Shown here: one piece after another, positions 1-21,157 of the stretch
Layout of the letters: the number at the start of each line of letters is the position of its first letter
How positions within the stretch are numbered: the first letter of the stretch is position 1
Source of the DNA: a virus
Direction: 5' to 3' (one strand)
UHGV virus genome: UHGV-0323647
DNA: 21,157 bases
Made by a program: the position numbers and the translations under genes
Notes under the pieces: model-generated
Told to the model about the DNA's origin: nothing
Databases searched by the model: none
The model's input: only the letters and a program-made list of their open reading frames with translations

Positions 1-438
1 CTGGTTATCTGCATCATCGTCTGCCTGTCATTGGCTGTTAATCATTACCGTGATAATGCAATCGCCTACAAAGAACAGCGCGATAACAAGGCCAGTGAAC
101 TGGAGAAGGCGAACGCCACCATTACTGACATGCAGCAGCGCCAGCGTGATGCTGATGCACTCGATGATAAATACACGAAGGAGTTAGCTGATGCGAAAGC
201 TGAAAATGATGCTCTTCTGCGGAAGCTTGATAATGGTGGTCGGGTGCTCGTCAAAGGAAAATGCCCTGTGCCATCCTCAGCCGAAACCTCCAGCGCCTCC
301 GGCATGGGCAATGATGCCACCGTCGAACTCTCTCCAGTTGCTGGACGAAACGTTCTCGGTATCCGGGACGGAATCATCAGCGACCAAACAGCACTGAGAA
401 CGCTTCAGGAATACATCAGGACGCAATGCCTTCAATGA
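1..438 (+). CDS. Rz: Rz-like inner-membrane spanin (i-spanin), 5' end cut by window edge
   Basis: Frame 1 is open from base 1 to TGA 436-438. The start of the window encodes a hydrophobic segment ([12 protein letters not shown]) followed by a charged, helix-prone periplasmic region. A lipoprotein ORF embedded in the +1 frame (Rz1) is the hallmark of Rz/Rz1 pairs. Confidence 0.8.
191..397 (+). CDS. Rz1: Rz1-like outer-membrane lipoprotein spanin (o-spanin), embedded in Rz in the +1 frame
   Basis: ATG at 191. The product [22 protein letters not shown]... has a signal peptide ending in a lipobox-like VVGC, then a proline-rich stretch ([11 protein letters not shown]), closely resembling lambda Rz1 as I recall it. 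It lies wholly inside the Rz frame. Confidence 0.8.
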
Positions 439-515
439 GTGGTCTCGACAATGGCTTATACCCTACACGGGATAACTTAACTGATATCCCTTTTAACGGA
501 TAAACGGAGCCAACA

Positions 516-758
516 ATGGCAGAGATTATTCCCATGACTGAAGAACAGAAATTCCAGTTAGAGATTTACAAACTGGTCATGAACCAGAACGCAGCCGCAG
601 AGGAAGCATTTCAATTTATTGGCACTGACGAACTGAAGCTTGAGCTATTCAAAATTCACTTCCAGTCAGGCGGCGCTAATTCAGATATCACGACCCGCAC
701 TATCGAAGCGGTGCGTAAATCGAAGGAAGCGTTAGACCTGTTCACTACCGGAGTGTAA
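516..758 (+). CDS. hypothetical protein (80 aa), unknown function
   Basis: ATG at 516 preceded by ACGGAG. Compact ORF in the co-directional late-gene array between lysis genes and terS. No motif recognised. Confidence 0.6.
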   Translation: MAEIIPMTEEQKFQLEIYKLVMNQNAAAEEAFQFIGTDELKLELFKIHFQSGGANSDITTRTIEAVRKSKEALDLFTTGV

Positions 759-761
759 GAG

Positions 762-1049
762 ATGACTGAACAAGAAATGCCGAGATACCAGTGCCACAAA
801 AAAGTTCGCGCCCTGAAGATTGGCTCTATAGAACATAAGCCAAACCCAGATCAGTCTGGTAAGACTGGCTCTTCTAGTTATGGAGCAATTATTCATCCGG
901 ATGATAAGAAATACGCAGCATTTGATGTTAGCGCGGAATATATCTGTAAGCACCGACCAATGTCTGGAGGCTATTACGTTGTCTATGAGGATGGATATGA
1001 ATCATATTCTCCTGCTGAGGTATTTGAGTCTGGATATTCAAAATTATAG
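762..1049 (+). CDS. hypothetical protein (95 aa), unknown function
   Basis: ATG at 762, 4 nt after the previous stop, with GGAG upstream. Tightly packed with neighbours. No motif recognised. Confidence 0.6.
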   Translation: MTEQEMPRYQCHKKVRALKIGSIEHKPNPDQSGKTGSSSYGAIIHPDDKKYAAFDVSAEYICKHRPMSGGYYVVYEDGYESYSPAEVFESGYSKL

Positions 1050-1058
1050 GAATCCTCT

Positions 1059-1238
1059 ATGACAAGCGTCGTTGATCTTGGTAAGGAGAAGAAATTCCCA
1101 ATTACTCAAGAGCTATATGAGCGGCTGGAAAGCGTCATCCATGATTACGATGGTGAAATCAGTTTATGCGAGGCGATTGGCACACTAGAATTGCTGAAGC
1201 AGTCACTGATTGAAAGCGCGAAAGAGTCCTCAGCCTGA
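1059..1238 (+). CDS. hypothetical small protein (59 aa); not in the supplied ORF track (below its apparent length cutoff)
   Basis: ATG at 1059 to TGA 1236-1238, translated by hand as MTSVVDLGKEKKFPITQELYERLESVIHDYDGEISLCEAIGTLELLKQSLIESAKESSA. AGGAA lies 7 nt upstream. It fills the otherwise empty gap between the 95-aa ORF and terS. Confidence 0.45.
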   Translation: MTSVVDLGKEKKFPITQELYERLESVIHDYDGEISLCEAIGTLELLKQSLIESAKESSA

Positions 1239-1261
1239 AATAACGATTAAGTGAGATGAAT

Positions 1262-1684
1262 ATGGCGACTGAACCAAAAGCTGGTCGCCCCTCTGATTAT
1301 ATGCCGGAGGTGGCTGACGATATCTGCTCGTTGCTTTCTTCTGGCGAAAGTTTGCTGAAAGTATGTAAGCGTCCTGGTATGCCGGATAAGTCCACTGTTT
1401 TCCGCTGGTTGGCAAAGCATGAGGATTTTCGCGACAAGTACGCGAAGGCAACTGAGGCACGAGCTGATTCTATTTTCGAAGAGATATTCGAAATTGCTGA
1501 CACTGCGATTCCAGATGCTGCTGAGGTGGCAAAGGCAAGACTTCGCGTTGATACCCGCAAATGGGCGCTGGCCCGAATGAATCCCCGTAAGTATGGCGAC
1601 AAGGTAACTAACGAGCTTGTCGGTAAGGACGGCGGCGCAATTCAGATTGAAACATCACCGATGAGCACTCTATTCGGAAAATGA
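1262..1684 (+). CDS. terS: terminase small subunit (Sf6 gp1-like TerS)
   Basis: Product MATEPKAGRPSDYMPEVADDICSLL... matches my recollection of the Sf6-type small terminase (about 140 aa). Two in-frame ATGs at 1256 and 1262; I chose 1262. Stop overlaps the terL start (ATGA at 1681-1684). Confidence 0.85.
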   Translation: MATEPKAGRPSDYMPEVADDICSLLSSGESLLKVCKRPGMPDKSTVFRWLAKHEDFRDKYAKATEARADSIFEEIFEIADTAIPDAAEVAKARLRVDTRKWALARMNPRKYGDKVTNELVGKDGGAIQIETSPMSTLFGK

Positions 1685-3096
1685 CCTCGATTAATCCTAT
1701 CTTTGAACCGTTCATTGAGGCGCATCGCTACAAAGTCGCCAAAGGCGGTCGAGGTAGCGGTAAATCATGGGCAATTGCGAGGCTGCTTGTTGAAGCGGCG
1801 CGTCGGCAGCCAGTGCGTATTCTCTGCGCTCGTGAACTGCAAAACAGTATCAGCGATTCGGTAATCCGGCTGCTTGAAGATACTATCGAGCGTGAAGGGT
1901 ATTCGGCTGAGTTTGAAATTCAGCGTTCAATGATTCGCCATCTCGGAACGAACGCTGAATTCATGTTCTACGGCATCAAAAACAACCCAACGAAGATTAA
2001 ATCGCTCGAAGGCATTGATATCTGCTGGGTGGAAGAAGCGGAAGCGGTAACAAAGGAATCGTGGGATATCCTGATACCAACCATCCGCAAGCCGTTTTCC
2101 GAAATATGGGTGAGCTTTAACCCGAAGAACATCCTCGACGATACCTATCAGCGATTCGTTGTAAACCCTCCTGATGATATTTGCCTGCTGACGGTGAACT
2201 ACACCGACAACCCGCACTTTCCTGAAGTTCTCCGTCTGGAGATGGAAGAGTGTAAACGCAGAAATCCGACACTATATCGTCACATCTGGCTTGGTGAGCC
2301 AGTGAGCGCAAGTGACATGGCAATCATCAAACGTGAATGGCTTGAAGCCGCAACCGATGCGCACAAGAAACTCGGATGGAAAGCGAAAGGCGCTGTTGTT
2401 TCTGCGCATGACCCATCAGATACAGGGCCAGATGCTAAAGGTTATGCATCGCGCCACGGTTCGGTTGTTAAGCGCATTGCCGAAGGTCTGCTGATGGATA
2501 TCAACGAGGGTGCTGACTGGGCTACTTCGCTGGCAATTGAAGACGGCGCTGACCATTACCTGTGGGATGGTGATGGCGTCGGTGCGGGCCTACGCAGACA
2601 GACAACGGAAGCGTTCTCCGGCAAGAAAATCACCGCCACGATGTTCAAGGGCAGTGAATCGCCATTCAATGAAGATGCACCGTATCAAGCCGGAGCATGG
2701 GCTGATGAAGTCGTACAGGGTGACAACGTTCGCACTATTGGCGATGTATTCCGCAATAAGCGAGCGCAATTCTATTACGCGCTGGCTGACAGGCTGTATC
2801 TGACATATCGGGCGGTTGTTCACGGTGAGTATGCAGACCCCGACGACATGCTGAGTTTCGACAAAGAAGTGATAGGCGAGAAGATGCTGGAGAAGCTGTT
2901 TGCAGAACTGACGCAGATTCAGCGCAAATTCAATAACAACGGGAAGCTGGAGCTTATGACTAAGGTCGAAATGAAGCAGAAGCTCGGTATTCCATCTCCT
3001 AACCTGGCTGATGCGCTGATGATGTGTATGCATTGCCCGGAGTCGGCTGCGCAACCCGACTATTCCAGTTACTCAATTCCTTGTGGTGTAGGTTGA
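1681..3096 (+). CDS. terL: terminase large subunit (TerL: ATPase plus nuclease)
   Basis: 471 aa. Walker A P-loop KGGRGSGKS near the N-terminus. Size and position immediately after terS and before portal are typical; translationally coupled to terS. Confidence 0.93.
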   Translation: MTSINPIFEPFIEAHRYKVAKGGRGSGKSWAIARLLVEAARRQPVRILCARELQNSISDSVIRLLEDTIEREGYSAEFEIQRSMIRHLGTNAEFMFYGIKNNPTKIKSLEGIDICWVEEAEAVTKESWDILIPTIRKPFSEIWVSFNPKNILDDTYQRFVVNPPDDICLLTVNYTDNPHFPEVLRLEMEECKRRNPTLYRHIWLGEPVSASDMAIIKREWLEAATDAHKKLGWKAKGAVVSAHDPSDTGPDAKGYASRHGSVVKRIAEGLLMDINEGADWATSLAIEDGADHYLWDGDGVGAGLRRQTTEAFSGKKITATMFKGSESPFNEDAPYQAGAWADEVVQGDNVRTIGDVFRNKRAQFYYALADRLYLTYRAVVHGEYADPDDMLSFDKEVIGEKMLEKLFAELTQIQRKFNNNGKLELMTKVEMKQKLGIPSPNLADALMMCMHCPESAAQPDYSSYSIPCGVG

Positions 3097-3097
3097 T

Positions 3098-5296
3098 ATG
3101 GCAGAAAAAAAGATGACTGACTGGCATCGCAAGGTGCTGTGCAACTTTGATAATGCCTGGTCAGCAACGCAGGATATGCGTGAGCAGATTATTGAGGCTC
3201 AACGTTTCGTCAGGGTGTCCGGCGCACAGTGGGAAGGCAGCACAAACGCTGGTTACTCATTTGATGAAGGCAGGTTTGAGCATTATCCGCGTTTTGAACT
3301 GAATAAGATTGCCCGTGAATGTGATCGCATCATTGGCGAGTATCGACAGAATCGCATCAGCGTTAAATTCAGGCCGAAGGACGATAAGGCATCGGAAGCG
3401 TTAGCCGAAAAGATGAACGGCAAATTCCGCGCTGACTATCAGGAAACATCCGGTGGCGAAGCGTGTGATAACGCATTTGATGATGCTGTAACGGGCGGAT
3501 TCGGTTGTTTCCGCATGTGTGCCGATTACGAAGATGAAATGGATCCGAGTAACGAGCAGCGCCGCATCAGCCTTCTTCCTGTTTACGACCCAGCAACATG
3601 CGTCTTCTTCGATCAGGACAGCAAGCAATATGACCGCTCTGATGCTATGTGGGCTATGGAAATGTTCTCCATGACGCCCAAAGCGTTCGAGGCTGAATAC
3701 CCTGATTCCACCGCGGCAAGCCTTTCTCGTGATGACACTGGCACTCAATATGACTGGTCAACGCCCGATGCCATCTATGTTGGACGCTACTACGAAGTTC
3801 GCATAGAGAAGGTGAAGCTCACGGCGTGGCGCAACCCTGTTAGCGGAGAAACGGCAATCTATGATGAAGAGCAAATCAAAGATATTGTCGACGAGCTAAC
3901 CGATGGCTCATTCGAACTGATTGGCGAGCGAACGGTGAAGAAACGCCGAGTTTATTGCGGTCTTCTGTCTGGCGCTGAATGGCTGGAAGAACCGAAGCGT
4001 ATTCCGGGTGAACATATTCCTCTCATCCCGGTATATGGGCGTCGCTCATTTGTTGATAATCAGGAGCGAATCGAAGGCCACGCAGCAAAAGCGATGGATG
4101 CACAGCGTCTTGAGAACCTGATGGTTTCCATGATTGCAGATAACGCTACTCAGGCTGGCGGTGATGGCATTCCTATCGTGGATGTTGATTTCATTCCCGG
4201 TCCATTAATGAATCACTGGGCAGAGAGGAATAAGAAAAGACCTGCAGTTCTTCCCATGACCAGCAAGAAGGACAAAAACGGAACGGTCATTTCAGAGGCT
4301 CAGGTTGCTGGCTGGACACCTCCGACACAAATGCCACCTGCTCTTGCCGGGCTATTGCAGTACACCGGAACGGCTATTCAGCAAATTACAGGTGCGTCGC
4401 AGCTTGAGAACATGCCGAGCAACGTCGCTACCGATACCGTTGATAGCATCTTTAACCGGATGGATACGCAGTCCTATATCTACATGGACAACATGGCTAA
4501 ATCCATGCGTCGCGCTGGCGTTGTGTGGCTTTCTATGGCGCGTGAGGTCTATGGCAGTGATACGCCGATGCGTATCGTTAATGAGGACGGCAGCGATGAC
4601 GTGGCGCTGATGACTGGTGAAGTGGTTGACCGTCAGACAGGGCAGGTTATCGCGCTTAACGACCTTTCGCAGGGCAACTATGAAGTGACTGTCGATGTCG
4701 GTCAGTCGTTCGCTACTCGCCGTGATGCAACTGTTAAGTCGTTACTTTCCATGCTGGCACTTATCCCACCGGGAACGCCGAAGCACGACCTTGTATCGTC
4801 GATGATTCTTGACAATATGGACGGCGAAGGGATGGACGACCTTAAAGAATACAACCGCAATCAGTTGCTTCTGTCTGGAGTTATCAAACCGAGAACGCCA
4901 GAAGAGCAGCAGATGGTTGAGCAGGCGAAACAACAACAGGCCAGTCAGCCAGATCCGGCTATGGTTGCTGCGCAAGGTCAGCTTCTTGCTGGTCAGGCTG
5001 AATTGCAGAAAGCGCAGAACGAGCAGGCAGCCATTCAGGTTAAAGCATTCCAGGCACAGACTGATGCTCAGGTTGCAGCGGCAAACGTTGTGAAAATCCT
5101 CGCATCTGCTGATAGCCAGCAAAAATCTGATATCCGTGAGGCGCTGAAACTGCTCGGACAGTTCCAGCAACAGCAAGGAGATAATGCCCGTGCTGATGCA
5201 GAGCTTGTCCTGAAAAGTCAGGCACAGGGCCATGCGCAGCGCATGGACATCAGCAGCATCCTGCAAAAATCAACTCAGCAACAACCACAGCAGTAA
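3098..5296 (+). CDS. portal protein (P22 gp1-like)
   Basis: 732 aa ORF starting 2 nt after the terL stop. Size matches P22-type portals (about 725 aa). Long Gln/Ala-rich helical C-terminal extension as in the P22 portal barrel. Confidence 0.92.
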   Translation: MAEKKMTDWHRKVLCNFDNAWSATQDMREQIIEAQRFVRVSGAQWEGSTNAGYSFDEGRFEHYPRFELNKIARECDRIIGEYRQNRISVKFRPKDDKASEALAEKMNGKFRADYQETSGGEACDNAFDDAVTGGFGCFRMCADYEDEMDPSNEQRRISLLPVYDPATCVFFDQDSKQYDRSDAMWAMEMFSMTPKAFEAEYPDSTAASLSRDDTGTQYDWSTPDAIYVGRYYEVRIEKVKLTAWRNPVSGETAIYDEEQIKDIVDELTDGSFELIGERTVKKRRVYCGLLSGAEWLEEPKRIPGEHIPLIPVYGRRSFVDNQERIEGHAAKAMDAQRLENLMVSMIADNATQAGGDGIPIVDVDFIPGPLMNHWAERNKKRPAVLPMTSKKDKNGTVISEAQVAGWTPPTQMPPALAGLLQYTGTAIQQITGASQLENMPSNVATDTVDSIFNRMDTQSYIYMDNMAKSMRRAGVVWLSMAREVYGSDTPMRIVNEDGSDDVALMTGEVVDRQTGQVIALNDLSQGNYEVTVDVGQSFATRRDATVKSLLSMLALIPPGTPKHDLVSSMILDNMDGEGMDDLKEYNRNQLLLSGVIKPRTPEEQQMVEQAKQQQASQPDPAMVAAQGQLLAGQAELQKAQNEQAAIQVKAFQAQTDAQVAAANVVKILASADSQQKSDIREALKLLGQFQQQQGDNARADAELVLKSQAQGHAQRMDISSILQKSTQQQPQQ

Positions 5297-5386
5297 TTAA
5301 CCCATAACGTGCAATGGCTGTCTTTATGAGGCCTGGCACCCTATTGCCTTCCGATGGGCTGAACATCGAGTAAACAGGGGTAACAA

Positions 5387-6280
5387 ATGGACCAGATGGC
5401 AGAAAACACACCAGAAGTTGAAATCGAAACCGACGCGTCAGAGCAGATTCCTGATGATGTCGAACTGGCTGAAGAAGTCGAAACAGAAGATGGCAGTGAG
5501 TCCTCTGGCAATGATGCAGAGGAAGCTACTGAAACTGATGACGACGAATCAGAACAGGAATTCTACTTTGGTGACGAAAAGCTGGATTCGCCAACCAGCG
5601 AAGATAGCGCAGAGCATGGACTGGTAAAACACCTGCGCAAGACGATTAAAGAGAAAGACCGTGAGCTGAAAGAGCTGATGCGTCAGTCTCAGAAACCCGT
5701 CGAGCAGCAGCCGGTAATCACTCAACCACCGCGAATGCCAAAACTGGATGATGAGGACATCGGTTTCGATGAAGAAATCTACCAGCAACGCATGGCTAAG
5801 TGGGCAGAGGATAACGGCAAGTACCAGCAACAGGAGATGGCTCGCAAGCAGAAGGAGCAGGAGCTTCAGGCTGCCTATCAAGAGCGATTATCCAAATATC
5901 AGCAACGTGTTAAGGCTCTCAAAGTTCCTGGCTATCAGGAAGCTGAGCAGGCCGTACTCGAGGAAATCCCCATCGAGACACAAAACGCGATCCTGTTTGA
6001 GTCAGAGAAGCCGGAAATCGTTGTTCTGGCGCTCGGTCGCAACGCTGAACTGCGCAAGCAACTGGCAGAAGCTACCAACCCCGTAGCAATTGGTCGTCTG
6101 CTGGAACGTATCGAATCGAAGGCCAGAATCATGCCAAAAGCAAAAACCACGGCAGCCACAACCCCGACAGTTAAGGGGAGCAACGGCGCAGTAATCAACA
6201 ACCTCGACAAACTGAAAGCCAAGGCGCTGGAAACTGGTGACTGGACGCCGTATTTCGCCGCTAAAAAGGCAAAAAAATAA
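5387..6280 (+). CDS. scaffolding protein (P22 gp8-like)
   Basis: 297 aa, highly acidic N-terminus (many D/E), charged helical middle, basic C-terminal tail (...FAAKKAKK). Sits between portal and coat. Confidence 0.85.
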   Translation: MDQMAENTPEVEIETDASEQIPDDVELAEEVETEDGSESSGNDAEEATETDDDESEQEFYFGDEKLDSPTSEDSAEHGLVKHLRKTIKEKDRELKELMRQSQKPVEQQPVITQPPRMPKLDDEDIGFDEEIYQQRMAKWAEDNGKYQQQEMARKQKEQELQAAYQERLSKYQQRVKALKVPGYQEAEQAVLEEIPIETQNAILFESEKPEIVVLALGRNAELRKQLAEATNPVAIGRLLERIESKARIMPKAKTTAATTPTVKGSNGAVINNLDKLKAKALETGDWTPYFAAKKAKK

Positions 6281-6298
6281 CCTATCGGAGCATTAAGC

Positions 6299-7552
6299 AT
6301 GGCTAACCAATTAGCAAAAGACCTTGAAATCATGTTCGAAAACTACGTTGAAGGCTTTGAGGCCGCCTGCGTAGTTTCCCGTAACGCTAAAAAATTCCGT
6401 CCCGGTGATACTGCAATGCAGCGAGCAGGTGATGTTCTGTATCGTCCGCAGCATTACCACATGAACATTGAAGAAGGCCTCGATCTCAGCAGCAAAACAC
6501 CAACAGCACTGGTTCAGCGCCTTGTTCCTTCTGTGTTCAAGGAGCCGAAAAACATTCTGTACACTCTGGATGCGCGTGAAATGCGTGACCCTGAACATAA
6601 AACTGAAGCTGGTCGCGCCGCAGGTATGCGCCTTGCTGCACAGATTGACTCTGACCTGATTTCCATGGTTACGCAGCGTGCTACTAACGTGATCACGATG
6701 GCTGACTCAACCACAGGTTCACAGGGCCGTGATTTGTGGAACTGTGCGGCAGGTATTGATGCCACTATGACGGCGATTGGTGTACCGCAGGGTATCAACC
6801 GTCGCTCTTTCTGGAACCCCTTCAACTACAAAGACCTTGCTGGCGAGCTTGGTCACCGTGCCTATGCTCAGGGTGCAACCCTGACAGCATACGAAAAAGC
6901 GCAAATCCCTCCGGTTGCGTCCTTCGATAGCTACAAGACCGATATTTCTGGTCGTGTTCCGAAGGGTACAGCAACTTCCATTGCGCTGGCAGCAGCACCT
7001 GCGCACAAGGTTGAAGCGAAAGATGCTAACGATATGCCAGTGGATAACCGACAGGGGACCATTACGGTATCTGCTGAAGGTTTGCAGGTTGGTGATGCGT
7101 TCACCATCGCAGGGGTGAATTCCGTACACCAGATCACCAAAGATACCACCGGGCAGCCGCAGGTATTCCGCGTTCTGGCAGTAAGCGGAACGACAGTAAC
7201 TATCTCCCCGAAAATTCTGCCGCCTGACAACGCGGATGTCGCCAGCCGACCATATGCAAACGTTGATGCTAACGCGGCAAATAGCGCAGCAATCACCATT
7301 CTCAACAAGAACGCAGCACCTGCTAACCTGTTCTGGGCTGATGGTTCTGTTGAGCTGATGTACGGCAAACTGGCGTTCCCGACTGGTCAGGGTCCACAGG
7401 TAATGACAGCAACCACCGAGCAGGGCGCTACGCTGATCATGTCTTACGCCTTCGACCACATCAAAGGCGTAACCACTGCTCGTTTCACCACTCTGTATGG
7501 TTGCTCTGTACTTGTTCCTGAATATACGGGCATCGTTATTGCCGGGCAGTAA
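6299..7552 (+). CDS. major capsid (coat) protein (P22 gp5-like, HK97 fold)
   Basis: 417 aa ORF with GGAG 10 nt upstream of ATG 6299. Position after scaffold and size close to P22/Sf6 coat (about 420-430 aa). Followed by an intrinsic terminator. Confidence 0.9.
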   Translation: MANQLAKDLEIMFENYVEGFEAACVVSRNAKKFRPGDTAMQRAGDVLYRPQHYHMNIEEGLDLSSKTPTALVQRLVPSVFKEPKNILYTLDAREMRDPEHKTEAGRAAGMRLAAQIDSDLISMVTQRATNVITMADSTTGSQGRDLWNCAAGIDATMTAIGVPQGINRRSFWNPFNYKDLAGELGHRAYAQGATLTAYEKAQIPPVASFDSYKTDISGRVPKGTATSIALAAAPAHKVEAKDANDMPVDNRQGTITVSAEGLQVGDAFTIAGVNSVHQITKDTTGQPQVFRVLAVSGTTVTISPKILPPDNADVASRPYANVDANAANSAAITILNKNAAPANLFWADGSVELMYGKLAFPTGQGPQVMTATTEQGATLIMSYAFDHIKGVTTARFTTLYGCSVLVPEYTGIVIAGQ

Positions 7553-7557
7553 TTTTG

Positions 7558-7582
7558 GTGGGGCTTCGGCCCCATTTTTATT
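7558..7582 (+). terminator. rho-independent terminator/attenuator just after the coat gene
   Basis: GGGGC-TTCG-GCCCC hairpin (7560-7573) followed by ATTTTTATT, 8 nt after the coat stop codon. Confidence 0.6.
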
Positions 7583-7593
7583 GGGAGAAGACA

Positions 7594-7782
7594 ATGGCAC
7601 GAACAATGCTCTATAAGCCTGGCAACATGATCACCTGTGGTCAGTTTGCTGTCGATTACATCATTGTTGATGACGAAGAAGTTAAATCTCACCTGAAAAA
7701 AGGTTGGGTAAAAACTCCTGAAGAAACCGCAACGAAGCAAAAAGTGGCTAAGGCGGAAGAAGATGGCGAAAACGAAGGGTGA
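7594..7782 (+). CDS. small hypothetical virion-module protein (62 aa)
   Basis: ATG at 7594 preceded by GGGAGAAG. The ORF-track start at 7555 (no ATG there; first in-frame ATG is 7594) lies inside the terminator hairpin and is unlikely. Acidic C-terminus. Overlaps the next gene by 20 nt. Confidence 0.5.
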   Translation: MARTMLYKPGNMITCGQFAVDYIIVDDEEVKSHLKKGWVKTPEETATKQKVAKAEEDGENEG

Positions 7783-8224
7783 TCTCGTTCTAAAGGCTTT
7801 ACGAAAAGCCGGGCTGTATTCCAATGCCACGTTGACAGATGCTGACCCTCAGGCAATTGAAGATGCTATTAATGACCTCGAAGACATGATGGCAGCATGG
7901 CAGGCGAAAGGTATCGAGCTTGGGTATCAGTTTGCTGATACAGAAAACGGCATCATGCCGTTACCTGACGATGATTCAGGTATCCCTGCATGGGCAAATG
8001 ATGGCGTCGCTTTGAAACTCGCTGTGCAAGTGTGCATGGATAACGTCATTCAGCCATCAGACGCTCTCCTTACCGCTGCTGACAGTGCATATCAAACAAT
8101 CTGTATCGCTTTAACCAAAATACCACCACTTGAGCGGCGAAATGACATGCCTCGCGGTAGTGGTAACAAAAGCGCGTTTACGTGGAATCGGTTTTACATC
8201 GAGAAAGATGATCCGAGTACGTGA
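7763..8224 (+). CDS. head-completion / tail-adaptor protein (P22 gp4-like)
   Basis: 153 aa. N-terminus AKTKGDLVLKALRKAG...TLTD...DLEDMMAAW and C-terminal ...MPRGSGN... resemble P22 gp4 as I recall it. Correct position after coat. Confidence 0.85.
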   Translation: MAKTKGDLVLKALRKAGLYSNATLTDADPQAIEDAINDLEDMMAAWQAKGIELGYQFADTENGIMPLPDDDSGIPAWANDGVALKLAVQVCMDNVIQPSDALLTAADSAYQTICIALTKIPPLERRNDMPRGSGNKSAFTWNRFYIEKDDPST

Positions 8225-8233
8225 GGTGAATAA

Positions 8234-9652
8234 ATGCCGATTCAGCAACTTCCGCTTATGAAAGGCGTCGGCAAAGACTTTCGAAACGCCGACTATATCG
8301 ACTATCTGCCAGTGAATATGTTGGCTACACCAAAAGAAATCCTTAACAGCAGCGGATATCTTCGCTCATTCCCGGGCATTGCCAAACGTTCTGATGTGAA
8401 CGGCGTATCGCGCGGCGTCGAGTACAACATGGCGCAGAGTGCTGTTTATCGCGTGTGTGGTGGGAAGCTCTACAAAGGCGAAAGTGAAGTCGGTGATGTT
8501 GCCGGAAGTGGTCGCGTATCAATGGCGCATGGTCGGACATCTCAGGCTGTAGGCGTTAATGGTCAACTGGTCGAGTATCGCTATGATGGCACGGTTAAAA
8601 CCGTCTCAAACTGGCCTACTGATAGCGGATTCACTCAGTATGAGTTAGGTTCAGTCCGCGACATTACACGCTTACGTGGGCGTTATGCGTGGTCAAAAGA
8701 CGGCACGGATTCATGGTTTATCACTGACCTTGAAGACGAATCGCATCCTGACCGTTACAGCGCACAATATCGCGCAGAATCGCAGCCGGACGGTATCCTC
8801 GGCATCGGAACATGGCGAGACTTCATCGTCTGCTTTGGTTCATCGACGATTGAATATTTTTCCCTGACTGGGGCAACCACCGTTGGTGCCGCTTTGTATG
8901 TCGCACAGCCATCTCTTATGGTGCAGAAAGGCATTGCCGGAACTTACTGCAAAACGCCGTTTGCTGATTCCTATGCGTTTATCAGCAATCCGGCAACAGG
9001 TGCTCCGTCTGTATACATCATCGGCTCCGGTCAGGTATCACCAATCGCCAGCGCGAGCATTGAGAAAATTCTCCGCTCCTACACTGCTGATGAACTGGCT
9101 GATGGCGTGATGGAATCGCTGCGATTTGATGCGCATGAGCTGCTGATTATCCATCTTCCGCGCCATGTTCTCGTGTACGACGCATCTTCAAGCGCCAATG
9201 GTCCGCAATGGTGTGTACTGAAAACAGGCTTGTATGACGATGTGTACCGCGCTATCGACTTCATTTACGAAGGAAATCAGATAACGTGCGGCGATAAGCT
9301 GGAATCGGTGACCGGGAAATTGCAGTTCGATATCAGCAGTCAGTACGACAAGCAGCAGGAACACCTGCTGTTTACTCCGTTGTTCAAAGCGGATAACGCC
9401 AGAGTGTTTGACCTTGAAGTTGAATCTTCAACTGGCGTTGCGCAGTACGCTGACCGCCTGTTCCTCTCTGCAACCACTGACGGCATCAATTACGGTCGTG
9501 AGCAGATGATTGAGCATAATGAACCGTTCGTTTACGACAAACGCGTTTTGTGGAAGCGTGTCGGGCGAATCAGGAAAAATGTTGGCTTCAAATTGCGCGT
9601 TATCACGAAGTCACCTGTCACTCTGTCTGGCTGTCAGATAAGGATTGAGTAA
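8234..9652 (+). CDS. head-completion / tail-hub protein (P22 gp10-like)
   Basis: 472 aa, the same length as P22 gp10. N-terminus [35 protein letters not shown] matches my recollection of gp10. GAGGTG upstream of the ATG. Confidence 0.9.
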
Positions 9653-10500
9653 TGGCGGATTCGAATCTCAATGTGCCGGTAATCATCCAAGCTACGCGGC
9701 TCGATACATCAGTTCTTCCACGCAATATCTTCTCGCAGTCATATCTGCTGTACGTTATCGCACAGGGTACTGATGTTGGTAACGTGGCGAACAAGGCCAA
9801 CGAGGCCGGACAGGGCGCTTATGATGCACAAGCCAGGAACGATGAGCAGGATGTGATTCTGGTCGATCACGAAATTCGACTGGCATCGGCTGAAGCGAAG
9901 ATTCAGGACCACGAAACAAGGATCACTAACGCAGAAGCGGCGATAGTCGGCCTTGATTCACGATTAACGACAGCAGAAAACGATATTGATTACCTGACTG
10001 ATGAAGTTGTCGCCATTCAAAACACGCTTTCCGACCATGAAACGCGCATCGATGCTCTGGAGTATGCCACTACTCGCAAGAAGTCAGAGGTTGTTTACTC
10101 TGGTGTATCTGTAACCATCCCGACAACGCCGACCAACCTTGTTAGCCTGCTGAAAACGCTCACGCCGTCATCCGGCTCGTTGACACCATTCTTCGACACC
10201 GTTAACAACAAGATGGTTGTGTTCAACGAGAACAAAACGCTGTTCTTCAAGCTGTCTATTGTCGGGGCGTGGCCCAGCGGAACCGCCAACAGGTCAATGC
10301 AGCTAACCTTTTCCGGCTCTGTTCCTGACACGTTGGTCAGCAGTCGTAATGCGGCGACAACAACCGACAACATCCTGTTAGCTACGTTCTTCAGCGTGGA
10401 TAAAGACGGCTTTCTTGCCACAAATGGCAGTACGTTAACCATTCAGTCGAATGGTGCGGCTTTTACTGCCACAACCATCAAGATAATCGCGGAGCAGTGA
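9652..10500 (+). CDS. tail needle / cell-envelope-penetrating protein (P22 gp26-like, with C-terminal knob as in Sf6-type needles)
   Basis: 282 aa. N-terminus [43 protein letters not shown] matches the gp26 hub-binding tip. Heptad-like coiled coil with repeated DHETRI. Start overlaps the gp10 stop (TAATG). Confidence 0.85.
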
Positions 10501-10955
10501 TGATTCAGTTCAAACCAACGCGAAACATCGACCTGATAGAAGCCGTGGGAAATCACCCAGACATTATCGCCGGGAGCAACAACGGTGATGGATACGACTA
10601 CAAACCTGATTGCCGTTACTTTGAGGTGAACGTGCACGGGCAGTTCGGCGGCATTGTTTACTATCAGGAGATTCAGCCGCTGACATTCGATTGCCACGCC
10701 ATGTACCTGCCAGAGATTCGCGGCTTCAGCAAGGAAATCGGGCTGGCGTTCTGGAGATACATTCTGACTAACACCACCGTTCAGTGCGTCACATCGTTCG
10801 CTGCACGCAAATTCCGCCACGGGCAGATTTACTGCGCAATGATTGGCCTTAAGCGTGTAGGAACCATCAAGAAATACTTCAAAGGCGTGGATGACGTGAC
10901 GTTTTACAGCGCCACACGCGAAGAACTAATCGACTTCCTGAATCACGGGAGATAG
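10500..10955 (+). CDS. gp14-like virion/ejection-associated protein
   Basis: ATG at 10500 overlapping the gp26 stop (TGATG), with GGAG 5 nt upstream. The ORF-track start at 10497 is a GTG. Position corresponds to P22 gene 14. Confidence 0.75.
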   Translation: MIQFKPTRNIDLIEAVGNHPDIIAGSNNGDGYDYKPDCRYFEVNVHGQFGGIVYYQEIQPLTFDCHAMYLPEIRGFSKEIGLAFWRYILTNTTVQCVTSFAARKFRHGQIYCAMIGLKRVGTIKKYFKGVDDVTFYSATREELIDFLNHGR

Positions 10956-10957
10956 CC

Positions 10958-11650
10958 ATGTTATATGCATTTAAACTGGGCAGAAAACTGCGCGGTGAGG
11001 AACCTTATTGCCCTGAAAAAGGCGGGAAAGGTGGCAGTTCTGATAAAAGCGCAAAGTATGCAGCAGAAGCTCAGAAGTATGCCGCAGACCTGCAAAATCA
11101 GCAGTGGCAGACGATCATGAAAAACCTTGCTCCGTTCACGCCTCTTGCGGAGCAGTATGTTAACCAGCTTCAGAACCTTTCCAGTCTAGAAGGTCAGGGG
11201 CAGGCACTTAATCAGTATTACAACTCTCAGCAGTATAAAGACCTTGCAGGTCAGGCTCGTTACCAGAGTCTTGCTGCTGCGGAGGCGACGGGTGGACTTG
11301 GTTCGACAGCCACAAGCAATCAACTGGCTACGATCGCGCCGACACTAGGTCAGTCTTGGTTATCAAATCAGATGAGCAATTACAACAATCTGGCAAACGT
11401 TGGGCTTGGTGCGCTGCAAGGTCAGGCAAACGCCGGGCAGACGTACGCCAACAACATGAGCAGCATTGCACAGCAAAGCGCAGCTCTTGCCGCTGCTAAT
11501 GCCAATAAACCATCAAGTCTTCAGACTGCAATTAGCGGTGGCACGTCTGGTGCGATTGCCGGTGCAGGTCTTGCCAGCCTTTTGGGAACATCAACACCTT
11601 GGGGCGCTGGAATTGGTGCTGGTATCGGATTGCTTGGCTCGTTGTTTTAA
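10958..11650 (+). CDS. ejection (internal virion) protein, gp7-like
   Basis: 230 aa. N-terminus MLYAFKLGRKLRGEEPYCPEKGGKGGSSDKSAKYAAEAQKY and Gly/Ala-rich hydrophobic C-terminus (...GAGIGAGIGLLGSLF) match P22 gp7 as I recall it. Confidence 0.75.
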   Translation: MLYAFKLGRKLRGEEPYCPEKGGKGGSSDKSAKYAAEAQKYAADLQNQQWQTIMKNLAPFTPLAEQYVNQLQNLSSLEGQGQALNQYYNSQQYKDLAGQARYQSLAAAEATGGLGSTATSNQLATIAPTLGQSWLSNQMSNYNNLANVGLGALQGQANAGQTYANNMSSIAQQSAALAAANANKPSSLQTAISGGTSGAIAGAGLASLLGTSTPWGAGIGAGIGLLGSLF

Positions 11651-11659
11651 GGGGTAATC

Positions 11660-12967
11660 ATGGCTACTTGGCAAGGAACAAACGGCGGATTGTTGGCTGG
11701 TATCGGCGGCGTCAACTCAAACGCTCCGAGCGTAAATGACATCGGCAATACGCTTCAGCTTATCAGGCAGAACAATGATATTGAGCGTTCAGGCGCTAAC
11801 AATGTTGGGCTGACTGCTTTGCAAGGTCTTCAGCAGGAAAAGCAGGCTCAGCGGCAGAAAGAATTTCAGCAGGCGTACGCTAATGCTTATGCGTCTGGTG
11901 ATCGCGGTGCTTTGCGTCAGTTGGCTACTCAATATCCAGACCAGATTGAATCCGTTCGTAAAGGCATGGGATTCATTGATGAAGATCAGCGTAATTCTAT
12001 CGGCACCTTAGCGGCTGGCGCACGCCTTGCGTCATCGTCTCCAGAAGCAATGCAATCATGGCTGCAAAACAACGCCAAGGAACTGACTCGCGTCGGTGTT
12101 GACCCTAATAACGTTGCTCAGATGTATCAGCAGAATCCTTCAGGATTTGGTGAGTTTGTTGATCACCTTGGAATGGCTGCGCTTGGTCCGATTGATTACT
12201 TCAATGTTCAGGATAAGATGGCAGATCGCCAGCTGACCATGCGCGGTCAGGATCTGAACTCGCAAACCGCCGCCCGGAATCAGGCAATCACAATGCGTGG
12301 GCAAGATATCCAGGCAAATTTAGGTCAGCAGCGCATTAATCTGGACGCAGAAACAAACCGCATTAACTACGAAAATAAGCGCCTTGACCGGATGCTATCA
12401 GCAGAAACTAACGACCTGAAGCGCCAGGAAATACAGAGCCGCATAGCAGCCAACAACCAGAAGTTGCAGCAGAAGCAGCAAGAGCTAAATGATGGCTACA
12501 AAGACGGCATCAACACTCTCACAACCAGCATGTTCACTCTGAACGATATCGTTAATTCTCCTGCACTTAAGAGCATTACAGGCTTACGTGGAGCAATCCC
12601 CAACGTTCCAGGCTCACAAGCTGCAGACACTCAGGCGCGACTTGATACCTTTAAATCCCAAGCATACCTGACAGCGGTTCAGGCCATGAAAGGACTTGGT
12701 GCACTTTCTGATGCCGAGGGCAAAAAGCTCGACCAGGCTGTTGGTTCGCTGCAGAACTCGCAGAGCGAGGAGTCCTTTCGTCGCAACGCTGGCGTCATCC
12801 TGAACACGCTCAACCAGAAGCGTAATGAGGCGGTTGGTAAGTACGTTCAGCAAAACGGTATCAAGCGAGTGGAAGCGCCTCAGGCTTCTATAGATTACCT
12901 GAAGCAGCACCCCGAGCTGTCAATCGACTTCATTAATCGCTACGGATATCTTCCATCTTTGGGGTAG
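11660..12967 (+). CDS. ejection (internal virion) protein, gp20-like
   Basis: 435 aa, Gln/Asn-rich low-complexity helical protein, second of three consecutive ejection-protein genes. GGGG upstream of the ATG. Confidence 0.7.
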   Translation: MATWQGTNGGLLAGIGGVNSNAPSVNDIGNTLQLIRQNNDIERSGANNVGLTALQGLQQEKQAQRQKEFQQAYANAYASGDRGALRQLATQYPDQIESVRKGMGFIDEDQRNSIGTLAAGARLASSSPEAMQSWLQNNAKELTRVGVDPNNVAQMYQQNPSGFGEFVDHLGMAALGPIDYFNVQDKMADRQLTMRGQDLNSQTAARNQAITMRGQDIQANLGQQRINLDAETNRINYENKRLDRMLSAETNDLKRQEIQSRIAANNQKLQQKQQELNDGYKDGINTLTTSMFTLNDIVNSPALKSITGLRGAIPNVPGSQAADTQARLDTFKSQAYLTAVQAMKGLGALSDAEGKKLDQAVGSLQNSQSEESFRRNAGVILNTLNQKRNEAVGKYVQQNGIKRVEAPQASIDYLKQHPELSIDFINRYGYLPSLG

Positions 12968-12970
12968 TAA

Positions 12971-15601
12971 ATGGCTAATTACCGTGATTTGTTAGAGCAG
13001 GCTGGCGCACGTTACGGTGTGCCAGAAGGGTTGATGACTGCACTGGGTGCCAAGGAGTCTTCTTACAACCCTGCAGCAGTAAGCTCCTCCGGGGCTGTAG
13101 GATTGACTCAGGTCATGCCTGGGACATGGCGTGATATGGGTTATACCGATGAGCAAATGCAAAACCCCGAATATCAGGCTGACGCTGGCGCGCGCTATCT
13201 GGCAAAGATGTACCAGCAGTTTGGTAACTGGCGTGACGCTCTTCAGGCTTATCACGACGGTCCCGGCAACGTTATGAAGGCAAAGCGTGGTGAATATACG
13301 CCAGGACCTGAAGGCCGCGGTTACGTTGATGATCGCTTTGCTCAATGGGCGGGTGACCCGGTGACAGACTCAACAGTCGAACAGCGCGCCACCTCTGCAA
13401 AGGTACATCCTCAGCAAGACCCTAACAACCCGTTTGCACAACTGGAAGTACAGTCATCCGAACAAGTATCGGCATCAGGTGTGCAGTCAGACCCAAATAA
13501 TCCATTTGCTCAGATTGAGCAGCAGGCAGCCAGTCAGCAGCCACCTCAACCCGTAAGTTCTGTCGCACCGAAACCTGTTCAGCAACAAACAGTTAATCAG
13601 GCCAATAATGAACCAGCACGTGAAGAACCATCATTGATGCAACAAGCTGGCGATTGGCTCACAGGTGGTCAAAGTGCAGGGCAAATTGCAGAGCAGGCTG
13701 GTCGTGGTCTGGTAAACATACCATTTGACGTATTGCAGGGTGGCGCAAGTCTGATTAATGCAATCAGCCAGGGGCTTGGTGGCCCCAAGGTTTTGGATGA
13801 TGTTTATCGTCCAGTAGATCGACCGACAGACCCCTACGCGCAAGCCGGTGAAACAATTGGCGGGTATCTCCTGCCAATTGGTACAGCGGCAAAAGCTGCT
13901 GGAGCGCCAGCAAAGCTCGCTGGAGATATCGGTTCCGCAGGAAACATGATTGCAGGTTCTCTTGCTGATGCTGCAAATCAGGAGGGCGACTTTGCACAAA
14001 ATGCTGCCATTAACGGTGGTATCAATATTGGTGCTCAAGGCGTTCTTTCAGGTGTCGGGCGCGTTATTGCGCCAAGGGTTTCACATGCTCTTGGTGGTGC
14101 AGCACTGAATTCTGCTAATGATGTTTCCAGGATGGCAAAGTCAGGTGCTGGGCGTCAGTCAATTGCCAGTCAGGCCGCTAATGTGTCCGAAGGTGTAGCA
14201 AAAGCGGCTGAGTCTGCTGGAATTGATATAAACGCATTAACACCAGGAATGCGATCTGGAAGTCGTGGAATTGCACAAGCCGAAGGCGCATTGGCATCAA
14301 CACCAGGAATTGTTCAGGACGCCCATCAGACAGCATTTAACGAAATATCATCAAAGTTAAGTCGAAACCTTGATGAATTTGGGGCCGCATCTGGAACGGC
14401 ATCAGAAAAAAGTGCGGCTATAAAACAAAGGATTCTTCAAAATCTTGATCAGATGAAGGATGCCGAGCGCGCGGCATGGGATGACGTGCGGTCAACAATG
14501 CCAAATCAAAAAGCAAGAATGCTAAATGGTAATGCCGTTATTCAGGCAGAGCGATCTGCTGGCATACCGCTTACTCCTGAAATGAAACAGTTTGTTCAGG
14601 CAAACAATCAAGGTGGAGTAACATTTGATGGCATGAAAGCATGGAGAGCGAAATTTGCTGATGCGGAGCAAAAATATAAGCGTAGCGGAGAGGCAAATGC
14701 GGCAAGGAGAGCAGGGGAAATACGCCGGGCAATTACTGATGATATGCGCACAATGGCGGAAAACGGCGGATTTCTTGATGACTGGCAGAAAGCTAATGAT
14801 CTGTCTAAAGCGAGGTTATCAGCACAAGAGAGTGCAGAGTCTGTTTTCGGGCGTGATTTGGCAACAGATGCACTGATTACGAATGGAGTAAAATCCCTTC
14901 AATCATCGTCAGCTAAAGGTCTTAATGGTCCTGCTGGGTTCCATTCTATGATCCGCGCGCTGCCAGAATCAGAGCGTGTTCCTGCTATATCATCAATGTT
15001 GCAAGATGCTATCTCGCATGGTGTACGTGGTGGCAAAGCTGATGCAGCAGGAATTAACCATATCGCAGGGATACTTACCCCACAAAATGTAAAAGCCATT
15101 AGCAGATATTCCTCAGATCTCGGAAGAATTGCTGATGCATATGGCACTCTTGCAAGAGCAGCAGTGAAACCTCAGCAGTATATTGAAAGAACAGGGAGAA
15201 CTGCCAATGTACTACGCGATCTGGATGCTGGTTTATCCAACGTCACATCAACAGTGTTAAATGCAATTGCCAACTCAACATCAGGTGCCATTGTTGGTGG
15301 AGCAGGAGGGGGCATTGCAGGCGCTGCCGCAGGTGCTTTAGTTGGCGCCGGGTTAAAAGGTGCTGTATCTAAAATTGCCACCACACGTAGTGGTCGGTAT
15401 GCGATAGAGAAAGCAGTTCAGGAAGCAACTAAAGCAGTAAGAGCAGGCGGAAGTAAAGAAGCATTAGCGGCGGCGGAACGCAGATTTATGGCAAATAAAG
15501 CTGCCGTAAAAGCGATACGTGATACAGTCGGAAACGAAGAGTTCAATCGCTTAGCGAGGGCTGGCATTGTAGCGTCGCTAAGCGGAATAGCACAGGAGTA
15601 A
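12971..15601 (+). CDS. ejection (internal virion) protein, gp16-position, with N-terminal lytic-transglycosylase (SLT)-like domain
   Basis: 876 aa. The N-terminal roughly 110 aa carry SLT-family motifs (GAKESSYNP with candidate catalytic Glu, [18 protein letters not shown]). The remainder is Ala/Gly/Gln-rich with a hydrophobic Gly-rich segment ([22 protein letters not shown]). Confidence 0.8.
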
Positions 15602-15925
15602 TTAATCATCCATGGATGGATTGAGCTTATCTCGTGTTGATGTGGCGATTTGTCCTACATTTCTAAGCCAAGATTTCAAATCCTTGATATTGTCATTGAT
15701 TTCATGAATATCTTCTTTTTTTAATCTTTTAACATTATTTTCAATAATTTCAATGGATTGCTCAATATCAGATATAGTGAATGATAGTTTGTTCTTCTCA
15801 TCTTTTATTGAGTTTTTAAGTGCTTCGTTCTCAGTCTTGAGGTCAGATATCTTTTGTTTTAAAGATGCCAGTTGGTACTGAACCACAATGAGTGCGATAG
15901 CTATCACGATAACTGTTGTATACAC
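15602..15925 (-). CDS. small membrane-anchored coiled-coil protein (107 aa), unknown function; candidate exclusion/abortive-infection factor
   Basis: GTG start at 15925 preceded on the - strand by AAGGAGG (complement of 15931-15937) with a 5-nt spacer. N-terminal hydrophobic helix YTTVIVIAIALIVVQY, then a K/E-rich helical region. AT-rich. Stop codon directly abuts the gp16-like stop (convergent, zero spacer). Confidence 0.65.
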   Translation of the reverse strand: MYTTVIVIAIALIVVQYQLASLKQKISDLKTENEALKNSIKDEKNKLSFTISDIEQSIEIIENNVKRLKKEDIHEINDNIKDLKSWLRNVGQIATSTRDKLNPSMDD

Positions 15926-16216
15926 ACCAACCTCCTTAGTTTTGTGCAGGATACCAGATGATAATGTATTGGTGGAGTGGTGTGTGAAAACGTGTCAACG
16001 ACAAACCATCCACAACTTGGACGAATGATTTAGCAAAAAGTGCTATTTTTGGTGTTTAGTGTCATAGAAAAGTGAATAGCTCACTTTTCAACATTGCATG
16101 AAACTTGCAGGAAATGTGACATTACCTTATAGGTAACTTCGGCGAAAATGCAGTAAATGTGAAACGTAATGATTTAAACGTGTCGAGAAAGTGGTTGTAA
16201 GTTAGCCTCTGAAGGA

Positions 16217-16245
16217 TTGATGACAGCTTTGTTATGGTATTAAAT
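16217..16245 (+). promoter_or_regulatory. candidate sigma70 promoter for the Panacea-like operon (TTGATG, 15 bp spacer, extended -10 TGgTATTAA)
   Basis: TTGATG at 16217-16222 and TG-n-TATTAA at 16235-16243, in a 368-bp AT-rich divergent intergenic region. Identified by eye only; a perfect TTGACA at 16251-16256 lacks a good -10. Confidence 0.3.
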
Positions 16246-16299
16246 GCAACTTGACACAGTTGTATACATAGCTGCGGCTATCAAGATGGAGGTATGTTT

Positions 16300-16743
16300 A
16301 TGCTCACTTGTTTTGATGTCGCCGACTACTTCTTGGCGCATTGCGATGAAGAAAGTGGCGACATTATCTCTAACCTAAAAATTCAGAAGTTGACGTATTA
16401 TGCCCAAGGGTTTTCTCTGGTTCTTCTGGGTAAGCCGCTATTTAATGAGAAAATTGAAGCCTGGATGCATGGGCCAGTAGTTCCTGAATTGTATCGTAAA
16501 TATAGGGACTGTGGTAACGGAGCTTTACCTGCGCCAGAAAACTTTGACGCTAAAAAATTCAGTGAAGATGAAATTGAATTGCTGGATGAGGTGTATAAAG
16601 TTTATGGTCAGTTTTCTGCCTGGAAACTGCGCAATATGACTCACGAAGAGCAGCCATGGAAAGATGCTTACATTGAGGGTGCGGTTAGCCAAGAAATCAC
16701 ACTTGATTCTATGAAAGGTTTTTTCAAAACGTTAATTAACTGA
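16300..16743 (+). CDS. Panacea-domain (DUF4065, SocA/GepA-like) protein; putative antitoxin/immunity component
   Basis: Segment NLKIQKLTYYAQGFSLVLLGKPLFNEKIEAWMHGPVVPELYRKY matches the conserved core I associate with DUF4065/Panacea proteins. GGAGG at 16288-16292 sits 7 nt before ATG 16300; the ORF-track ATG 16294 is only 1 nt after the SD. Confidence 0.7.
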   Translation: MLTCFDVADYFLAHCDEESGDIISNLKIQKLTYYAQGFSLVLLGKPLFNEKIEAWMHGPVVPELYRKYRDCGNGALPAPENFDAKKFSEDEIELLDEVYKVYGQFSAWKLRNMTHEEQPWKDAYIEGAVSQEITLDSMKGFFKTLIN

Positions 16744-16748
16744 CGTGT

Positions 16749-17171
16749 ATGTCTAGAGTTAAGGGAAGAATAAAACAGAGGGATAAAGAGAGCTCTGCTA
16801 CTGTTGGCCTCTCTATCCATCACGAATCTCATGATGTAGACAAAAGTCCGCCTGTATTTTCTCTTAGATACCTACAAAAGGGGTATTGCCTAGATTGCTG
16901 CCAAAAGCATGAAAAGGCAGCATTTGCAGATAGGCTGTTCAGGTTAAGTCAGATGTCATGGGATGAGATACGAAAATCTGATAAACACGGGCTTGGGACG
17001 GAAAAAATTGCCAGAAACGCGATAAAGGCTCCGATTCCTAAGCATGTTACTCAAGATGTGGATTTCATTGCGTTCAGATTTTGCTCTAAGGCACCTATGG
17101 TTGGTTATAAGATAGGAGCCACTTTTTATGTCTTATGGCTCGACAGGGAGTTCAAGCTATACAAGCACTAA
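16749..17171 (+). CDS. hypothetical protein (140 aa) co-operonic with the Panacea-like gene; candidate toxin/effector partner
   Basis: ATG 5 nt after the upstream stop with no SD of its own, suggesting translational coupling. No recognised domain. Basic N-terminus, CLDCC cysteine cluster, C-terminal strand ...GATFYVLWLDREFKLYKH. Followed immediately by an intrinsic terminator. Confidence 0.6.
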   Translation: MSRVKGRIKQRDKESSATVGLSIHHESHDVDKSPPVFSLRYLQKGYCLDCCQKHEKAAFADRLFRLSQMSWDEIRKSDKHGLGTEKIARNAIKAPIPKHVTQDVDFIAFRFCSKAPMVGYKIGATFYVLWLDREFKLYKH

Positions 17172-17172
17172 T

Positions 17173-17198
17173 AAAACCCACCGTCAGGTGGGTTTTTT
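17173..17198. terminator. intrinsic terminator (potentially bidirectional) ending the Panacea-like operon
   Basis: AAAACCCACC-GTCA-GGTGGGTTTTTT: GC-rich 6-bp stem, tetraloop, T6 tract; A-tract on the 5' side gives a U-run on the other strand too. Confidence 0.75.
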
Positions 17199-17211
17199 AT
17201 AAGGAGCAATC

Positions 17212-17331
17212 ATGATTTACCCATCAAACAACCCACCAGTTTGCCTGATTGGATGCCAGCCTTGCAGTTTTTATGGAATTAATTATGCCATGCTCAAGAG
17301 CCTTGTTAGCATCCAAAATGGTCGAGTCTGA
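17212..17331 (+). CDS. questionable small ORF (39 aa) with strong RBS; may be the 5' part of a frameshifted/decayed gene
   Basis: AAGGAG at 17201-17206, 5-nt spacer, ATG 17212. Product [39 protein letters not shown]. Overlaps long open frames on both strands that lack credible starts. Confidence 0.25.
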
Positions 17332-17614
17332 TATCAGGGATGCCCACCTAATATGGGTTCCGATGTCGATATTGAACGTCTCAACGAAGCGATCAAGATC
17401 GTTATCGAGGCATTTCCCGTACTCTCTCAATCTGGCATGGTCGGCGGCTGGGGAGGCAAAGCCCCATAATAGAGGATGTAACAGGAATCTTGATAATGGG
17501 TTTGCGAAACGTTCTGAGCCAGACGGACCAACGAATCTTTCCGCATGGATGAGACTTAAGAATAAAGAATTACCTCCTTCAGTTCATAACTACTGACAGA
17601 TAACCAACGCAACG

Positions 17615-17639
17615 ACCCAGCTTCGGCTGGGTTTTTTTA
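17615..17639 (+). terminator. strong rho-independent terminator upstream of the tailspike gene
   Basis: ACCCAGC-TTCG-GCTGGGT stem-loop followed by TTTTTTT; same architecture as the 17173-17198 terminator. Confidence 0.8.
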
Positions 17640-17696
17640 TGCCCAAAATTCACCGTAGCCATGCTGCGGCGATTCCTTGTATCTGGAGCAAATTAA

Positions 17697-19475
17697 ATGA
17701 CAGATTCAATAAATGCCAATGTTGTAGTTAGCATGCCTTCGCAACTCTTCACTATGGCGCGTTCTTTTAAAGCCGTAGCCAATGGCAAAATTTATATCGG
17801 TCAGGTTGACACTGACCCGGTAAATCCAGAAAACCAGATTCAGGTTTATGTGGAGAGCGAAGACGGTTCTCACGTTCCTGTTTCTCAACCAATCATCATT
17901 AACGCTGCTGGTTACCCTGTATATAACAGACAGATTGCCAAGTTCGTAACTGTACAGAATCACTCCATGGCTGTGTATGATGCGTATGGTGCACAACAAT
18001 TCTATTATCCTGATCTACTGAAATATTCTCCAGACCAGTTAAGGGCTGAGCTTTCTGGCCCTGATGGCGCATCTCTGGTTGGTTATGGAGATGAAACTGT
18101 CAAAGATGCTCTTGACAATAATGCCCATAAAATAGACACATTGAGGAGTGACTTGGCTGCTGATGATGGCTTTCGCCACATAGGCAACTTTCTCAATTTA
18201 GAGGCGCTGAGGGATTCAATGCCATTAGTTGCTGGAGAAATTGTTTATGTAGCTTCAGCAGCAAGTGCTACAGCAACTGAAAAACATTATGGTGGTGGGT
18301 ATTTCCAGTCTTTCGACAATAGCACATCACAGATTGCCGATGATGGAGGGATTGTTATTGTTCCATCAACTGGAACGTTGGCGTGGCGTCGCATTAATTT
18401 CACGGCCTACGATATGCAGTTTTGGGGGGTTAAGCCTGATGGTGCGACGGATAACGCGGAAGCCATTACGAAGGCGACGCAGTATGCAAAAGATAATCAT
18501 GTTGAACTTGTATTCCCTGCTGGTAATGTAAAGTCCTCACAAGCATTTCCTTTTTACTCCAGAATGTCAGTAAGGGGAGCCGGCAGAGAAAGCTCATTTT
18601 TCAGTAAAACAACAAATAACAAGTTTACCATTACATCAGAGGTGGAAGTAGACGCGCTCATTGTATTCATTCCTGATGTTTATGACCCAAGTGGCGTAAC
18701 TATTGATACATTTTGCTTTAAACCAAAACTTGAGGGCATTACTTTCCAGAGAGATGATTTGACTTCAGATAACATGTGTTACTACAGCGTGTGGGCAGAA
18801 AAATTAGCTGCTCCAATCATGAGGGATTTAAATTTTATAGGGCATTATATCGGAATGTATGGTAAAAACTGGTTTTTATTTGAGGCAACATCTGTTCAGT
18901 TTTTAGGAGTGAACGGTAGAACTTTCCAAGGCATAAGTTGCTTAAATTTGAGTGGGCCAACATACTTCCTTTCAGGAACAAGCCTTAACTGGAATCTTGT
19001 AAGTGTTGTAAACGCACAAAATGCCTACGAAATTTCAGGGCAGCAGTATAGTCATCTTAATAACTGTACAGCAGAAGGAATTAAACCAATGCCAGGAGAG
19101 ACACTTGCCACTGCATTCCGTTTTAAGAATCCTACATCAATAACTTTAACCTCATGCGGAACTGAAAATGTTCAGGGAGAACAATTCAGGATAGAGATGG
19201 CGCCCACACCATCATTTAAAGGTTCGGTTGTAATCAATAACTTTCAAGTTGTGGATCAGGTCAATCCATCCACGCCAACTAAATTTTTTGTTATTGATTC
19301 TGCTAATGTTGGTACATTATCCGTATCATTAATTGGTGGTGAATTAACAAGAAACACTACGCTATCAAACCTACAACAACCAACCGTATCAGGCACAAAC
19401 TGTGTGTTAAATAATGTTGGGTGCTGGGTTGAGTCACCTTCTGTTTCTGGAGGCGCTGTCTACAAGACGCTTTAG
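17697..19475 (+). CDS. tailspike protein: P22-type head-binding N-domain fused to a divergent beta-helix-like receptor-binding/depolymerase body
   Basis: 592 aa. N-terminal roughly 110 aa ([59 protein letters not shown]...) match the P22 gp9 head-binding domain as I recall it. Downstream the sequence turns AT-rich and carries motifs typical of pectate-lyase-like tailspikes ([23 protein letters not shown]). Confidence 0.9.
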
Positions 19476-19476
19476 A

Positions 19477-19506
19477 ATGAGAGGCGGGTAGCCGCCTCAT
19501 TTTTTG
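19477..19506. terminator. bidirectional intrinsic terminator shared by convergent tailspike and acyltransferase genes
   Basis: AATGAGAGGCGG-GTA-GCCGCCTCATT hairpin followed by TTTTT on the + strand. The minus-strand acyltransferase stop codon lies inside the stem. Confidence 0.7.
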
Positions 19507-20636
19507 ATGAATCTGTACTCTACATACTTAAACGTGTATGCAGTGACAATTGTTGTAATAGATACAAGAGATAGTATAAGCGTCCAAAATCCAACGGCAG
19601 ATATATTATTTAAATTGAATATAAAGCCAATAAATTTTATAACCAATGCGTTAATTATTAGGTGAAGAAGATAAGAGCTATAACTAGCCTCGCCAAGATA
19701 GACAAGAGGTTTAAATGTGAAAACGGAAGGCTTTGTCATTACAATTACATTAAATAGGAGAGTGGTTATTAAAAACCTTTCCCATCCATATCCGCTAAAC
19801 ATCGTGTAAAGTAAGTAAATAATAGTTAATGCTGAAGCAGCGGAAAAGAAATTGTTTGTTATCTTATTGCTACTTAACATTACAGATACCATTTTCATCC
19901 TATTGAAAAGAATGGCAGACAAAGCTCCAGATATAAAATAAACCCAAACAACCTGCCCAGAATACAAGTCATTTGCTGCATATCCAACTGAGAGCACAGA
20001 ACCGATAACTGCAATTGATTTGAATCTAATAGCTGCACATATCACTGGAAGCATGCAATAGAATTTCCATTCATATGGAAGTGTCCATATCACCGCGTTT
20101 AATGAGTAAGTCCTGAATCCATTCACCCATATATCACTTCCGAAAAATCCAAAGCCAAATAGATTTATTGCCTGCCTTGCTGTTGTAGTTAAATCCTGAC
20201 CACCATGCGACCACATCAATGTAAGAACTAGAACTATAGTTGATGCTATCATGTACATAGGAACAAGGCGTTTAACTCGAGATACGAAAAACATCTCCCA
20301 GTTAATTTTATTGCCTGTTTTTATGATCTTATCAAAGAATAAAAAACCTGTTATACAAAAGAAAATTTGCACACCAACATCACCAGCATGAGCGAAAACC
20401 CAGAAGTTAGATGTGTTAACTGATAATGGATTAAATCCATTATTTGACAGAGAAAATACAGCATGGTTTAAAACAACAAGAAGAGCCGCTATACCTCGAA
20501 TGCCATCAATATGAAGATAACGCTTCCCTGAGAAATCAATATGATTGTAAAAGTTAAAGCATACAAAGACTCTGTTTATTCCCATTGATGCCGCAAGACA
20601 TAACAAGGCAATCCCAATATTAAATAAAGTTTCCAT
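19497..20636 (-). CDS. oac: integral-membrane Acyltransferase-3 family protein; likely O-antigen O-acetyltransferase (serotype-conversion gene)
   Basis: 379 aa, many hydrophobic segments. N-terminal signature RYLHIDGIRGIAALLVVLNHAVF typical of Acyltransferase-3 proteins. Strongly AT-rich. Located between tailspike and integrase, where Sf6 carries oac. The symbol is by analogy, not proven orthology. Confidence 0.8.
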   Translation of the reverse strand: METLFNIGIALLCLAASMGINRVFVCFNFYNHIDFSGKRYLHIDGIRGIAALLVVLNHAVFSLSNNGFNPLSVNTSNFWVFAHAGDVGVQIFFCITGFLFFDKIIKTGNKINWEMFFVSRVKRLVPMYMIASTIVLVLTLMWSHGGQDLTTTARQAINLFGFGFFGSDIWVNGFRTYSLNAVIWTLPYEWKFYCMLPVICAAIRFKSIAVIGSVLSVGYAANDLYSGQVVWVYFISGALSAILFNRMKMVSVMLSSNKITNNFFSAASALTIIYLLYTMFSGYGWERFLITTLLFNVIVMTKPSVFTFKPLVYLGEASYSSYLLHLIINALVIKFIGFIFNLNNISAVGFWTLILSLVSITTIVTAYTFKYVEYRFIKK

Positions 20637-20887
20637 CTAGATCTCACATAACAAGTTGTCGCACAAATGTTAGCACATAGGCGAGTCAATAATAATCAGA
20701 AGGTTACAATCACGGTGATCGTTTATCAACAAAACTACTTAAAATAAGTAATACGGTAAATGCTTATCTTCATATGGATGCGAACAAAAGAGCTTTTACC
20801 AACCAGTACTTACTAAGCATTGTCAGCAGTGGACTGCATTCAGTTTGATGGCAGTACGGTTTTGATGAGACAACGCTGAGACACACA

Positions 20888-20923
20888 AAGCCTTGCACTG
20901 GATTACAAGGCTTTGTGCTTTTC
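20888..20923. other. perfect 9-bp inverted repeat (AAAGCCTTG / CAAGGCTTT) with 10-nt loop, 19 bp beyond the integrase stop; terminator or attP-associated structure
   Basis: AAAGCCTTG-CACTGGATTA-CAAGGCTTT followed by GTGCTTTT on the + strand. Lies in the non-coding gap between oac and int. Confidence 0.35.
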
Positions 20924-20941
20924 GATAGTGGTTAAGGTGGA

Positions 20942-21157
20942 TCACTCCACCTTTTCATCAAGCCAGTCCGCCCACCACTGCATCATTTCTCTGCGCTTAT
21001 CGAGATACTGAGCATGGTTGTAAATCCCGCGCACAGATCCGCCGTTGGCATGTGCCAGTTGCACTTCAATAGCATCAGCGGGCCATTCGTGCTCGTTCAT
21101 AATCGTGCTGAATTCATGCCTGAATCCGTGACCGCTTTCCAGACCCTCATAGCCGAT
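20942..21157 (-). CDS. int: tyrosine integrase, C-terminal catalytic end (5' part beyond window)
   Basis: The reverse strand translates without stops to ...GHGFRHEFSTIMNEHEWPADAIEVQLAHANGGSVRGIYNHAQYLDKRREMMQWWADWLDEKVE*. This contains the tyrosine-recombinase box (HxxR ... catalytic Y in RGIYNH) and a P4-family-like WADWLD C-terminus. Not in the supplied ORF track because the start lies outside the window. Confidence 0.85.
   Translation of the reverse strand: MGYEGLESGHGFRHEFSTIMNEHEWPADAIEVQLAHANGGSVRGIYNHAQYLDKRREMMQWWADWLDEKVE

Follow-up and report, generated by a model that had tools for sequence, protein, structure and literature searches.

Inherited gene packing and plausible translational coupling among the late genes of a P22-like mosaic phage

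That neighbouring genes in the operons of phages and bacteria overlap by a few nucleotides and can be coupled in translation is textbook knowledge. Among the closest described systems are the TeRe gene pairs of Escherichia coli and Haloferax (Huber et al., 2019, 2023), which are co-directional, are joined at -4 (ATGA) or -1 (TGATG or TAATG) and have been tested with reporters. In E. coli, the -4 and -1 overlaps give tight coupling via termination–reinitiation, and such coupling is abolished by a spacing of about 20 nt (PMC6728339; PMC10666635). In the Gram-positive (Bacillus) siphovirus SPP1, gene 1 and gene 2, which correspond to terS and terL, share an AUGA overlap with no ribosome-binding site (RBS) before terL, an arrangement that its authors propose 'possibly allows' coupling of the two genes (PMC6316719). 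Phage f1 provides an experimentally established case in which a downstream gene without a usable Shine–Dalgarno (SD) sequence adjoins the upstream stop codon (PMC12548453). For P22 itself, a single late transcript is annotated (phage record; PMC2629481).

The window analysed here, a stretch of 21,157 nt of viral DNA, represents the late operon of a P22-like mosaic phage (Lederbergvirus) of the Sf6/CUS-3 type. The ORF map, in which all genes were assigned by Pfam and PHROG, gave the order terS–terL–portal–scaffold–coat–small ORF–gp4–gp10–gp26–gp14–gp7–gp20–gp16–(moron)–tailspike on one strand, which is common to the CUS-3, Sf6, HK620 and P22 records and constitutes the late-operon synteny of Lederbergvirus. 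In agreement with membership of this genus, the nucleotide identity to Huey, CUS-3, Sf101, Sf6 and HK620 is 91-96% over 29-65% of the window, and the proteins are 84-100% identical to those of one or another Lederbergvirus member. The terS, gp7 and needle knob are of the Sf6 type and the portal, scaffold, coat and gp4 of the CUS-3 type, and this combination of gene types is a new mosaic; the maximum coverage of the window by any single record in the phage and E. coli genome collections was 68%. A stretch identical to window DNA is present on the ENA metagenome contig ERZ27298378 k119_115078. The gene identities proposed in the first-pass annotation (terS, terL, portal, gp4, gp10, gp26 and gp14) are all borne out by Pfam and by the records of the relatives. 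Scanning the full window for Rfam families and tRNAs returned zero matches, and the long minus-strand ORFs at 4742-5266, 6719-7606 and 2590-3054 (inside portal, coat and terL, respectively), which have no family matches, were treated as shadow ORFs.

Table 1. Positions in the window of the genes, junctions and other features of the morphogenesis module.
Feature	Position	Strand	Description
terS	1262..1684	+	Small terminase, Sf6 gp1 type, 140 aa; stop TGA 1682-1684; Pfam Sf6_terminase 1e-44
terS/terL overlap ATGA (-4)	1681..1684	+	terL ATG 1681-1683, terS TGA 1682-1684
terL	1681..3096	+	Large terminase, Terminase_3 family, 471 aa; Pfam
terL/portal junction TGAtATG	3094..3100	+	terL stop 3094-3096, 1 nt, portal ATG 3098
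portal	3098..5296	+	732 aa, CUS-3 type; Pfam P22_portal 8e-170; 97% identical to CUS-3 portal
Portal/scaffold spacer	5297..5386	+	90 nt, against 13 nt in phages of the Sf6 and P22 types
scaffold	5387-6280	+	Own SD (CAGGGG); family profile match
coat	6299-7552	+	Own SD; 18-nt spacer after scaffold; family profile match
't coat' stem-loop	7557..7576	+	UUCG-loop hairpin and T-run directly after coat stop; terminator-like
orfX (small conserved ORF)	7594..7782	+	Position of Sf6 gp6 / HK620 hkbT / P22 orf69; 62 aa; phrog_1175 9e-29; overlaps gp4 by 20 nt
gp4	7763..8224	+	Head-tail adaptor, 153 aa; Pfam P22_Tail-4 7e-41
gp4/gp10 junction	8222..8236	+	gp4 TGA 8222-8224 lies within gp10 SD TGAGGTGA; 9-nt gap; dG -7.0
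gp10	8234..9652	+	Head closure, 472 aa; Pfam Phage_stabilise 6e-300
gp10/gp26 junction (-1)	9639..9654	+	SD TAAGGA 9639-9644 within gp10, then TAATG 9650-9654; gp10 TAA 9650-9652 gives its last A to gp26 ATG 9652-9654
gp26	9652..10500	+	Tail needle, Sf6-type knob, 282 aa; Pfam Phage_tail_NK 2e-106; PDB 3rwn, 2poh
gp26/gp14 junction (-1)	10491..10502	+	SD GGAG 10491-10494 within gp26, then TGATG 10498-10502; gp26 TGA 10498-10500 gives its A to gp14 ATG 10500-10502
gp14	10500..10955	+	151 aa, DUF2824; Pfam 1e-53; 151-aa gene call on the ENA contig
gp7	10958-11650	+	Ejection protein; gap +2 from gp14; own SD
gp20	11660-12967	+	Ejection protein; gap +9 from gp7; own SD
gp16	12971-15601	+	Ejection protein; gap +3 from gp20; own SD

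From terS to gp16, the 12 junction gaps are, in order, -4, +1, +90, +18, +41, -20, +9, -1, -1, +2, +9 and +3 nt, and the non-coding total is 173 nt in a module of 14,340 nt (~1.2%; ~99% coding). The first-pass annotation had placed the ATGA, TAATG and TGATG overlaps correctly, was right that only a few nucleotides separate terL/portal and gp4/gp10 (the gaps are 1 and 9 nt), and had called the packing typical of phage late operons, which holds in the comparison with Sf6, HK620, CUS-3 and P22. Its description of the overlaps as pervasive, however, was overstated: stop/start overlaps occur at only three of the 12 junctions, together with one 20-nt overlap, and the packing is broken at scaffold and coat by spacers of 90, 18 and 41 nt plus a hairpin. 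Distances of -8 to +6 nt are found at terS/terL, terL/portal, gp10/gp26, gp26/gp14, gp14/gp7 and gp20/gp16, whereas portal/scaffold, scaffold/coat, coat/orfX, orfX/gp4, gp4/gp10 and gp7/gp20 fall outside this range. This proportion (6/12) is a marginal enrichment over the 24% of unidirectional pairs within -8 to +6 nt in E. coli (PMC10666635; binomial p=0.04), and shows no enrichment over the 19 of 35 junctions that are tight in the early regions of P22 (Fisher p=1.0). As the P22 early regions are packed at least as tightly, with overlaps at 13 of the 15 early-right junctions, tight packing is not specific to the morphogenesis module. The overlap motifs by themselves do not exceed chance, since any TGA or TAA stop has a probability of about 1 in 16 of forming each overlap; what goes beyond chance is that every overlapped ATG starts a long ORF with full-length family matches, and that the same geometry recurs in 76-82 of 76-84 related loci.

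The overlaps and few-nucleotide gaps are the inherited, ordinary gene packing of the P22/Sf6-type family. The junction geometry of CUS-3 is identical to that of the window at 11 of the 12 junctions, with gp20/gp16 as the exception, and that of Sf6 and HK620 is identical at terS/terL (-4), gp10/gp26 (-1), gp26/gp14 (-1), gp14/gp7 (+2) and gp7/gp20 (+9). P22 differs at 3/2 (-23, with a GTG start and a strong SD), 2/1 (-1), 8/5 (-1), 4/10 (-41) and 10/26 (+3). The window also shares with its Lederbergvirus relatives the hairpin beyond coat and the small ORF that overlaps gp4, and the hairpin is annotated at the equivalent place in the Sf6, HK620 and P22 records. In a survey of 84 related loci, terS/terL was at -4 (ATGA) in all 44 Sf6-type loci, gp10/gp26 was at -1 in 82 of 84, and gp26/gp14 was at -1 in 76 of 76, across three unrelated needle 3' ends and switching between TGA and TAA, with homology breaking off precisely at T[G/A]ATG. 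The terL/portal junctions of the relatives fall into five unrelated sequences, every one at -1 to +2, and the last ~55 nt of terL travel with the portal type. As proximity is kept at terL/portal and gp26/gp14 despite unrelated flanks, it looks maintained rather than the product of drift. The orfX/gp4 overlap is -17, -20, -23 or -26 across four types, and TAAGGCGG is always found 5' of the gp4 ATG.

An SD sequence of their own was found for 10 of the 12 downstream genes, with dG values of -5.4 to -8.4 kcal/mol (-5.8 to -7.4 for gp26, gp14, gp7 and gp16), against a background median of -2.5 kcal/mol at internal ATGs; independent initiation can therefore account for the expression of those genes. 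The long overlaps (-14 to -41) are always accompanied by strong SDs. Only terL and portal have an absent or weak SD: upstream of terL there is no canonical sequence, only GGA at 1676-1678, 2 nt before the ATG (-1.9 to -3.5 kcal/mol), and portal has a weak TAGGT (-3.9 kcal/mol). These two genes are therefore the best candidates for termination–reinitiation. Tight junction types did not differ significantly from spaced ones in SD strength (Mann–Whitney p=0.11). No convincing plus-strand promoter was detected in 1681-15601, where promoter-like matches were fewer than in shuffles, and the only strong plus-strand hairpin within the module is the one after coat. The most accessible initiation regions in the operon are those of scaffold and coat, with opening energies at the 6th and 10th percentile. 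The products of these genes are more abundant than any others, and the spacing clearly leaves the genes uncoupled; the 90-nt spacer before scaffold, the fold of which does not differ from that of shuffles, breaks any termination–reinitiation chain.

The best explanation, to which we assign a probability of roughly 0.6, is that the inherited family packing is read as three translational blocks, with terS–terL–portal translated mainly by reinitiation. The assembly genes would lie on one long antiterminated mRNA; expression from a single transcript is known for P22 and presumed for this phage. In the first block (-4, +1), terL and portal would mostly be translated by ribosomes that have just terminated upstream, so that the amount of each protein would be no higher than that of its upstream neighbour. 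Scaffold and coat, with good SDs and open initiation regions, would form a second block translated independently and at a high rate. The third block, from orfX through gp4, gp10, gp26, gp14, gp7 and gp20 to gp16 (-20, +9, -1, -1, +2, +9, +3), would use SDs located inside or just after the upstream gene; as each gene has its own SD, de novo initiation is possible. At the -1, +2 and +3 junctions, reinitiation would contribute a coupling that is partial rather than obligatory. From this geometry, which permits rather than proves it, we infer that dependence on upstream termination is plausible, particularly for the DNA-packaging genes.

The SPP1 terminase genes resemble terS/terL in the AUGA overlap and the missing RBS, and in the Sf6 annotation the SPP1 terminase is given as similar to terL, although the sequences are distant and coupling in SPP1 is likewise only proposed. 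The f1 case, which concerns another phage type and shows no homology, may serve as a model for terL and portal. Like the products of the TeRe pairs, the terminase and the portal/gp4/gp10/gp26 neck are complexes. The +9-nt junctions fall in the class that the authors of the TeRe studies deem more likely to be independent (PMC10666635). In the searchable literature, no direct evidence was found that the late genes of P22 are coupled or show polarity, nor were expression data for P22-like phages. Amber mutants define P22 genes 3, 2, 1, 10, 26, 14, 20 and 16 as separate complementation groups, so an upstream nonsense mutation does not abolish the next product, at least in P22. Most of these P22 junctions have good SDs.

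The most serious rival holds that the overlaps reflect pure compaction and mutational drift with no translational role, every gene being initiated de novo; start and stop codons are sequence-compatible in ATGA, TAATG and TGATG, and a phage with headful packaging would be selected for small size. The frequency of overlaps in the P22 early regions, the SDs of 10 genes and the lack of special structure at any junction agree with this reading, as does gp20/gp16, where a single CAG-to-TAG change in gp20 moved the junction from 0 to +3, against -1 in 64 of 71 relatives, and nothing there points to constraint. However, terL and portal encode essential proteins without a usable SD, the unrelated terL/portal sequences and needle 3' ends keep their spacing, and the native E. 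coli -4 and -1 pairs that were tested are all tightly coupled (PMC6728339); compaction alone is thus rather unlikely. Coupling might instead act through RNA unfolding, in which upstream ribosomes open structure-sequestered RBSs and new 30S subunits then initiate, a mechanism well documented in other systems (PMC12548453). The gp26 initiation region does have the highest predicted opening energy of 16 starts (11.2 kcal/mol, 81st percentile), but the values for terL, portal and gp14 are at the 23rd-41st percentile, no sequestering structure was found, and the 100-nt folds at the four tight junctions are no different from dinucleotide shuffles (z -1.0 to +0.6), which leaves this form of coupling without support. 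At a spacing of -4 to +1, moreover, the terminating ribosome occludes the start site, favouring reinitiation (PMC12548453), and unfolding is accordingly improbable.

That the overlaps are artefacts of start choice, with the true starts downstream or upstream of the overlapped ATGs, is barely credible. The mechanical ORF list does offer GTG 10497 for gp14 and ATG 1256 for terS, but the curated Sf6, HK620 and CUS-3 annotations, the full-length structures of Sf6 gp1 and gp2 and the independent gene calls on the ENA contig all agree with the starts chosen in the first-pass annotation. The terS protein is 99% identical to those of Sf6 and HK620, its residues 1-140 match PDB 4dyc/3hef, and Sf6 terS is annotated from the second ATG, which is position 1262 here. 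The terL protein matches PDB 4idh (Sf6 gp2) from residue 1 and has no other in-frame start before the conserved domain. For gp14, the relatives conserve no start other than ATG 10500 and have GTA, CTG or TTA at codon 10497, and GTG 10497 would in any case leave a 4-nt overlap. The idea that the terS/terL ATGA is a frameshift site was also rejected, as TTCGGAAAATGA contains no slippery heptamer and terL is a complete separate protein in solved structures.

Within the preferred reading of reinitiation at terS–terL–portal, a stronger version can be put forward tentatively, at somewhat less than even odds: Sf6/CUS-3-type terL and portal may lack a functional RBS and be made only by reinitiation, giving terS > terL > portal, and a single recombination unit may comprise the portal type, the junction and the final ~55 nt of terL. 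If terS–terL–portal were obligately coupled, engineering by terminase or needle module swaps or by cargo insertion would have to keep the junctions intact, and nonsense or insertion mutations in terS would be expected to lower TerL and portal. The practical value of the analysis lies in confidence in the start codons and boundaries of the assembly genes of a mosaic phage; neither this confidence nor the possible coupling alters current understanding. Within the portal/scaffold spacer, a 19-codon mini-ORF ends with a TAA precisely 13 nt upstream of the scaffold ATG, a distance equal to the portal-stop spacing in Sf6 and P22; with no SD and out of frame with portal, it is probably a relic.

The 21-kb window comes from a P22-like podovirus of the genus Lederbergvirus and covers the right-hand part of its late operon. 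By megablast it matched 378 phage records, with Escherichia phage Huey, CUS-3, Sf101, Sf6 and HK620 at the top (91–96% identity) and any single phage record covering at most 65% of it; among complete E. coli genomes the best match reaches 68%, and an ENA metagenome contig (ERZ27298378 k119_115078) carries the identical stretch. According to Pfam and PHROG, the gene order is Rz (partial), three small ORFs, terS, terL, portal, scaffold, coat, a 62-aa ORF, gp4, gp10, gp26 (the needle, with an Sf6-type knob), gp14, gp7, gp20 and gp16, followed by a moron region, the tailspike and a reverse-strand acyltransferase. The gene set is a mosaic: in protein comparisons terS, gp7 and the needle resemble those of Sf6, the portal, scaffold, coat, small ORF, gp4 and gp16 resemble those of CUS-3, and gp10 and gp14 are near-universal. 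The recombination breakpoint that joins Sf6-like to CUS-3-like sequence falls not at a gene border but within terL, around 55 nt from its 3' end (3041–3096), so that the last ~18 residues of TerL go with the portal type.

The junction coordinates of the first-pass annotation all proved right on re-checking, and its start codons were upheld. The starts are those of the curated Sf6, HK620 and CUS-3 annotations, Sf6 gp1 and gp2 (solved, full-length) align from residue 1, and an independent gene caller placed identical starts on the ENA contig. For gp14, the first start in a mechanical ORF list is GTG 10497, but this codon is GTA, CTG or TTA in relatives, so that ATG 10500, as annotated, is the conserved start; terL has no other in-frame start 5' of its conserved domain.

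Junctions singled out in the terS–gp16 module
Junction	Geometry	Position
terS/terL	ATGA (-4)	1681–1684
gp10/gp26	TAATG (-1)	9650–9654
gp26/gp14	TGATG (-1)	10498–10502
terL/portal	1-nt gap	stop 3094–3096, ATG 3098
gp4/gp10	9-nt gap	stop 8222–8224, ATG 8234

From terS to gp16 the gaps (negative values, overlap in nt; positive values, nt between genes) are -4, +1, +90, +18, +41, -20, +9, -1, -1, +2, +9 and +3, and non-coding sequence makes up about 1.2% of the module. Six of the 12 junctions fall within -8 to +6 nt, versus 24% of all E. coli unidirectional pairs (PMC10666635; p = 0.04), and versus 19 of 35 in the P22 early regions (p = 1.0); in the P22 early-right operon 13 of 15 junctions overlap. 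The junction density of the module is thus ordinary, and tight packing is not specific to morphogenesis genes. The earlier reading, that pervasive overlaps indicate translational coupling, holds in part: the genes are indeed tightly packed, in a conserved manner that is usual for phage operons and in keeping with the gene calls, but stop/start overlaps occur at three of the 12 junctions, for which 'pervasive' is too strong.

Overlap motifs alone are cheap, and it is their conservation that gives evidence of meaning. The 13 genes were mapped on 84 related loci, 80 of them IMG/VR contigs picked by gp10 and the other four annotated phages. The gp10/gp26 junction is -1 in 82 of the 84 loci, and gp26/gp14 is -1 in all 76 loci compared, which include three unrelated needle 3' ends and a stop that is either TGA or TAA; the needle-type homology ends exactly at T[G/A]ATG, while gp14 remains conserved. 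The terS/terL overlap is -4 in 44/44 Sf6-type loci and -23 in P22-type loci. At terL/portal, five unrelated junction sequences all lie within -1 to +2, and the last ~55 nt of terL change type along with the portal. In more distant phages whose terL belongs to this family, terS, terL and portal are likewise tight, in other geometries such as -1 and +2 in Acinetobacter phage AB_SZL3 and a -14 overlap in Edwardsiella phage PVN06. At the 3' end of gp20 (12965–12973) the window reads TAG-TAA-ATG and its closest relative, locus L045, CAG-TAA-ATG; one C-to-T change gave an earlier gp20 stop and shifted gp20/gp16 from 0 to +3, a junction that is a -1 overlap in 64 of 71 relatives.

Experiments in E. 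coli found tight coupling of native -4 and -1 pairs via termination–reinitiation; around 20 nt of extra distance abolishes it, and independent initiation is more likely in the +9 to +12 class (PMC6728339; PMC10666635; review PMC12548453). Applied to the window, these rules would give a heterogeneous picture across the module. In a duplex-energy scan, every gene except terL and portal has a properly spaced Shine–Dalgarno (SD) sequence of -5.4 to -8.4 kcal/mol, against an internal-ATG background median of -2.5 kcal/mol; portal reaches -3.9 kcal/mol and terL -1.9 to -3.5 kcal/mol, the GGA of terL being only 2 nt away from its ATG. Since these two genes do not have a proper SD, terS–terL–portal is the best candidate for dependence on upstream termination, and translation of terL and portal may depend on termination of the gene before. 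The same arrangement, an AUGA without RBS, occurs at the terS/terL junction of SPP1, a phage with a terminase that the Sf6 annotation lists as similar, and was read there as possible coupling (PMC6316719). SD strength did not differ significantly between tight and spaced junction types (p = 0.11).

Scaffold and coat are the proteins required in greatest numbers. With spacers of 90, 18 and 41 nt to their neighbours, good SDs and initiation regions more open than those of any other gene (6th and 10th percentiles of opening energy), they are evidently expressed independently. Each gene from gp4 to gp16 has its own SD, often within the upstream gene, the gp4 stop itself forming part of the gp10 SD (TGAGGTGA); reinitiation may add to initiation at the -1, +2 and +3 junctions, not necessarily as an obligatory step. 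The predicted folds at the four tight junctions did not differ from shuffles, and gp26 has the sole notably closed initiation site (81st percentile of opening energy); coupling through RNA unfolding is therefore unsupported. P22 late genes were defined through complementation between amber mutants, which argues against absolute polarity between neighbouring genes in P22, an argument qualified by the strong SDs at most P22 junctions. No expression data for P22-like phages were found in the searchable literature. As a hypothesis, coupling is well motivated solely for terS–terL–portal.

The 90-nt portal/scaffold spacer (5297–5386) is specific to the CUS-3-type portal, whereas that of Sf6 and P22 types is 13 nt. 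It holds a 19-codon ATG ORF (5314–5373), out of frame with portal and with no SD or significant fold; this ORF stops with a TAA exactly 13 nt ahead of the scaffold ATG, as the portal gene does in the other types. Directly 3' of coat, a strong UUCG-tetraloop hairpin with a T-run (7557–7576) is conserved in place and shape but differs in sequence among the four coat types; in Sf6, HK620 and P22 it is annotated as a stem-loop or putative terminator. The small ORF that follows (7594–7782) keeps its position in all P22-like types, with protein identity down to ~26%, and always overlaps gp4 (-17, -20, -23 or -26) in the same relative frame. The octamer TAAGGCGG (7747–7754), a long near-consensus SD for gp4, stands 8 nt (7 in P22) before its ATG in all four types.

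At 876 aa, the gp16 protein (12971–15601, +) is longer than its counterparts in CUS-3 (719) and P22 (609), and its residues 7–110 form an N-terminal SLT lytic transglycosylase domain; its 96% identity to CUS-3 gp16 spans just 677 residues, indicating an extra segment. Right after its stop begins a 107-aa coiled-coil ORF (15602–15925, -; hkcB-like, phrog_5962) in a low-GC stretch (38–43% versus ~50% in the operon). Between gp16 and the tailspike, the variable moron slot (16294–17171, +) contains a SocA/Panacea-domain gene (16294–16743; PF13274, 2e-24) and, 5 nt 3' of it, a 140-aa ORF (16749–17171; phrog_8366; weak PADLOC NsnC match, 2e-07), followed by a GC-rich inverted repeat and T-run; the two are possibly a Panacea-type antitoxin/toxin or defence pair of the prophage. 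A 115-aa TTG-start ORF (17249–17596, +) flanked by two terminator-like hairpins had no match in Pfam, PHROG or PADLOC and is absent from the gene calls on the identical ENA contig; it is therefore probably a non-coding remnant of the ant-moron region. Just after the tailspike, a 379-aa Acyl_transf_3 protein (19497–20636, -; ~35% GC; PHROG O-acetyltransferase, 7e-44) occupies the slot of the O-antigen acetylase of Sf6 and is thus likely a serotype-converting moron.

Follow-up and report, generated by a model that had tools for sequence, protein, structure and literature searches.

The stretch of DNA analysed here, called the window throughout, comprises 21,157 nt of a viral sequence (UHGV virus genome UHGV-0323647) and holds the late (head) module of a P22-like phage that resembles CUS-3. 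Between positions 5000 and 5700 it is 98–99% identical to CUS-3, Sf101, Kapi1 and eight further phage records. The scaffold protein encoded here (Table 1) shares 99% identity with proteins named 'scaffolding protein' in their sources and with the CUS-3 scaffold protein. A feature equivalent to the terminator-like hairpin located directly after the coat gene is annotated in Sf6 ('t coat') and in P22.

The original prediction had drawn attention to the 90 nt of non-coding sequence between the portal and scaffold genes as unusual for this module, and had proposed this leader as a site of translational control of scaffold synthesis. The separation is real: the portal gene ends at 5296, the scaffold gene starts at 5387, and the annotation of CUS-3 (CP000711) also gives a gap of 90 nt. 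It is the longest junction of the late module (1256–15601), in which all remaining junctions overlap or measure 1–41 nt according to the window ORF list and the CUS-3 annotation.

Table 1. Features of the portal–scaffold region of the window and of the neighbouring head genes.
Feature	Position	Strand	Basis or remark
Small terminase	1256–1684		PF20901
Large terminase	1681–3096		
Portal gene, upstream neighbour	3098–5296	+	ORF of 732 aa; PF16510 P22_portal, E = 8e-170
Portal stop TAA	5294–5296		
Portal–scaffold leader, 90 nt	5297–5386	+	Between portal stop and scaffold ATG
Tentative hairpin P1, GGCUGUC [UUUAU] GAGGCC	5316–5333 (5316–5322 with 5328–5333)	+	RNAalifold consensus
Variable linker between P1 and pseudoknot, UGGCACCC	5334–5341	+	
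S1 5′ strand, UGCC	5345–5348	+	Permutation tests of flank versus loop; A10 pair counts
Loop L1, UU	5349–5350	+	
S2 5′ strand, CCGAUG	5351–5356	+	C5351 pairs with G5370 across bulged A5369
S1 3′ strand, GGCU	5357–5360	+	Start of the S2 hairpin loop; L2 is therefore 0
Loop L3, GAA	5361–5363	+	A/U-rich in relatives
S2 3′ strand, CAUCG, bulged A5369, G5370	5364–5370	+	
Single-stranded spacer UAAACA, Shine-Dalgarno GGGG (5377–5380), UAACAA	5371–5386	+	
AGGGG before scaffold ATG	5376–5380		
Scaffold gene	5387–6280	+	ORF of 297 aa; ATG at 5387
P22-type coat gene	6299–7552		PF11651
Terminator-like hairpin GGUGGGGCUUCGGCCCCAUU, then U run	7557–7576	+	Directly after coat gene

Conservation of the leader

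Relatives of the scaffold protein form a graded series from 99% down to 51% identity and stem from Escherichia, Salmonella, Citrobacter, Serratia, Providencia, Proteus, Xenorhabdus, Yersinia and Symbiopectobacterium; a scan of genome contigs with the single protein returned two near-identical loci only. The expectation that a functional leader would be conserved was borne out. In every CUS-3-type head module examined, from Escherichia to Xenorhabdus and at scaffold identities down to 51%, the gap measures 87–97 nt. It is 90 nt long in about 155 near-identical loci, 126 of which have the same sequence as the window, with the exception of one locus (L125) whose gap is 93 nt because an earlier portal stop was created.

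Alignment of the leaders revealed three invariant blocks, CUAUUGCC(U)UCCGAUGGGC, AUCGAGU and AGGGGU. Among 12 diverse relatives the mean pairwise identity reaches 0.96 at 5342–5356 and 0.89 at 5357–5371, compared to 0.62 in the coding flanks (300 nt of portal plus 300 nt of scaffold) and 0.45 at third codon positions. Positions 5342–5371 are the most conserved 30 nt within this 690-nt stretch; no other sequence nearby is under as much constraint as the 3′ half of the leader. The 90-nt gap is neither a chance feature nor an idle spacer.

According to one explanation, the gap would encode a leader peptide whose translation is coupled to scaffold initiation. The window does contain a 19-codon uORF from ATG 5315 to TAA 5374 (MAVFMRPGTLLPSDGLNIE), with its stop 12 nt before the scaffold ATG, and the frame is kept in L158 and L162, which carry a −1/+1 indel pair, and in L166. 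The start codon is, however, missing in L159, L168, L169, L171, L173 and L175, L160, L161 and L170 carry frame-breaking indels, no Shine-Dalgarno sequence is present upstream of 5315, and the leader is conserved at the level of nucleotides rather than codons. On these comparisons the uORF is refuted as a conserved feature, and a coupled leader peptide is very improbable. Even less credence can be given to the view that the leader is a non-functional spacer or a recombination (mosaic) joint between exchangeable genes. The head genes of P22-like phages are indeed mosaic, and the relatives studied here show divergent patches in the portal (~4200–4299) and scaffold (~5800–5999) genes and in some cases a swapped coat gene, but mosaic breakpoints are absent from the leader, and its 3′ half, the most conserved segment of the region, covaries. 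By all sequence indications, this view is refuted as well.

Several further identities were considered and rejected. A scan of 4800–5900 found no intrinsic terminator, a G+C-rich hairpin with a U tract behind it, on the + strand (the leader hairpin is followed by AGUAAACAGGGG) and no sigma-70 promoter with −35 and −10 elements at 16–18-nt spacing. A candidate promoter in the Murray-type leaders, TTGCAT-N18-TAAACT, had been read by eye and fails the promoter scan. A pseudoknot stimulating −1 frameshifting or readthrough would have to lie at a constant ~5–9 nt downstream of a slippery site or of the upstream ORF's stop codon. The element keeps no constant distance from the portal stop: it starts 49 nt past the portal stop in the window and overlaps the last portal codons in Sf6, HK620 and P22. 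Decay of a formerly longer portal C-terminus was set aside in view of a second in-frame stop after 10 more codons (by eye) and of conservation at the RNA level.

Pseudoknot architecture and covariation

The 3′ third of the leader, positions 5345–5370, was shown by comparative sequence analysis to fold into a compact H-type pseudoknot in the sense-strand mRNA. The stem order S1a-L1-S2a-S1b-L3-S2b is that of an H-type fold with covariation backing both stems. Such a fold calls for a short L1 to cross an S2 of 6–7 bp and for an L3 of at least 2–3 nt to cross S1, and the loop lengths given below suit this. In the window S1 has 3–4 bp, L1 has 2 nt, L3 has 3–4 nt and S2 has 6 bp, including the C-G pair closed across the bulged A. 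Here GCC 5346–5348 pairs with GGC 5357–5359, while most relatives have UGCC/GGCA. The predicted pairing explains the invariance of UUGCCUUCCGAUGGGC. From the 3′ edge of the pseudoknot it is 18 nt to the scaffold AUG and ~8 nt to the Shine-Dalgarno sequence, whose GGGGU is invariant within the CUS-3 family. The window holds one such element, with none before coat or any further late gene.

The original prediction had looked to RNA folding and covariation for support. Folding of the single sequence from 5285 to 5410 gave a stability no better than that of shuffled sequences (z = +0.65), and the element is therefore invisible without comparison; covariation, on the other hand, was found for both stems across 63 sequences. 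Two alignments were used, A4 with 19 sequences and A10 with 63 distinct sequences. For S2, nearly all cells of A4 pair over the 6-bp helix, and A4 contains 13 compensatory cells, a number matched in 0 of 500 shuffles, and slid controls pair in 13–43% of cells. On A10, 99.5% of the S2 cells pair, and four of the six pairs are backed by 20–29 compensatory sequences each. The outermost C-G pairs (columns 11–39 and 12–37, corresponding to C5351–G5370 and C5352–G5368) are invariant (63/63). The bulged base is A in 57 of the 63 sequences and C in six rows of Murray, Skarpretter, Sortsne and STP9 type (L003, L200, L201, L203, L204, L213). An additional pair outside S2 (columns 8–35) was rejected, being unpaired in 11 of 19 sequences.

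For S1, 77% of the cells on A10 are paired in one fixed register, a register that does not fit all groups, and both-side changes occur at all five pairs. The A10 covariation score was 0.536 versus 0.183 ± 0.015 (0/500), with slid controls pairing in 27–43%. Independently of a fixed register, the complementarity between flank and loop was evaluated in 67 distinct elements, in which the best helix averages 4.12 bp compared to 2.70 ± 0.13 bp when flanks and loops were swapped between loci (maximum 3.09 in 2000 permutations). For 38 representatives the values were 3.82 bp versus 2.46 ± 0.18 bp. In total 43 different S1 pair types were counted. The 63 elements with S1 have an L1 of 1–3 nt, an L2 of 0, an L3 of 2–8 (mostly 3–5) nt and an S2 of 6–8 bp. 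G-U pairs are frequent and tolerated, so the structure belongs to the sense RNA.

Population data are consistent with the pseudoknot. Single-base variants are few among the ~155 near-identical loci and fall mostly within 5334–5341. Of 13 distinct variable sites across the 90-nt leader, none lies in the ~20 stem bases, a distribution for which our own hypergeometric estimate is P ~0.03. The sole population variant inside the element is G5361T, located in L3.

Hairpin P1 upstream of the pseudoknot is a tentative feature with weak support. It is specific to the CUS-3 family, and 95.6% of its cells pair, with mostly one-sided changes and covariation that is not significant. RNAalifold further offered two helices that could sequester the Shine-Dalgarno sequence, AUUGCCUU (5343–5350) with GGGGUAAC (5377–5384), the 5′ segment of which is also needed for S1, and ACCC (5300–5303) with GGGU (5378–5381). 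P1 and these helices fit the family alignment, with 94% of cells paired, again with one-sided changes and non-significant covariation. The predicted accessibility of the scaffold ribosome binding site (RBS) is 0.51 and thus ordinary, given values of 0.22–0.60 for other late genes; the pseudoknot alone therefore does not mask the RBS.

The element in other phage lineages

A covariance model, R1, was built from CUS-3-type leaders only and run with filters off on 17 outgroup loci (49.7 kb). It returned 13 matches at E ≤ 10, of which 12 lie exactly upstream of a scaffold ATG. HK620 (27.7 bits, E = 3e-4) and Sf6 (E = 4e-3) are among them. Neither R1 nor a second model, R2, detected P22, Firinga, PfAn1, MW202475 or MW202867, and R2 also missed an environmental group; the assignment of these lineages is carried by a descriptor and by pair counts only. 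This descriptor (CC, a stem of 4 bp or more, a loop of 6–14 nt, G-[A/C]-G, and an end 16–27 nt before the ATG) was derived after inspection of 24 sequences that included the five lineages missed by the models. It is present in all five (5/5), with a chance expectation in the 12-nt window of 0.7–4.4% per locus.

For a blind test, 80 new IMG/VR loci were collected via an alignment of distant scaffold proteins (A7; 38–71% identity to the PfAn1 scaffold), together with Shewanella phage ZP9. The prediction of scaffold starts took no account of the element and left one locus without a usable start. With the descriptor unchanged, 58 of the 80 loci matched 16–27 nt before the predicted start, where ~1.3% per locus would be expected (nominal binomial P = 2e-90, a value inflated by kinship among the contigs). 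The misses mostly have the element at 11–15 nt from the predicted start. The stems found are diverse (CACCCA, CGCCUA, CACGCA, CAGCU, CGCUAA, CAUCC, CACUCGG and others), and in the new loci the first 3–7 bases of the loop can pair with those immediately preceding the hairpin on its 5′ side, as S1 would require. A full example reads ACGGC au CCACCCA GCCGU ucuaa UGGGUG AGU; further S1 pairings are GCGGU/GCCGC, AUGGC/GCCAU and AGGC/GCCU.

The element occurs in head modules with coat and scaffold proteins of P22 type, and its range extends from Enterobacterales prophages to lytic Murray-, Sortsne- and Skarpretter-type phages, to phages of Ralstonia, Pseudomonas, Shewanella and Stutzerimonas, and to environmental contigs. 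The hairpin block that the window contributes to this series is CGAUG[GGCUGAA]CAUCG at 5352–5368. At 42% scaffold identity (L177), S2 is CGGUG/CACUG and S1 is GCUC/GAGC. In Sf6, HK620 and phiSG1 the S2 strands CGGCA/UGCCG lie within the 3′ end of the portal gene, and S1 in Sf6 is AGUC/GACU. APSE-1 has S2 CUGCG/CGCAG and the APSE S1 is AGUU/GACU, so that the same pseudoknot is present despite a short gap. Lytic phages of Murray, Sortsne, Skarpretter and Hungario type as well as STP9 carry S2 CGAUG/CAUCG in a leader of 120–145 nt, with S1 CGCC/GGCG in Murray. Firinga combines S2 CGCG/CGCG with S1 CAUGCUU/GAGCAUG. The PfAn1 S2 is CAUCA/UGAUG, the Manatee Spring phages MW202867 and MW202475 have CACCCA or CGCCCA with UGGGUG, and ZP9 has S1 GUCC/GGAC. 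In all lineages, the stem is preceded by a C whose partner is a G set off from the stem by a single bulged A or C.

The distance between the 3′ end of S2 and the scaffold ATG is 17–18 nt in the CUS-3 type and stays within 16–27 nt over all lineages, in contrast to the distance from the upstream gene, which is not constant. What lies upstream may be a gap free of coding sequence, the last part of portal or, in the lytic phages, a terminator-like hairpin. Portal–scaffold gaps in other lineages range from 32 to 112 nt, and in Murray-type phages small hypothetical genes are located between portal and scaffold.

These data separate the leader's structure from its length. The long gap that had been taken as the relevant feature proved not to be so, as Sf6, HK620 and phiSG1 have a gap of 13 nt and yet the same pseudoknot in the portal 3′ end. 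Nor is a long leader a trait of P22, the phage to which the original prediction referred: 13 nt separate its genes 1 and 8, and in place of the full structure it has a weak hairpin of 4 bp (CGGC/GCCG, P22 positions 3852–3865) between equal flanks, uC CGGC[AGUGUA]GCCG A GA, ending 27 nt before the AUG. A search for S1 by flank–loop complementarity in P22-type phages found none. To judge from these sequences, the 90-nt length is incidental. The idea of a control site in the leader is partly supported, as a conserved, structured RNA lies at the 5′ edge of the scaffold RBS, where an operator would be expected, and gap length is irrelevant.

Possible functions and known analogues

Assembly-coupled gene control has had a textbook case since 1978–85 in the scaffold protein of P22, which feeds back on its own synthesis. 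From its conservation next to the scaffold start, we infer that the pseudoknot acts as a cis-acting control element for the initiation of scaffold translation. It is, moreover, a candidate operator at which free scaffold protein would repress its own translation, a reading that we consider a serious, though still tentative, possibility. Free, unassembled scaffold protein would bind the pseudoknot of its mRNA, on the platform side of the 30S site, and lower initiation and, secondarily, mRNA stability. This would couple the amount of scaffold made to capsid assembly, as P22 genetics showed. The RNA-binding part might, speculatively, be a basic helix that is conserved within the N-terminal third of scaffold proteins. 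This helix, (W/L)VKxLRKxxKE..REL, is common to all scaffold types; its version in P22 is FARRRIERKRQRELEQ.

For P22 itself, the autoregulation of scaffold synthesis is post-transcriptional (Wyckoff & Casjens 1985; Casjens & Adams 1985, both as cited in PMC5529062), in line with the original prediction, and the N-terminus of the protein has been implicated in it (references in PMC5529062; bioRxiv 10.1101/2022.12.13.520362). Control at this level requires a site of action somewhere on the gene 8 mRNA. The papers found describe no RNA target of this autoregulation, and literature searches for hairpins or pseudoknots preceding scaffold genes, and for RNA processing in the P22 late operon, returned nothing relevant.

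The operator is ranked first because the element tracks the scaffold gene and not the upstream context, because the invariant CC...G-A/C-G-U and the bulge suggest specific recognition, because no late protein of P22 other than scaffold is known to feed back on its own translation, and because the basic helix is common to all scaffold types. In all lineages, a structured element adjoins the 30S binding site in the leader of the scaffold gene itself, the location expected of an operator. Some observations count against this reading. P22, the sole phage with demonstrated feedback, has the 4-bp hairpin lacking S1; the N-terminal acidic region of scaffold is not conserved between types; and the accessibility of the RBS is predicted to be ordinary. 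A gene-specific structured leader fits a constitutive enhancer or stabiliser equally well.

A constitutive translational enhancer, RBS insulator or mRNA stabiliser would need no regulator bound to the pseudoknot. The knot might keep upstream RNA off the RBS, dock the 30S subunit on its platform or S1 side, or block RNase E scanning or 5′ decay; scaffold and the coat gene behind it would then yield hundreds of copies, against about a dozen for portal from the same transcript. Such a role would suit the high copy number of both products, the RBS that is not sequestered, and the bracketing of the scaffold–coat pair by the pseudoknot and the strong terminator-like hairpin at 7557–7576, the same 3′ hairpin being annotated after coat in Sf6 and P22. 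In the Murray-, Sortsne- and Skarpretter-type lytic phages, furthermore, the element follows a terminator-like hairpin within its 120–145-nt leader and may therefore sit near the 5′ end of a transcript, where stabilising structures act. However, promoter scans found no sigma-70 promoter in the window or in the IME_EC2 leader, no comparable element precedes coat or any other late gene of the window, and stabilisation would need a simple hairpin only, whereas the invariant CC...G-(A/C)-G-U, the bulge and the pseudoknot geometry point to specific recognition. We regard a purely constitutive role, the main rival of the operator, as possible but on the doubtful side.

Improbable, in our estimate, is a site for another specific partner, be it the portal protein, the coat protein, one from the host or a small ligand bound in the manner of a riboswitch. 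Size and topology do resemble those of small ligand-binding pseudoknots, a few positions are invariant, and an interaction between portal and mRNA has been proposed for portal incorporation in P22, for which PMC5529062 notes little experimental evidence. Against such a partner, L1 and L3 are short and variable, a metabolite sensor before a capsid scaffold gene has no obvious rationale, and Rfam 15 (4227 models, including pseudoknot riboswitches and phage RNAs) gave no match in 5297–5386 at E ≤ 10 and, at E ≤ 1, none over the element in any of ten more representative loci. Absent from Rfam and not described in the papers found, the element is classed here as a new RNA family among the cis-regulatory leader pseudoknots, themselves a known kind.

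Regarding the operator, this 26-nt covarying pseudoknot at a fixed place before the scaffold start is the first concrete, mutable candidate for the scaffold-control site. That it is the missing RNA operator, bound via the basic helix and shutting off scaffold translation in a widespread temperate and lytic lineage, may be the case, and we put this broader claim forward with reserve. If the operator reading is true, the state of capsid assembly would feed back on translation across the widespread lineage with P22-type heads, and a new RNA family would come with a new class of RNA-binding viral assembly protein. Even as an enhancer or stabiliser, the element would represent a new and abundant cis-regulatory RNA family not in Rfam and a useful marker for annotating scaffold gene starts, and it may explain the expression of scaffold and coat far above portal from one late transcript.

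The closest functional analogues are probably the T4 gene 32 leader and the operators of ribosomal proteins, while the structural likeness is to small pseudoknot riboswitches. The leader pseudoknot of the T4 gene 32 mRNA is an autogenous translational operator. Both are phage mRNAs in which an H-type pseudoknot 5′ of the RBS is followed by an unstructured A/U-rich stretch to the Shine-Dalgarno sequence and AUG, and both encode a structural or stoichiometric protein whose free pool reports macromolecular progress, with control by scaffold being predicted. The T4 pseudoknot lies much farther upstream and nucleates the cooperative binding of a single-strand-binding protein, whereas the scaffold knot ends 16–27 nt from the AUG and has no sequence similarity to it. 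To our knowledge, the scaffold protein is not an established nucleic-acid binder. P22 gene 8 belongs to the same gene family and has the same position in the late operon, but differs by its 13-nt gap and S1-less hairpin; feedback is known from P22 genetics, whereas CUS-3, Sf6 and the lytic relatives are known here by sequence alone.

In E. coli, the rpsO and alpha operon mRNAs contain a small pseudoknot at or next to the RBS that is bound by the encoded protein, S15 or S4, on the platform side of the 30S subunit. These pseudoknots include the Shine-Dalgarno sequence or AUG and mimic rRNA sites, in contrast to the scaffold element, where both lie outside the knot and are predicted to be accessible. 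Small riboswitches (preQ1-I/II/III, SAM-II/V, fluoride, guanidine-III) are likewise H-type pseudoknots of ~26–40 nt directly upstream of the RBS. The scaffold element differs from them by the lack of a covariance-model match, an L2 of 0 and the long S2 of 6–8 bp, by loops too short and variable for a ligand pocket, and by its gene context, a capsid scaffold. A short L1 and an A/U-rich L3 are common to both.

Scaffold leaders in lytic phages and Shewanella phage ZP9

Lytic phages of the Murray, Sortsne, Skarpretter and Hungario types carry small hypothetical genes 5′ of the scaffold leader, and ST231 has three such genes between portal and scaffold. The scaffold leader of these lytic phages measures 120-145 nt and begins with a terminator-like hairpin (e.g. 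L200 534-560), followed by the same pseudoknot as in the window. The scaffold protein of Shewanella phage ZP9 shares only 37% identity with that of the window, and the first stem (S1) of its leader pseudoknot carries a compensatory change relative to the CUS-3 type (GUCC/GGAC).

Features in the window and in relative loci
Feature	Sequence	Location	Strand	Remark
Patches divergent from L136-L155		window ~4200-4299; ~5800-5999		inside portal; inside scaffold
Region upstream of scaffold gene, lytic phages		L003 328-1120; L200-L205 and L214		
ZP9 leader	CCGAUGGGACUAAACAUCGAGUAAAAAACAGGGGUAAUCAUG	L221 720-754		nearly the CUS-3 version despite distant scaffold
Terminator-like hairpin and U run	GGUGGGGCUUCGGCCCCAUU	window 7557-7576	+	in 41-nt gap 3′ of coat gene
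RBS of gene starting at 11660	AAGGGGUAAUCAUG	window 11627-11662	+	close likeness to scaffold RBS of some relatives
19-codon ORF	MAVFMRPGTLLPSDGLNIE	window 5315-5374	+	inside leader, ends 12 nt before scaffold ATG
Basic helix	(W/L)VKxLRKxxKE..REL	window 5612-5680		scaffold aa ~76-98; common to all scaffold types

Relatives do not conserve the 19-codon leader ORF. For the gene that starts at 11660, the RBS gave a weak match of 13 bits, without the hairpin, to R1, the covariance model built solely from CUS-3-type leaders.

The 5′ coding sequence and basic helix of scaffold

The hexanucleotide GGCAGA (5398-5403, scaffold codons 4-6) shows no nucleotide change in any CUS-3-type relative and could pair with UUGCC (5344-5348) in the leader, a pairing that, if formed, would compete with S1 of the pseudoknot. 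Alternatively, this invariance may merely reflect a conserved AEN peptide. The amino acids of codons 2-4 differ among these relatives despite the invariant hexanucleotide; codon 4 invariably has G as its third base, and GCA encodes Ala5 throughout. In the outgroup L177, the counterpart of the UUGCC/GGCAGA pairing is AUGCU/AGCA.

The basic helix, a possible RNA-binding segment, directly follows an acidic N-terminus, which itself is not conserved. It occupies homologous positions in the scaffold proteins of L001, L002, L200, L207, L209, L212 and L221; the P22 version reads FARRRIERKRQRELEQ.

Head-gene mosaicism and the hairpin behind coat

Loci L136-L155 are otherwise 95-100% identical to the window, yet contain sharply divergent patches (61-66% identity), and in some relatives (L136, L148) the coat gene is replaced (50-80% identity, window ~6200-7650). 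Together, these patches and the swapped coat gene constitute fine-scale mosaicism inside head genes; comparison with L136-L155 revealed no mosaic breakpoint in the leader.

The terminator-like hairpin 3′ of the coat gene is strong and matches the annotated 't coat' feature of Sf6 and an annotated stem-loop of P22. The scaffold-coat pair is bracketed by the leader pseudoknot and this hairpin.

Follow-up and report, generated by a model that had tools for sequence, protein, structure and literature searches.

Current structural models leave unexplained how the channel of P22-like phages passes through the peptidoglycan, and the 21,157-nt viral genome UHGV-0323647 (hereafter, the window) raises the question of whether some of these phages carry a wall-cutting enzyme on an ejection protein itself. 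The original prediction placed a lytic transglycosylase-like (SLT) domain at the N-terminus of the third ejection protein, regarded the arrangement as parallel to that of T7 gp16, and left in doubt whether such a fusion is standard in Sf6-type phages. We therefore examined the identity of the domain, its setting, and its inheritance; the coordinates of all features are collected in Table 1.

The gene at the gp16 position forms one ORF that matches phrog_770 ("DNA transfer protein"; E = 8e-232), and the corresponding proteins of phages Dewey and Huey are full-length homologues with 98% identity. When NCBIfam was searched with the 876-aa protein, no model was found that spans the whole of it. 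Pfam assignments of the neighboring ORFs gave the P22-like order gp4, gp10, needle, gp14, gp7, gp20, gp16, and tailspike, in which the SLT-gp16 gene is the third of the gp7-gp20-gp16 cluster and comes after the gp14 gene and before the tailspike region, an order identical to that of P22. According to Kyte-Doolittle analysis, the protein has no N-terminal hydrophobic signal sequence, and its sole strongly hydrophobic stretch is located near the C-terminus; these two features fit delivery within the virion rather than Sec export.

Table 1. Features of the ejection cassette in the window (positions in nt of the whole stretch; aa numbering follows the encoded protein)
Feature	Position	Strand	Basis
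gp4 tail adaptor homologue	7763..8224	+	PF11650, E = 7e-41
gp7 homologue, first ejection protein	10958..11650	+	PF25688, E = 1.8e-134
gp20 homologue, 435 aa	11660..12967	+	PF16928, E = 3.5e-58
gp20 C-terminal half, co-inherited with SLT module	about 12365-12964	+	locus comparison
gp16-position ejection (DNA transfer) protein gene with N-terminal SLT domain, 876 aa	12971..15601	+	ORF list and translation
Lytic transglycosylase domain (SLT, family 1/GH23-type), aa 1-127	12971..13351	+	PF01464, AF2, Foldseek, dN/dS
Codons GAG-TCT (Glu29-Ser30), predicted catalytic acid and E-S motif	13055..13060	+	alignment with Slt70 E478 and T7 gp16 E37
Motif II region, aa 41-52	13091..13126	+	alignment of 76 homologues
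Motif III variant AYHDG (usual form AYNAG), aa 93-97	13247..13261	+	alignment of homologues
Linker, predicted disordered, Q/P-rich, ending at mosaic junction VQQQ	13352..13564	+	low pLDDT in single-sequence model, alignments
Linker repeat 1 (10 residues), aa 150-159	13418..13447	+	motif scan
Linker repeat 2 (10 residues), aa 174-183	13490..13519	+	motif scan, alignment
P22 gp16-type core, epsilon34/CUS-3 subtype, aa 199-876	13565..15598	+	protein alignments
Glycine-zipper-like hydrophobic segment, aa 771-797, candidate membrane-inserting element	15281..15361	+	Kyte-Doolittle peak of 1.2-1.6 centered on aa 781-794

The Pfam SLT profile (PF01464) matched aa 7-110 with E = 2.2e-25 and a score of 89 bits, for which the curated gathering threshold is 21.3, i.e., far beyond chance, and P22 gp16, our negative control, gave no SLT profile match. 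A phmmer search of PDB sequences retrieved Slt70 (E = 1.4e-10) and T7 gp16 (E = 5.9e-4), and E29 of the ejection protein aligned with the catalytic E478 of Slt70. An AlphaFold2 (AF2) model of aa 1-135, built on a 76-sequence alignment, reached a pLDDT of 88.8 and a pTM of 0.83, with helices up to aa 127; a single-sequence model of aa 1-250 was poor (pLDDT 57). Foldseek related the former model with probability 1.00 to Slt70, Slt, LtgA, and MltC/D/E/F, at TMq values of 0.69-0.82 when the T7 gp16 N-terminus is included (0.79 for Slt70 and 0.69-0.75 for T7 gp16), consistent with a goose-lysozyme-like all-helical fold. Thus, the domain predicted for the third ejection protein is borne out by the profile search, and the three motifs quoted for it are present in the translation (GAKESSYNP, aa 26-34; a ten-residue stretch, aa 44-53; AYHDGPGN, aa 93-100). 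Its N-terminal position also stands, and the modeled fold runs to about aa 127, a little past the boundary given at aa 120.

Of the motifs on which catalysis would depend, E-S and G-L-x-Q are intact, and motif III (usually A-Y-N-x-G) keeps its Tyr and Gly. Glu29-Ser30, which forms the E-S motif with the predicted catalytic Glu at the end of the second helix, is invariant in 76/76 homologues and in all 14 distinct phage variants. Motif II (G-L-x-Q) reads G44-L45-T46-Q47, and G41, A42, G44, L45, and Q47 are invariant in the 76 homologues, as are Y94 and G97 of motif III. In total, the domain keeps all eleven columns that are invariant across this set. His95, which replaces the Asn of motif III and is shared by only 2 of the 76 homologues, is retained throughout the phage variants and also in the distant homologue P0245. 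Relative to variants for which dS ranges from 0.3 to saturation, dN/dS of the SLT domain is 0.02-0.07, and the module is also present in a metagenomic P22-like phage that shares just 35% identity in gp7. Judged from these comparisons, the SLT module is old and under strong purifying selection.

Beyond the SLT domain, the protein is rich in Ala, Gly, Ser, and Gln and, as originally predicted, resembles P22 gp16 (32.7% identity over 667 aa; E = 1.5e-67), with far higher core identity to epsilon34 gp13 aa 31-708 (97.9%) and CUS-3 gp16 aa 60-719 (98.3%); PF26808 is precomputed on close homologues of the 876-aa protein. The linker that separates domain and core is rare, its region occurring only 5 times in 1.84 billion representative proteins. 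The motif D-P-x-N-P-F-A-Q-x-E is invariant in seven variants whose identity to the window copy across the alignment is only 50-77%, and the linker of P0245 carries two copies of NMFAEF in its place. Megablast breakpoints cluster just 3' of the linker end, at window nt 13575-13622 (gene nt 605 for epsilon34, 618 for IME10/phiKp_30, and 652 for CUS-3).

To what extent is this fusion shared among related phages? Of 5,426 complete E. coli genomes, 70 carry the SLT module, which corresponds to about 9-11% of P22-like cassettes. The phages Dewey, Huey, Sf101, IME10, phiKp_30, and APC_JM3.2 have it as well, as do 51 IMG/VR loci. At more than 50 loci, SLT and core share one ORF and the core types differ: a core type with a 797-aa protein accounts for 27 of the 51 IMG/VR loci, the Sf101 type measures 911 aa, and the combination with an epsilon34/CUS-3-type core is rare (2 among the top 120 protein clusters and 1 of the 51 IMG/VR loci). 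On these sequence counts, the module is a recurrent minority form rather than a standard component of P22/Sf6-type phages, which settles the doubt attached to the original prediction; a sizeable minority of P22-like phages thus carries a T7-style predicted enzyme domain on gp16.

Whichever of several unrelated gp16 cores it is joined to, the SLT module is always accompanied by one type of gp20 C-terminus, which is common to every SLT-bearing IMG/VR locus examined. The block of gp20 C-terminal half plus SLT occurs in 71 E. coli genomes, as one full-length piece in 66 of them. A scan of one genome per species, a design that informs little on host range, detected the module only in the representatives of E. 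coli and Shigella flexneri, in addition to an unrelated transglycosylase of Acidobacteria. Searching with the 206-aa N-terminus returned partial proteins and distant small transglycosylases rather than full-length fusions, and no free-standing donor of the module above 54% identity. An 862-aa protein without SLT (P0075) was considered as a fourth N-terminal cassette and rejected, as its N-terminus matches the gp20 family phrog_917; by its sequence, it is a gp20-C::gp16 fusion or a miscall.

Automatic annotation had already labeled the Sf101 protein "transglycosylase" and the E. coli prophage proteins "lytic transglycosylase domain-containing protein" (PGAP). In the literature searched, we found no discussion of the fusion in P22-like phages or Lederbergvirus, and the Sf101 paper does not mention it; outside the scope of that search lay Casjens & Thuman-Commike 2011 (Virology 411:393) and Casjens & Grose 2016, which are said to be the likeliest places for a prior description.

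In the published model of P22 entry, gp16 follows gp7 into the periplasm and precedes gp20, the barrel of which spans the peptidoglycan, and a contact is predicted between gp16 residues 1-205 and the periplasmic gp20 plinth (10.64898/2026.09.03.749273); this order and this contact would bring the N-terminus of gp16 into the periplasm when it is needed there. With T7 gp16 as the precedent for an ejected protein bearing an N-terminal lytic transglycosylase (PMC8954989), we consider it probable, by analogy, that the window encodes a gp16 with a tethered family-1 lytic transglycosylase that is ejected and opens the wall for the gp20/gp16 channel. More specifically, a flexible linker of ~90 residues would tether the enzyme to the membrane-targeting core of a P22-type gp16, and the fusion protein, judging from its homologues, would be packaged in the virion and leave it ahead of the DNA. 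Once gp7 has opened the outer membrane, SLT-gp16 would be expelled unfolded through portal and tail and would refold in the periplasm, where the SLT domain would use Glu29 as its catalytic acid to cut glycan strands locally, clearing the way for gp16 to the cytoplasmic membrane and for the gp20 tube through the peptidoglycan. As proposed by analogy with T7 gp16, for which E37 mutants show a conditional delay, this activity may be needed mainly when the wall is highly cross-linked, e.g., at low temperature or in stationary phase. The domain is not essential to the ejection mechanism, since epsilon34 and CUS-3 do without it despite 98% identical cores. As a counterpoint to a role for SLT, muralytic activity is already credited to P22 gp4, which Table 2 of a review lists as the virion-associated lysin of P22 (PMC5380687), and a gp4 homologue is encoded in the window too.

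Several other readings were weighed against that of an ejected transglycosylase. The SLT domain could be a peptidoglycan-binding anchor or spacer that docks gp16/gp20 to the sacculus without cutting, an idea prompted by departures from near-invariant positions of the closest subfamily (N95H, A96D, A53W, and GEYTPGPEG for GG[VI]PP[YF]xET), by Gly in place of Q47 in three IMG/VR variants (L054-L056), and by the E-T of P0245 where others have E-S. Given N95H, Q47G, and E-T, catalysis may be altered, or dispensable in some lineages. Nevertheless, we regard a non-cutting anchor as unlikely: neither P0245 nor any of the 14 phage variants has lost the catalytic Glu, the window copy retains E-S, G-L-x-Q, and Y94/G97, and the low dN/dS, although compatible with both readings, does not favor active-site decay. 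It is very improbable that the domain works from within the cell at a late stage, in lysis or assembly, instead of during entry. Some endolysins do possess SLT domains (phrog_669 and phrog_10475 matches), which lends no specific support here, whereas the domain is fused to an ejection protein within a virion-assembly operon, has neither a signal sequence nor a holin-linked context, and shares its architecture with characterized precedents that all act at entry (PMC8954989, PMC5380687). That two genes were merged by a sequencing or frameshift error has a negligible chance of being correct and is refuted by the recurrence of the uninterrupted ORF in Dewey, Huey, Sf101, IME10, phiKp_30, 70 E. coli chromosomes, and 51 IMG/VR loci; moreover, SLT-less variants have a 33- or 59-aa peptide instead, within the same ORF.

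A further possibility is that what matters is a docking interface, which the gp20 C-terminal half and the N-terminal linker of gp16 would make up as one block, and that SLT is a passenger kept by linkage. Each type of gp16 N-terminal module has its own gp20-C type (P22/epsilon34; CUS-3; the SLT group), the block is inherited together as described above, the two DPxNPFAQxE motifs are invariant, and the predicted contact of gp16 residues 1-205 with the gp20 plinth (10.64898/2026.09.03.749273) points in the same direction. However, recombination in conserved flanks would produce equal co-inheritance through adjacency alone, and strong purifying selection on SLT itself is unexpected for a passenger; we thus consider a mere passenger quite unlikely, while noting that a functional interface is compatible with an ejected transglycosylase. 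Somewhat more credible, though still doubtful, is the proposal that the gp16 N-terminal cassette and the gp20 C-terminal half constitute one co-evolving docking unit across the gene boundary, in which the DPxNPFAQxE pair may act as short linear motifs that clamp gp16 to the gp20 plinth, a functional analogue of the T7 tape. If so, the transglycosylase would be held exactly where the tube crosses the wall, and which gp20 a gp16 can work with would depend on the type of its N-terminal cassette.

Nature has supplied a near-isogenic comparison for the role of an ejected transglycosylase: Dewey and Huey possess SLT, Louie, CUS-3, and epsilon34 lack it, and the cores are 97-98% identical. Such pairs make the role of a virion-borne transglycosylase in podovirus entry directly testable. 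Likewise, tight co-inheritance with one gp20-C type gives genetic access to the interface between gp20 and gp16, one that is only modeled in the latest in situ cryo-EM work (10.64898/2026.09.03.749273).

Among known systems, T7 gp16 offers the parallel that the original prediction had drawn, and it holds at the N-terminus. In the window protein as in T7 gp16 (PDB 7K5C, 7EYB), SLT stands at the very start of the third ejection protein, which is also the largest, and leads into an extended segment and a remainder that targets the membrane; E37 of T7 gp16 is the equivalent of E29 (28% identity over 130 aa; BLASTP E = 1e-10), and the T7 gp16 family phrog_342 matches the SLT N-terminus (E = 4.6e-24). 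In contrast, the remainders (about 680 aa in the window protein versus about 1,160 aa in T7 gp16) show no detectable similarity (best BLASTP E = 0.21), such that "parallel" fits better than "orthologous". Homology between the linker and the "molecular tape" of T7 gp16 was likewise rejected, as the phrog_342 score is flat past aa 120 and BLASTP finds no similarity. By sequence, then, the window protein lies outside phrog_342 and is T7-like at its N-terminus only.

P22 gp16, epsilon34 gp13, and CUS-3 gp16 share with the window protein the gene order, the homologous core from aa 199 on, and a conserved segment just past the variable N-terminus, but lack SLT; a review likewise describes Sf6 and P22 gp16 as having no such transglycosylase domain (PMC8954989). 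Instead of the ~200-aa SLT and linker, proteins of this type begin with a 33-aa (MKVTANGKTF...) or 59-aa (MAKAWKDV...) peptide, and the gp20 C-terminal types beside them differ from that of the SLT group. For HK620, SEN22, and Louie, the gene match begins only at about nt 650-700. Conversely, the SLT-gp16 proteins of Sf101, IME10, phiKp_30, APC_JM3.2, Dewey, Huey, and E. coli prophages are 98-100% identical across SLT and linker, and most carry cores other than the epsilon34/CUS-3 type. The SLT domain itself shares up to 54% identity with small metagenomic transglycosylases, and these as well as Slt70 are nearer to it than T7 gp16 is. The family-1 enzymes of E. coli, Slt70 and MltC/D/E/F, are its best matches in sequence and structure, with catalytic Glu and motifs aligned. 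These cellular enzymes are Sec-exported or lipoproteins with accessory domains, whereas the SLT domain in the window, free of a signal peptide, is fused to an ejection protein.

An N-terminal lytic transglycosylase (SLT) domain had originally been predicted for the 876-aa third ejection protein (SLT-gp16), and the three motifs quoted for it are all found in the translation. A PF01464 profile search placed SLT at aa 7-110 (E=2.2e-25; 89 bits vs a gathering score of 21.3), a match far beyond chance that confirmed the predicted domain by profile, whereas the control, P22 gp16, had no Pfam SLT match in the same search. In phmmer searches against PDB sequences, Slt70 was the top match (E=1.4e-10), with E29 aligned to its catalytic E478 and AYHDGPG aligned to AYNAGPG, and T7 gp16 was also found (E=5.9e-4). 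BLASTP gave 28% identity to T7 gp16 over 130 aa and set residue 2 opposite T7 residue 10, so that E29 corresponds to T7 gp16 E37. When the window copy was aligned with 75 diverse homologues, the invariant columns were E29, S30, G41, A42, G44, L45, Q47, A74, R75, Y94, and G97, all of which it keeps. It departs from its nearest subfamily at several near-invariant positions (N95H, A96D, A53W, and GEYTPGPEG vs GG[VI]PP[YF]xET). An AlphaFold2 model built from the homologue alignment (pLDDT 88.8, pTM 0.83), helical to aa 127, matched Slt70, P. aeruginosa Slt, LtgA, and MltC/D/E/F (TMq up to 0.82), as well as T7 gp16 in 9JYY (TMq 0.75) and 7K5C (TMq 0.69), in Foldseek searches. No N-terminal hydrophobic segment or export signal was found in the SLT-gp16 sequence, in which a glycine-zipper-like segment (aa 771-797) is the only strongly hydrophobic stretch.

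The accompanying claim that the remainder resembles P22 gp16 also held, with 32.7% identity from aa 196 (E=1.5e-67). More specifically, SLT-gp16 is 97.9% identical from aa 199 to epsilon34 gp13 (beginning at residue 31 of the latter) and 98.3% identical from aa 217 to CUS-3 gp16 (beginning at residue 60 of the latter), and phrog_770 ('DNA transfer protein') spans aa 108-835 (E=8e-232). No similarity between this core and the remainder of T7 gp16 was detectable by BLASTP (best E=0.21). Taken together, these comparisons identify SLT-gp16, at the level of sequence, as a P22-type gp16 in which an SLT-plus-linker module of ~200 aa replaces a short N-terminal peptide, which is 33 aa in P22 and epsilon34 (MKVTANGKTF...) and 59 aa in CUS-3 (MAKAWKDV...). 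All N-terminal versions rejoin in a short Q-rich stretch immediately preceding a conserved segment, [15 protein letters not shown].... In P0075, an 862-aa homologue from protein-database searches, the N-terminal 170 aa belong to gp20 family phrog_917 and are joined in-frame to a gp16 core; P0075 represents either a true gp20-C::gp16 fusion or a miscalled gene.

Whether such a fusion is standard in Sf6-type phages had been left in doubt; it is not, being a minority form that recurs in E. coli genomes and in several isolated phages. Only Dewey and Huey gave full-length nucleotide matches (97.6% identity); Sf101, APC_JM3.2, IME10, phiKp_30, and the 2.7-kb record ECO26.1 3-1 share the 5' module only, and epsilon34, CUS-3, Louie, SEN22, and HK620 the core only. 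The module occurs, always chromosomally, in 70 of 5426 complete E. coli genomes, compared with 618 matched by the core and 800 by the gp20 N-terminal half, and therefore accounts for roughly 9-11% of P22-like cassettes in this species. Among the 51 IMG/VR loci with the module, SLT-gp16 measures 797 aa in 27 and 911 aa in 5, other forms (875, 790, 815, 886, 922, 791, and 836 aa, and truncated ones) occurring in 1-4 loci each. Their cores are often unrelated to one another (tblastn), and an epsilon34/CUS-3-type core is a rare partner (2 of the top 120 protein clusters; 1 of the 51 loci). From these varied cores and minority counts, it follows that the SLT fusion is a recurrent, reassorting module that is non-standard for Sf6/P22-type phages.

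Databases recognize the domain automatically: PGAP names the protein 'lytic transglycosylase domain-containing protein' in all 70 E. coli genomes, the Sf101 GenBank annotation reads 'transglycosylase', and phrog_21143 is called 'lytic tail fiber protein'. The last name is apparently misleading; with its 576 positions, phrog_21143 was apparently built on a truncated form. This form is a 576-aa Sf101-type SLT-gp16 encoded at two loci (L009 and L010, 6001-7731 in both; E. coli ECMA0423 and S. flexneri SFBU1023), which matches Sf101 gp16 only to aa 573 before the frame shifts into unrelated sequence.

Across 14 distinct versions of aa 1-125, E29, S30, Y94, H95, D96, and G97 are fixed in all 14, and dN/dS against divergent copies is 0.02-0.07 (Nei-Gojobori), with dS from 0.3 to saturation. 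A metagenomic P22-like phage (L063), whose gp7 is only 35% identical to that of the window, has, at the gp16 position, an SLT-bearing 1033-aa protein in which both AYHDGPGN and [19 protein letters not shown] are preserved. P0245, a distant SLT-bearing homologue, has E-T instead of E-S. In three IMG/VR variants (L054, L055, and L056), the elsewhere invariant motif II (G-L-x-Q) Gln is naturally replaced by Gly (Q47G) with Glu29 retained, and activity could be altered or lost in this lineage.

A window-type gp20 lies directly upstream in every SLT-bearing locus examined; across these loci, gp20 identity (60-93%) declines alongside SLT identity (81-99%), and the gp16 core varies freely. P22 and epsilon34 share the gp20 N-terminal half with the window (41-42% identity) but not the C-terminal half. 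P22 and epsilon34 have the same gp20-C type and the same gp16 N-peptide, and CUS-3 differs from them in both. A 1289-nt block of gp20-C plus SLT was found in 71 E. coli genomes, as a single full-length piece in 66. Seven variants that are only 50-77% identical to the window copy in the stretch C-terminal to the catalytic domain all keep [17 protein letters not shown]...QRAT..AK.H and both linker copies of DPxNPFAQxE unchanged; P0245 has NMFAEF twice in place of the latter, and the linker region occurs in just 5 of 1.84 billion representative proteins. DPNNPFAQ[LI]E resembles a short linear interaction motif. gp20-C and SLT could be co-inherited simply because they are adjacent. Nevertheless, a functional gp20-C/gp16-N interface is a live possibility, given that gp16 residues 1-205 were predicted to contact the plinth, the periplasmic C-terminal part of gp20, in the P22 in situ study (10.64898/2026.09.03.749273).

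We consider it likely that SLT-gp16 is an ejected, tethered lytic transglycosylase, and infer that it would be packaged in the virion, ejected, enzymatically active, and needed conditionally. To our knowledge, none of gp7, gp16, and gp20 of P22 has a wall-cutting activity. In the current P22 model, the outer-membrane channel is made of gp7, gp16 passes next into the periplasm, the gp20 barrel then crosses the peptidoglycan with its plinth on the cytoplasmic membrane, and gp16 completes the channel at that membrane (10.64898/2026.09.03.749273). Located at gp16's periplasmic end, an SLT domain would be suitably positioned and timed to widen the murein mesh, as proposed for T7 gp16, which is required only in a highly cross-linked wall (PMC8954989). 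The N95H change and the Q47G variants would suit a domain that merely anchors the protein to the wall without catalysis, which we regard as unlikely. That the enzyme merely rides along with a gp20/gp16 docking block seems to us quite unlikely, and action late, at the lysis stage, highly improbable. An artefactual fusion is refuted by the many independent loci that carry SLT-gp16.

By its Pfam assignments, the window makes up the virion-assembly half of the genome of a P22-like phage or prophage.

Features of the window and the basis of their assignment
Feature	Position (nt)	Strand	Basis
Sf6-type small terminase	1256-1684		Pfam
Large terminase	1681-3096		Pfam
P22 portal	3098-5296		Pfam
Coat protein	6299-7552		Pfam
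gp4	7763-8224		Pfam
gp10	8234-9652		Pfam
Tail needle, Sf6-type knob	9652-10500		Pfam
gp14	10497-10955		Pfam
gp7	10958-11650		Pfam
gp20	11660-12967		Pfam
SLT-gp16, 876-aa ORF	12971-15601	+	
Linker repeats DPNNPFAQ[LI]E	13418-13447; 13490-13519	+	Motif in translation
Tailspike with P22 head-binding domain	17697-19475		Pfam

At 12965-12973, the gp20 stop TAG is followed by TAA and the gp16 ATG, a tight packing consistent with translational coupling; gp20 of Dewey and Sf101 ends one residue later (...SLGQ). Right after gp16, on the opposite strand, lies an hkcB-like 107-aa coiled-coil ORF (15602-15925, -), as in epsilon34, CUS-3, and HK620. The moron slot between gp16 and tailspike, which holds sieA/immI in P22, is occupied by two ORFs (together 16294-17171, +) lying 5 nt apart: the first has a SocA/Panacea antitoxin domain (PF13274, E=2e-24), and the second, of 140 aa, matches phrog_8366 and, weakly, PADLOC NsnC (E=2e-7); the two may form a Panacea-type toxin-antitoxin or defence pair. 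Directly 3' of the tailspike gene and convergent with it, a 379-aa Acyl_transf_3/phrog_3333 O-acetyltransferase (19497-20636, -) is probably an O-antigen-modifying (serotype-converting) gene.

Our literature search found no paper discussing SLT-gp16, which Casjens & Thuman-Commike 2011 may have catalogued. The main value of the present analysis is that it corrects the generalization that P22-like phages lack an SLT domain, drawn in a review from P22, Sf6, HK620, and CUS-3 only (PMC8954989). In addition, Dewey/Huey (with SLT) vs Louie/CUS-3/epsilon34 (without) offer natural near-isogenic pairs, and the module opens the gp20-gp16 interface to genetic analysis. By sequence membership, SLT-gp16 combines a P22-type gp16 with a family-1 lytic transglycosylase; T7 gp16 has the same functional arrangement but is not its homologue.

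Follow-up and report, generated by a model that had tools for sequence, protein, structure and literature searches.

Several temperate phages carry, as morons within the virion-gene region, single-pass exclusion proteins of which gp15 of HK97 is an example; these are small membrane proteins that are thought to be expressed from the prophage. Among the P22-like phages, the exclusion gene sieA has been found in 22 of 66 sequenced genomes, and its product, which occurs as types A, B and C, acts at DNA entry, with escape mutations located in the C-terminal parts of gp16 and gp20 (PMC10883804). In P22, a single chromosomal copy of the gene together with 85 bp of its upstream region gave full exclusion (PMC10883804). 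Between genes 16 and 9 lies a variable interval, the 'ant moron', in which the epsilon34 genome paper listed another gene with no known function (PMC2629481). In the literature that we searched, phage hkcB, the family to which that gene belongs, was mentioned only by the epsilon34 paper ('unknown function'), and a literature search for functional tests of hkcB found none.

We analyzed a stretch of DNA of 21,157 nucleotides (hereafter, the window) that corresponds to the late region of a P22-like (Lederbergvirus) prophage. Upstream of the ejection-protein genes are the terminase, portal, scaffold and coat ORFs, and the remainder of the region is arranged as follows.

10958-11650: gene 7 homolog, an ejection-protein gene
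11660-12967: gene 20 homolog, an ejection-protein gene
12971-15601, plus strand: gene 16 homolog, encoding an ejection protein with an N-terminal SLT domain (Pfam SLT, E=2.2e-25); hkcB is consistently paired with its 3' end
15602-15925, minus strand: hkcB coding sequence, 107 aa, with a GTG start and its stop at 15602-15604
16294-16743: Panacea-domain gene
16749-17171: 140-aa partner ORF of the Panacea gene
Between the 140-aa ORF and the tailspike gene: ant remnant
17697-19475: tailspike gene
Past the tailspike gene, minus strand: acyltransferase gene

hkcB and its position beside gene 16

The original prediction described a 107-codon minus-strand ORF that abuts the stop of an 876-aa gene, runs antisense to the late operon and starts with GTG 5 nt past a perfect AAGGAGG, and all of these statements were borne out. 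Gene 16 (12971-15601, 876 aa) ends with TAA at 15599-15601, while the stop of the minus-strand ORF (15602-15925) occupies 15602-15604 (TAA followed directly by TTA), leaving a gap of 0. Read on the minus strand, the 5' region of the ORF is AACTAAGGAGGTTGGTGTG, with the SD AAGGAGG at 15937-15931, then 5 nt (TTGGT), then GTG at 15925-15923.

A homology search placed the ORF in phrog_5962 (E=5e-58 over residues 1-107), a membership in a catalogued family that the original prediction had missed. The encoded protein is 97% identical to the product of epsilon34 gene 14, 95% identical to that of CUS-3 hkcB (93-97% with the SEN22 ORF included) and ~51% identical to that of HK620 hkcB, and the features that define the family, namely a length of 107-109 aa, an N-terminal TM helix and a W-x-x-N-V-G motif, are all present in it. 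On sequence similarity, the window ORF is hkcB, already catalogued as HK620 hkcB, CUS-3 hkcB, epsilon34 gene 14 and phrog_5962. The genes of epsilon34, CUS-3 and HK620 agree with that of the window in length, in the GTG start and its SD, and in abutting gene 16 stop to stop, whereas to the right the window carries a Panacea-type pair instead of the hkcC, gene 15 or YafO pair found in these named phages. The LF82/Gally transcriptome paper reported no moron in an HK620-like prophage, and we did not count it as evidence on hkcB.

Conservation at the protein level showed hkcB to be a genuine coding sequence. Across 33 distinct coding sequences, the median dN/dS was 0.25 over 335 pairs, with a maximum of 0.51, indicative of purifying selection, and the protein is conserved down to 25-37% identity. 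Constraint was greatest in the C-terminal quarter, where pN was 0.12 against a pS of 0.51 (window vs HK620). The protein is 107-109 aa long at nearly all loci (one variant has 101 aa), or 96-109 aa when two remote homologs are counted. By our own arithmetic, a 107-codon open frame is expected by chance at 32% GC with a frequency of ~2e-4 per frame. hkcB is a real protein-coding accessory gene; the reading that it is not a gene was ruled out by the conservation of the protein together with dN/dS.

Genomic position proved to be the best-conserved trait of the gene. Including the window, we examined 69 related loci, of which 63 came from IMG/VR and five from phage and E. coli genome records. The stop-to-stop gap between hkcB and the long convergent ORF was 0 in 63 of the 64 loci in which that ORF could be read, and the same GTG start lay behind an SD in 66/69, most of them AAGGAGG and a minority variant SDs. 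Moreover, the gp16 C-terminus was of the type ending ...(I/M)AQE in all 37 non-redundant HkcB loci, while SieA was found beside the P22-type gp16 C-terminus only (9/9). Within the window, residues 198-876 of gp16 are 97.8% identical to epsilon34 gp16, and the protein carries an extra N-terminal SLT domain compared to its epsilon34, CUS-3 and HK620 counterparts. A distant prophage encodes an HkcB that is 37% identical and a gp16 that is 56% identical over its full length, SLT domain included. HkcB evolves faster than gp16 (51% vs 75% identity and 37% vs 56%). hkcB was thus found only beside one gp16 lineage, with which it has co-diverged, although physical linkage alone can explain this association.

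Base composition had been offered by the original prediction as a mark of horizontal acquisition. The AT-richness itself was confirmed, since hkcB has a GC content of 32.4% compared to 49.7% for gene 16 and 50.1% for positions 1-15601 of the window, but its use as a signature of acquisition was not. GC at the three codon positions was 0.42 (position 1), 0.24 (position 2) and 0.315 (GC3), the last of these close to the 0.353 of the adjoining gene 16. The AT-richness is mostly a matter of amino-acid composition (rich in K, N, I, E and D) and is concentrated in the first two codon positions. Nor does hkcB, having diverged together with one gp16 lineage, have the look of a recent import, and we downgraded recent horizontal acquisition, as read from composition, on these two grounds.

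The family is very small: among 1.84 billion representative proteins, an HMM search gave only 13 hits overall, with five clusters at E<1e-10, and 5 distinct phages among 50,697 phage records carried hkcB. Neither of two scans of GTDB species-representative genomes, the first using the family alignment and the second the Leclercia member, turned up a relative. The two remote homologs, 37% and ~25% identical, lie 3-4 nt from a gp16-like gene.

A shared ribosome-binding cassette with alternative cargo

The most useful result of this work is that hkcB shares its ribosome-binding cassette with many alternative cargo genes. Two upstream elements are relevant:

15923-15956, minus strand: conserved translation-initiation cassette TGGTATCCTGCACAAAACTAAGGAGGTTGGTGTG, with the SD AAGGAGG at 15931-15937 and GTG at 15923-15925
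15961-15988, minus strand: weak, candidate promoter-like site TTCACA-16-CATTAT, within the stretch shared with the region upstream of Emek gp14

Megablast comparisons located a mosaic junction exactly at the hkcB start. To its left the window is epsilon34/CUS-3-like, to its right it is like Emek, E212 and other phages, and ~35 nt at the junction are common to all phages compared, including P22-type phages with sieA. Upon alignment, TGGTATCCTGC.CAAAACTAAGGAGGTTGGTGTG was found ahead of hkcB, of P22-type sieA and of the gene for a 129-aa secreted protein in Emek (gp14), and the core was invariant. Besides hkcB and P22-type sieA, this 19-nt core, AACTAAGGAGGTTGGTGTG, stands ahead of a minimum of 11 further small ORF families that are unrelated, and nearly all of this cargo encodes membrane or secreted proteins. 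An exact search of IMG/VR with the 19-mer returned at least 120 loci, and the ORFs starting at the cassette GTG belonged to at least 13 unrelated families among the matches listed. The cargo among the matches listed was HkcB at 22 loci, the 129-aa secreted protein at 16, a 109-aa protein with a TM helix and coiled coil at 13, a 62-aa two-TM protein at 12, SieA type A at 11, and eight smaller families. Again among the matches listed, 11 of the 13 cargo families possess a strong hydrophobic segment, a twelfth has a signal-peptide-like N-terminus, and one family (140 aa) shows no sign of membrane association, which means that envelope proteins do not have the slot strictly to themselves. Viewed as a moron, hkcB varies in presence among syntenic relatives, and its slot holds at least 13 alternative cargo families. 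The claim that it is an accessory gene was therefore upheld, and the gene falls within the variable gene 16-tailspike interval, or 'ant moron' (PMC2629481).

P22 sieA lies in this slot as well, with gene 16 on one side and the tailspike gene on the other; it is likewise antisense to the late operon and is preceded by the same ribosome-binding cassette. Both genes encode membrane proteins (predicted, in the case of HkcB), and the two are mutually exclusive: tblastn with SieA type A alone (phage As3) gave no match in the window or in ~70 hkcB loci while the positive control matched. In contrast to these likenesses, sieA is separated from gene 16 by 22 nt rather than 0, the gp16 C-terminal types differ, and SieA is a 164-aa multi-pass protein whereas HkcB has 107 aa, with one TM helix and a coiled coil. 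A hydropathy scan found four hydrophobic segments in SieA and one in HkcB, and HkcB lacks both the FxRYPxEAxxFNK motif of SieA and any sequence similarity to it. The suggestion that the window gene is like P22 sieA was consequently supported by slot, cassette and exclusivity, but not by homology to SieA or by a multi-pass form, both of which are absent.

Upstream of the cassette, hkcB loci differ from one another. The 120 nt upstream of HK620 hkcB are 98% identical to the region upstream of P22-type sieA, whereas in the window only the last ~35 nt are common with sieA and the rest is 97% identical over 120 nt to the region upstream of Emek gp14. A promoter scan gave sites that were not above shuffled expectation in number (4 found, 5.8 expected), and the one at 15988-15961, the only such site upstream of hkcB in the window, was no better than shuffled sequence. 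On the minus strand from 15602 to ~14380 we found no terminator-like site, and none lies between the convergent hkcB and gene 16; an Rfam search of 14800-17800 returned nothing relevant. hkcB is like morons of the HK97 gp15 type in coding for a small, predicted membrane protein within the virion-gene region, but differs from them in lacking its own terminator. Several contexts have hkcB at the end of a leftward gene string whose first member is mnt, and for the distant homolog P0022 as well as CUS-3/IHE3034 we found mnt upstream of hkcB and in the same orientation; mnt is regarded as expressed from the prophage (PMC2629481). We infer that hkcB is expressed in the lysogen in the context of the window.

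The right-hand side of hkcB is variable. The original prediction had proposed a partnership with the Panacea-like operon, and this was not supported, as the Panacea gene and its 140-aa ORF were the right-hand neighbor in only 10 of 66 loci, the window counted. The side is otherwise one of ~10 unrelated arrangements (at least 9 besides Panacea), among them hkcC, epsilon34 gene 15, a YafO-family toxin pair, a pair of 111-aa and 121-aa ORFs, a 343-355-aa ORF, mnt and others.

Protein architecture and predicted topology

The protein features of hkcB map as follows.

15860-15916, minus strand: predicted N-terminal TM helix, codons 4-22 (Kyte-Doolittle 19-residue maximum of 2.2 at residues 4-22)
15623-15859, minus strand: predicted helical coiled-coil domain, codons 23-101 (heptad register; AlphaFold2 single helix over residues 2-101)
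15626-15676, minus strand: codons 84-100, K-x-W-[LVI]-x-N-V-G-x-I-A-x-S-T-R-D-K, with stronger conservation than any other motif (pN 0.12 vs pS 0.51)

The N-terminus of HkcB reads MYTTVIVIAIALIVVQYQLASL... and past the TM helix the protein contains 16 K+R and 17 D+E residues with heptad periodicity. The AlphaFold2 model is one helix spanning residues 2-101, with a mean pLDDT of 81.7. Hydropathy, heptads and the AlphaFold2 model were all in agreement with the N-terminal TM helix and K/E-rich, coiled-coil-like helix put forward in the original prediction. Residues L29, L47, D78, W86, N89, V90 and G91 are invariant across the whole family, and W86, N89, V90 and G91 are invariant down to 25% identity. 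The spacing of L22, L29 and L36, with a near-invariant N33, looks like a parallel dimeric zipper.

Charge distribution is consistent across the family: in 39 of 39 distinct proteins there is no K or R before the TM helix, and there are 2-4 in the next 15 residues. By the positive-inside rule, this distribution places the N-terminus in the periplasm and the coiled coil in the cytoplasm, and thus predicts an N-out/C-in topology for HkcB with a cytoplasmic coiled coil.

Searches for known domains and structural relatives gave little beyond generic coiled coils. In a PDB profile search, HkcB matched vimentin, GCN4 and designed coiled coils and nothing else, the HkcB model gave no matches in BFVD with Foldseek, and PADLOC, Pfam and NCBIfam contained no above-threshold match. 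Sub-threshold matches to SMC, Rad50, JetC, LmuB, DivIC and FtsL (PADLOC, NCBIfam and Pfam) were rejected as compositional coiled-coil noise.

A second family of the slot has a comparable layout. This 109-aa protein (MLEIVVLALGISCC...) is encoded behind the same cassette, belongs to the same length class and has no K or R before its helix, which is followed by KK and a coiled coil. It differs from HkcB in that the two are not alignable by BLAST, in that its gene stands beside the P22-type gp16 C-terminus, and in its gap of 17-19 nt; hhalign compared the two families with a probability of 51% over 30 columns only.

A candidate exclusion role and its alternatives

New here are the observations of purifying selection on hkcB, its abutment with gene 16, its link to one gp16 lineage, the shared cassette, its exclusivity with sieA and the likeness of the HK620 upstream region to that of sieA. 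The same slot and cassette, the exclusivity with sieA and the HK620 upstream likeness make a SieA-like exclusion role a reasonable hypothesis. Our preferred reading, which we advance tentatively and with slightly less than even confidence, is that HkcB may be a prophage-expressed inner-membrane exclusion factor, an analogue but not a homologue of SieA. Production of the protein would not depend on the late operon, would take place in the prophage state and would recur upon induction, and the protein would be anchored in the inner membrane by its single N-terminal pass. Its ~85-residue helix would most likely form a parallel homodimeric coiled coil on the cytoplasmic face, ending in the W-x-x-N-V-G motif, and HkcB would interfere with the gp16/gp20 conduit at the inner membrane and so keep superinfecting P22-like phages from delivering their DNA. 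This proposal draws on positional and regulatory equivalence to sieA, on mutual exclusivity, on the envelope bias of the slot and on the tie to one gp16 lineage, which together render an exclusion role for HkcB plausible by analogy. We infer its membrane topology, oligomeric state, expression timing and exclusion function from the genomic and protein features described above. Several observations count against exclusion: a predicted cytoplasmic domain is a less obvious block of a conduit that spans the periplasm, HkcB has neither the sequence nor the architecture of SieA, the window shares only ~35 nt of the upstream region, and the promoter-like site is not above chance.

We questioned whether HkcB might instead be a membrane effector acting after DNA entry, either in SieB/RexB-like abortive infection or as a small membrane toxin. 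The original prediction had also raised a sieB-like role, on which the PADLOC, Pfam and NCBIfam searches, with nothing above threshold, speak neither way. The gene 16-tailspike interval is rich in toxin-antitoxin-like cargo, as exemplified by Panacea with its 140-aa ORF, the YafO pair of CUS-3/IHE3034 and ClpP-like genes, and HkcB, being small and, as predicted, membrane-anchored, could oligomerize; it also changes faster than gp16 (51% vs 75%; 37% vs 56%). Nevertheless, hkcB has no conserved partner gene, its right-hand neighbors vary, and PADLOC gave no match above noise, while a simple pore-forming toxin would not be expected to have a conserved soluble helix of this length, with its specific motif at the C-terminus, and the only characterized slot-mate, SieA, acts at DNA entry (PMC10883804). 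We view an effector of this kind as unlikely. The zero-gap linkage of hkcB to gene 16 and its co-divergence with one gp16 lineage across genera would also suit a protein that serves the phage's own cycle, whether in membrane targeting or handling of gp16, in preventing self-reinfection during lysis, or through convergent transcription that tunes late and tailspike expression. Such a role, which we rate as very unlikely, is also in keeping with the lack of a terminator between the convergent hkcB and gene 16, with the thought that the ant moron affects late read-through into the tailspike gene (PMC2629481) and with the upregulation of sieA on induction (PMC10883804). However, hkcB is missing from many P22-like phages (5 distinct carriers among 50,697 records), indicating that it is not essential for gp16 function, and Sf6-type phages lack the ant moron altogether (PMC2629481). 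Selection at the protein level (dN/dS 0.25; pN 0.12 vs pS 0.51) further indicates that the protein matters, and not merely antisense transcription.

The predicted topology bears on two further alternatives. A lysogenic-conversion or host-physiology factor with no part in phage defence, such as an FtsB/FtsL/DivIC- or YhcB-like modulator of cell division or envelope stress, appears quite unlikely to us. It could account for a weak DivIC match (PF04977, E=3.5e-4, residues 7-45), for matches to FtsL models and for the way in which the TM helix, with its conserved Q16 and Q18, is directly followed by a leucine zipper, a layout that we take to resemble that of FtsB. Yet at 20.8 bits the PF04977 match fell short of the curated cut-off (28.9), matches to the FtsL models (E 0.007-0.016) were far below theirs, FtsB and FtsL were absent from the output of the PDB profile search, and HkcB is confined to P22-like prophages beside gp16. 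The notion that HkcB is an Rz-like inner-membrane spanin, or another coiled coil spanning the periplasm, is extremely improbable in our judgment, even though weak Rz-like matches were found among the PHROGs (E ~1e-3) and the single helix would extend ~150 Å (our own estimate from a 100-residue helix). These matches do not rise above coiled-coil noise, neither a lipoprotein ORF embedded in hkcB nor a gene for an outer-membrane spanin next to it is present, hkcB is not part of the lysis cassette and runs antisense to the late operon, and the distribution of charge (no K or R before the helix in 39/39) predicts a cytoplasmic C-terminus. FtsB, FtsL and Rz have a positive N-terminus and a periplasmic zipper, which is the opposite of the topology predicted from the absence of N-terminal K or R in 39/39 HkcB proteins. 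We discounted the DivIC, FtsL and Rz-like matches because of this opposite predicted topology and because only generic coiled coils were retrieved from the PDB.

Returning to exclusion by HkcB, a broader proposal, which we consider doubtful, is that the slot beside gene 16 may be a swappable 'exclusion cassette', in which a constant ribosome-binding and junction sequence would permit the exchange of unrelated small envelope proteins, each of them retained next to, and matched in function to, one C-terminal type of gp16. HkcB, matched to the HK620/CUS-3/epsilon34 lineage, would then, in contrast to SieA, block DNA delivery from the cytoplasmic face via the W-x-x-N-V-G tip of a dimeric coiled coil that engages the gp16/gp20 conduit. 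As only ~1/3 of sequenced P22-like phages carry sieA, hkcB bears on what fills the locus in the rest. Were hkcB and the dozen other cargo families exclusion factors, the locus would amount to a compact natural library of non-homologous blockers of podovirus DNA delivery and, if this were true, would open the passage of gp16 and gp20 across the inner membrane to genetic study. hkcB is now a catalogued hypothetical gene with a sharper hypothesis attached, open to a simple plating experiment. An exclusion role, if true, would also bear on the phage susceptibility of clinically relevant E. coli strains: of 5,426 complete E. coli genomes, 155 carry hkcB, in every case chromosomally, and among them are the K1 strains IHE3034, RS218 and CE10 together with one ST131 isolate.

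Gene 16 and the ORFs that share its flank

The ejection protein encoded next to hkcB, the membrane-anchored coiled-coil gene of the window, is a fusion.

12971-15601, + strand: gp16 homolog, fusion of an SLT domain with an epsilon34-like remainder

A lytic transglycosylase domain of the SLT type occupies residues 7-110 (Pfam E=2.2e-25), while residues 198-876 are 97.8% identical to gp16 of epsilon34, a protein that, unlike that of the window, lacks the SLT domain. A comparable SLT-gp16 of 870 aa is encoded by a distant prophage (L072).

We tallied the families occupying the slot beside gene 16 in the IMG/VR loci that carry the conserved ribosome-binding cassette AACTAAGGAGGTTGGTGTG (L077-L196). 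At least 13 unrelated small ORF families share one GTG start there. Among the matches listed, each family displays a typical spacing from gene 16 (-4, 0, 8, 17, 19, 22, 24 or 45 nt) and is largely bound to one gp16 C-terminal type. Two further loci (L049 and L050) bear a 7-nt duplication within the Shine-Dalgarno cassette upstream of hkcB (AAGGAGGTTGGAGGTTGGTGTG), resulting in two tandem SD-like motifs.

A second family, of 109 aa (MLEIVVLALGISCCVLYAGLAALKKQVKELD...), was found in at least 13 loci (L089 and 12 more) and has the same architecture as HkcB, namely an N-terminal helix without preceding K/R followed by a coiled coil. The sole link between the two families is an hhalign match spanning 30 columns at 51% probability.

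Contexts of hkcB in E. coli prophages

In two K1-strain prophages, the one in E. coli IHE3034 (L076) and CUS-3 (L002), a string of co-oriented genes lies upstream of hkcB: two mnt-like genes, an ORF of 199 aa and a YafO-family toxin gene whose end is 22 nt from the hkcB start. Such an arrangement suggests co-transcription of hkcB from the mnt side. The E. coli HCM-22C-2 prophage (L197) retains only a remnant, joined to a truncated replicative helicase pseudogene; its deletion spans the replication genes up to a point inside hkcB.

NZ_AP038228.1 1548173-1548259: hkcB 5' remnant, first 29 codons

Genes between hkcB and the right edge of the window

16294-17171: Panacea (SocA-like) domain protein (149 aa) and 140-aa ORF (phrog_8366)
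17249-17633: 115-aa Ant-like ORF, then terminator
19497-20636, - strand: Acyl_transf_3 domain protein, 379 aa
20942-21100, - strand: integrase-like C-terminal end, judged by eye

The Panacea-domain gene lies 5 nt from the 140-aa ORF downstream. Because the latter weakly matches both PADLOC NsnC (E=1.8e-7) and the MAG6450 family, the two probably constitute a toxin-antitoxin or defence pair. This pair adjoins hkcB in some loci and, in others, the gene for the secreted 129-aa Emek gp14.

The 115-aa ORF resembles the C-terminal portion of Ant, the antirepressor. Between it and the tailspike gene, directly ahead of the latter, lies a strong terminator (17614-17633, GACCCAGCTTCGGCTGGGTT plus a T-run). 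Since neither mnt nor arc was detected in the interval, the immI region has apparently been reduced to a remnant by deletion, as is annotated for HK620.

The Acyl_transf_3 protein is probably an O-antigen acetylase encoded by a lysogenic-conversion gene. Beyond it, the C-terminal end looks like that of an integrase; the prophage therefore appears to stop close to the window's right edge.

Follow-up and report, generated by a model that had tools for sequence, protein, structure and literature searches.

Genetic context of the spacer

The window, a stretch of 21,157 nt from the virus genome UHGV-0323647, contains a 374-nt spacer at positions 15926–16299 between two accessory genes. Because both genes point away from the spacer, each needs a promoter within it. 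The spacer had been described in the earlier note as an AT-rich, non-coding interval between divergent accessory genes, and this description holds: its GC content is 38.2%, compared with 50.1% for bases 1–15601, and it has short ORFs only. The GC content is 32.4% in the leftward gene and 41.6% in panAT, giving a range of 32–42% for the accessory genes and the spacer, compared with 50% for the structural genes.

The window is a P22-like late region, as seen from the P22-like gene order and the Head_binding tailspike, and the spacer is a non-coding control region located in the slot between gene 16 and the tailspike gene. Villafane et al. 2008 (PMC2629481) describe the stretch from gene 16 to gene 9 of P22-like phages as the variable "ant moron", and the definition of phage morons by Juhala and Hendrix was reviewed by Cumby et al. 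2012 (PMC3594210). P22, HK620, epsilon34, 611R6 and JEP4 have gene 16, a short joint and the tailspike in common, and the contents of the slot differ among them. Unlike in P22 immI, the genes mnt, arc and ant, with the Pant/Pmnt operators and the sar RNA, are absent from the window except for a 3′ remnant of ant with its terminator (17514–17664), and no Arc or Mnt ORF was found between 15602 and 17697.

The leftward gene (15602–15925, minus strand) starts at GTG 15925, is preceded by the strong Shine-Dalgarno (SD) sequence AAGGAGG at 15937–15931, and encodes 107 amino acids with an N-terminal transmembrane helix and a coiled coil. It matches phrog_5962 (E = 5e-58), is homologous to hkcB of HK620 and CUS-3 and to gene 14 of epsilon34 (PMC2629481), and takes the position held by sieA in P22. 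The rightward gene panA (16300–16743, plus strand) encodes a stand-alone Panacea-domain antitoxin of 147 amino acids, in which PF13274 (SocA_Panacea) covers residues 28–121 (E = 2.1e-24); a Pfam search of the 147 residues found neither a second domain nor an HTH. The true start of panA is probably ATG 16300, six nt 3′ of GGAGGT. The partner gene panT (16749–17171, plus strand; 140 amino acids) encodes the presumed toxin, which matches phrog_8366 (E = 1e-75) and, weakly, the C-terminus of PADLOC NsnC (E = 2e-7). Both genes are kept together in the related loci L143, L144, L145 and L164. An intrinsic terminator predicted from the sequence (CCCACC-GTCA-GGTGGG followed by T6; 17176–17200, plus strand) closes the moron and is kept with the cassette in L164. 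Analogous terminators follow other cargo types, and the terminator-plus-RBS linkers are alike.

The spacer is a mosaic, and it is likely to be a composite non-coding control region of morons that lie, within the late operon of a P22-like prophage, between ejection gene 16 and the tailspike gene. Its parts, read from the left, would be a joint of 31–36 nt with the leftward RBS, a short context-specific segment with a probable leftward promoter, about 220 nt of a portable leader ending in a sigma-70 promoter that would fire rightward into the cargo, and a PanAT-specific 5′UTR with a small hairpin and a strong SD, the moron being closed by the predicted terminator.

A leader family that precedes unrelated cargo

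The core of the spacer belongs to a family of non-coding leaders of approximately 300 nt. As judged from the comparison, it is a divergent member of this family and not an operator region private to PanA. The family segment in the window covers about 220 nt (16026–16246, plus strand). An nhmmer profile of the leader built without the window matched it at 16033–16167 with E = 1.1e-11 and 37 bits (model positions 83–216 of 299), which was the only significant match in the window. The profile matched 126 loci, each of them once, whereas the unrelated control loci gave no match. Leader blocks are held in common with L164, L143, HK639, SW-37 and 52 viral contigs. The leaders of HK639 and SW-37 are unannotated, and no prior description or annotation of the leader was found.

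The cargo of the leader is diverse: it precedes Fic/Doc, YafO, two types of Panacea pair and two uncharacterised gene pairs. The uncharacterised pairs encode 72 and 280 aa in L176 and 113 and 241 aa in L194, and the partner of YafO has approximately 200 aa. The insertion points are the 16/9 slot of P22-like phages and lambda-like tail clusters, where the leader lies after K or after a lipoprotein gene. Its subtypes (a hairpin type and a repeat type) pair with several cargo types, and these combinations point to recombination inside the leader. The PanA relatives L144, L145 and L165–L170 are without the leader. The lambda-type leader had no match in the E. coli genome collection or the plasmid collection, which indicates that its copies derive from other hosts.

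The family order of blocks is kept in the window, where block B1 at 16033–16048, block B3 at 16121–16150 and TTGATG-N15-TATTAA at 16217–16243 are followed by panA and panT; the left block B0 (GGGGGCGAAATACTACAGCAAT) is missing and block B5 is degenerate. In its full extent, B1 (GCAAAAAGTGCTATTT; 16031–16050, plus strand) forms a perfect inverted repeat TAGCA-AAAAG-TGCTA followed by T5 in the window, and its 20 nt match L164 exactly. The window and L164 have the same distance from B1 to the −10 element, 205 nt, although the intervening sequence diverges. The invariance of B1 is partly due to ascertainment, because the family was retrieved with the pattern GTGCAAAAAGTGCTATT, which was taken from B1.

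Block B3 (ATTACCTTATAGGTAACTTCGGCGAAAATG; plus strand) contains the palindrome TTACC-TTATA-GGTAA at 16122–16136 with the core ACCT-N3-AGGT, and TTACC-N5-GGTAA is among the most conserved blocks of the family. In a set of 26 distinct sequences of the family, the stem hardly varies but the loop does, the core being ACCT-N3-AGGT in 8, ACCT-N3-GGGT in 14 and ACCC-N3-GGGT in 4. The B3 position is occupied by another palindrome, TTCAAC-N5-GTTGAA, in L186, and in HK639 itself the palindrome is degenerate, with GGCAT in place of GGTAA. B3 is a candidate protein-binding site or hairpin.

The strongest local feature, which the earlier note had missed, lies at 16067–16089, where the leader is variable: an inverted repeat of 9 bp without mismatch, GAAAAGTGA-ATAGC-TCACTTTTC. 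It is reached in 1.2% of shuffles and is identical in all P22-like copies; other leader subtypes have an ATAGGC-N3-GCCTAT hairpin or four repeats of approximately 10 nt in its place. A contig scan with GAAAAGTGA-N5-TCACTTTTC returned 85 stretches without a match to the leader profile, all from unrelated taxa such as Clostridium, Bacillus and a Dysosmobacter MAG.

Probable rightward promoter and 5′UTR of panAT

The 3′ end of the leader is conserved as TTGCTC or TTGCTT, a spacing of 15 or 16 nt, and TATTAA, TATAAA or TATATT, and it is sigma-70-like in 40 of the 43 members. Among leaders with different cargo, the homology stops directly after the −10 element. The corresponding candidate promoter in the window (16217–16246, plus strand) consists of the −35 element TTGATG (16217–16222), a TG at 16235–16236 and the −10 element TATTAA (16238–16243), with TAAATG (16241–16246) as an alternative −10; the predicted start is at about 16249–16254. 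Its PWM score is moderate at 6.2; the promoter candidates of the window score a moderate 6.2–7.8, while 102 sites in the window score at least 7. From its place at the end of a conserved leader, TTGATG/TATTAA is reasonably likely to be the rightward promoter of panAT.

The earlier note had proposed divergent promoters and had listed a TTGACA hexamer on each strand, at 16251–16256 on the plus strand and 15998–15993 on the minus strand. Divergent promoters are likely, as both genes do face outward and a rightward promoter is supported by the comparison, but the promoters are not those hexamers. Neither hexamer has a −10 hexamer at 16–18 nt; 17 nt downstream, the sequence is GCGGCT on the plus strand and CCACCA on the minus strand. 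The plus-strand TTGACA is not a −35 element: it lies 3′ of the conserved −10, at or after the predicted start, and is missing from the PanAT relatives L164 and L143, which retain the promoter and the 5′UTR. The minus-strand TTGACA is probably not a −35 element either, the only plausible −10 (CATTAT) being 26 nt away. Over the window as a whole, 10 copies of TTGACA were counted, compared with 15.3 expected; the 374-nt spacer has two, compared with approximately 0.27 expected (P ~0.03), and by themselves the hexamers are at or near chance.

The PanAT-specific part of the spacer starts at 16247, directly 3′ of the leader segment. Within it, the 5′UTR at 16264–16299 (plus strand) contains the inverted repeat ATAGC-TGCG-GCTAT (16268–16281) and the SD sequence GGAGGT (16288–16293), and it is kept only among PanAT cassettes, namely those of the window (allele A), Emek (allele B), L164 and L143. 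This inverted repeat might conceivably serve as a cargo-specific operator.

Joint and candidate leftward promoter

The left end of the spacer is a joint of two ribosome binding sites placed back to back (15921–15956), which comprises the leftward start codon with its SD and a vestigial rightward SD of the hkcC type, AGGA, at 15948–15951. The joint is 100% identical to the sequence upstream of sieA in P22 (15921–15955) and 94% identical to that upstream of hkcB in HK620, and it is flanked by different genes on both sides in P22 and HK620. Its 31–36 nt are universal among P22-like phages, and it probably forms the 5′UTR of the leftward mRNA.

The adjoining segment, from 15957 to about 16025, is specific to this context and holds the best candidate for the leftward promoter (15958–15988, minus strand), in which the −35 element TTCACA (15988–15983) is separated by N16 from the −10 element CATTAT (15966–15961). 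The predicted start is near 15954, the consensus scan gave 9/12, and the position matches that of PsieA annotated in P22-pbi. The CATTAT stretch is kept in 611R6, where a non-homologous TTACAA lies 17 nt upstream, and falls inside 42 nt that are matched in JEP4. In P22, 85 bp upstream of sieA are enough for function (PMC10461980). We give TTCACA-N16-CATTAT an even chance of being the leftward promoter of the hkcB-like gene.

This arrangement resembles the sieA region of P22 (putative PsieA, P22-pbi; Leavitt et al., PMC10461980) in the identical 31–36 nt upstream of the leftward gene, in the membrane-protein gene transcribed leftward directly after gene 16, and in a promoter candidate at the PsieA distance. 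It differs in that the leftward gene is hkcB-like and not sieA, and in that the sequence past the joint is unrelated, the coding sequence of hkcC beginning there in P22.

Recombination and constraint in the leader

Alleles A and B are 98.6% identical over 15957–16171, 86.7% identical over 16172–16299 and approximately 71% identical in panA, and the polymorphisms of the left part are unlinked to the PanAT allele. Purifying selection on 15957–16171 between the PanAT alleles was considered and rejected, a recombination boundary near 16172 being the better explanation. The near-identity of the left part among P22-like copies is explained, on this pattern of polymorphism, by recombination and not by constraint.

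These observations bear on the alternative that the spacer is neutral filler besides two minimal promoters, its conservation resulting from the recent spread and recombination of a moron chassis. The spread of the invariant left part among P22-like phages by recombination agrees with it, as do the degenerate palindrome of HK639 and one E. coli prophage that retains 15926–16153 adjoining a deletion. The identity of the leader is 0.82, compared with 0.84 at the third codon positions of the adjacent doc, a comparison that covers doc only, with many of the Doc-type loci lying outside the K context. Since the divergence of the leader equals that of the third positions of doc, constraint may be confined to short blocks and the greater part of the leader may be neutral. 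However, short blocks such as TCGTCGAAC, ATCTT and TTGCT hardly change among 43 distinct sequences that differ in cargo and in the flanks of these blocks, B3 retains a palindrome despite a change of its bases, and the spacing from B1 to the −10 element is equal in the window and L164. Neutral filler is somewhat unlikely as an account of the spacer besides its promoters.

A regulatory role of the upstream blocks (B1 and the palindromes) is possible, at somewhat less than an even chance. If they are regulatory, the leader would show how prophages control potentially lethal toxin or defence cargo without the DNA binding of each antitoxin, and the exchange of cargo would be explained too. Portable leaders of lambdoid and P22-like enterobacterial phages precede at least six unrelated two-gene modules, which are mostly toxin-antitoxin-like. 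B1, TTACC-N5-GGTAA and, elsewhere, GTTCG-T-CGAAC near −67 may be bound by a factor common to all cargo, which would be encoded by the host and not by the cargo. A repressor encoded by the phage was rejected as the binding factor, because the complete genomes of HK639 and E212, immunity regions included, contain no second copy of any of the palindromes. The leader and the conserved terminator/RBS linker would provide the flanking homology for cargo swapping by recombination.

Only tentatively, the leader may be viewed as a portable chassis, not described before, for the regulation and recombination of toxin-antitoxin or defence morons in enterobacterial temperate phages, with the palindromes and B1 bound by a host factor. 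If this is true, unrelated toxic cargo would be placed under one control, for example expression limited to the lysogen or to a specific stress, and the leader together with the terminator/RBS linker would allow cargo exchange between phages and between insertion sites.

Repeats of the spacer and the proposed autoregulation by PanA

The palindrome and the direct repeats had been read in the earlier note as possible operator sites, consistent with autoregulation, with the caveat that the short repeats are weak on their own; all of the listed motifs, the TTGACA pair included, lie where that note placed them. The 9-mer AAACGTGTC (15988 and 16176) is near chance, a 9-nt exact direct repeat being seen in 30% of dinucleotide shuffles. 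The 8-mer AAATGTGA (16112 and 16155) is part of a 13/14 direct repeat, TGCAG[G/T]AAATGTGA, at 16106–16119 and 16149–16162 on the plus strand; this repeat flanks B3, and 1.2% of shuffles reach as much. Taken by itself, the palindrome with its 5-bp stem is no more than chance would give, the best perfect hairpin stem in shuffles averaging 5.6 bp; its standing is changed by the comparison with the leader family. The palindrome lies approximately 85–130 bp and the listed repeats approximately 25–230 bp upstream of the predicted −35 element. Among the listed repeats, only the second copy of AAACGTGTC overlaps a family block, which is a degenerate one.

The 8-mer AAATGTGA equals the CRP half-site. 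CRP sites were rejected, as a TCACA partner at N6 is lacking for both copies of AAATGTGA, and the inverted repeat of 9 bp, which reads GTGA-N5-TCAC, is one base short. The motif AAANGTG, chosen post hoc, has 7 copies, compared with 0.6 expected, and was also rejected, an unbiased 6-mer test not being above shuffles.

The corresponding alternative is that the spacer contains divergent TTGACA promoters with operators for self-repression by PanA-PanT in the manner of classical type II toxin-antitoxin loci. The divergent gene geometry agrees with it, and the bicistronic antitoxin-toxin operon, the predicted upstream promoter and the small inverted repeats near the start are like those of autoregulated type II regions. 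Autoregulation is common among type II antitoxins, an HTH is present in some PanAs (PMC8832971), and the PanAT-specific inverted repeat lies between the predicted −10 element and the SD. However, unlike the antitoxins of such regions, the PanA of the window has no DNA-binding domain and consists of the Panacea domain only, and Panacea itself has been argued to be probably no transcriptional autoregulator (PMC10440598). The TTGACA hexamers are without −10 elements, and the plus-strand copy is not kept in PanAT relatives. A leader common to Doc, YafO and other cargo includes the listed palindrome and some of the repeats, and several PanA relatives are without this leader. Because the conserved upstream sites are common to unrelated toxin-antitoxin cargo, they cannot be cognate operators. 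Autoregulation of PanA through the listed motifs is not supported by these results, and the alternative as a whole is improbable. Short repeats upstream of a toxin-antitoxin operon call for caution before they are named cognate operators.

The core of the window palindrome, ACCT-TAT-AGGT, is like the MqsA operator, 5′-AACCT-N3-AGGTT-3′, for which functional sites may lie far upstream of the start (78 bp in csgD; PMC4894380). Unlike that operator, the window palindrome has the flanks TACCT...AGGTA, and most family members read ACCT-GAG-GGGT; the likeness is a resemblance only.

Possible structured RNA and small proteins

The core at about 16030–16170 might alternatively be a structured non-coding RNA, or an RNA element of the late or moron transcript, with hairpins at 16031–16045, 16067–16089 and 16122–16136. 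These three inverted repeats all have 5-nt spacers, the 9-bp one being rare in shuffles as given above, and the folding z-scores are −2.1 for the plus strand and −2.4 for the minus strand. The innermost pair of B3 is always UG, UA or CG on the plus strand and is never unpaired. The plus strand of the region is transcribed in lytic growth, because late transcription must cross it to reach the tailspike gene (PMC2629481). On the other side, Rfam 15 gave no match with E < 5 in 15926–16299 or in the family member L196, and RNAalifold on an alignment of 45 sequences found no consensus structure on either strand (approximately −1.4 kcal/mol, helices of at most 3–4 bp). The covariation score of B3 was reached by 90 of 500 shuffles; its helix is 90% paired, and none of its pairs has changes in both partners. 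The variable segment that bears the 9-bp hairpin is swapped for non-homologous sequence in other subtypes, and no promoter-terminator pair encloses a discrete RNA. A structured RNA was therefore rejected as the main reading, the negative Rfam search, the empty RNAalifold result and the B3 pair counts giving it a low probability.

A small protein, from a 9-codon ORF at 15958–15987 or a 25-residue minus-strand ORF at 16013–15936, is very improbable: ATG 15958 lies six nt after the AGGA that serves hkcC in P22 and HK620, and the three variable sites of the 15958–15987 ORF give Met or Leu, but these very short ORFs matched no known family, the 15958–15987 ORF overlaps the candidate leftward promoter, and the substitutions are too few for a coding test. 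A hidden coding gene in the leader was rejected as well, 3-nt periodicity being absent from the leader family.

Comparison with known morons and hotspots

The composite control region favoured here is like phage morons and the "ant moron" slot in several respects: accessory genes lie between gene 16 and the tailspike gene, the contents vary among related phages, the GC content is deviant, and a predicted promoter region upstream is matched by a predicted intrinsic terminator downstream. It is unlike phage morons in that the upstream region is a leader of approximately 300 nt with conserved blocks, not a minimal promoter, and in that this leader, at varying insertion points, is reused before six or more two-gene modules that are unrelated to each other.

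Taken alone, the spacer is an ordinary moron control region, and the comparative result is more useful. The leader can serve as a search handle, whatever follows it being a candidate toxin-antitoxin or defence module. The variable anti-phage hotspots of P2-like phages and P4-like satellites, reportedly described by Rousset et al. in 2022, are said to have conserved flanks, and the family resembles them in that temperate phages exchange varied cargo, for defence or of the toxin-antitoxin kind, between flanking sequences that are conserved. Unlike these hotspots, which have a fixed locus and conserved phage genes as flanks, the portable leader is non-coding and moves with its cargo among loci.

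Genomic Setting of the Spacer

The window is a late region from a P22-like phage or prophage (Lederbergvirus), where genes for terminase, portal, scaffold, coat, and ejection proteins are followed by one for a tailspike that has the head-binding domain of P22 and one for an O-antigen acyltransferase. Between gene 16 and the tailspike lies what in P22-like phages is the variable "ant moron" (PMC2629481). In P22 this interval contains sieA, hkcC, and immI, whereas in the window the immI genes are missing save a 3' remnant of ant with its terminator. The remnant spans 17514-17664, with the terminator hairpin at 17614-17633; this phage has lost mnt, arc, and most of ant.

The spacer at 15926-16299 (374 nt) is best read as the control region for two divergent morons, accessory transcription units within the phage operon. 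It holds only short ORFs, and its GC content is 38.2%, compared to 50.1% in the structural genes. The left neighbor (15602-15925, minus strand) encodes a 107-aa protein that has a transmembrane helix at its N terminus and also a coiled coil; its start is a GTG 5 nt past a strong AAGGAGG. The right neighbor on the plus strand, PanA, is a stand-alone Panacea domain (PF13274, E = 2e-24), whose start is likely the ATG at 16300, 6 nt past GGAGGT. After PanA come a 140-aa partner (phrog_8366; weak PADLOC match to NsnC) and, at 17176-17200, an intrinsic terminator. This partner, the presumed toxin PanT (16749-17171), is without a Pfam match, and the weak NsnC match (E = 2e-7) lies in its C-terminal part.

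Reading 15700-16500 and listing ORFs, we found every motif of the earlier note in place. Their chance levels come from shuffling the spacer 500 times with its dinucleotide content kept. An exact direct repeat of 9 nt is present in 30% of the shuffles and the best perfect hairpin stem averages 5.6 bp, so that the 9-mers and the 5-bp palindrome, taken singly, are at chance level. Two features exceed chance, each reached by 1.2% of the shuffles: a 13/14 repeat, TGCAG[G/T]AAATGTGA, which includes the AAATGTGA noticed earlier, and, at 16067-16089, a perfect inverted repeat of 9 bp that the earlier list lacks.

A Leader Reused across Unrelated Cargo

The main result concerns the third segment of the spacer (~16026-16246), a leader upstream of a two-gene cargo. 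PanA relatives in viral contigs include two cassettes, L164 and L143, both in lambda-like tail clusters, whose upstream non-coding regions have in common with the window the ordered blocks GCAAAAAGTGCTATT, ATTACC-N5-GGTAA-CTTC.GCGAAAA, and TTG.T.-N15-TATTAAAT. The L164 leader is also present, without annotation, in coliphage HK639, followed by a 190-aa protein and the YafO toxin, and in Salmonella phage SW-37, followed by a Doc-like gene. Of 66 loci found in viral contigs through the block GTGCAAAAAGTGCTATT, 52 have the full leader. The profile of 43 distinct leaders, from which the window was left out, matches the window only at 16033-16167 (E = 1.1e-11); it recovers all P22-like copies and no unrelated control locus.

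The cargo falls into at least six groups: a small ORF with Fic/Doc, a 196-aa Panacea protein with a 150-aa partner, a ~200-aa protein with YafO, PanA-PanT of the window type, and two pairs without a family match. It is well established that morons can carry a promoter and a terminator of their own (PMC3594210); no annotation or literature was found on the reuse of a long leader across insertion sites and with unrelated toxin-antitoxin-like cargo. In SW-37 (L172 3090-3444, CP051275.1), the Doc/Fic gene is split into two overlapping ORFs, apparently by a frameshift, and an intact 165-aa gene occurs in L196.

In lambda-type leaders, the left end, ~60-140 nt left of block B1 (16031-16050 in the window), reads GGTTAAAA.CTGAGCGCC ... 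GGGGGCGAAATACTACAGCAAT (for example, L171 2490-2560, L164 2150-2240) and is missing from the window. In the K-I context it takes in the stop codon of tail gene K, yet it is also present after a lipoprotein gene in HK639, and it includes a short readable minus-strand ORF (...KDCCSIS...ALSF*).

Probable Promoters and Joints

A sigma-70-like site lies at the extreme 3' end in 40 of the 43 leaders, consisting of TTGCTC or TTGCTT, 15-16 nt, and TATTAA, TATAAA, or TATATT, often with a TG upstream, and in leaders with different cargo the homology ends directly after its -10. The window site on the plus strand (TTGATG 16217-16222, TG 16235-16236, TATTAA 16238-16243) predicts a start at ~16249-16254. 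The earlier proposal of divergent promoters is sound in general, but not for the two TTGACA hexamers it named; for neither is there a -10 hexamer 16-18 nt away. Given the predicted start, the plus-strand copy (16251-16256) lies at or after it, and it is missing in L164 and L143. TTGACA is not enriched across the window (10 observed, 15.3 expected). The fourth segment (16247-16299), with a small inverted repeat ATAGC-TGCG-GCTAT and a Shine-Dalgarno (SD) sequence, is conserved among PanAT cassettes only.

The first segment (15921-15956) matches the region upstream of P22 sieA at 100% identity and the one upstream of HK620 hkcB at 94%; in those phages it fills the whole space separating hkcC from the leftward gene. 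It consists of two ribosome-binding sites back to back, retained while the genes on either side differ. As a 31-36-nt sequence it is 94-100% conserved in P22, HK620, epsilon34, SEN22, and many more P22-like phages, and it resembles a linker or boundary sequence for recombination. The second segment (15957 to ~16025), common to P22-like phages only, carries TTCACA-N16-CATTAT on the minus strand, at the position of PsieA annotated in P22-pbi. In 611R6 the CATTAT stretch is kept while the sequence farther upstream is unrelated, yet a -35-like TTACAA stands at 17 nt; the stretch also falls inside a 42-nt match in JEP4. The 85 bp that precede sieA are enough for function in P22 (PMC10461980). We infer that TTCACA-N16-CATTAT serves as leftward promoter, and the universal joint would then be the 5'UTR. 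A 9-codon ORF (15958-15987, MIMYWWSGV; Leu at codon 3 in a few variants) begins 6 nt past a vestigial hkcC-type SD, AGGA, and is probably what remains of the hkcC start that was replaced.

On the minus strand of lambda-type leaders, a leftward sigma-70-like site, TTACCC-N17-TATTGT, overlaps the palindrome of block B3 (alignment columns 254-264), and an alternative overlapping site lies 10 columns away. The two score in 17 and 25 of the 43 leaders; the window does not score there.

Proposed Function of the Conserved Blocks

The best reading of the conserved leader blocks is that they are sites for a common factor, which would serve all cargo types, while the leader and the terminator/RBS linker after the cargo may provide the homology through which cargo is exchanged. 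The main rival is that the leader is a mostly neutral chassis. In Doc-type loci, the average leader identity (0.82) equals that at third codon positions of the neighboring doc gene (0.84), which indicates that constraint is confined to short blocks. Between B1 and B3 (16121-16150), the subtypes are non-homologous, carrying a 6-bp hairpin, four ~10-nt repeats, or the 9-bp inverted repeat of the window, and they pair freely with cargo types, which indicates recombination within the leader. The repeats (GCATTGGAAC and variants), four tandem iteron-like units of ~10-11 nt in L174, L178, L189, L201, L206, L213, L224, and L232, lie ~20-70 nt past B1, where other subtypes carry the hairpin.

The leader is non-coding, as its column entropy has no 3-nt periodicity; neither strand gave a consensus RNA fold, and Rfam gave no match. 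As a helix of 7 bp, the TTACC-N5-GGTAA block is 90% paired, with an innermost pair of UG (14), UA (8), or CG (4), unpaired in none; the pair counts are not above shuffles (90 of 500 reach them), with no both-sided pair change. One subtype has the palindrome TTCAAC-N5-GTTGAA in its place. The complete HK639 and E212 genomes contain no further copy of any palindrome, which speaks against a phage repressor that has operators at other places. As a lead only, the core ACCT-N3-AGGT is similar to the MqsA box, AACCT-N3-AGGTT (PMC4894380).

The suggested autoregulation by PanA through these motifs is unsupported, because PanA has no DNA-binding domain, Panacea is considered an improbable autoregulator (PMC10440598), and the motifs belong to a leader common to unrelated cargo. 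A helix-turn-helix occurs in some PanAs only (PMC8832971). Between the window and Emek-type PanAT alleles, panA is ~71% identical, 16172-16299 is 86.7%, and 15957-16171 is 98.6%, and the left-part polymorphisms are unlinked to the allele; this places a recombination boundary near 16172, in favor of which unusual purifying selection was rejected as the cause of the near-identity. An E. coli prophage retains 15926-16153 beside a deletion: in L040 (3001-3391; O139:H1 P15-25, NZ_CP080233.1), the spacer ends at the equivalent of 16153 and runs into a fragment of coiled-coil coding sequence, so the PanAT cassette was deleted or replaced.

A palindrome GAAAAGTGA-N5-TCACTTTTC is repeated many times in a Dysosmobacter MAG (L044, L049, L052, L053, L056, L057, and others) and in Clostridium argentinense (L042, L055, L074, L109, L114). 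In these unrelated genomes it suggests a family of dispersed repeats that has no relation to the phage leader.

Within 17176-17235, the PanT terminator is followed by GGGTTTTTTATAAGGAGCAATCATG, similar to the terminator-plus-RBS linker GGGTTTTTTTATGGAG(T/C)AAATATG found after other cargo types in lambda-like phages. The linker leads there to the next tail gene, and its window counterpart to a 39-aa ORF (17212-17331). The block at 17201-17521, within which a 68-aa minus-strand ORF (17224-17430) is without a family match, is 95-99% identical in other P22-like phages; the unrelated 54-kb PhiR12 phages carry it at 98.6% identity under the annotation "hypothetical protein".

Follow-up and report, generated by a model that had tools for sequence, protein, structure and literature searches.

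A probable deletion scar in the ant moron slot upstream of the tailspike gene of a P22-like phage

The stretch at 17199-17614 of the 21,157-nt virus genome UHGV-0323647 (this whole sequence is referred to below as the window) is very probably what a deletion has left of the immI-type 'ant moron' in a P22-like phage or prophage (Lederbergvirus), a scar without function. It combines the 3' end of a gene for a ClpP-like protease with the last codons of ant, on opposite strands. A first-pass annotation had proposed for the same stretch either a recently frameshifted or N-terminally truncated gene, left over from a former exclusion or regulatory gene, or a non-coding RNA locus with defined ends. 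The stretch is a case of ordinary gene decay at a locus known to degrade and contains no new gene or RNA. Since degraded ant morons, like microhomology deletions, have been well documented, the finding is already known in kind; it adds a cleanly resolved example of ant moron decay, and the only lead of wider interest is the prophage ClpP paralogue encoded by the intact relatives.

Genomic context

The window represents the late region of a P22-like phage or prophage of the genus Lederbergvirus, with the best matches over its whole length being to phages Huey, CUS-3, Sf101, E212 and EC.P3 (94-96% identity over 50-65% of the window). The stretch 17199-17614 sits between a gene-16-type ejection-protein gene and the tailspike gene, in synteny with epsilon34, Emek, CUS-3 and S88. 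The tailspike gene as the downstream neighbour identifies the locus as the slot between genes 16 and 9, which is the location of the P22-type immI region. In P22, this slot holds mnt-arc-ant and has been termed the 'ant moron' by Villafane et al., according to whom it is the most fluid region of the late operon, with the highest flux (PMC2629481). The features of the window that are relevant to the analysis are the following:

12971-15601: SLT-domain ejection protein (domain search)
17173-17198: left intrinsic terminator, ACCCACC-GTCA-GGTGGGT-T6, arranged as A4-stem-loop-stem-T6 (folding)
17201-17331, plus strand: AAGGAG, ATG and a 39-codon open reading frame (ORF), a shadow ORF antisense to the 3' end of the ClpP-like gene
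17224-17522, minus strand: 3' fragment of the ClpP-like protease gene, residues about 81-178 of 178 and the stop codon (BLASTP, DNA alignment)
17515-17522: deletion junction, with the single kept copy of the 8-bp direct repeat TGAGCCAG (three-way alignment)
17515-17596, plus strand: last 27 codons and stop codon of ant, 26 of the 27 amino acids identical to EC.P3 Ant residues 266-292
17615-17639, plus strand: right intrinsic terminator, which is the ant terminator, ACCCAGC-TTCG-GCTGGGT-T7 (terminator scan, folding)
17697-19475, plus strand: tailspike gene (PF09008 Head_binding, 1.5e-61), homologous to the tailspike starts of P22-like phages
19497-20636, minus strand: Acyl_transf_3 protein (domain search)

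Directly after the ejection-protein gene, on the opposite strand, a gene at 15602-15925 (minus strand) encodes a 107-aa coiled-coil-like protein (phrog_5962) and occupies the position of hkcB in HK620, CUS-3 and epsilon34. Two plus-strand genes lie further downstream: 16294-16743, encoding a Panacea/SocA-domain antitoxin-like protein (PF13274, 2.2e-24), and 16749-17171, which begins 5 bp past the Panacea gene and encodes a 140-aa protein (phrog_8366) with weak matches to PADLOC NsnC (1.8e-7) and the NCBIfam MAG6450 family (1.9e-5). The two genes probably constitute a PanA-type toxin-antitoxin or defence moron; in the S88 and ExPEC XM prophages, their slot is taken by a YafO-family toxin pair. 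Beyond the stretch, 3' of the tailspike gene and on the opposite strand, the Acyl_transf_3 gene encodes a 379-aa membrane acyltransferase that is likely to be an O-antigen-modifying (lysogenic conversion) protein.

The intact module in relatives

In the intact relatives, the order of genes is ClpP-like protease (178 aa, minus strand), Mnt-like repressor (82 aa, minus strand), Arc (50 aa, plus strand), a small ORF (plus strand) and Ant (about 292-300 aa, plus strand), followed by the tailspike gene or, in PhiR12_1, by the tail gene K instead. As judged by annotations, this arrangement is present in EC.P3, phiv205-1, PhiR12_1 and the Escherichia coli S88 prophage. Comparison with phage genomes, from which the first-pass annotation expected an intact homologue and the position of a frameshift, thus yielded an entire intact module (in EC.P3, phiv205-1 and PhiR12_1) but no frameshift. 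Pfam searches with the intact proteins recovered CLP_protease (4.3e-12) for the protease, Arc for both the Mnt-like repressor (9.6e-11) and Arc itself (1.9e-11), and Bro-N plus P22_AR_C for the 292-aa Ant. The parental module of the window is the variant with the ClpP-like gene downstream of the mnt-like gene, whereas the P22-type module of epsilon34 has no ClpP-like gene.

Two gene fragments meeting at an 8-bp repeat

Comparison of 17150-17700 with phage records by megablast resolved the region into two blocks that overlap by a few bases. The left block, extending to about 17522-17534, matches EC.P3, phiv205-1, E212 and the lambdoid PhiR12 phages beneath a minus-strand gene of 537 bp. The right block starts at 17515; its counterparts, with 98-99.5% identity, are the ant 3' end, the ant terminator and the beginning of the tailspike gene, as present in Emek, Kapi1, epsilon34, CUS-3 and many other phages. 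The same division is apparent in pairwise BLAST: window 16001-17522 corresponds to 1352-2873 of the EC.P3 locus (99.7% identity, as is that to E212), and window 17515-17800 to 4752-5037 of the same locus (97.9%). In the three-way alignment at the junction, the left EC.P3 parent is perfect to 17522 and the right parent is perfect from 17515. The eight shared positions, TGAGCCAG, occur at both EC.P3 parental sites as direct repeats 1886 bp apart. Microhomology of at least 8 bp would be encountered at a random joint with a chance of about 1e-4, and the ClpP-like gene and ant of EC.P3 have just 16 shared 8-mer positions. A repeat of 8 bp also seems too short for an assembly collapse.

The minus-strand fragment amounts to the 3' 55% of the ClpP-like gene. 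In BLASTP, 95 of 99 amino acids are identical to EC.P3 residues 80-178 (E 6e-73), and at the DNA level, the fragment aligns without gaps to six relatives with 98.6-99.1% identity; among these seven sequences, only one change in 349 bp is specific to the window. The fragment retains His95 and the C-terminal half of the protein and has neither a start codon nor a ribosome-binding site, promoter or the catalytic Ser72. Starting at about residue 81, it falls short of a full ClpP / peptidase S14 (PF00574) domain, and the Pfam search returned no match for it. With the ancestral ATG deleted, the first start-type codon is the TTG at 17430, which has no Shine-Dalgarno (SD) sequence upstream, so that the fragment does not constitute a translatable gene. 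The plus-strand fragment lies just downstream of the P22AR C-terminal domain of Ant and, with only the last 27 codons left, is far from an intact ant; its DNA is 98-99.5% identical to the ant 3' ends of Emek, Kapi1, epsilon34 and CUS-3.

These matches bear out the proposal of a degraded, N-terminally truncated remnant, which was incomplete in that there are two 3' fragments, on opposite strands, and one 1886-bp deletion behind both of them. By contrast, a recent frameshift, or a homopolymer error in sequencing, is rejected by the gap-free alignment to the relatives on both sides of the single joint. Neither does the remnant derive from an exclusion gene; the gene order of the intact relatives makes it part of the immI/ant moron.

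Relative to the intact module, about 1886 bp are missing, including the first ~80 codons of the protease gene (with the ATG and Ser72), the mnt-like gene, the divergent promoter region, arc, the small ORF and ~265 codons of ant. In P22, divergent promoters of this type are named Pmnt and Pant. The Mnt and Arc repressors, the Pmnt/Pant promoters and sar that characterize an immI region all fall inside the 1886 bp missing from the window, and the ORF list for 17199-17614 contains no Arc-family ORF. Thus, compared with P22 immI, the window shares the slot, the ant 3' end, the ant terminator and the boundary sequence (DNA identity of 98-99.5% with Emek, epsilon34 and CUS-3) and keeps 27 ant codons, but is devoid of mnt, arc, the sar region and the two promoters.

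The ancestor would have carried, from the left terminator to the tailspike gene, the ClpP-like gene (minus strand), the mnt-like ribbon-helix-helix repressor gene (minus strand), the divergent promoters, arc, the small ORF and ant (all three on the plus strand). We infer that RecA-independent slipped mispairing or illegitimate recombination between the two direct copies of TGAGCCAG, one in the ClpP-like gene and the other in ant, removed ~1886 bp and retained one repeat copy. Such an event would have left over the two 3' gene fragments tail-to-head on opposite strands, that is, protease residues about 81-178 and the last 27 ant codons. The outcome does not differ from that of microhomology (slipped-mispairing) deletions in phage and bacterial DNA, of which it would be a textbook example, with one 8-bp copy kept at the joint and the intervening 1886 bp gone.

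The phage is predicted to be devoid of antirepressor-based secondary immunity, like phage L, Sf6 and HK620, and should be scored as such. Phage L has been described as a natural phage without functional immI (PMC8022706), and degraded ant genes, comparable to that of the window, were reported in HK620 and Scho1 (PMC2629481).

A rare derivative of a frequently damaged module

The junction of the window has no contiguous megablast match in 50,697 phage records or 5426 E. coli genomes, and an exact 30-mer across the joint was not found in IMG/VR, GTDB genomes or JGI metagenomes. The ClpP-like gene is carried by 128 of the 5426 complete E. coli genomes, and for 126 of these 128, the best match spans 80% of the gene or more. 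Taken together, the absence of the junction elsewhere and the predominance of the intact gene suggest that the intact state is ancestral and the window a rare derivative; judging from these sequence comparisons, the junction looks like the derived state, produced by deletion rather than being the starting point of an insertion. Given that the remnant is about 99% identical to the intact copies, the deletion was probably recent. For the same reason, and with a single window-specific change in 349 bp, sequence decay neither proves nor dates the loss of function.

At least three further lesions of the same module have arisen independently. ExPEC XM has a 1.35-kb deletion with 4-bp microhomology (AAAG) at other points of the ClpP-like gene and ant (locus L005, 3190-3255). 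In ETEC1749, the protease gene is cut at 313 bp by another mosaic joint (L010, 2501-2813), amounting to a mosaic replacement. E212 retains the protease gene, with the mnt-arc-ant core replaced by 313 bp (L001, 3632-3944) that match the 3' end of IS100 (IS21 family, IstB end) and of which other E. coli and Yersinia phage records contain copies with 98-99% identity; this filler region is devoid of any annotation. Together with the window, there are therefore four independent lesions of the module, namely, two microhomology deletions (of 8 bp and 4 bp), a deletion associated with IS100 and a mosaic replacement, which agrees with the published flux of the slot, the highest in the late operon (PMC2629481).

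Open reading frames of the scar

The two long open frames that drew attention to the stretch are present as described: counting the stop, the plus-strand frame extends for 116 codons (17249-17596) and the minus-strand frame for 120 codons (17583-17224), both well over 100 codons. The accompanying statement that a TTG is the only conventional start in either frame is mistaken, because the plus-strand frame includes five internal ATG codons (17273, 17285, 17318, 17363 and 17549) plus two further TTGs; in the minus-strand frame, the start-type codons are two TTGs only (17430 and 17316). None of the candidate starts in the two frames lies behind an SD-like sequence. Frames of such length are not unusual in the window, which contains 36 ORFs of at least 100 aa, many overlapping larger ORFs, and many of the 36 look like shadow frames themselves. 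The plus-strand shadow frame of the ClpP-like gene is also open in the intact EC.P3, over 106 codons. The long plus-strand frame is this protease shadow frame joined by chance, through the deletion, in frame to the tail of ant, and the long minus-strand frame is the old protease frame (98 codons), which by chance stays open for ~20 further codons through antisense ant sequence. Neither would be expected as an expressed protein.

The 39-codon frame behind an SD sequence was likewise confirmed, with AAGGAG at 17201-17206, the ATG at 17212, a spacing of 5 nt between them and an ORF spanning 17212-17331. The same ATG in EC.P3 opens an 85-codon shadow ORF, of which the ORF of the window is a stump: a C-to-A substitution at 17331, found in the window only among the seven sequences, creates its TGA stop codon. 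The SD sequence and ATG belong to a terminator block of 56 bp that is common to Emek, where they start a different, coiled-coil-like orf61. This block (window 17160-17215 versus Emek 2601-2656, 98% identical) comprises the end of the upstream gene, the terminator and the SD-ATG motif, and because the sequence beyond the Emek ATG is unrelated, a mosaic joint must lie within a few bases 3' of the ATG. The motif at 17201-17214 is thus best seen as a relic at a mosaic joint, and the 39-codon ORF most likely does not represent a gene. PGAP annotated the antisense shadow frame of 85 aa as a hypothetical protein (WP_021522817.1) in ExPEC XM and ETEC1749, the two genomes examined that have a cut ClpP-like gene; this annotation is probably a gene-calling artefact. 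For annotation purposes, neither the two long frames nor the 39-codon ORF should be called as genes.

It is conceivable that the scar nevertheless encodes a product, either from the 39-codon ORF via late read-through or as a 68-aa C-terminal ClpP fragment from TTG 17430 that would be dominant-negative on host ClpP. AAGGAG at 5 nt before the ATG, the use of the same motif for the plausible orf61 in Emek, and the retention of His95 and the C-terminal half in the ClpP-like remnant are all compatible with such a possibility. However, the 39-codon ORF is shortened by a single window-specific substitution from a shadow ORF antisense to a bona fide gene, and its sequence, tested as part of the frames, has no Pfam match, whereas TTG 17430 has no SD sequence, the promoter region of the module itself is deleted, and the sole minus-strand promoter-like site (17309-17282, 9/12) lies downstream of this TTG. 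We consider an encoded product highly unlikely.

On the reading as a deletion scar, the loss of the moron's own promoters implies that the DNA is presumably transcribed only by read-through. By analogy with P22 biology, an antiterminated late-operon polymerase would read through both terminators into the tailspike gene (PMC2629481). A good SD sequence and ATG on the late-operon strand being available at 17201-17214, a 39-aa peptide could in principle be made.

The flanking terminators

Two intrinsic terminators with a hairpin and a T-run flank the stretch, as had been noted, and both fold far better than shuffled sequences. The left one (17165-17205) has folding energies of -15.8 and -15.4 kcal/mol on the plus and minus strands, respectively (z about -3.9 on both strands), and the right one (17605-17645) of -14.5 kcal/mol (z = -2.7). 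A terminator pattern scan listed only 17615-17639; the left terminator was, we assume, overlooked due to its A4/T6 flanks, which allow the stem to extend into the T-run. Its A4 and T6 flanks and equal folding on both strands indicate that it is probably bidirectional. In the intact relatives it closes the minus-strand ClpP-like gene, and in the window also the plus-strand gene 16749-17171, such that it is probably shared by the plus-strand gene ending at 17171 and the minus-strand gene ending at 17224. It further coincides with a mosaic boundary common to Emek and PhiR12_1, with the homology to PhiR12_1 beginning at 17177, and Emek has a rho-independent terminator annotated at the corresponding position. 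The right terminator is part of the conserved sequence that marks the boundary of ant with the tailspike gene. The epsilon34 and Emek annotations list it as rho-independent, and that of CUS-3 gives it as 'bsq1 boundary sequence'.

The first-pass annotation had noted a near-identical architecture of the two terminators. The resemblance is generic only (GC stem, 4-nt loop and T-run) and does not speak for a duplication. A duplication origin was also dropped given that, according to the Emek and epsilon34 annotations, each terminator came along with a module of its own.

A non-coding RNA locus, or a cis-acting attenuator with ends set by the terminators, for example, a spacer that tunes late transcription into the tailspike gene, is extremely unlikely. 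The idea draws on the tandem arrangement of the two terminators, at a distance of 440 bp and immediately before the tailspike gene, and on the proposal that the P22 ant moron affects tailspike dosage through the frequency of read-through (PMC2629481). The 'defined ends', however, are terminators of the usual kind that belong to the adjacent modules, as annotated in Emek and epsilon34, and both are inherited unchanged, and the interior demonstrably consists of two coding fragments; an attenuator effect, if any, would come from the terminators and not from the 400 bp between them. The RNA structure analysis that had been suggested for the stretch yielded folding no better than that of shuffled sequences on either strand (z = 0.06 for the plus and 1.20 for the minus strand); the six DNA relatives of the stretch are all at least 98.6% identical. 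An Rfam scan (E up to 1) returned four sub-threshold matches (17-21 bits versus gathering scores of 43-80), all on the left terminator hairpin and none to sar; the best had 21 bits against a threshold of 70. A consensus promoter scan found no plus-strand site in the stretch and one weak minus-strand site at 17309-17282, and the three promoter-like sites found compare with 4.2 expected from shuffled sequences. Hence, with neither a curated RNA family nor folding in excess of shuffles nor a plus-strand promoter-like site, the RNA locus envisaged in the first-pass annotation is not borne out.

The ClpP-like protease of the intact relatives

The 178-aa protein of the intact module carries the RefSeq name 'ATP-dependent Clp protease proteolytic subunit' (WP_000903306.1 in S88) and is recognized as a member of PF00574 (46.7 bits; cut-off, 20.2). 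Among solved structures, its closest relative is PDB 9uxt, with which it aligns over the full length (E 4.6e-35), Ser72 and His95 being matched to the catalytic S73 and H96. 9uxt is ClpP1 of Pseudomonas plecoglossicida (PpClpP1), an N-terminally short, non-canonical ClpP paralogue, and the intact phage protein is alike in this respect. On our reading of the alignment, the third triad position of the phage protein appears to be neither the canonical Asp nor the Pro of PpClpP1. The N-terminus of PpClpP1 is said to resemble that of P. aeruginosa ClpP2, and PpClpP1 forms mixed rings with the canonical ClpP, thereby remodelling ClpXP (PMC12900304). Compared to PpClpP1, the window retains only residues about 81-178, without the catalytic Ser.

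In the intact relatives, the ClpP-like gene and the mnt-like gene share 1 bp, which suggests that the former is probably a co-transcribed, lysogen-expressed operon partner of the latter. A literature search for a ClpP-like gene in the ant moron or a prophage ClpP paralogue found no paper, and PADLOC gave no match for the protein, so that its assignment to a defence system was rejected. By analogy with PpClpP1 (PMC12900304), the intact paralogue might serve lysogens as an accessory protease that remodels the host ClpXP, with the micro-ORF or C-terminal ClpP fragment of the scar being functional, for instance, against host ClpP assembly; we regard this combination as highly improbable. If it were true, the repeated loss of the ClpP paralogue together with ant would mark dispensable cargo. 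At the comparison loci, the ClpP-like gene is found at L002 2575-3111 (minus strand) and L006 3845-4381 (minus strand), and the lambdoid PhiR12 phages carry it as well, placed between L and K in the tail operon.

Follow-up and report, generated by a model that had tools for sequence, protein, structure and literature searches.

It is textbook knowledge that phages exchange their receptor-binding bodies while retaining the P22 head-binding domain in front of them (PMC2629481, PMC10408124). P22 gp9, Sf6 gp14, HK620 gp9, and the CUS-3 endosialidase tailspike share with the tailspike described here a beta-helix body architecture, and their genes likewise come last in the late operon. For Sf6, the acetyltransferase Oac has been reported to block the tailspike of the phage itself and to provide immunity against superinfection, and the Oac of phage phiV10 has been reported to act in serotype conversion via O-acetylation of the O-antigen (PMC9558356). 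The tailspikes of TL-2011b, PAS7, and Ro103C3lw are predicted to bind or cleave the O103 antigen (PMC10408124, PMC11522302), and conserved motifs flanking the receptor-binding domain (RBD) have been reported only in lytic genera, not in prophages of the Lederberg- and Uetakevirus type (PMC10408124).

The stretch of DNA analyzed here, referred to as the window, is the 21,157-nucleotide virus genome UHGV-0323647. Its tailspike gene occupies positions 17697 to 19475 on the plus strand, and ORF analysis confirmed the earlier note in that this 592-amino-acid reading frame is a genuine gene. The assignment rests on the ORF itself, on a match to PF09008, on precomputed matches to PF09008 and PF27114 for the identical protein, and on late-gene synteny, which identifies the tailspike as the last late-operon gene of a P22-like (Sf101/CUS-3/HK620-type) prophage. 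In the ORF map, it lies distal to the ejection-protein genes (gp7, gp20, and gp16) of a P22-type late operon that is complete, with homologues of terminase, portal, coat, gp4/10/26, and gp7/20/16. An identical contig (L002) carries the Pfam labels P22_Tail-4, Phage_stabilise, Phage_tail_NK, P22_gp7, Inj_translocase, and Phage_P22_gp16, and the late region is 94 to 96% identical in DNA to Sf101-, CUS-3-, and Huey-type phages. Upstream of the tailspike, a consensus scan and reading of the sequence revealed a hairpin followed by a T-run, GACCCAGC-TTCG-GCTGGGTT (17614 to 17633, plus strand), whose form suggests a terminator, and a ribosome-binding site, GGAG, is located at ∼17686. The tailspike gene is followed by oac and then by an integrase fragment. 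No tRNA gene or attachment site was found within the window. The genes flanking a related locus, L010, suggest an argW-type site for the prophage end. A PADLOC search gave no match for Oac or for the Panacea-domain protein, and the 140-amino-acid neighbor was only weakly NsnC-like.

The first 115 residues (17697 to 18041, plus strand) form the head-binding domain that anchors the tailspike to the virion. PF09008 (Head_binding) matches residues 4 to 114 with an E value of 1.5e-61 and 206 bits against a cutoff of 24, and phmmer aligns residues 1 to 120 to the head-binding structure of Sf6 gp14 (E = 1e-59) as well as to those of P22 gp9 (2xc1, E = 4e-44; 1lkt, E = 6e-42). Foldseek recovers the N-terminal fragment of Sf6 gp14 at 82 to 83% identity. 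The earlier proposal that the N-terminal ∼110 codons encode a P22 gp9-type head-binding domain was therefore correct. At the DNA level, this part is 80 to 91% identical to HK620, CUS-3, Sf6, epsilon34, and others (86 to 89% over gene nucleotides 1 to 350 for HK620, CUS-3, and Sf6), and the similarity is confined to it. The domain is followed by a 65-residue neck (amino acids 116 to 180; 18042 to 18236, plus strand) that is absent from P22, Sf6, HK620, and CUS-3, carries an LVGYG..TVK..L motif, and is predicted with low confidence to contain short helices. In a sliding-identity comparison, the neck is 97 to 100% identical to that of the tailspikes P0009, P0040, and P0048 but only 40 to 50% identical to that of forms with other anchors; judged by these sequences, it is inherited together with the head-binding domain in the P22-like family members.

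The earlier note had placed a single junction at ∼18020 and had described the head-binding part as being of typical phage GC content and the remainder as AT rich. Compared with known P22-like phages, the position is roughly right, as DNA similarity to HK620, CUS-3, Sf6, and others ends at gene nucleotides 310 to 350 (window ∼18006 to 18046, amino acid ∼117), but there are several junctions and not one. DNA common to non-P22 backbones starts at a second junction, at ∼18237 (amino acid 181), with the blastn alignments to loci L008, L014, L011, and L013 all beginning between 18234 and 18240. At a third junction, at ∼18450 to 18600, the subtypes within the family diverge from each other, and divergence at the level expected for specificity begins only around amino acids 250 to 300. 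In addition, L004 and L008 show patchy DNA identity to the body of the window tailspike. The sequence of the cap (amino acids 181 to 300) is a likely recombination hot spot.

The compositional description, on the other hand, did not survive analysis. The GC content is 0.424 for 17697 to 18019 versus 0.414 for 18020 to 19475 (chi-square P = 0.79), and with 0.420 the head-binding domain is itself poorer in GC than the late genes at 1681 to 15601 (0.505; P = 0.002). The whole tailspike gene is GC poor (0.416 versus 0.505 for the late genes; P = 2e-12), its GC-richest segment comprises amino acids 116 to 250 (0.46), and the best internal change-point, near 18483 (0.449 to 0.390), is not significant (block-shuffle P of ∼0.12). 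Given that there is no step at 18020 and no significant change-point at 18483, we discarded base composition as evidence for mosaicism. The mosaicism is nevertheless real, as indicated by homology instead of composition. When full-length phmmer was run against the PDB, only residues 1 to 120 aligned to P22 and Sf6, and a search of the entire PDB with residues 121 to 592 (E ≤ 1) retrieved only 24qi and a marginal 4mxn, and no P22, Sf6, or HK620 body. These results bear out the fusion of a P22-type anchor to a body with no relation to its counterparts in P22, Sf6, and HK620. Given this lack of a body match, and DNA identity that ends at amino acid ∼117, it is a reasonable inference that the glycan specificity differs from that of these three phages.

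The body belongs to Pfam family PF27114 (Phage_tail_beta), as seen from the precomputed match on the identical protein (contigs L002 and L003) and on all close relatives. This family is small, with 28 clusters at 50% identity and E ≤ 1e-30 among 1.84 billion representatives; NCBIfam contains no model that matches the tailspike or Oac. In the AlphaFold2 monomer model, residues ∼200 to 592 have pLDDT values mostly above 90 and form all-beta repeats in a right-handed parallel beta-helix, and the top 50 Foldseek matches of this model are mostly beta-helix tailspikes and depolymerases, so that the beta-helix-like body suggested earlier holds as a prediction. Blastn edges and conservation delimit the N-terminal cap with the first beta-helix turns (amino acids 181 to 300; 18237 to 18596, plus strand), which is 63 to 100% identical over all family subtypes, has many invariant columns, and includes a weak, subthreshold Pfam match to the pectate lyase-like PF12708 (amino acids 244 to 308). 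The 19-residue motif that had been singled out as a hallmark of the body is indeed present at amino acids 242 to 260 (18420 to 18476), but it falls where conservation within the family is highest. The remainder of the helix (amino acids 301 to 592; 18597 to 19472, plus strand), presumed from the model, the Foldseek matches, and subtype divergence to be the specificity and catalytic part, is variable, with only ∼17 to 73% identity to subtypes P0009, P0038, and P0109 compared to 77 to 100% among relatives of the same subtype.

Conservation points to three candidate catalytic carboxylates on the plus strand, E460 (19074 to 19076), E468 (19098 to 19100), and E490 (19164 to 19166). The family alignment shows no variation at E468 and E490 and almost none at E460, and E460 and E490 align with PAS7 E347 and E377, which are predicted to be catalytic (PMC11522302); the acidic residues E177, E347, E377, and D407 of PAS7 are conserved in the window tailspike. 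That the beta-helix only binds glycan, or acts as an esterase, a lyase, or another non-glycosidase and not as a hydrolytic endoglycosidase, is very improbable in our judgment. Lyase-type tailspikes generally act on uronic acid polymers. The predicted fold is a pectate lyase-like beta-helix and not an SGNH esterase, the helix contains the invariant glutamates, and the family member PAS7 forms halos on O103 lawns (PMC11522302), all of which outweighs the facts that the catalytic residues of PF27114 are known as candidates only and that esterase-active tailspikes are described for other phages (PMC11654681).

This type of tailspike is not new. A cluster at 90% identity with 41 sequences contains the window tailspike and several WP_ entries from E. 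coli at NCBI, where the type is already present in draft genomes under a generic name. WP_244580825.1, WP_078269063.1, and WP_047089859.1, all labeled “phage head-binding domain-containing protein” and from E. coli/Escherichia prophages, are collinear with the window tailspike from end to end. Judged by the refuting condition set in the earlier note, the gene is likewise not unique, as it is collinear throughout (88.7% nucleotide identity) with P0002, an annotated Escherichia prophage tailspike whose cluster includes WP_249415907.1 from E. marmotae. P0002, the closest NCBI relative (locus L004), is 96 to 100% identical until ∼18600 and then only 73 to 86% identical, and it has gtrABC after the hairpin where the window has oac. 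P0001, in turn, is 98% identical over the body (amino acids 121 to 592) and is accompanied by oac and integrase as in the window. Only two contigs, one from an ENA metagenome and one from Logan, carry the exact 592-amino-acid sequence. Among complete RefSeq E. coli genomes, megablast matched only the 5′ 350 to 930 nucleotides of the gene, and sensitive blastn with 18600 to 20636 gave nothing beyond 10% coverage. Among the GTDB representative genomes, the body query found no Escherichia host and a single distant relative, in Dryocola clanedunensis (38%).

The nearest characterized full-length relatives are the O103-associated tailspikes of TL-2011b (Uetakevirus; 43% identity over 96% of the body), vB_EcoP_PAS7 (40% over 97%), and Ro103C3lw (34%), with alignments that span 78 to 97% of the body; they have the PF27114 fold and the conserved cap in common with the window tailspike. 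The published definition of the O103 subtype of receptor-binding proteins (RBPs) combines a sequence threshold for the receptor-binding domain (at least 30% identity and at least 60% coverage) with a host belonging to serogroup O103 (PMC10408124). With the values for TL-2011b and PAS7, the window tailspike lies above the sequence threshold, the host serogroup being a separate matter. We rejected filing the body under O103, since it passes the sequence rule alone and its specificity region (amino acids 300 to 592) is only 17 to 53% identical to those of the O103-associated tailspikes. Relatives at comparable distance are found in Cronobacter, Proteus, Hafnia, and Yersinia, which argues against a specificity common with the O103 type.

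Downstream of the tailspike, a 21-nucleotide convergent intergenic gap holds a hairpin detected by a terminator scan and RNA folding (19481 to 19498, plus strand; GAGGCGG-GTAG-CCGCCTC plus a T-run), with a folding energy of −17 kcal/mol and a z-score of −4.1. The stop codon of oac overlaps with the end of its stem and with the T-run, and the hairpin and its spacing are kept in L008, L010, L011, L013, and L014, with a modified form in L004. This hairpin is likely the terminator of the late operon. In L004, the 20 nucleotides after the hairpin resemble the 3′ end of oac and might be a remnant of it, although the similarity is too short to tell. The oac gene (19497 to 20636, minus strand) encodes a 379-amino-acid acyltransferase with an AT3 domain only: PF01757 (Acyl_transf_3) matches residues 43 to 366 (E = 9e-21) without a fused SGNH domain, and the protein matches the O-acetyltransferase family phrog_3333 (E = 7e-44). 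Of the motifs that define AT3 proteins, R/K-X10-H, RXXR, and VxxFFx(I/V/L)SG(F/W/Y) (PMC9558356), all are intact, as R47-X10-H58, R120VKR, and V89QIFFCITGF (with Thr replacing Ser). The AT3 domain and motifs are common to Sf6 Oac, Sf101 OacB, and phiV10 Oac, of which Sf101 OacB is only 30% identical to the window protein, and in Sf6 the gene lies between tailspike and integrase as it does here. We therefore regard Oac as a putative O-antigen O-acetyltransferase and its gene as a putative serotype-conversion gene.

This context bears on the nature of the polymer that the tailspike recognizes. The closest solved structures are those of Acinetobacter phage Belisarius gp86 (24qi; Foldseek E = 6e-17, TM score of 0.58; phmmer E = 5e-13 over amino acids 196 to 518 of the full-length window tailspike) and of Acinetobacter phage AS12 gp42 (6eu4; Foldseek E = 2e-14, TM score of 0.56), which differ from it in being capsule specific, in having another N-terminal anchor, and in sharing only 17 to 21% identity. 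This proximity to solved capsule depolymerases of Acinetobacter phages could suggest that the body targets capsule, colanic acid, or another exopolysaccharide, with the acyltransferase modifying that polymer; the PHROG matches of the N-terminal body, which include “EPS depolymerase” and “colanic acid degradation,” and a cap region common to Erwinia phage EPS depolymerases point in the same direction. We consider this improbable. The PHROG and Erwinia matches are limited to the conserved cap (amino acids ∼140 to 300), outside the specificity region, the closest characterized full-length relatives are the O103-associated tailspikes (PMC10408124, PMC11522302), and the order of tailspike, AT3 Oac, and integrase at the end of a P22-like prophage is the classical serotype-conversion layout, as in Sf6 (PMC9558356). 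The O-antigen hence remains the most probable substrate.

The tailspike body, hairpin, and oac together form a contiguous homologous block (18234 to 20552), recovered as single blastn high-scoring pairs (HSPs) with 77.7% identity to L008 and L014 (epsilon15-type anchor), 80.4% to L011 (Tail_spike_N anchor), where it reaches 20749, and 69% to L013 (Tail_spike_N anchor on a myovirus-like baseplate). The block is 2.3 to 2.5 kb long and is found on four N-terminal anchor types, namely, the P22 head-binding domain, the epsilon15-type N terminus, and two types of Tail_spike_N, of which one sits on the myovirus-like baseplate; on all four, the body is followed by the 21-nucleotide gap, the hairpin, and a convergent AT3 gene of 379 to 395 amino acids. 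With this body present behind four types of anchor, the horizontal acquisition claimed in the earlier note is supported at the family level, but a recent acquisition by this phage in particular is not. For the O103 subtype, a 2.5-kb block of body plus acyltransferase is 83 to 90% identical between P22-like and epsilon15-like forms; in TL-2011b, the AT3 gene adjoins the tailspike codirectionally with a 70-nucleotide gap, whereas that of the window is convergent with a 21-nucleotide gap.

It is possible, though we doubt it, that body and oac are neighbors by common descent without selected functional linkage, reflecting one ancestral arrangement in which anchors were swapped upstream. Such a history would fit the left boundary at 18234 to 18240, which is identical in all three foreign backbones as if only the anchor had been replaced, the presence of gtrABC instead of oac in L004, and the discordant identities of Oac and body. 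In L008, the body is 90% identical to that of the window but Oac only 62%, and therefore body and oac have not always moved together; instead of repeated cotransfer, their linkage could reflect an old synteny on which patchy recombination was later superimposed. Several subtypes of the PF27114 family are found without an adjacent acyltransferase. Against an explanation by descent alone, the O103 subtype has a different, oppositely oriented AT3 gene at a fixed gap, on both P22-like and epsilon15-like anchors, and further subtypes are accompanied by AT3 genes of other kinds, 0 to 96 nucleotides away. The occurrence of different AT3 genes beside several body subtypes suggests a recurrent or maintained association instead of a single accident. 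We tentatively propose, giving the idea slightly less than an even chance, that the unit of exchange in PF27114 is not the receptor-binding domain alone but a two-gene “recognize and mask” cassette of body, hairpin, and cognate AT3 gene, found behind at least four anchors and with the cap (amino acids ∼181 to 260) as a hot spot at its left edge.

Taken as a whole, our preferred explanation, in which we have considerable confidence, is that a P22-like temperate podovirus of Escherichia coli carries a P22-like anchor joined to a PF27114 beta-helix that most likely binds, and probably hydrolyzes, the O-antigen, with a linked Oac that most likely masks the receptor. The head-binding domain would dock the presumed trimer on the tail hub, with the neck joining it to the body (amino acids ∼181 to 592), which would bind a host surface polysaccharide, most likely the O-antigen. 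The body probably hydrolyzes this glycan via the conserved glutamates, with E460, E468, and E490 as candidates, and cleavage would let the virion descend to the outer membrane. In a lysogen, Oac most likely acetylates the glycan of the phage's own tailspike and blocks the latter, which would result in superinfection exclusion and serotype conversion. Anchor and neck derive from the P22-like lineage and the body from a small family that passes between virion anchors of at least four kinds, and close relatives have traded short patches within the body.

By itself, the mosaic tailspike matters little, because such exchange is well known and the tailspike type is already in NCBI; the gene is one more uncharacterized E. 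coli tailspike subtype, putatively specific for an O-antigen. Once the serogroup is known, it could be of practical use in serotyping, detection, and the retargeting of tailocins and phages. The block of body plus acetyltransferase, if confirmed, would mean that in silico O-typing of lysogens misses a modification. The two-gene cassette, if true, would extend the idea of conserved RBD-flanking motifs (PMC10408124) to temperate phages, and a phage that switches its receptor would simultaneously gain the matching superinfection exclusion. If confirmed across families, the block would explain how receptor specificity and masking stay matched during modular exchange in temperate phages.

The tailspike gene occupies positions 17697..19475 (+) and encodes 592 amino acids, as the earlier note had read it. 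Residues 4-114 match the Pfam model PF09008 (Head_binding; E=1.5e-61), and residues 1-120 align with head-binding domains of known structure, those of Sf6 gp14 (E=1e-59) and P22 gp9 (E about 1e-44), confirming a P22-type head-binding domain. PF12708 (pectate-lyase-like) gave a weak, sub-threshold match over the region of a 19-residue motif that starts at residue 242. An AlphaFold2 model, with an input alignment of 49 sequences (mean pLDDT 80; mostly >90 from residue ~200 to the C terminus), is made up of short repeated strands, and its best solved structural neighbors are beta-helix tailspike depolymerases, namely, gp86 of Acinetobacter phage Belisarius (24qi; E=6e-17, TM 0.58) and AS12 gp42 (6eu4). 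These results bear out the proposed beta-helix-like body carrying the motif.

The ORF and domains of the earlier observation thus stood, but its compositional part did not. It had described a head-binding domain of typical phage GC content, followed from about 18020 by an AT-rich body. The GC content is 0.424 for 17697-18019 versus 0.414 for 18020-19475 (p=0.79), and the head-binding domain (0.420) and the entire gene (0.416) both fall below the average of 0.505 for the late genes at 1681-15601 (gene versus late genes, p=2e-12). Residues 116-250 form the GC-richest segment of the gene (0.46), and the best single change-point, at ~18483 (0.449 to 0.390), was not significant in block shuffles (p about 0.12). 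We therefore rejected GC content as a sign of tailspike mosaicism. Low GC content (0.30-0.45) extends over the whole right end of the window, from about 15.6 to 20.8 kb, and takes in both the cargo genes and the acetyltransferase gene (0.345).

The tailspike is nevertheless mosaic by homology, with three nested junctions visible in sequence comparisons rather than a single one, and this mosaicism is not unique to the window phage. None of the sequenced phages in the collection remains similar in DNA beyond the first, about 18006-18046 (residues ~104-117); up to this point, the gene matches HK620 (88.6%), CUS-3, Sf6, epsilon34, and others. The second, at 18234-18240 (residue ~181), is the shared start of blastn alignments to three non-P22 backbones, which cover the remaining tailspike gene and continue into the downstream acyltransferase gene: one with an epsilon15-type N terminus (loci L008 and L014) and two with a Tail_spike_N anchor (L011, and L013, where baseplate genes adjoin it). 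The segment between these junctions is a predicted helical neck with an LVGYG..TVK..L motif, and it is 97-100% identical to the window in other P22-like family members versus 40-50% in forms with other anchors. At the third, about 18450-18600 (residues ~250-300), subtypes within the family diverge, falling from 87-100% identity to the window to 17-63% (e.g., proteins P0009, P0038, P0040, and P0048). The motif at residue 242 falls where the family is most conserved, outside its distinctive part. Even against the closest relatives, body DNA is patchy: identity to L004, the locus encoding the related tailspike P0002, is 96-100% up to about 18600 and 73-86% after, while identity to L008 is about 50% to 18300, 97-98% at 18500-18800, 74-88% at 18800-19200, and 94-97% at 19200-19400.

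The neighboring gene, oac (19497..20636, -), encodes a 379-residue AT3-only acyltransferase (PF01757, E=9e-21; phrog_3333 "O-acetyltransferase," E=7e-44) with the AT3 motifs R47-X10-H58, R120VKR, and V89QIFFCITGF, as defined in PMC9558356. This gene and that of the tailspike converge, and the 21-nt gap between them contains a GC-rich hairpin and then a T-run. The body, followed by the same gap, the conserved hairpin, and an AT3 gene encoding 379-395 residues, recurs behind four different anchors: the P22 head-binding domain (window and the P22-like relative L010), the epsilon15-type N terminus (L008 and L014), and Tail_spike_N of type a (L011 and L017) and type b (L013). The O103 subtype repeats the body-plus-AT3 pattern independently, with a codirectional AT3 gene 70 nt downstream of the tailspike in epsilon15-like (TL-2011b) and P22-like forms, where body and AT3 gene align as a single 2.5-kb HSP (83-90% identity). 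Among the remaining subtypes, some lack an adjacent AT3 gene, and others have different AT3 genes 0-96 nt away. Body-oac linkage is conserved, from which we infer that the two may have been transferred together as a unit and may be functionally matched. One caveat is that Oac identity to the window does not follow body identity (98.7% and 97.8%, respectively, in L010, 84.7% and 83.5% in L011, 63.3% and 76.6% in L013, and 61.6% and 90.0% in L008). The Oac of Sf6 was reported to block Sf6's own tailspike, and that of phiV10 has been reported in serotype conversion through O-antigen O-acetylation (PMC9558356). Another caveat is that in L004, gtrABC follows the hairpin in place of oac. This gtrA-gtrB-gtrC glucosylation operon (L004 11777-14593; Escherichia prophage, L004-L007) lies immediately past the conserved hairpin, after which about 20 nt still resemble the oac 3' end, suggesting that in the closest NCBI relative one serotype-conversion module was swapped for another at the hairpin. 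Downstream of its PF27114 tailspike, the myovirus-like L013 carries two back-to-back AT3 acyltransferase genes, 6855-8042 (-) and 8310-9422 (+).

Proteins identical or related to the body carry the precomputed Pfam label PF27114 (Phage_tail_beta). This family is small: HMMER, run exhaustively against 1.84 billion representatives clustered at 50% identity, gave 28 clusters at E<=1e-30. Its members come from Escherichia, Cronobacter, Proteus, Hafnia, Yersinia, Enterobacter, and Cedecea. The bodies of P22, Sf6, and HK620 showed no sequence similarity to the window body at E<=1. This supports the earlier interpretation of a specificity unlike that of these phages, though not the single GC-marked, phage-specific junction that came with it. 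A host serogroup has been reported for just three relatives: TL-2011b (43% identity), from an O103:H25 lysogen, PAS7 (40%), which infects O103 and forms halos, and Ro103C3lw (34%), also O103 (PMC10408124; PMC11522302). The acidic beta-helix residues that are invariant or nearly so are D319, E460, E468, E490, and D534; E298, E460, E490, and D520 align with E177, E347, E377, and D407 of PAS7, proposed as catalytic candidates (PMC11522302), and a catalytic role of the conserved residues is predicted here.

The sequence belongs to a P22-like prophage (Sf101/CUS-3/HK620 type), of which the window covers the late region and the right end. Its structural genes share 94-96% DNA identity with such phages and many E. 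coli prophages. The genes run in the order terminase, portal, scaffold, coat, gp4/10/26, gp7/20/16, small cargo region, tailspike, convergent AT3 acyltransferase, and integrase fragment. One public contig from ENA (ERZ27298378) and one from Logan (SRR6060197) match the window at 100% identity across 15001-20977 and 15573-20950, respectively. The two-gene cargo at 16294-17171 (+), at the position of the P22 immI region, is also carried by L002 and L003, contigs encoding an identical tailspike. It comprises a 149-residue SocA/Panacea-domain protein (PF13274, E=2e-24; NCBIfam SocA equivalog cut-off not reached) and, starting 5 nt later, a 140-residue protein (phrog_8366) weakly similar to the MAG6450 family and to the C-terminal part of NsnC; the two resemble a toxin-antitoxin or defense pair of the Panacea type. 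A 353-bp relic at 17170-17522 (L001 1629-1981, 3819-4000), which matches the 3' end of a ClpP-like protease gene (minus strand) in the APEC20/16 prophage at 98.6% identity, directly adjoins the sequence that immediately precedes the tailspike gene. Some 1.8 kb of APEC20/16, containing the remainder of clpP, a pair of Arc-family genes, the gene for a ClpX zinc finger, and an antirepressor gene, is absent here, suggesting that the immI-like region bears a deletion scar. The gp16-type ejection protein (12971-15601, +; 876 residues) has an N-terminal SLT lytic-transglycosylase domain (PF01464 and PF26808; NCBIfam transglycosylase matches over residues 3-103), which is present in the 797-residue L010 homolog and absent from the 665-residue L004 homolog; the GC3 of its gene, 0.353, is far below that of other late genes (about 0.52). 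AT content within the window peaks at 15600-15900 (GC 0.295), where a 107-residue coiled-coil-like ORF (15602-15925, -; phrog_5962, function unknown) that is conserved on L002 and L003 is located. At the right end, a 164-bp stretch (20862-21025), 90-94% conserved in L001 and L004, where it adjoins the prophage ends, overlaps the C-terminal coding part of an integrase ORF (20942-21100, -) running off the window. In L010, the integrase is complete (385 residues) and yfdC-like and mlaA genes come after it, an arrangement compatible with integration at an argW-type site; no tRNA genes were found within the window.

The 90%-identity cluster containing the window tailspike holds 41 sequences, several of them NCBI E. 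coli entries named "phage head-binding domain-containing protein." P0001 shares 98% identity over the body (residues 121-592) and the same oac and integrase context, and P0002, which occurs in Escherichia (E. marmotae among them), aligns collinearly from end to end (88.7% nucleotide identity). Neither the 3' body nor oac occurs in any of the 5,426 complete RefSeq E. coli genomes, indicating that this tailspike type is uncommon, and we found no experimental work on it in the literature. The window tailspike is therefore a new, uncharacterized example of a well-known kind, and the most interesting outcome is the conserved body-hairpin-acetyltransferase block that different virion types have in common.

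Follow-up and report, generated by a model that had tools for sequence, protein, structure and literature searches.

An OacB-like acyltransferase gene convergent with the tailspike gene of a P22/Sf6-like Escherichia coli phage: a probable O-antigen acetylase for lysogenic conversion

Phage-borne O-antigen acetylases change the serotype of their hosts, together with their vaccine epitopes and their susceptibility to phages. Ever since Sf6 and phiV10, O-antigen acetylation for exclusion has been in the textbooks, and in this respect the gene described here is an ordinary further example. Superinfection exclusion or seroconversion by O-antigen modification has been described for Sf6, BTP1 and phiV10 (PMC9558356). 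In E. coli O157:H7, the oac gene of phiV10 acetylates the O157 antigen and confers superinfection immunity, with experimental support, and the prophage-borne OafB protects against the BTP1 tailspike (PMC9558356). OacB of phage Sf101 carries out 3/4-O-acetylation of RhaIII in the S. flexneri O-antigen. Enzymes of the acyltransferase-3 (AT3) family also modify capsules, peptidoglycan and secondary metabolites (PMC9558356).

The window is the whole stretch of DNA analysed here, 21,157 nucleotides of the UHGV virus genome UHGV-0323647. Positions 1-17600 are ~95% identical to the P22-like E. coli/Shigella phages Huey, CUS-3, Sf101, Kapi1 and HK620, and the phage carrying the AT3 gene can be assigned by its sequence to the P22/Sf6-like (Lederbergvirus) E. 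coli phages. Megablast found no match to the segment formed by the receptor-binding domain (RBD) of the tailspike and the AT3 gene, either among 5,426 complete E. coli genomes or among 50,697 phage records (INPHARED). The features at this end of the window are as follows.

17697..19475, + strand: tailspike gene, 592 aa (PF09008, E 1.5e-61; PF12708, E 1.1e-3)
19481..19508, no strand assigned: shared hairpin and T-run (terminator scan, sequence, folding of both strands)
19497..20636, - strand: AT3-only membrane acyltransferase gene, ATG start, 379 aa
20637..20941, - strand: AT-rich non-coding leader of 305 bp between int and the AT3 gene (sequence)
20942..21157, - strand: 3' end of a P4/Sf6-type tyrosine integrase gene (frame open to the end of the window; weak PF00589 match)

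A preliminary description of this DNA had announced a very AT-rich gene for a polytopic membrane protein, encoded on the strand opposite to the virion genes. An ORF check bore out both the coordinates and the length of the 379-aa frame at 19497..20636 on the - strand, and the signature that had been noticed in the protein lies at aa 39-58 (RYLHIDGIRGIAALLVVLNH). The gene indeed runs against the virion genes, and the 592-aa tailspike gene at 17697..19475 (+) converges on it. Its GC content is 34.5%, compared with 41.6% for the tailspike gene and 50.1% for the virion genes (1-15600); a value of 34.5% would be typical of a horizontally acquired moron. The polytopic character of the protein was visible in its 53.6% of hydrophobic residues, in at least 9 Kyte-Doolittle segments and in 11 long helices of the AlphaFold model. 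Judged by comparison with an 85%-identical copy (dN/dS = 0.12 at dS 0.66), the gene is under purifying selection, and its ORF is intact.

Membership of the AT3 family was assayed by profile search. PF01757 (Acyl_transf_3) matched the protein with an E-value of 9e-21 and 74.7 bits for a cutoff of 31, above the Pfam gathering threshold; the match extends from aa 43 to 366, corresponding to profile positions 4-322 of 326. All Pfam matches of the 379-aa protein belong to the AT3 clan. Moreover, PF01757 was present in 120 of 120 homologues among the matches listed in a search of 5.8 billion proteins. The NCBIfam search with the AT3 protein returned no family at E <= 0.01, and none of the PADLOC models matched it.

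The conserved motifs were examined in one alignment of 13 sequences, which takes in Sf6 Oac and Sf101 OacB, and in alignments of 69 and 70 sequences, which represent the wider clade. The first core helix contains a D-x-x-R-x10-H motif (D44-G-I-R47...H58), of which R47 and H58 are invariant in the 13-, 69- and 70-sequence alignments. The second core helix displays the FFxI[ST]G / FxxxxG motif (F92-F93-C-I95-T96-G97), where F92 and F93 are invariant and G97 is invariant or nearly so. Finally, an RxxR motif is located at the cytoplasmic end of the third core helix (R120-V-K-R123), with both arginines invariant. The residues that are invariant across 69-70 homologues are R47, H58, F92, F93, F100, R120, R123, W184, E189, G237, Y319, Y322 and E373; those common to Sf6 Oac and Sf101 OacB are the same, F100 apart. 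Mutagenesis has shown that R14, H25, R69 and R72 are essential in OafA (PMC7448272), as are R47, H58, F98, R116 and R119 in OacB (PMC8952252). At these essential columns the window protein has R47, H58, F100, R120 and R123, the last two having R73/R76 of Oac and R116/R119 of OacB as counterparts (PMC8952252). The columns that do not vary in the alignments coincide with the functional motifs known for AT3 enzymes, and the essential AT3 residues are all present.

An AlphaFold model was computed from the 69-sequence alignment, which does not include the Sf101 OacB row. The model, which is of high confidence (pLDDT 93.7, pTM 0.92), is all-helical to residue 378, with an extra N-terminal TM helix at aa 2-26 followed by a 10-TM AT3/TmAT core at aa 41-378. 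The fold of the AT3 protein is thus predicted to be the 10-TM TmAT core. OacB has been reported to have 11 TM segments in an N-out/C-in topology (PMC8952252). With the same topology, a hand count on the model helices assigns 20 of the 26 K/R residues to the predicted cytoplasmic face and 4 to the periplasmic one, and an 11-TM N-out/C-in arrangement of the window protein would fit the positive-inside rule. No match was obtained when the PDB was searched by sequence with a profile, and no bacterial AT3 domain structure has been solved; a Foldseek search with the model gave nothing significant.

The locus had been likened to that of Sf6, in which oac was said to lie between the tailspike gene and int. 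The Sf6 annotation agrees in order and orientation: it gives gene 14 for the tailspike (+), a terminator, oac (-), a putative oac promoter, int (-), and attP beyond int. In the window, the tailspike gene reads towards the intergenic hairpin, and the AT3 gene and int read towards it from the other side, which is the layout of Sf6 gene 14/oac/int. Despite this common slot, the AT3 protein is only 22% identical to Sf6 Oac; the AT3 gene is a different gene in the Sf6 oac slot and not an ortholog of oac.

The stop codons of the tailspike and AT3 genes are separated by a gap of 21 bp. The hairpin GAGGCGG-GTAG-CCGCCTC (19481-19498) has a 7-bp GC-rich stem and overlaps the AT3 stop codon. It had been described as a bidirectional terminator shared by the two genes. 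The stem does fold on both strands, with energies of -18.8 and -13.2 kcal/mol and z values of -3.6 and -3.1. However, a T-run (ATTTTTTGAT) follows the hairpin on the + strand, that of the tailspike gene, only; on the - strand, the tail 3' of the hairpin is UCAUUCUAAAG, without a U-tract. Therefore the hairpin appears to be a convincing intrinsic terminator for the tailspike transcript and a bare hairpin for the AT3 gene, and the term "bidirectional" was an overstatement. In Sf6, a terminator is annotated at the same position between the tailspike gene and oac.

A scan of the - strand upstream of the AT3 gene for the sigma-70 consensus found no site. A candidate extended -10 element was spotted by eye in the leader (TGCTAACAT, 20675-20667). 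Since no consensus sigma-70 site was found, the gene's own promoter is presumed to lie in the 305-bp leader, and expression in the lysogen is assumed. Six independent contigs and L007, an integrated prophage, carry this leader region without any difference. A second hairpin is located just 3' of the int stop codon (CACAAAGCCTTG...CAAGGCTTTGTG).

The 3' end of the integrase reads …HGFRHEFSTIMNEH…RGIYNHAQYLDKRREMMQWWADWLDEKVE up to its stop. In the almost identical contig L003, the full-length integrase has 385 aa and is 98% identical to Sf6 Int. Two positions for the attachment site were considered and rejected. With P22 gtr as the model, attP would lie between the AT3 and integrase genes; this was discarded because the Sf6 annotation places it beyond int. 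An att core within int at ~21025, where the similarity to L007 is lost, was discarded in view of contigs L001 and L007, both of which encode a lambda-type Int and retain Sf6-type int only as an 84-bp relic.

Seven contigs, each from an independent sample, encode the exact AT3 protein, and in all of them its gene converges with that of the same tailspike; the neighbouring immI/moron modules, and even the integrase type, vary among these contigs. In E. coli GCA_005398505.1, a 98% copy of the AT3 gene is the outermost gene of an integrated prophage, beside torT. Isolates sequenced under SRR6112177, SRR29490163 and SRR6060197 likewise carry the AT3 gene with its tailspike. The placement is of the serotype-converter type: the phage is temperate, the AT3 gene adjoins the tailspike gene and lies near int, and in L007 it is at the prophage edge. 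The Cedecea and Leclercia copies are surrounded by degraded prophage or IS sequences, and no intact tailspike gene adjoins them.

AT3 relatives at 32-98% identity are convergent with tailspike genes in P22-like, phiV10-like and siphovirus prophages. The relatives P0009 (62%), P0012 (53%), P0019 (42%) and P0067 (32%) belong to phiV10/epsilon15-like (Uetakevirus) prophages; they are located between the tailspike and holin genes and are convergent with the tailspike gene, which corresponds to the phiV10 oac slot. A Citrobacter relative (45%) is convergent with a siphovirus tailspike gene. The pairing was also surveyed in 80 IMG/VR loci that encode AT3 relatives and were taken without selection. 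These loci are not independent. In 34 of the 75 assessable ones an ORF of 400 aa or longer lies no more than 150 bp downstream of the AT3 stop, in convergent orientation in all 34, and only 9 of 63 have such an ORF within 150 bp on the upstream side. When the distance was extended to 600 bp downstream, 37 convergent ORFs of at least 400 aa were obtained; at least 20 of them contain Head_binding, Tail_spike_N or Phage_tail_fib domains, and 3 are UmuC-like.

The tailspike of the window consists of a P22-type head-binding adaptor at about aa 1-117 (PF09008 Head_binding, E 1.5e-61) and an RBD of the beta-helix type at aa 118-592, with a weak pectate-lyase-like match (PF12708, E 1.1e-3); PF27114 is precomputed on identical copies of the tailspike. 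The L008 tailspike, from a phiV10-like Uetakevirus prophage associated with P0009, has an RBD ~84% identical to that of the window, and the N-terminal adaptors of the two proteins are unrelated. Assembly GCA_054858845.1 carries this combination of a 62% AT3 relative and an ~84% RBD. RBDs that are ~84% identical are found grafted on P22-type and phiV10-type adaptors, with an AT3 gene of the window clade beside both.

By identity, the closest characterised relatives of the RBD are those of TL-2011b (42.8%), PAS7 (39.6%) and Ro103C3lw (32%), whose tailspikes have been assigned to the O103 O-antigen (PMC11522302). A published criterion places tailspikes in one subtype when they reach 30% identity or more over a coverage of 60% or more (PMC10408124); by it, the window RBD would cluster with the O103-type tailspikes, at 32-43% identity. 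TL-2011b itself contains an unannotated AT3 gene directly 3' of its tailspike gene (PF01757, E 6.7e-24). The O103-type relatives of the RBD and the AT3 gene of TL-2011b favour the O-antigen as the probable target.

A functional AT3 enzyme might also act on another envelope glycan, such as a group 1/4 capsule, colanic acid, ECA or the LPS core, and might or might not mask the receptor in doing so. We regard this as unlikely. The acceptors of AT3-only enzymes are certainly diverse, and include ECA (WecH), PNAG (IcaC) and OPGs (OpgC) (PMC9558356). Beta-helix tailspikes also target capsules, and EPS depolymerases from Erwinia phages are among the distant partial matches to the RBD. The preliminary description correctly held that sequence does not reveal the substrate: OacB, the closest enzyme to have been characterised, shares only 27-30% identity with the window protein, too little for the substrate of the latter to be read. 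Since the characterised enzymes as a whole are only 19-30% identical, neither the acceptor sugar nor the position or the acyl group can be transferred by homology. However, the full-length relatives of the RBD are O103-type O-antigen tailspikes, and Lederberg- and Uetakevirus tailspikes have been described as typically O-antigen-specific (PMC10408124). The experimentally characterised phage AT3s that adjoin a tailspike gene (Sf6 Oac, Sf101 OacB and phiV10 Oac) all act on the O-antigen, as does the phage-borne OafB of BTP1 (PMC9558356). Moreover, no NCBIfam equivalog of OpgC- or WecH-type housekeeping enzymes matches the AT3 protein. The latter is unlike the curated housekeeping enzymes OpgC/MdoC and WecH in this respect and also in its surroundings, the contexts examined being all phage or prophage remnants.

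The nature of the acyl group and of the final transfer step was considered in the same way. No match to an SGNH domain was obtained in the AT3 protein, which ends at residue 379, right after the last core helix, and no SGNH gene adjoins the AT3 gene in any of the contexts examined. The protein is therefore AT3-only, and is distinct from fused AT3-SGNH enzymes such as OafA, OafB and OatA. It could be imagined that the O-antigen is modified with an acyl group other than acetyl (e.g. succinyl or propionyl), or that an unlinked periplasmic partner is needed. Indeed, succinyl or longer acyl groups are transferred by some AT3s, including IcaC, OpgC and macrolide acyltransferases, and final transfer by AT3-only proteins without an SGNH domain is treated as an open question in a review (PMC9558356). 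Both variants nevertheless appear very improbable: the O-antigen-modifying AT3s known so far are all acetyltransferases (PMC9558356), Oac and OacB are active when expressed alone from plasmids (PMC8952252), and the contexts examined, in which no SGNH gene adjoins the AT3 gene, argue against a partner protein.

It is scarcely credible that the AT3 gene is silent or decaying AT-rich cargo, acquired horizontally and without a role for phage or lysogen: the scan found no consensus promoter upstream, the very low GC content could attract H-NS silencing and the gene is rare (no megablast match in the same 5,426 E. coli genomes or 50,697 phage records), but the ORF is intact with all catalytic residues, dN/dS is 0.12 over a dS of 0.66, the identical protein recurs in 7 independent samples and the position of the gene is kept across several phage types.

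We consider it probable that the AT3 gene encodes an AT3-only, OacB-like, 11-TM inner-membrane O-antigen O-acetyltransferase that serves lysogenic conversion and superinfection exclusion. The wording of the preliminary description, a "probable lysogenic-conversion O-antigen acetylase", is thereby upheld, with support from the PF01757 match, the motifs, the predicted fold, the Sf6 oac slot and the recurrent pairing with tailspike genes. Because its gene is in the Sf6 converting-gene slot, the protein most likely acetylates a host surface sugar to block further phage. We infer that the acyl group is acetyl and the acceptor the O-antigen, and that the gene is expressed in the lysogen with exclusion as the phenotype.

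By homology with OafA, OafB, Oac and OacB, acetyl-CoA would pass from the cytoplasm into the pore of the 10-TM core; the CoA-pore model of the AT3 core comes from OafB (PMC9833829). R47 and R120-x-x-R123 would hold the 3'-phosphate of CoA, and H58, located mid-membrane in the first core helix, would handle the thioester. At the periplasmic face, a hydroxyl of the O-antigen repeat unit, either Und-PP-linked or polymerised, would then receive the acetyl group. In the lysogen, the phage's own tailspike would neither bind nor cleave the O-antigen once this is acetylated. The lysogen would thus be closed to superinfection by the same phage or its relatives, and its serotype would change, as for Sf6, BTP1 and phiV10.

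The most interesting point is that the tailspike RBD and the AT3 gene seem to behave as a reassorting two-gene cassette across phage genera. Compared with locus L028, the AT3 protein is 85% and the RBD 78% identical; compared with L008, the values are 62% and 84.5%. As the divergence of the two is discordant, AT3 and RBD are not strictly co-inherited. We tentatively propose that they may form a mobile "recognise-and-mask" cassette of two genes, which would move among Lederbergvirus, Uetakevirus and siphovirus backbones with reassortment of its halves. The OacB-like 11-TM clade might then define undescribed O-acetylated variants of E. coli O-antigens, possibly related to O103. If this were true, it would matter for serotyping and for the choice of phages for therapy or of diagnostic tailspikes. 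The recurrent tail-to-tail pairing also suggests a practical rule, namely that the tailspike beside an AT3 gene points to the substrate of the enzyme. If an E. coli O-antigen is indeed acetylated, the lysogens would constitute a cryptic serotype variant resisting serogroup-directed phages and tailspike reagents.

Among the named systems, OacB of phage Sf101 is the best characterised sequence relative, with 27-30% identity over ~89% of the length, and the AT3 clade of the window protein has no characterised member above 30% identity. Both proteins are AT3-only and have an extra N-terminal TM helix, predicted in the window protein, which would bring its TM segments to the 11 of OacB. D44, R47 and H58 have the same numbering in the two, and counterparts of F98, R116 and R119 of OacB are present in the window protein. 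The genes are also alike in their setting, since each belongs to a P22-like phage, is convergent with the tailspike gene and lies near int. In contrast, W71 and S146 of OacB, which are essential but not conserved, are without clear equivalents in the window protein, and the two phages differ in tailspike RBD, host (Shigella for Sf101, E. coli for the window) and orientation of the integrase gene.

Sf6 Oac, which is responsible for 2-O-acetylation of RhaI, the group 6 antigen and superinfection exclusion, has a genomic slot and orientation identical to those of the window gene. The R-x10-H, FFxISG and RxxR motifs are common to both proteins. However, the pairwise identity is 22% (E 7e-5), and Sf6 Oac has 333 aa and 10 TM segments, without the N-terminal helix of the window protein. 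Among E. coli phage AT3s, phiV10 Oac alone has experimental support, both for O-antigen acetylation and for superinfection immunity, and its gene is convergent with the tailspike gene as in the window. Its identity to the window protein is 19-23%, a pairwise similarity that is not significant (E 1.5), the phage backbone (Uetakevirus) is different, and in the alignment a serine replaces the first arginine of RxxR.

OafA and OafB (GtrC of BTP1) of Salmonella have the AT3 core, the essential R/H/RxxR residues and the proposed acetyl-CoA pore in common with the window protein. They differ in having a C-terminal periplasmic SGNH domain, attached through an 11th TM helix, which does the final transfer, whereas the extra helix of the window protein is N-terminal. 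Human HGSNAT and fungal GWT1 are the only solved structures with the TmAT fold; they are 13-15% identical to the window protein, and are eukaryotic, with other acceptors and extra domains. Altogether, the window protein is an ortholog of none of the phage enzymes (19-30% identity), but it appears to have the structural and contextual features of the class that comprises Oac, OacB, OacD and phiV10 Oac.

The acyltransferase and the receptor-binding domain (RBD) of the tailspike were compared between the window and two related loci (window 18048-19475 for the RBD, against 3254-4666 of L008, a phiV10-like prophage, and 5162-6976 of L028, a locus with a close relative of the acyltransferase). Relative to L028, the acyltransferase is 85% identical and the RBD 78%, whereas relative to L008 these values are 62% and 84.5%, respectively. 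This discordant divergence indicates that the two halves of the pair, as judged from sequence identity, recombine independently.

Beside this tailspike-acyltransferase cassette, the integrase module is exchanged in some contigs:

Window 20942-21025; L001 8158-9153; L007 9387-9700: integrase module swap

In the sister contig L001 (phage form) and in L007, a prophage integrated adjacent to torT in E. coli GCA_005398505.1, a lambda-type integrase replaces the Sf6-type enzyme. All that both retain of the latter is an 84-bp relic of the 3' end of its gene (IYNHAQYLDKRREMMQWWADWLDEKVE*), located upstream of the acyltransferase.

Upstream of the tailspike, the moron slot that follows the gp16-like ejection protein gene holds a two-gene module in the window:

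16294-16743, + strand: SocA/Panacea antitoxin-domain protein (PF13274, E 2.2e-24)
16749-17171, + strand: 140-aa protein, second gene of the module (match to the C-terminal part of PADLOC NsnC, E 1.8e-7)

The Pfam search returned no match for the 140-aa protein. Together, the two genes (16294-17171) could encode a toxin-antitoxin pair of the PanA type or a defence pair. In sister contigs, the same slot is occupied by ant/arc/mnt or HicAB modules.

Two further stretches lie between gp16 and the tailspike, the first of which contains a small ORF directly after gp16:

15602-15925, - strand: 107-aa ORF with weak coiled-coil-type matches only (Pfam; PADLOC JetC/LmuB, E ~5e-4)

Its counterpart is included in the gene calls of the sister contigs L002 and L005. 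The second stretch, about 525 bp immediately upstream of the tailspike (17172-17696), held no convincing gene, its only ORFs being one of 115 aa with a TTG start and an antisense one of 68 aa; in L005, a 103-aa gene is called on the opposite strand of the matching interval.

The acyltransferase relative P0019 is separated from its tailspike, in one lineage of E. coli, by the insertion of an IS element with a DDE_Tnp_1 transposase (L012 9202-10477).

The Oac protein of phiV10 (L110 4637-5653) appears to be an atypical member of the acyltransferase-3 family: in an alignment at ~20% identity, where misalignment could produce the same pattern, it has Ser at the first Arg of RxxR and is devoid of equivalents of E189 and E373 of the window protein. 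In phage TL-2011b, an acyltransferase annotated as 'hypothetical protein' directly follows the O103-type tailspike gene:

L108 5020-6126 (JQ011317 37880-38986), co-directional with the tailspike: acyltransferase (PF01757, E 6.7e-24)

It is only ~21% identical to the window protein, and acyltransferase and tailspike genes are co-directional in TL-2011b but convergent in the window.
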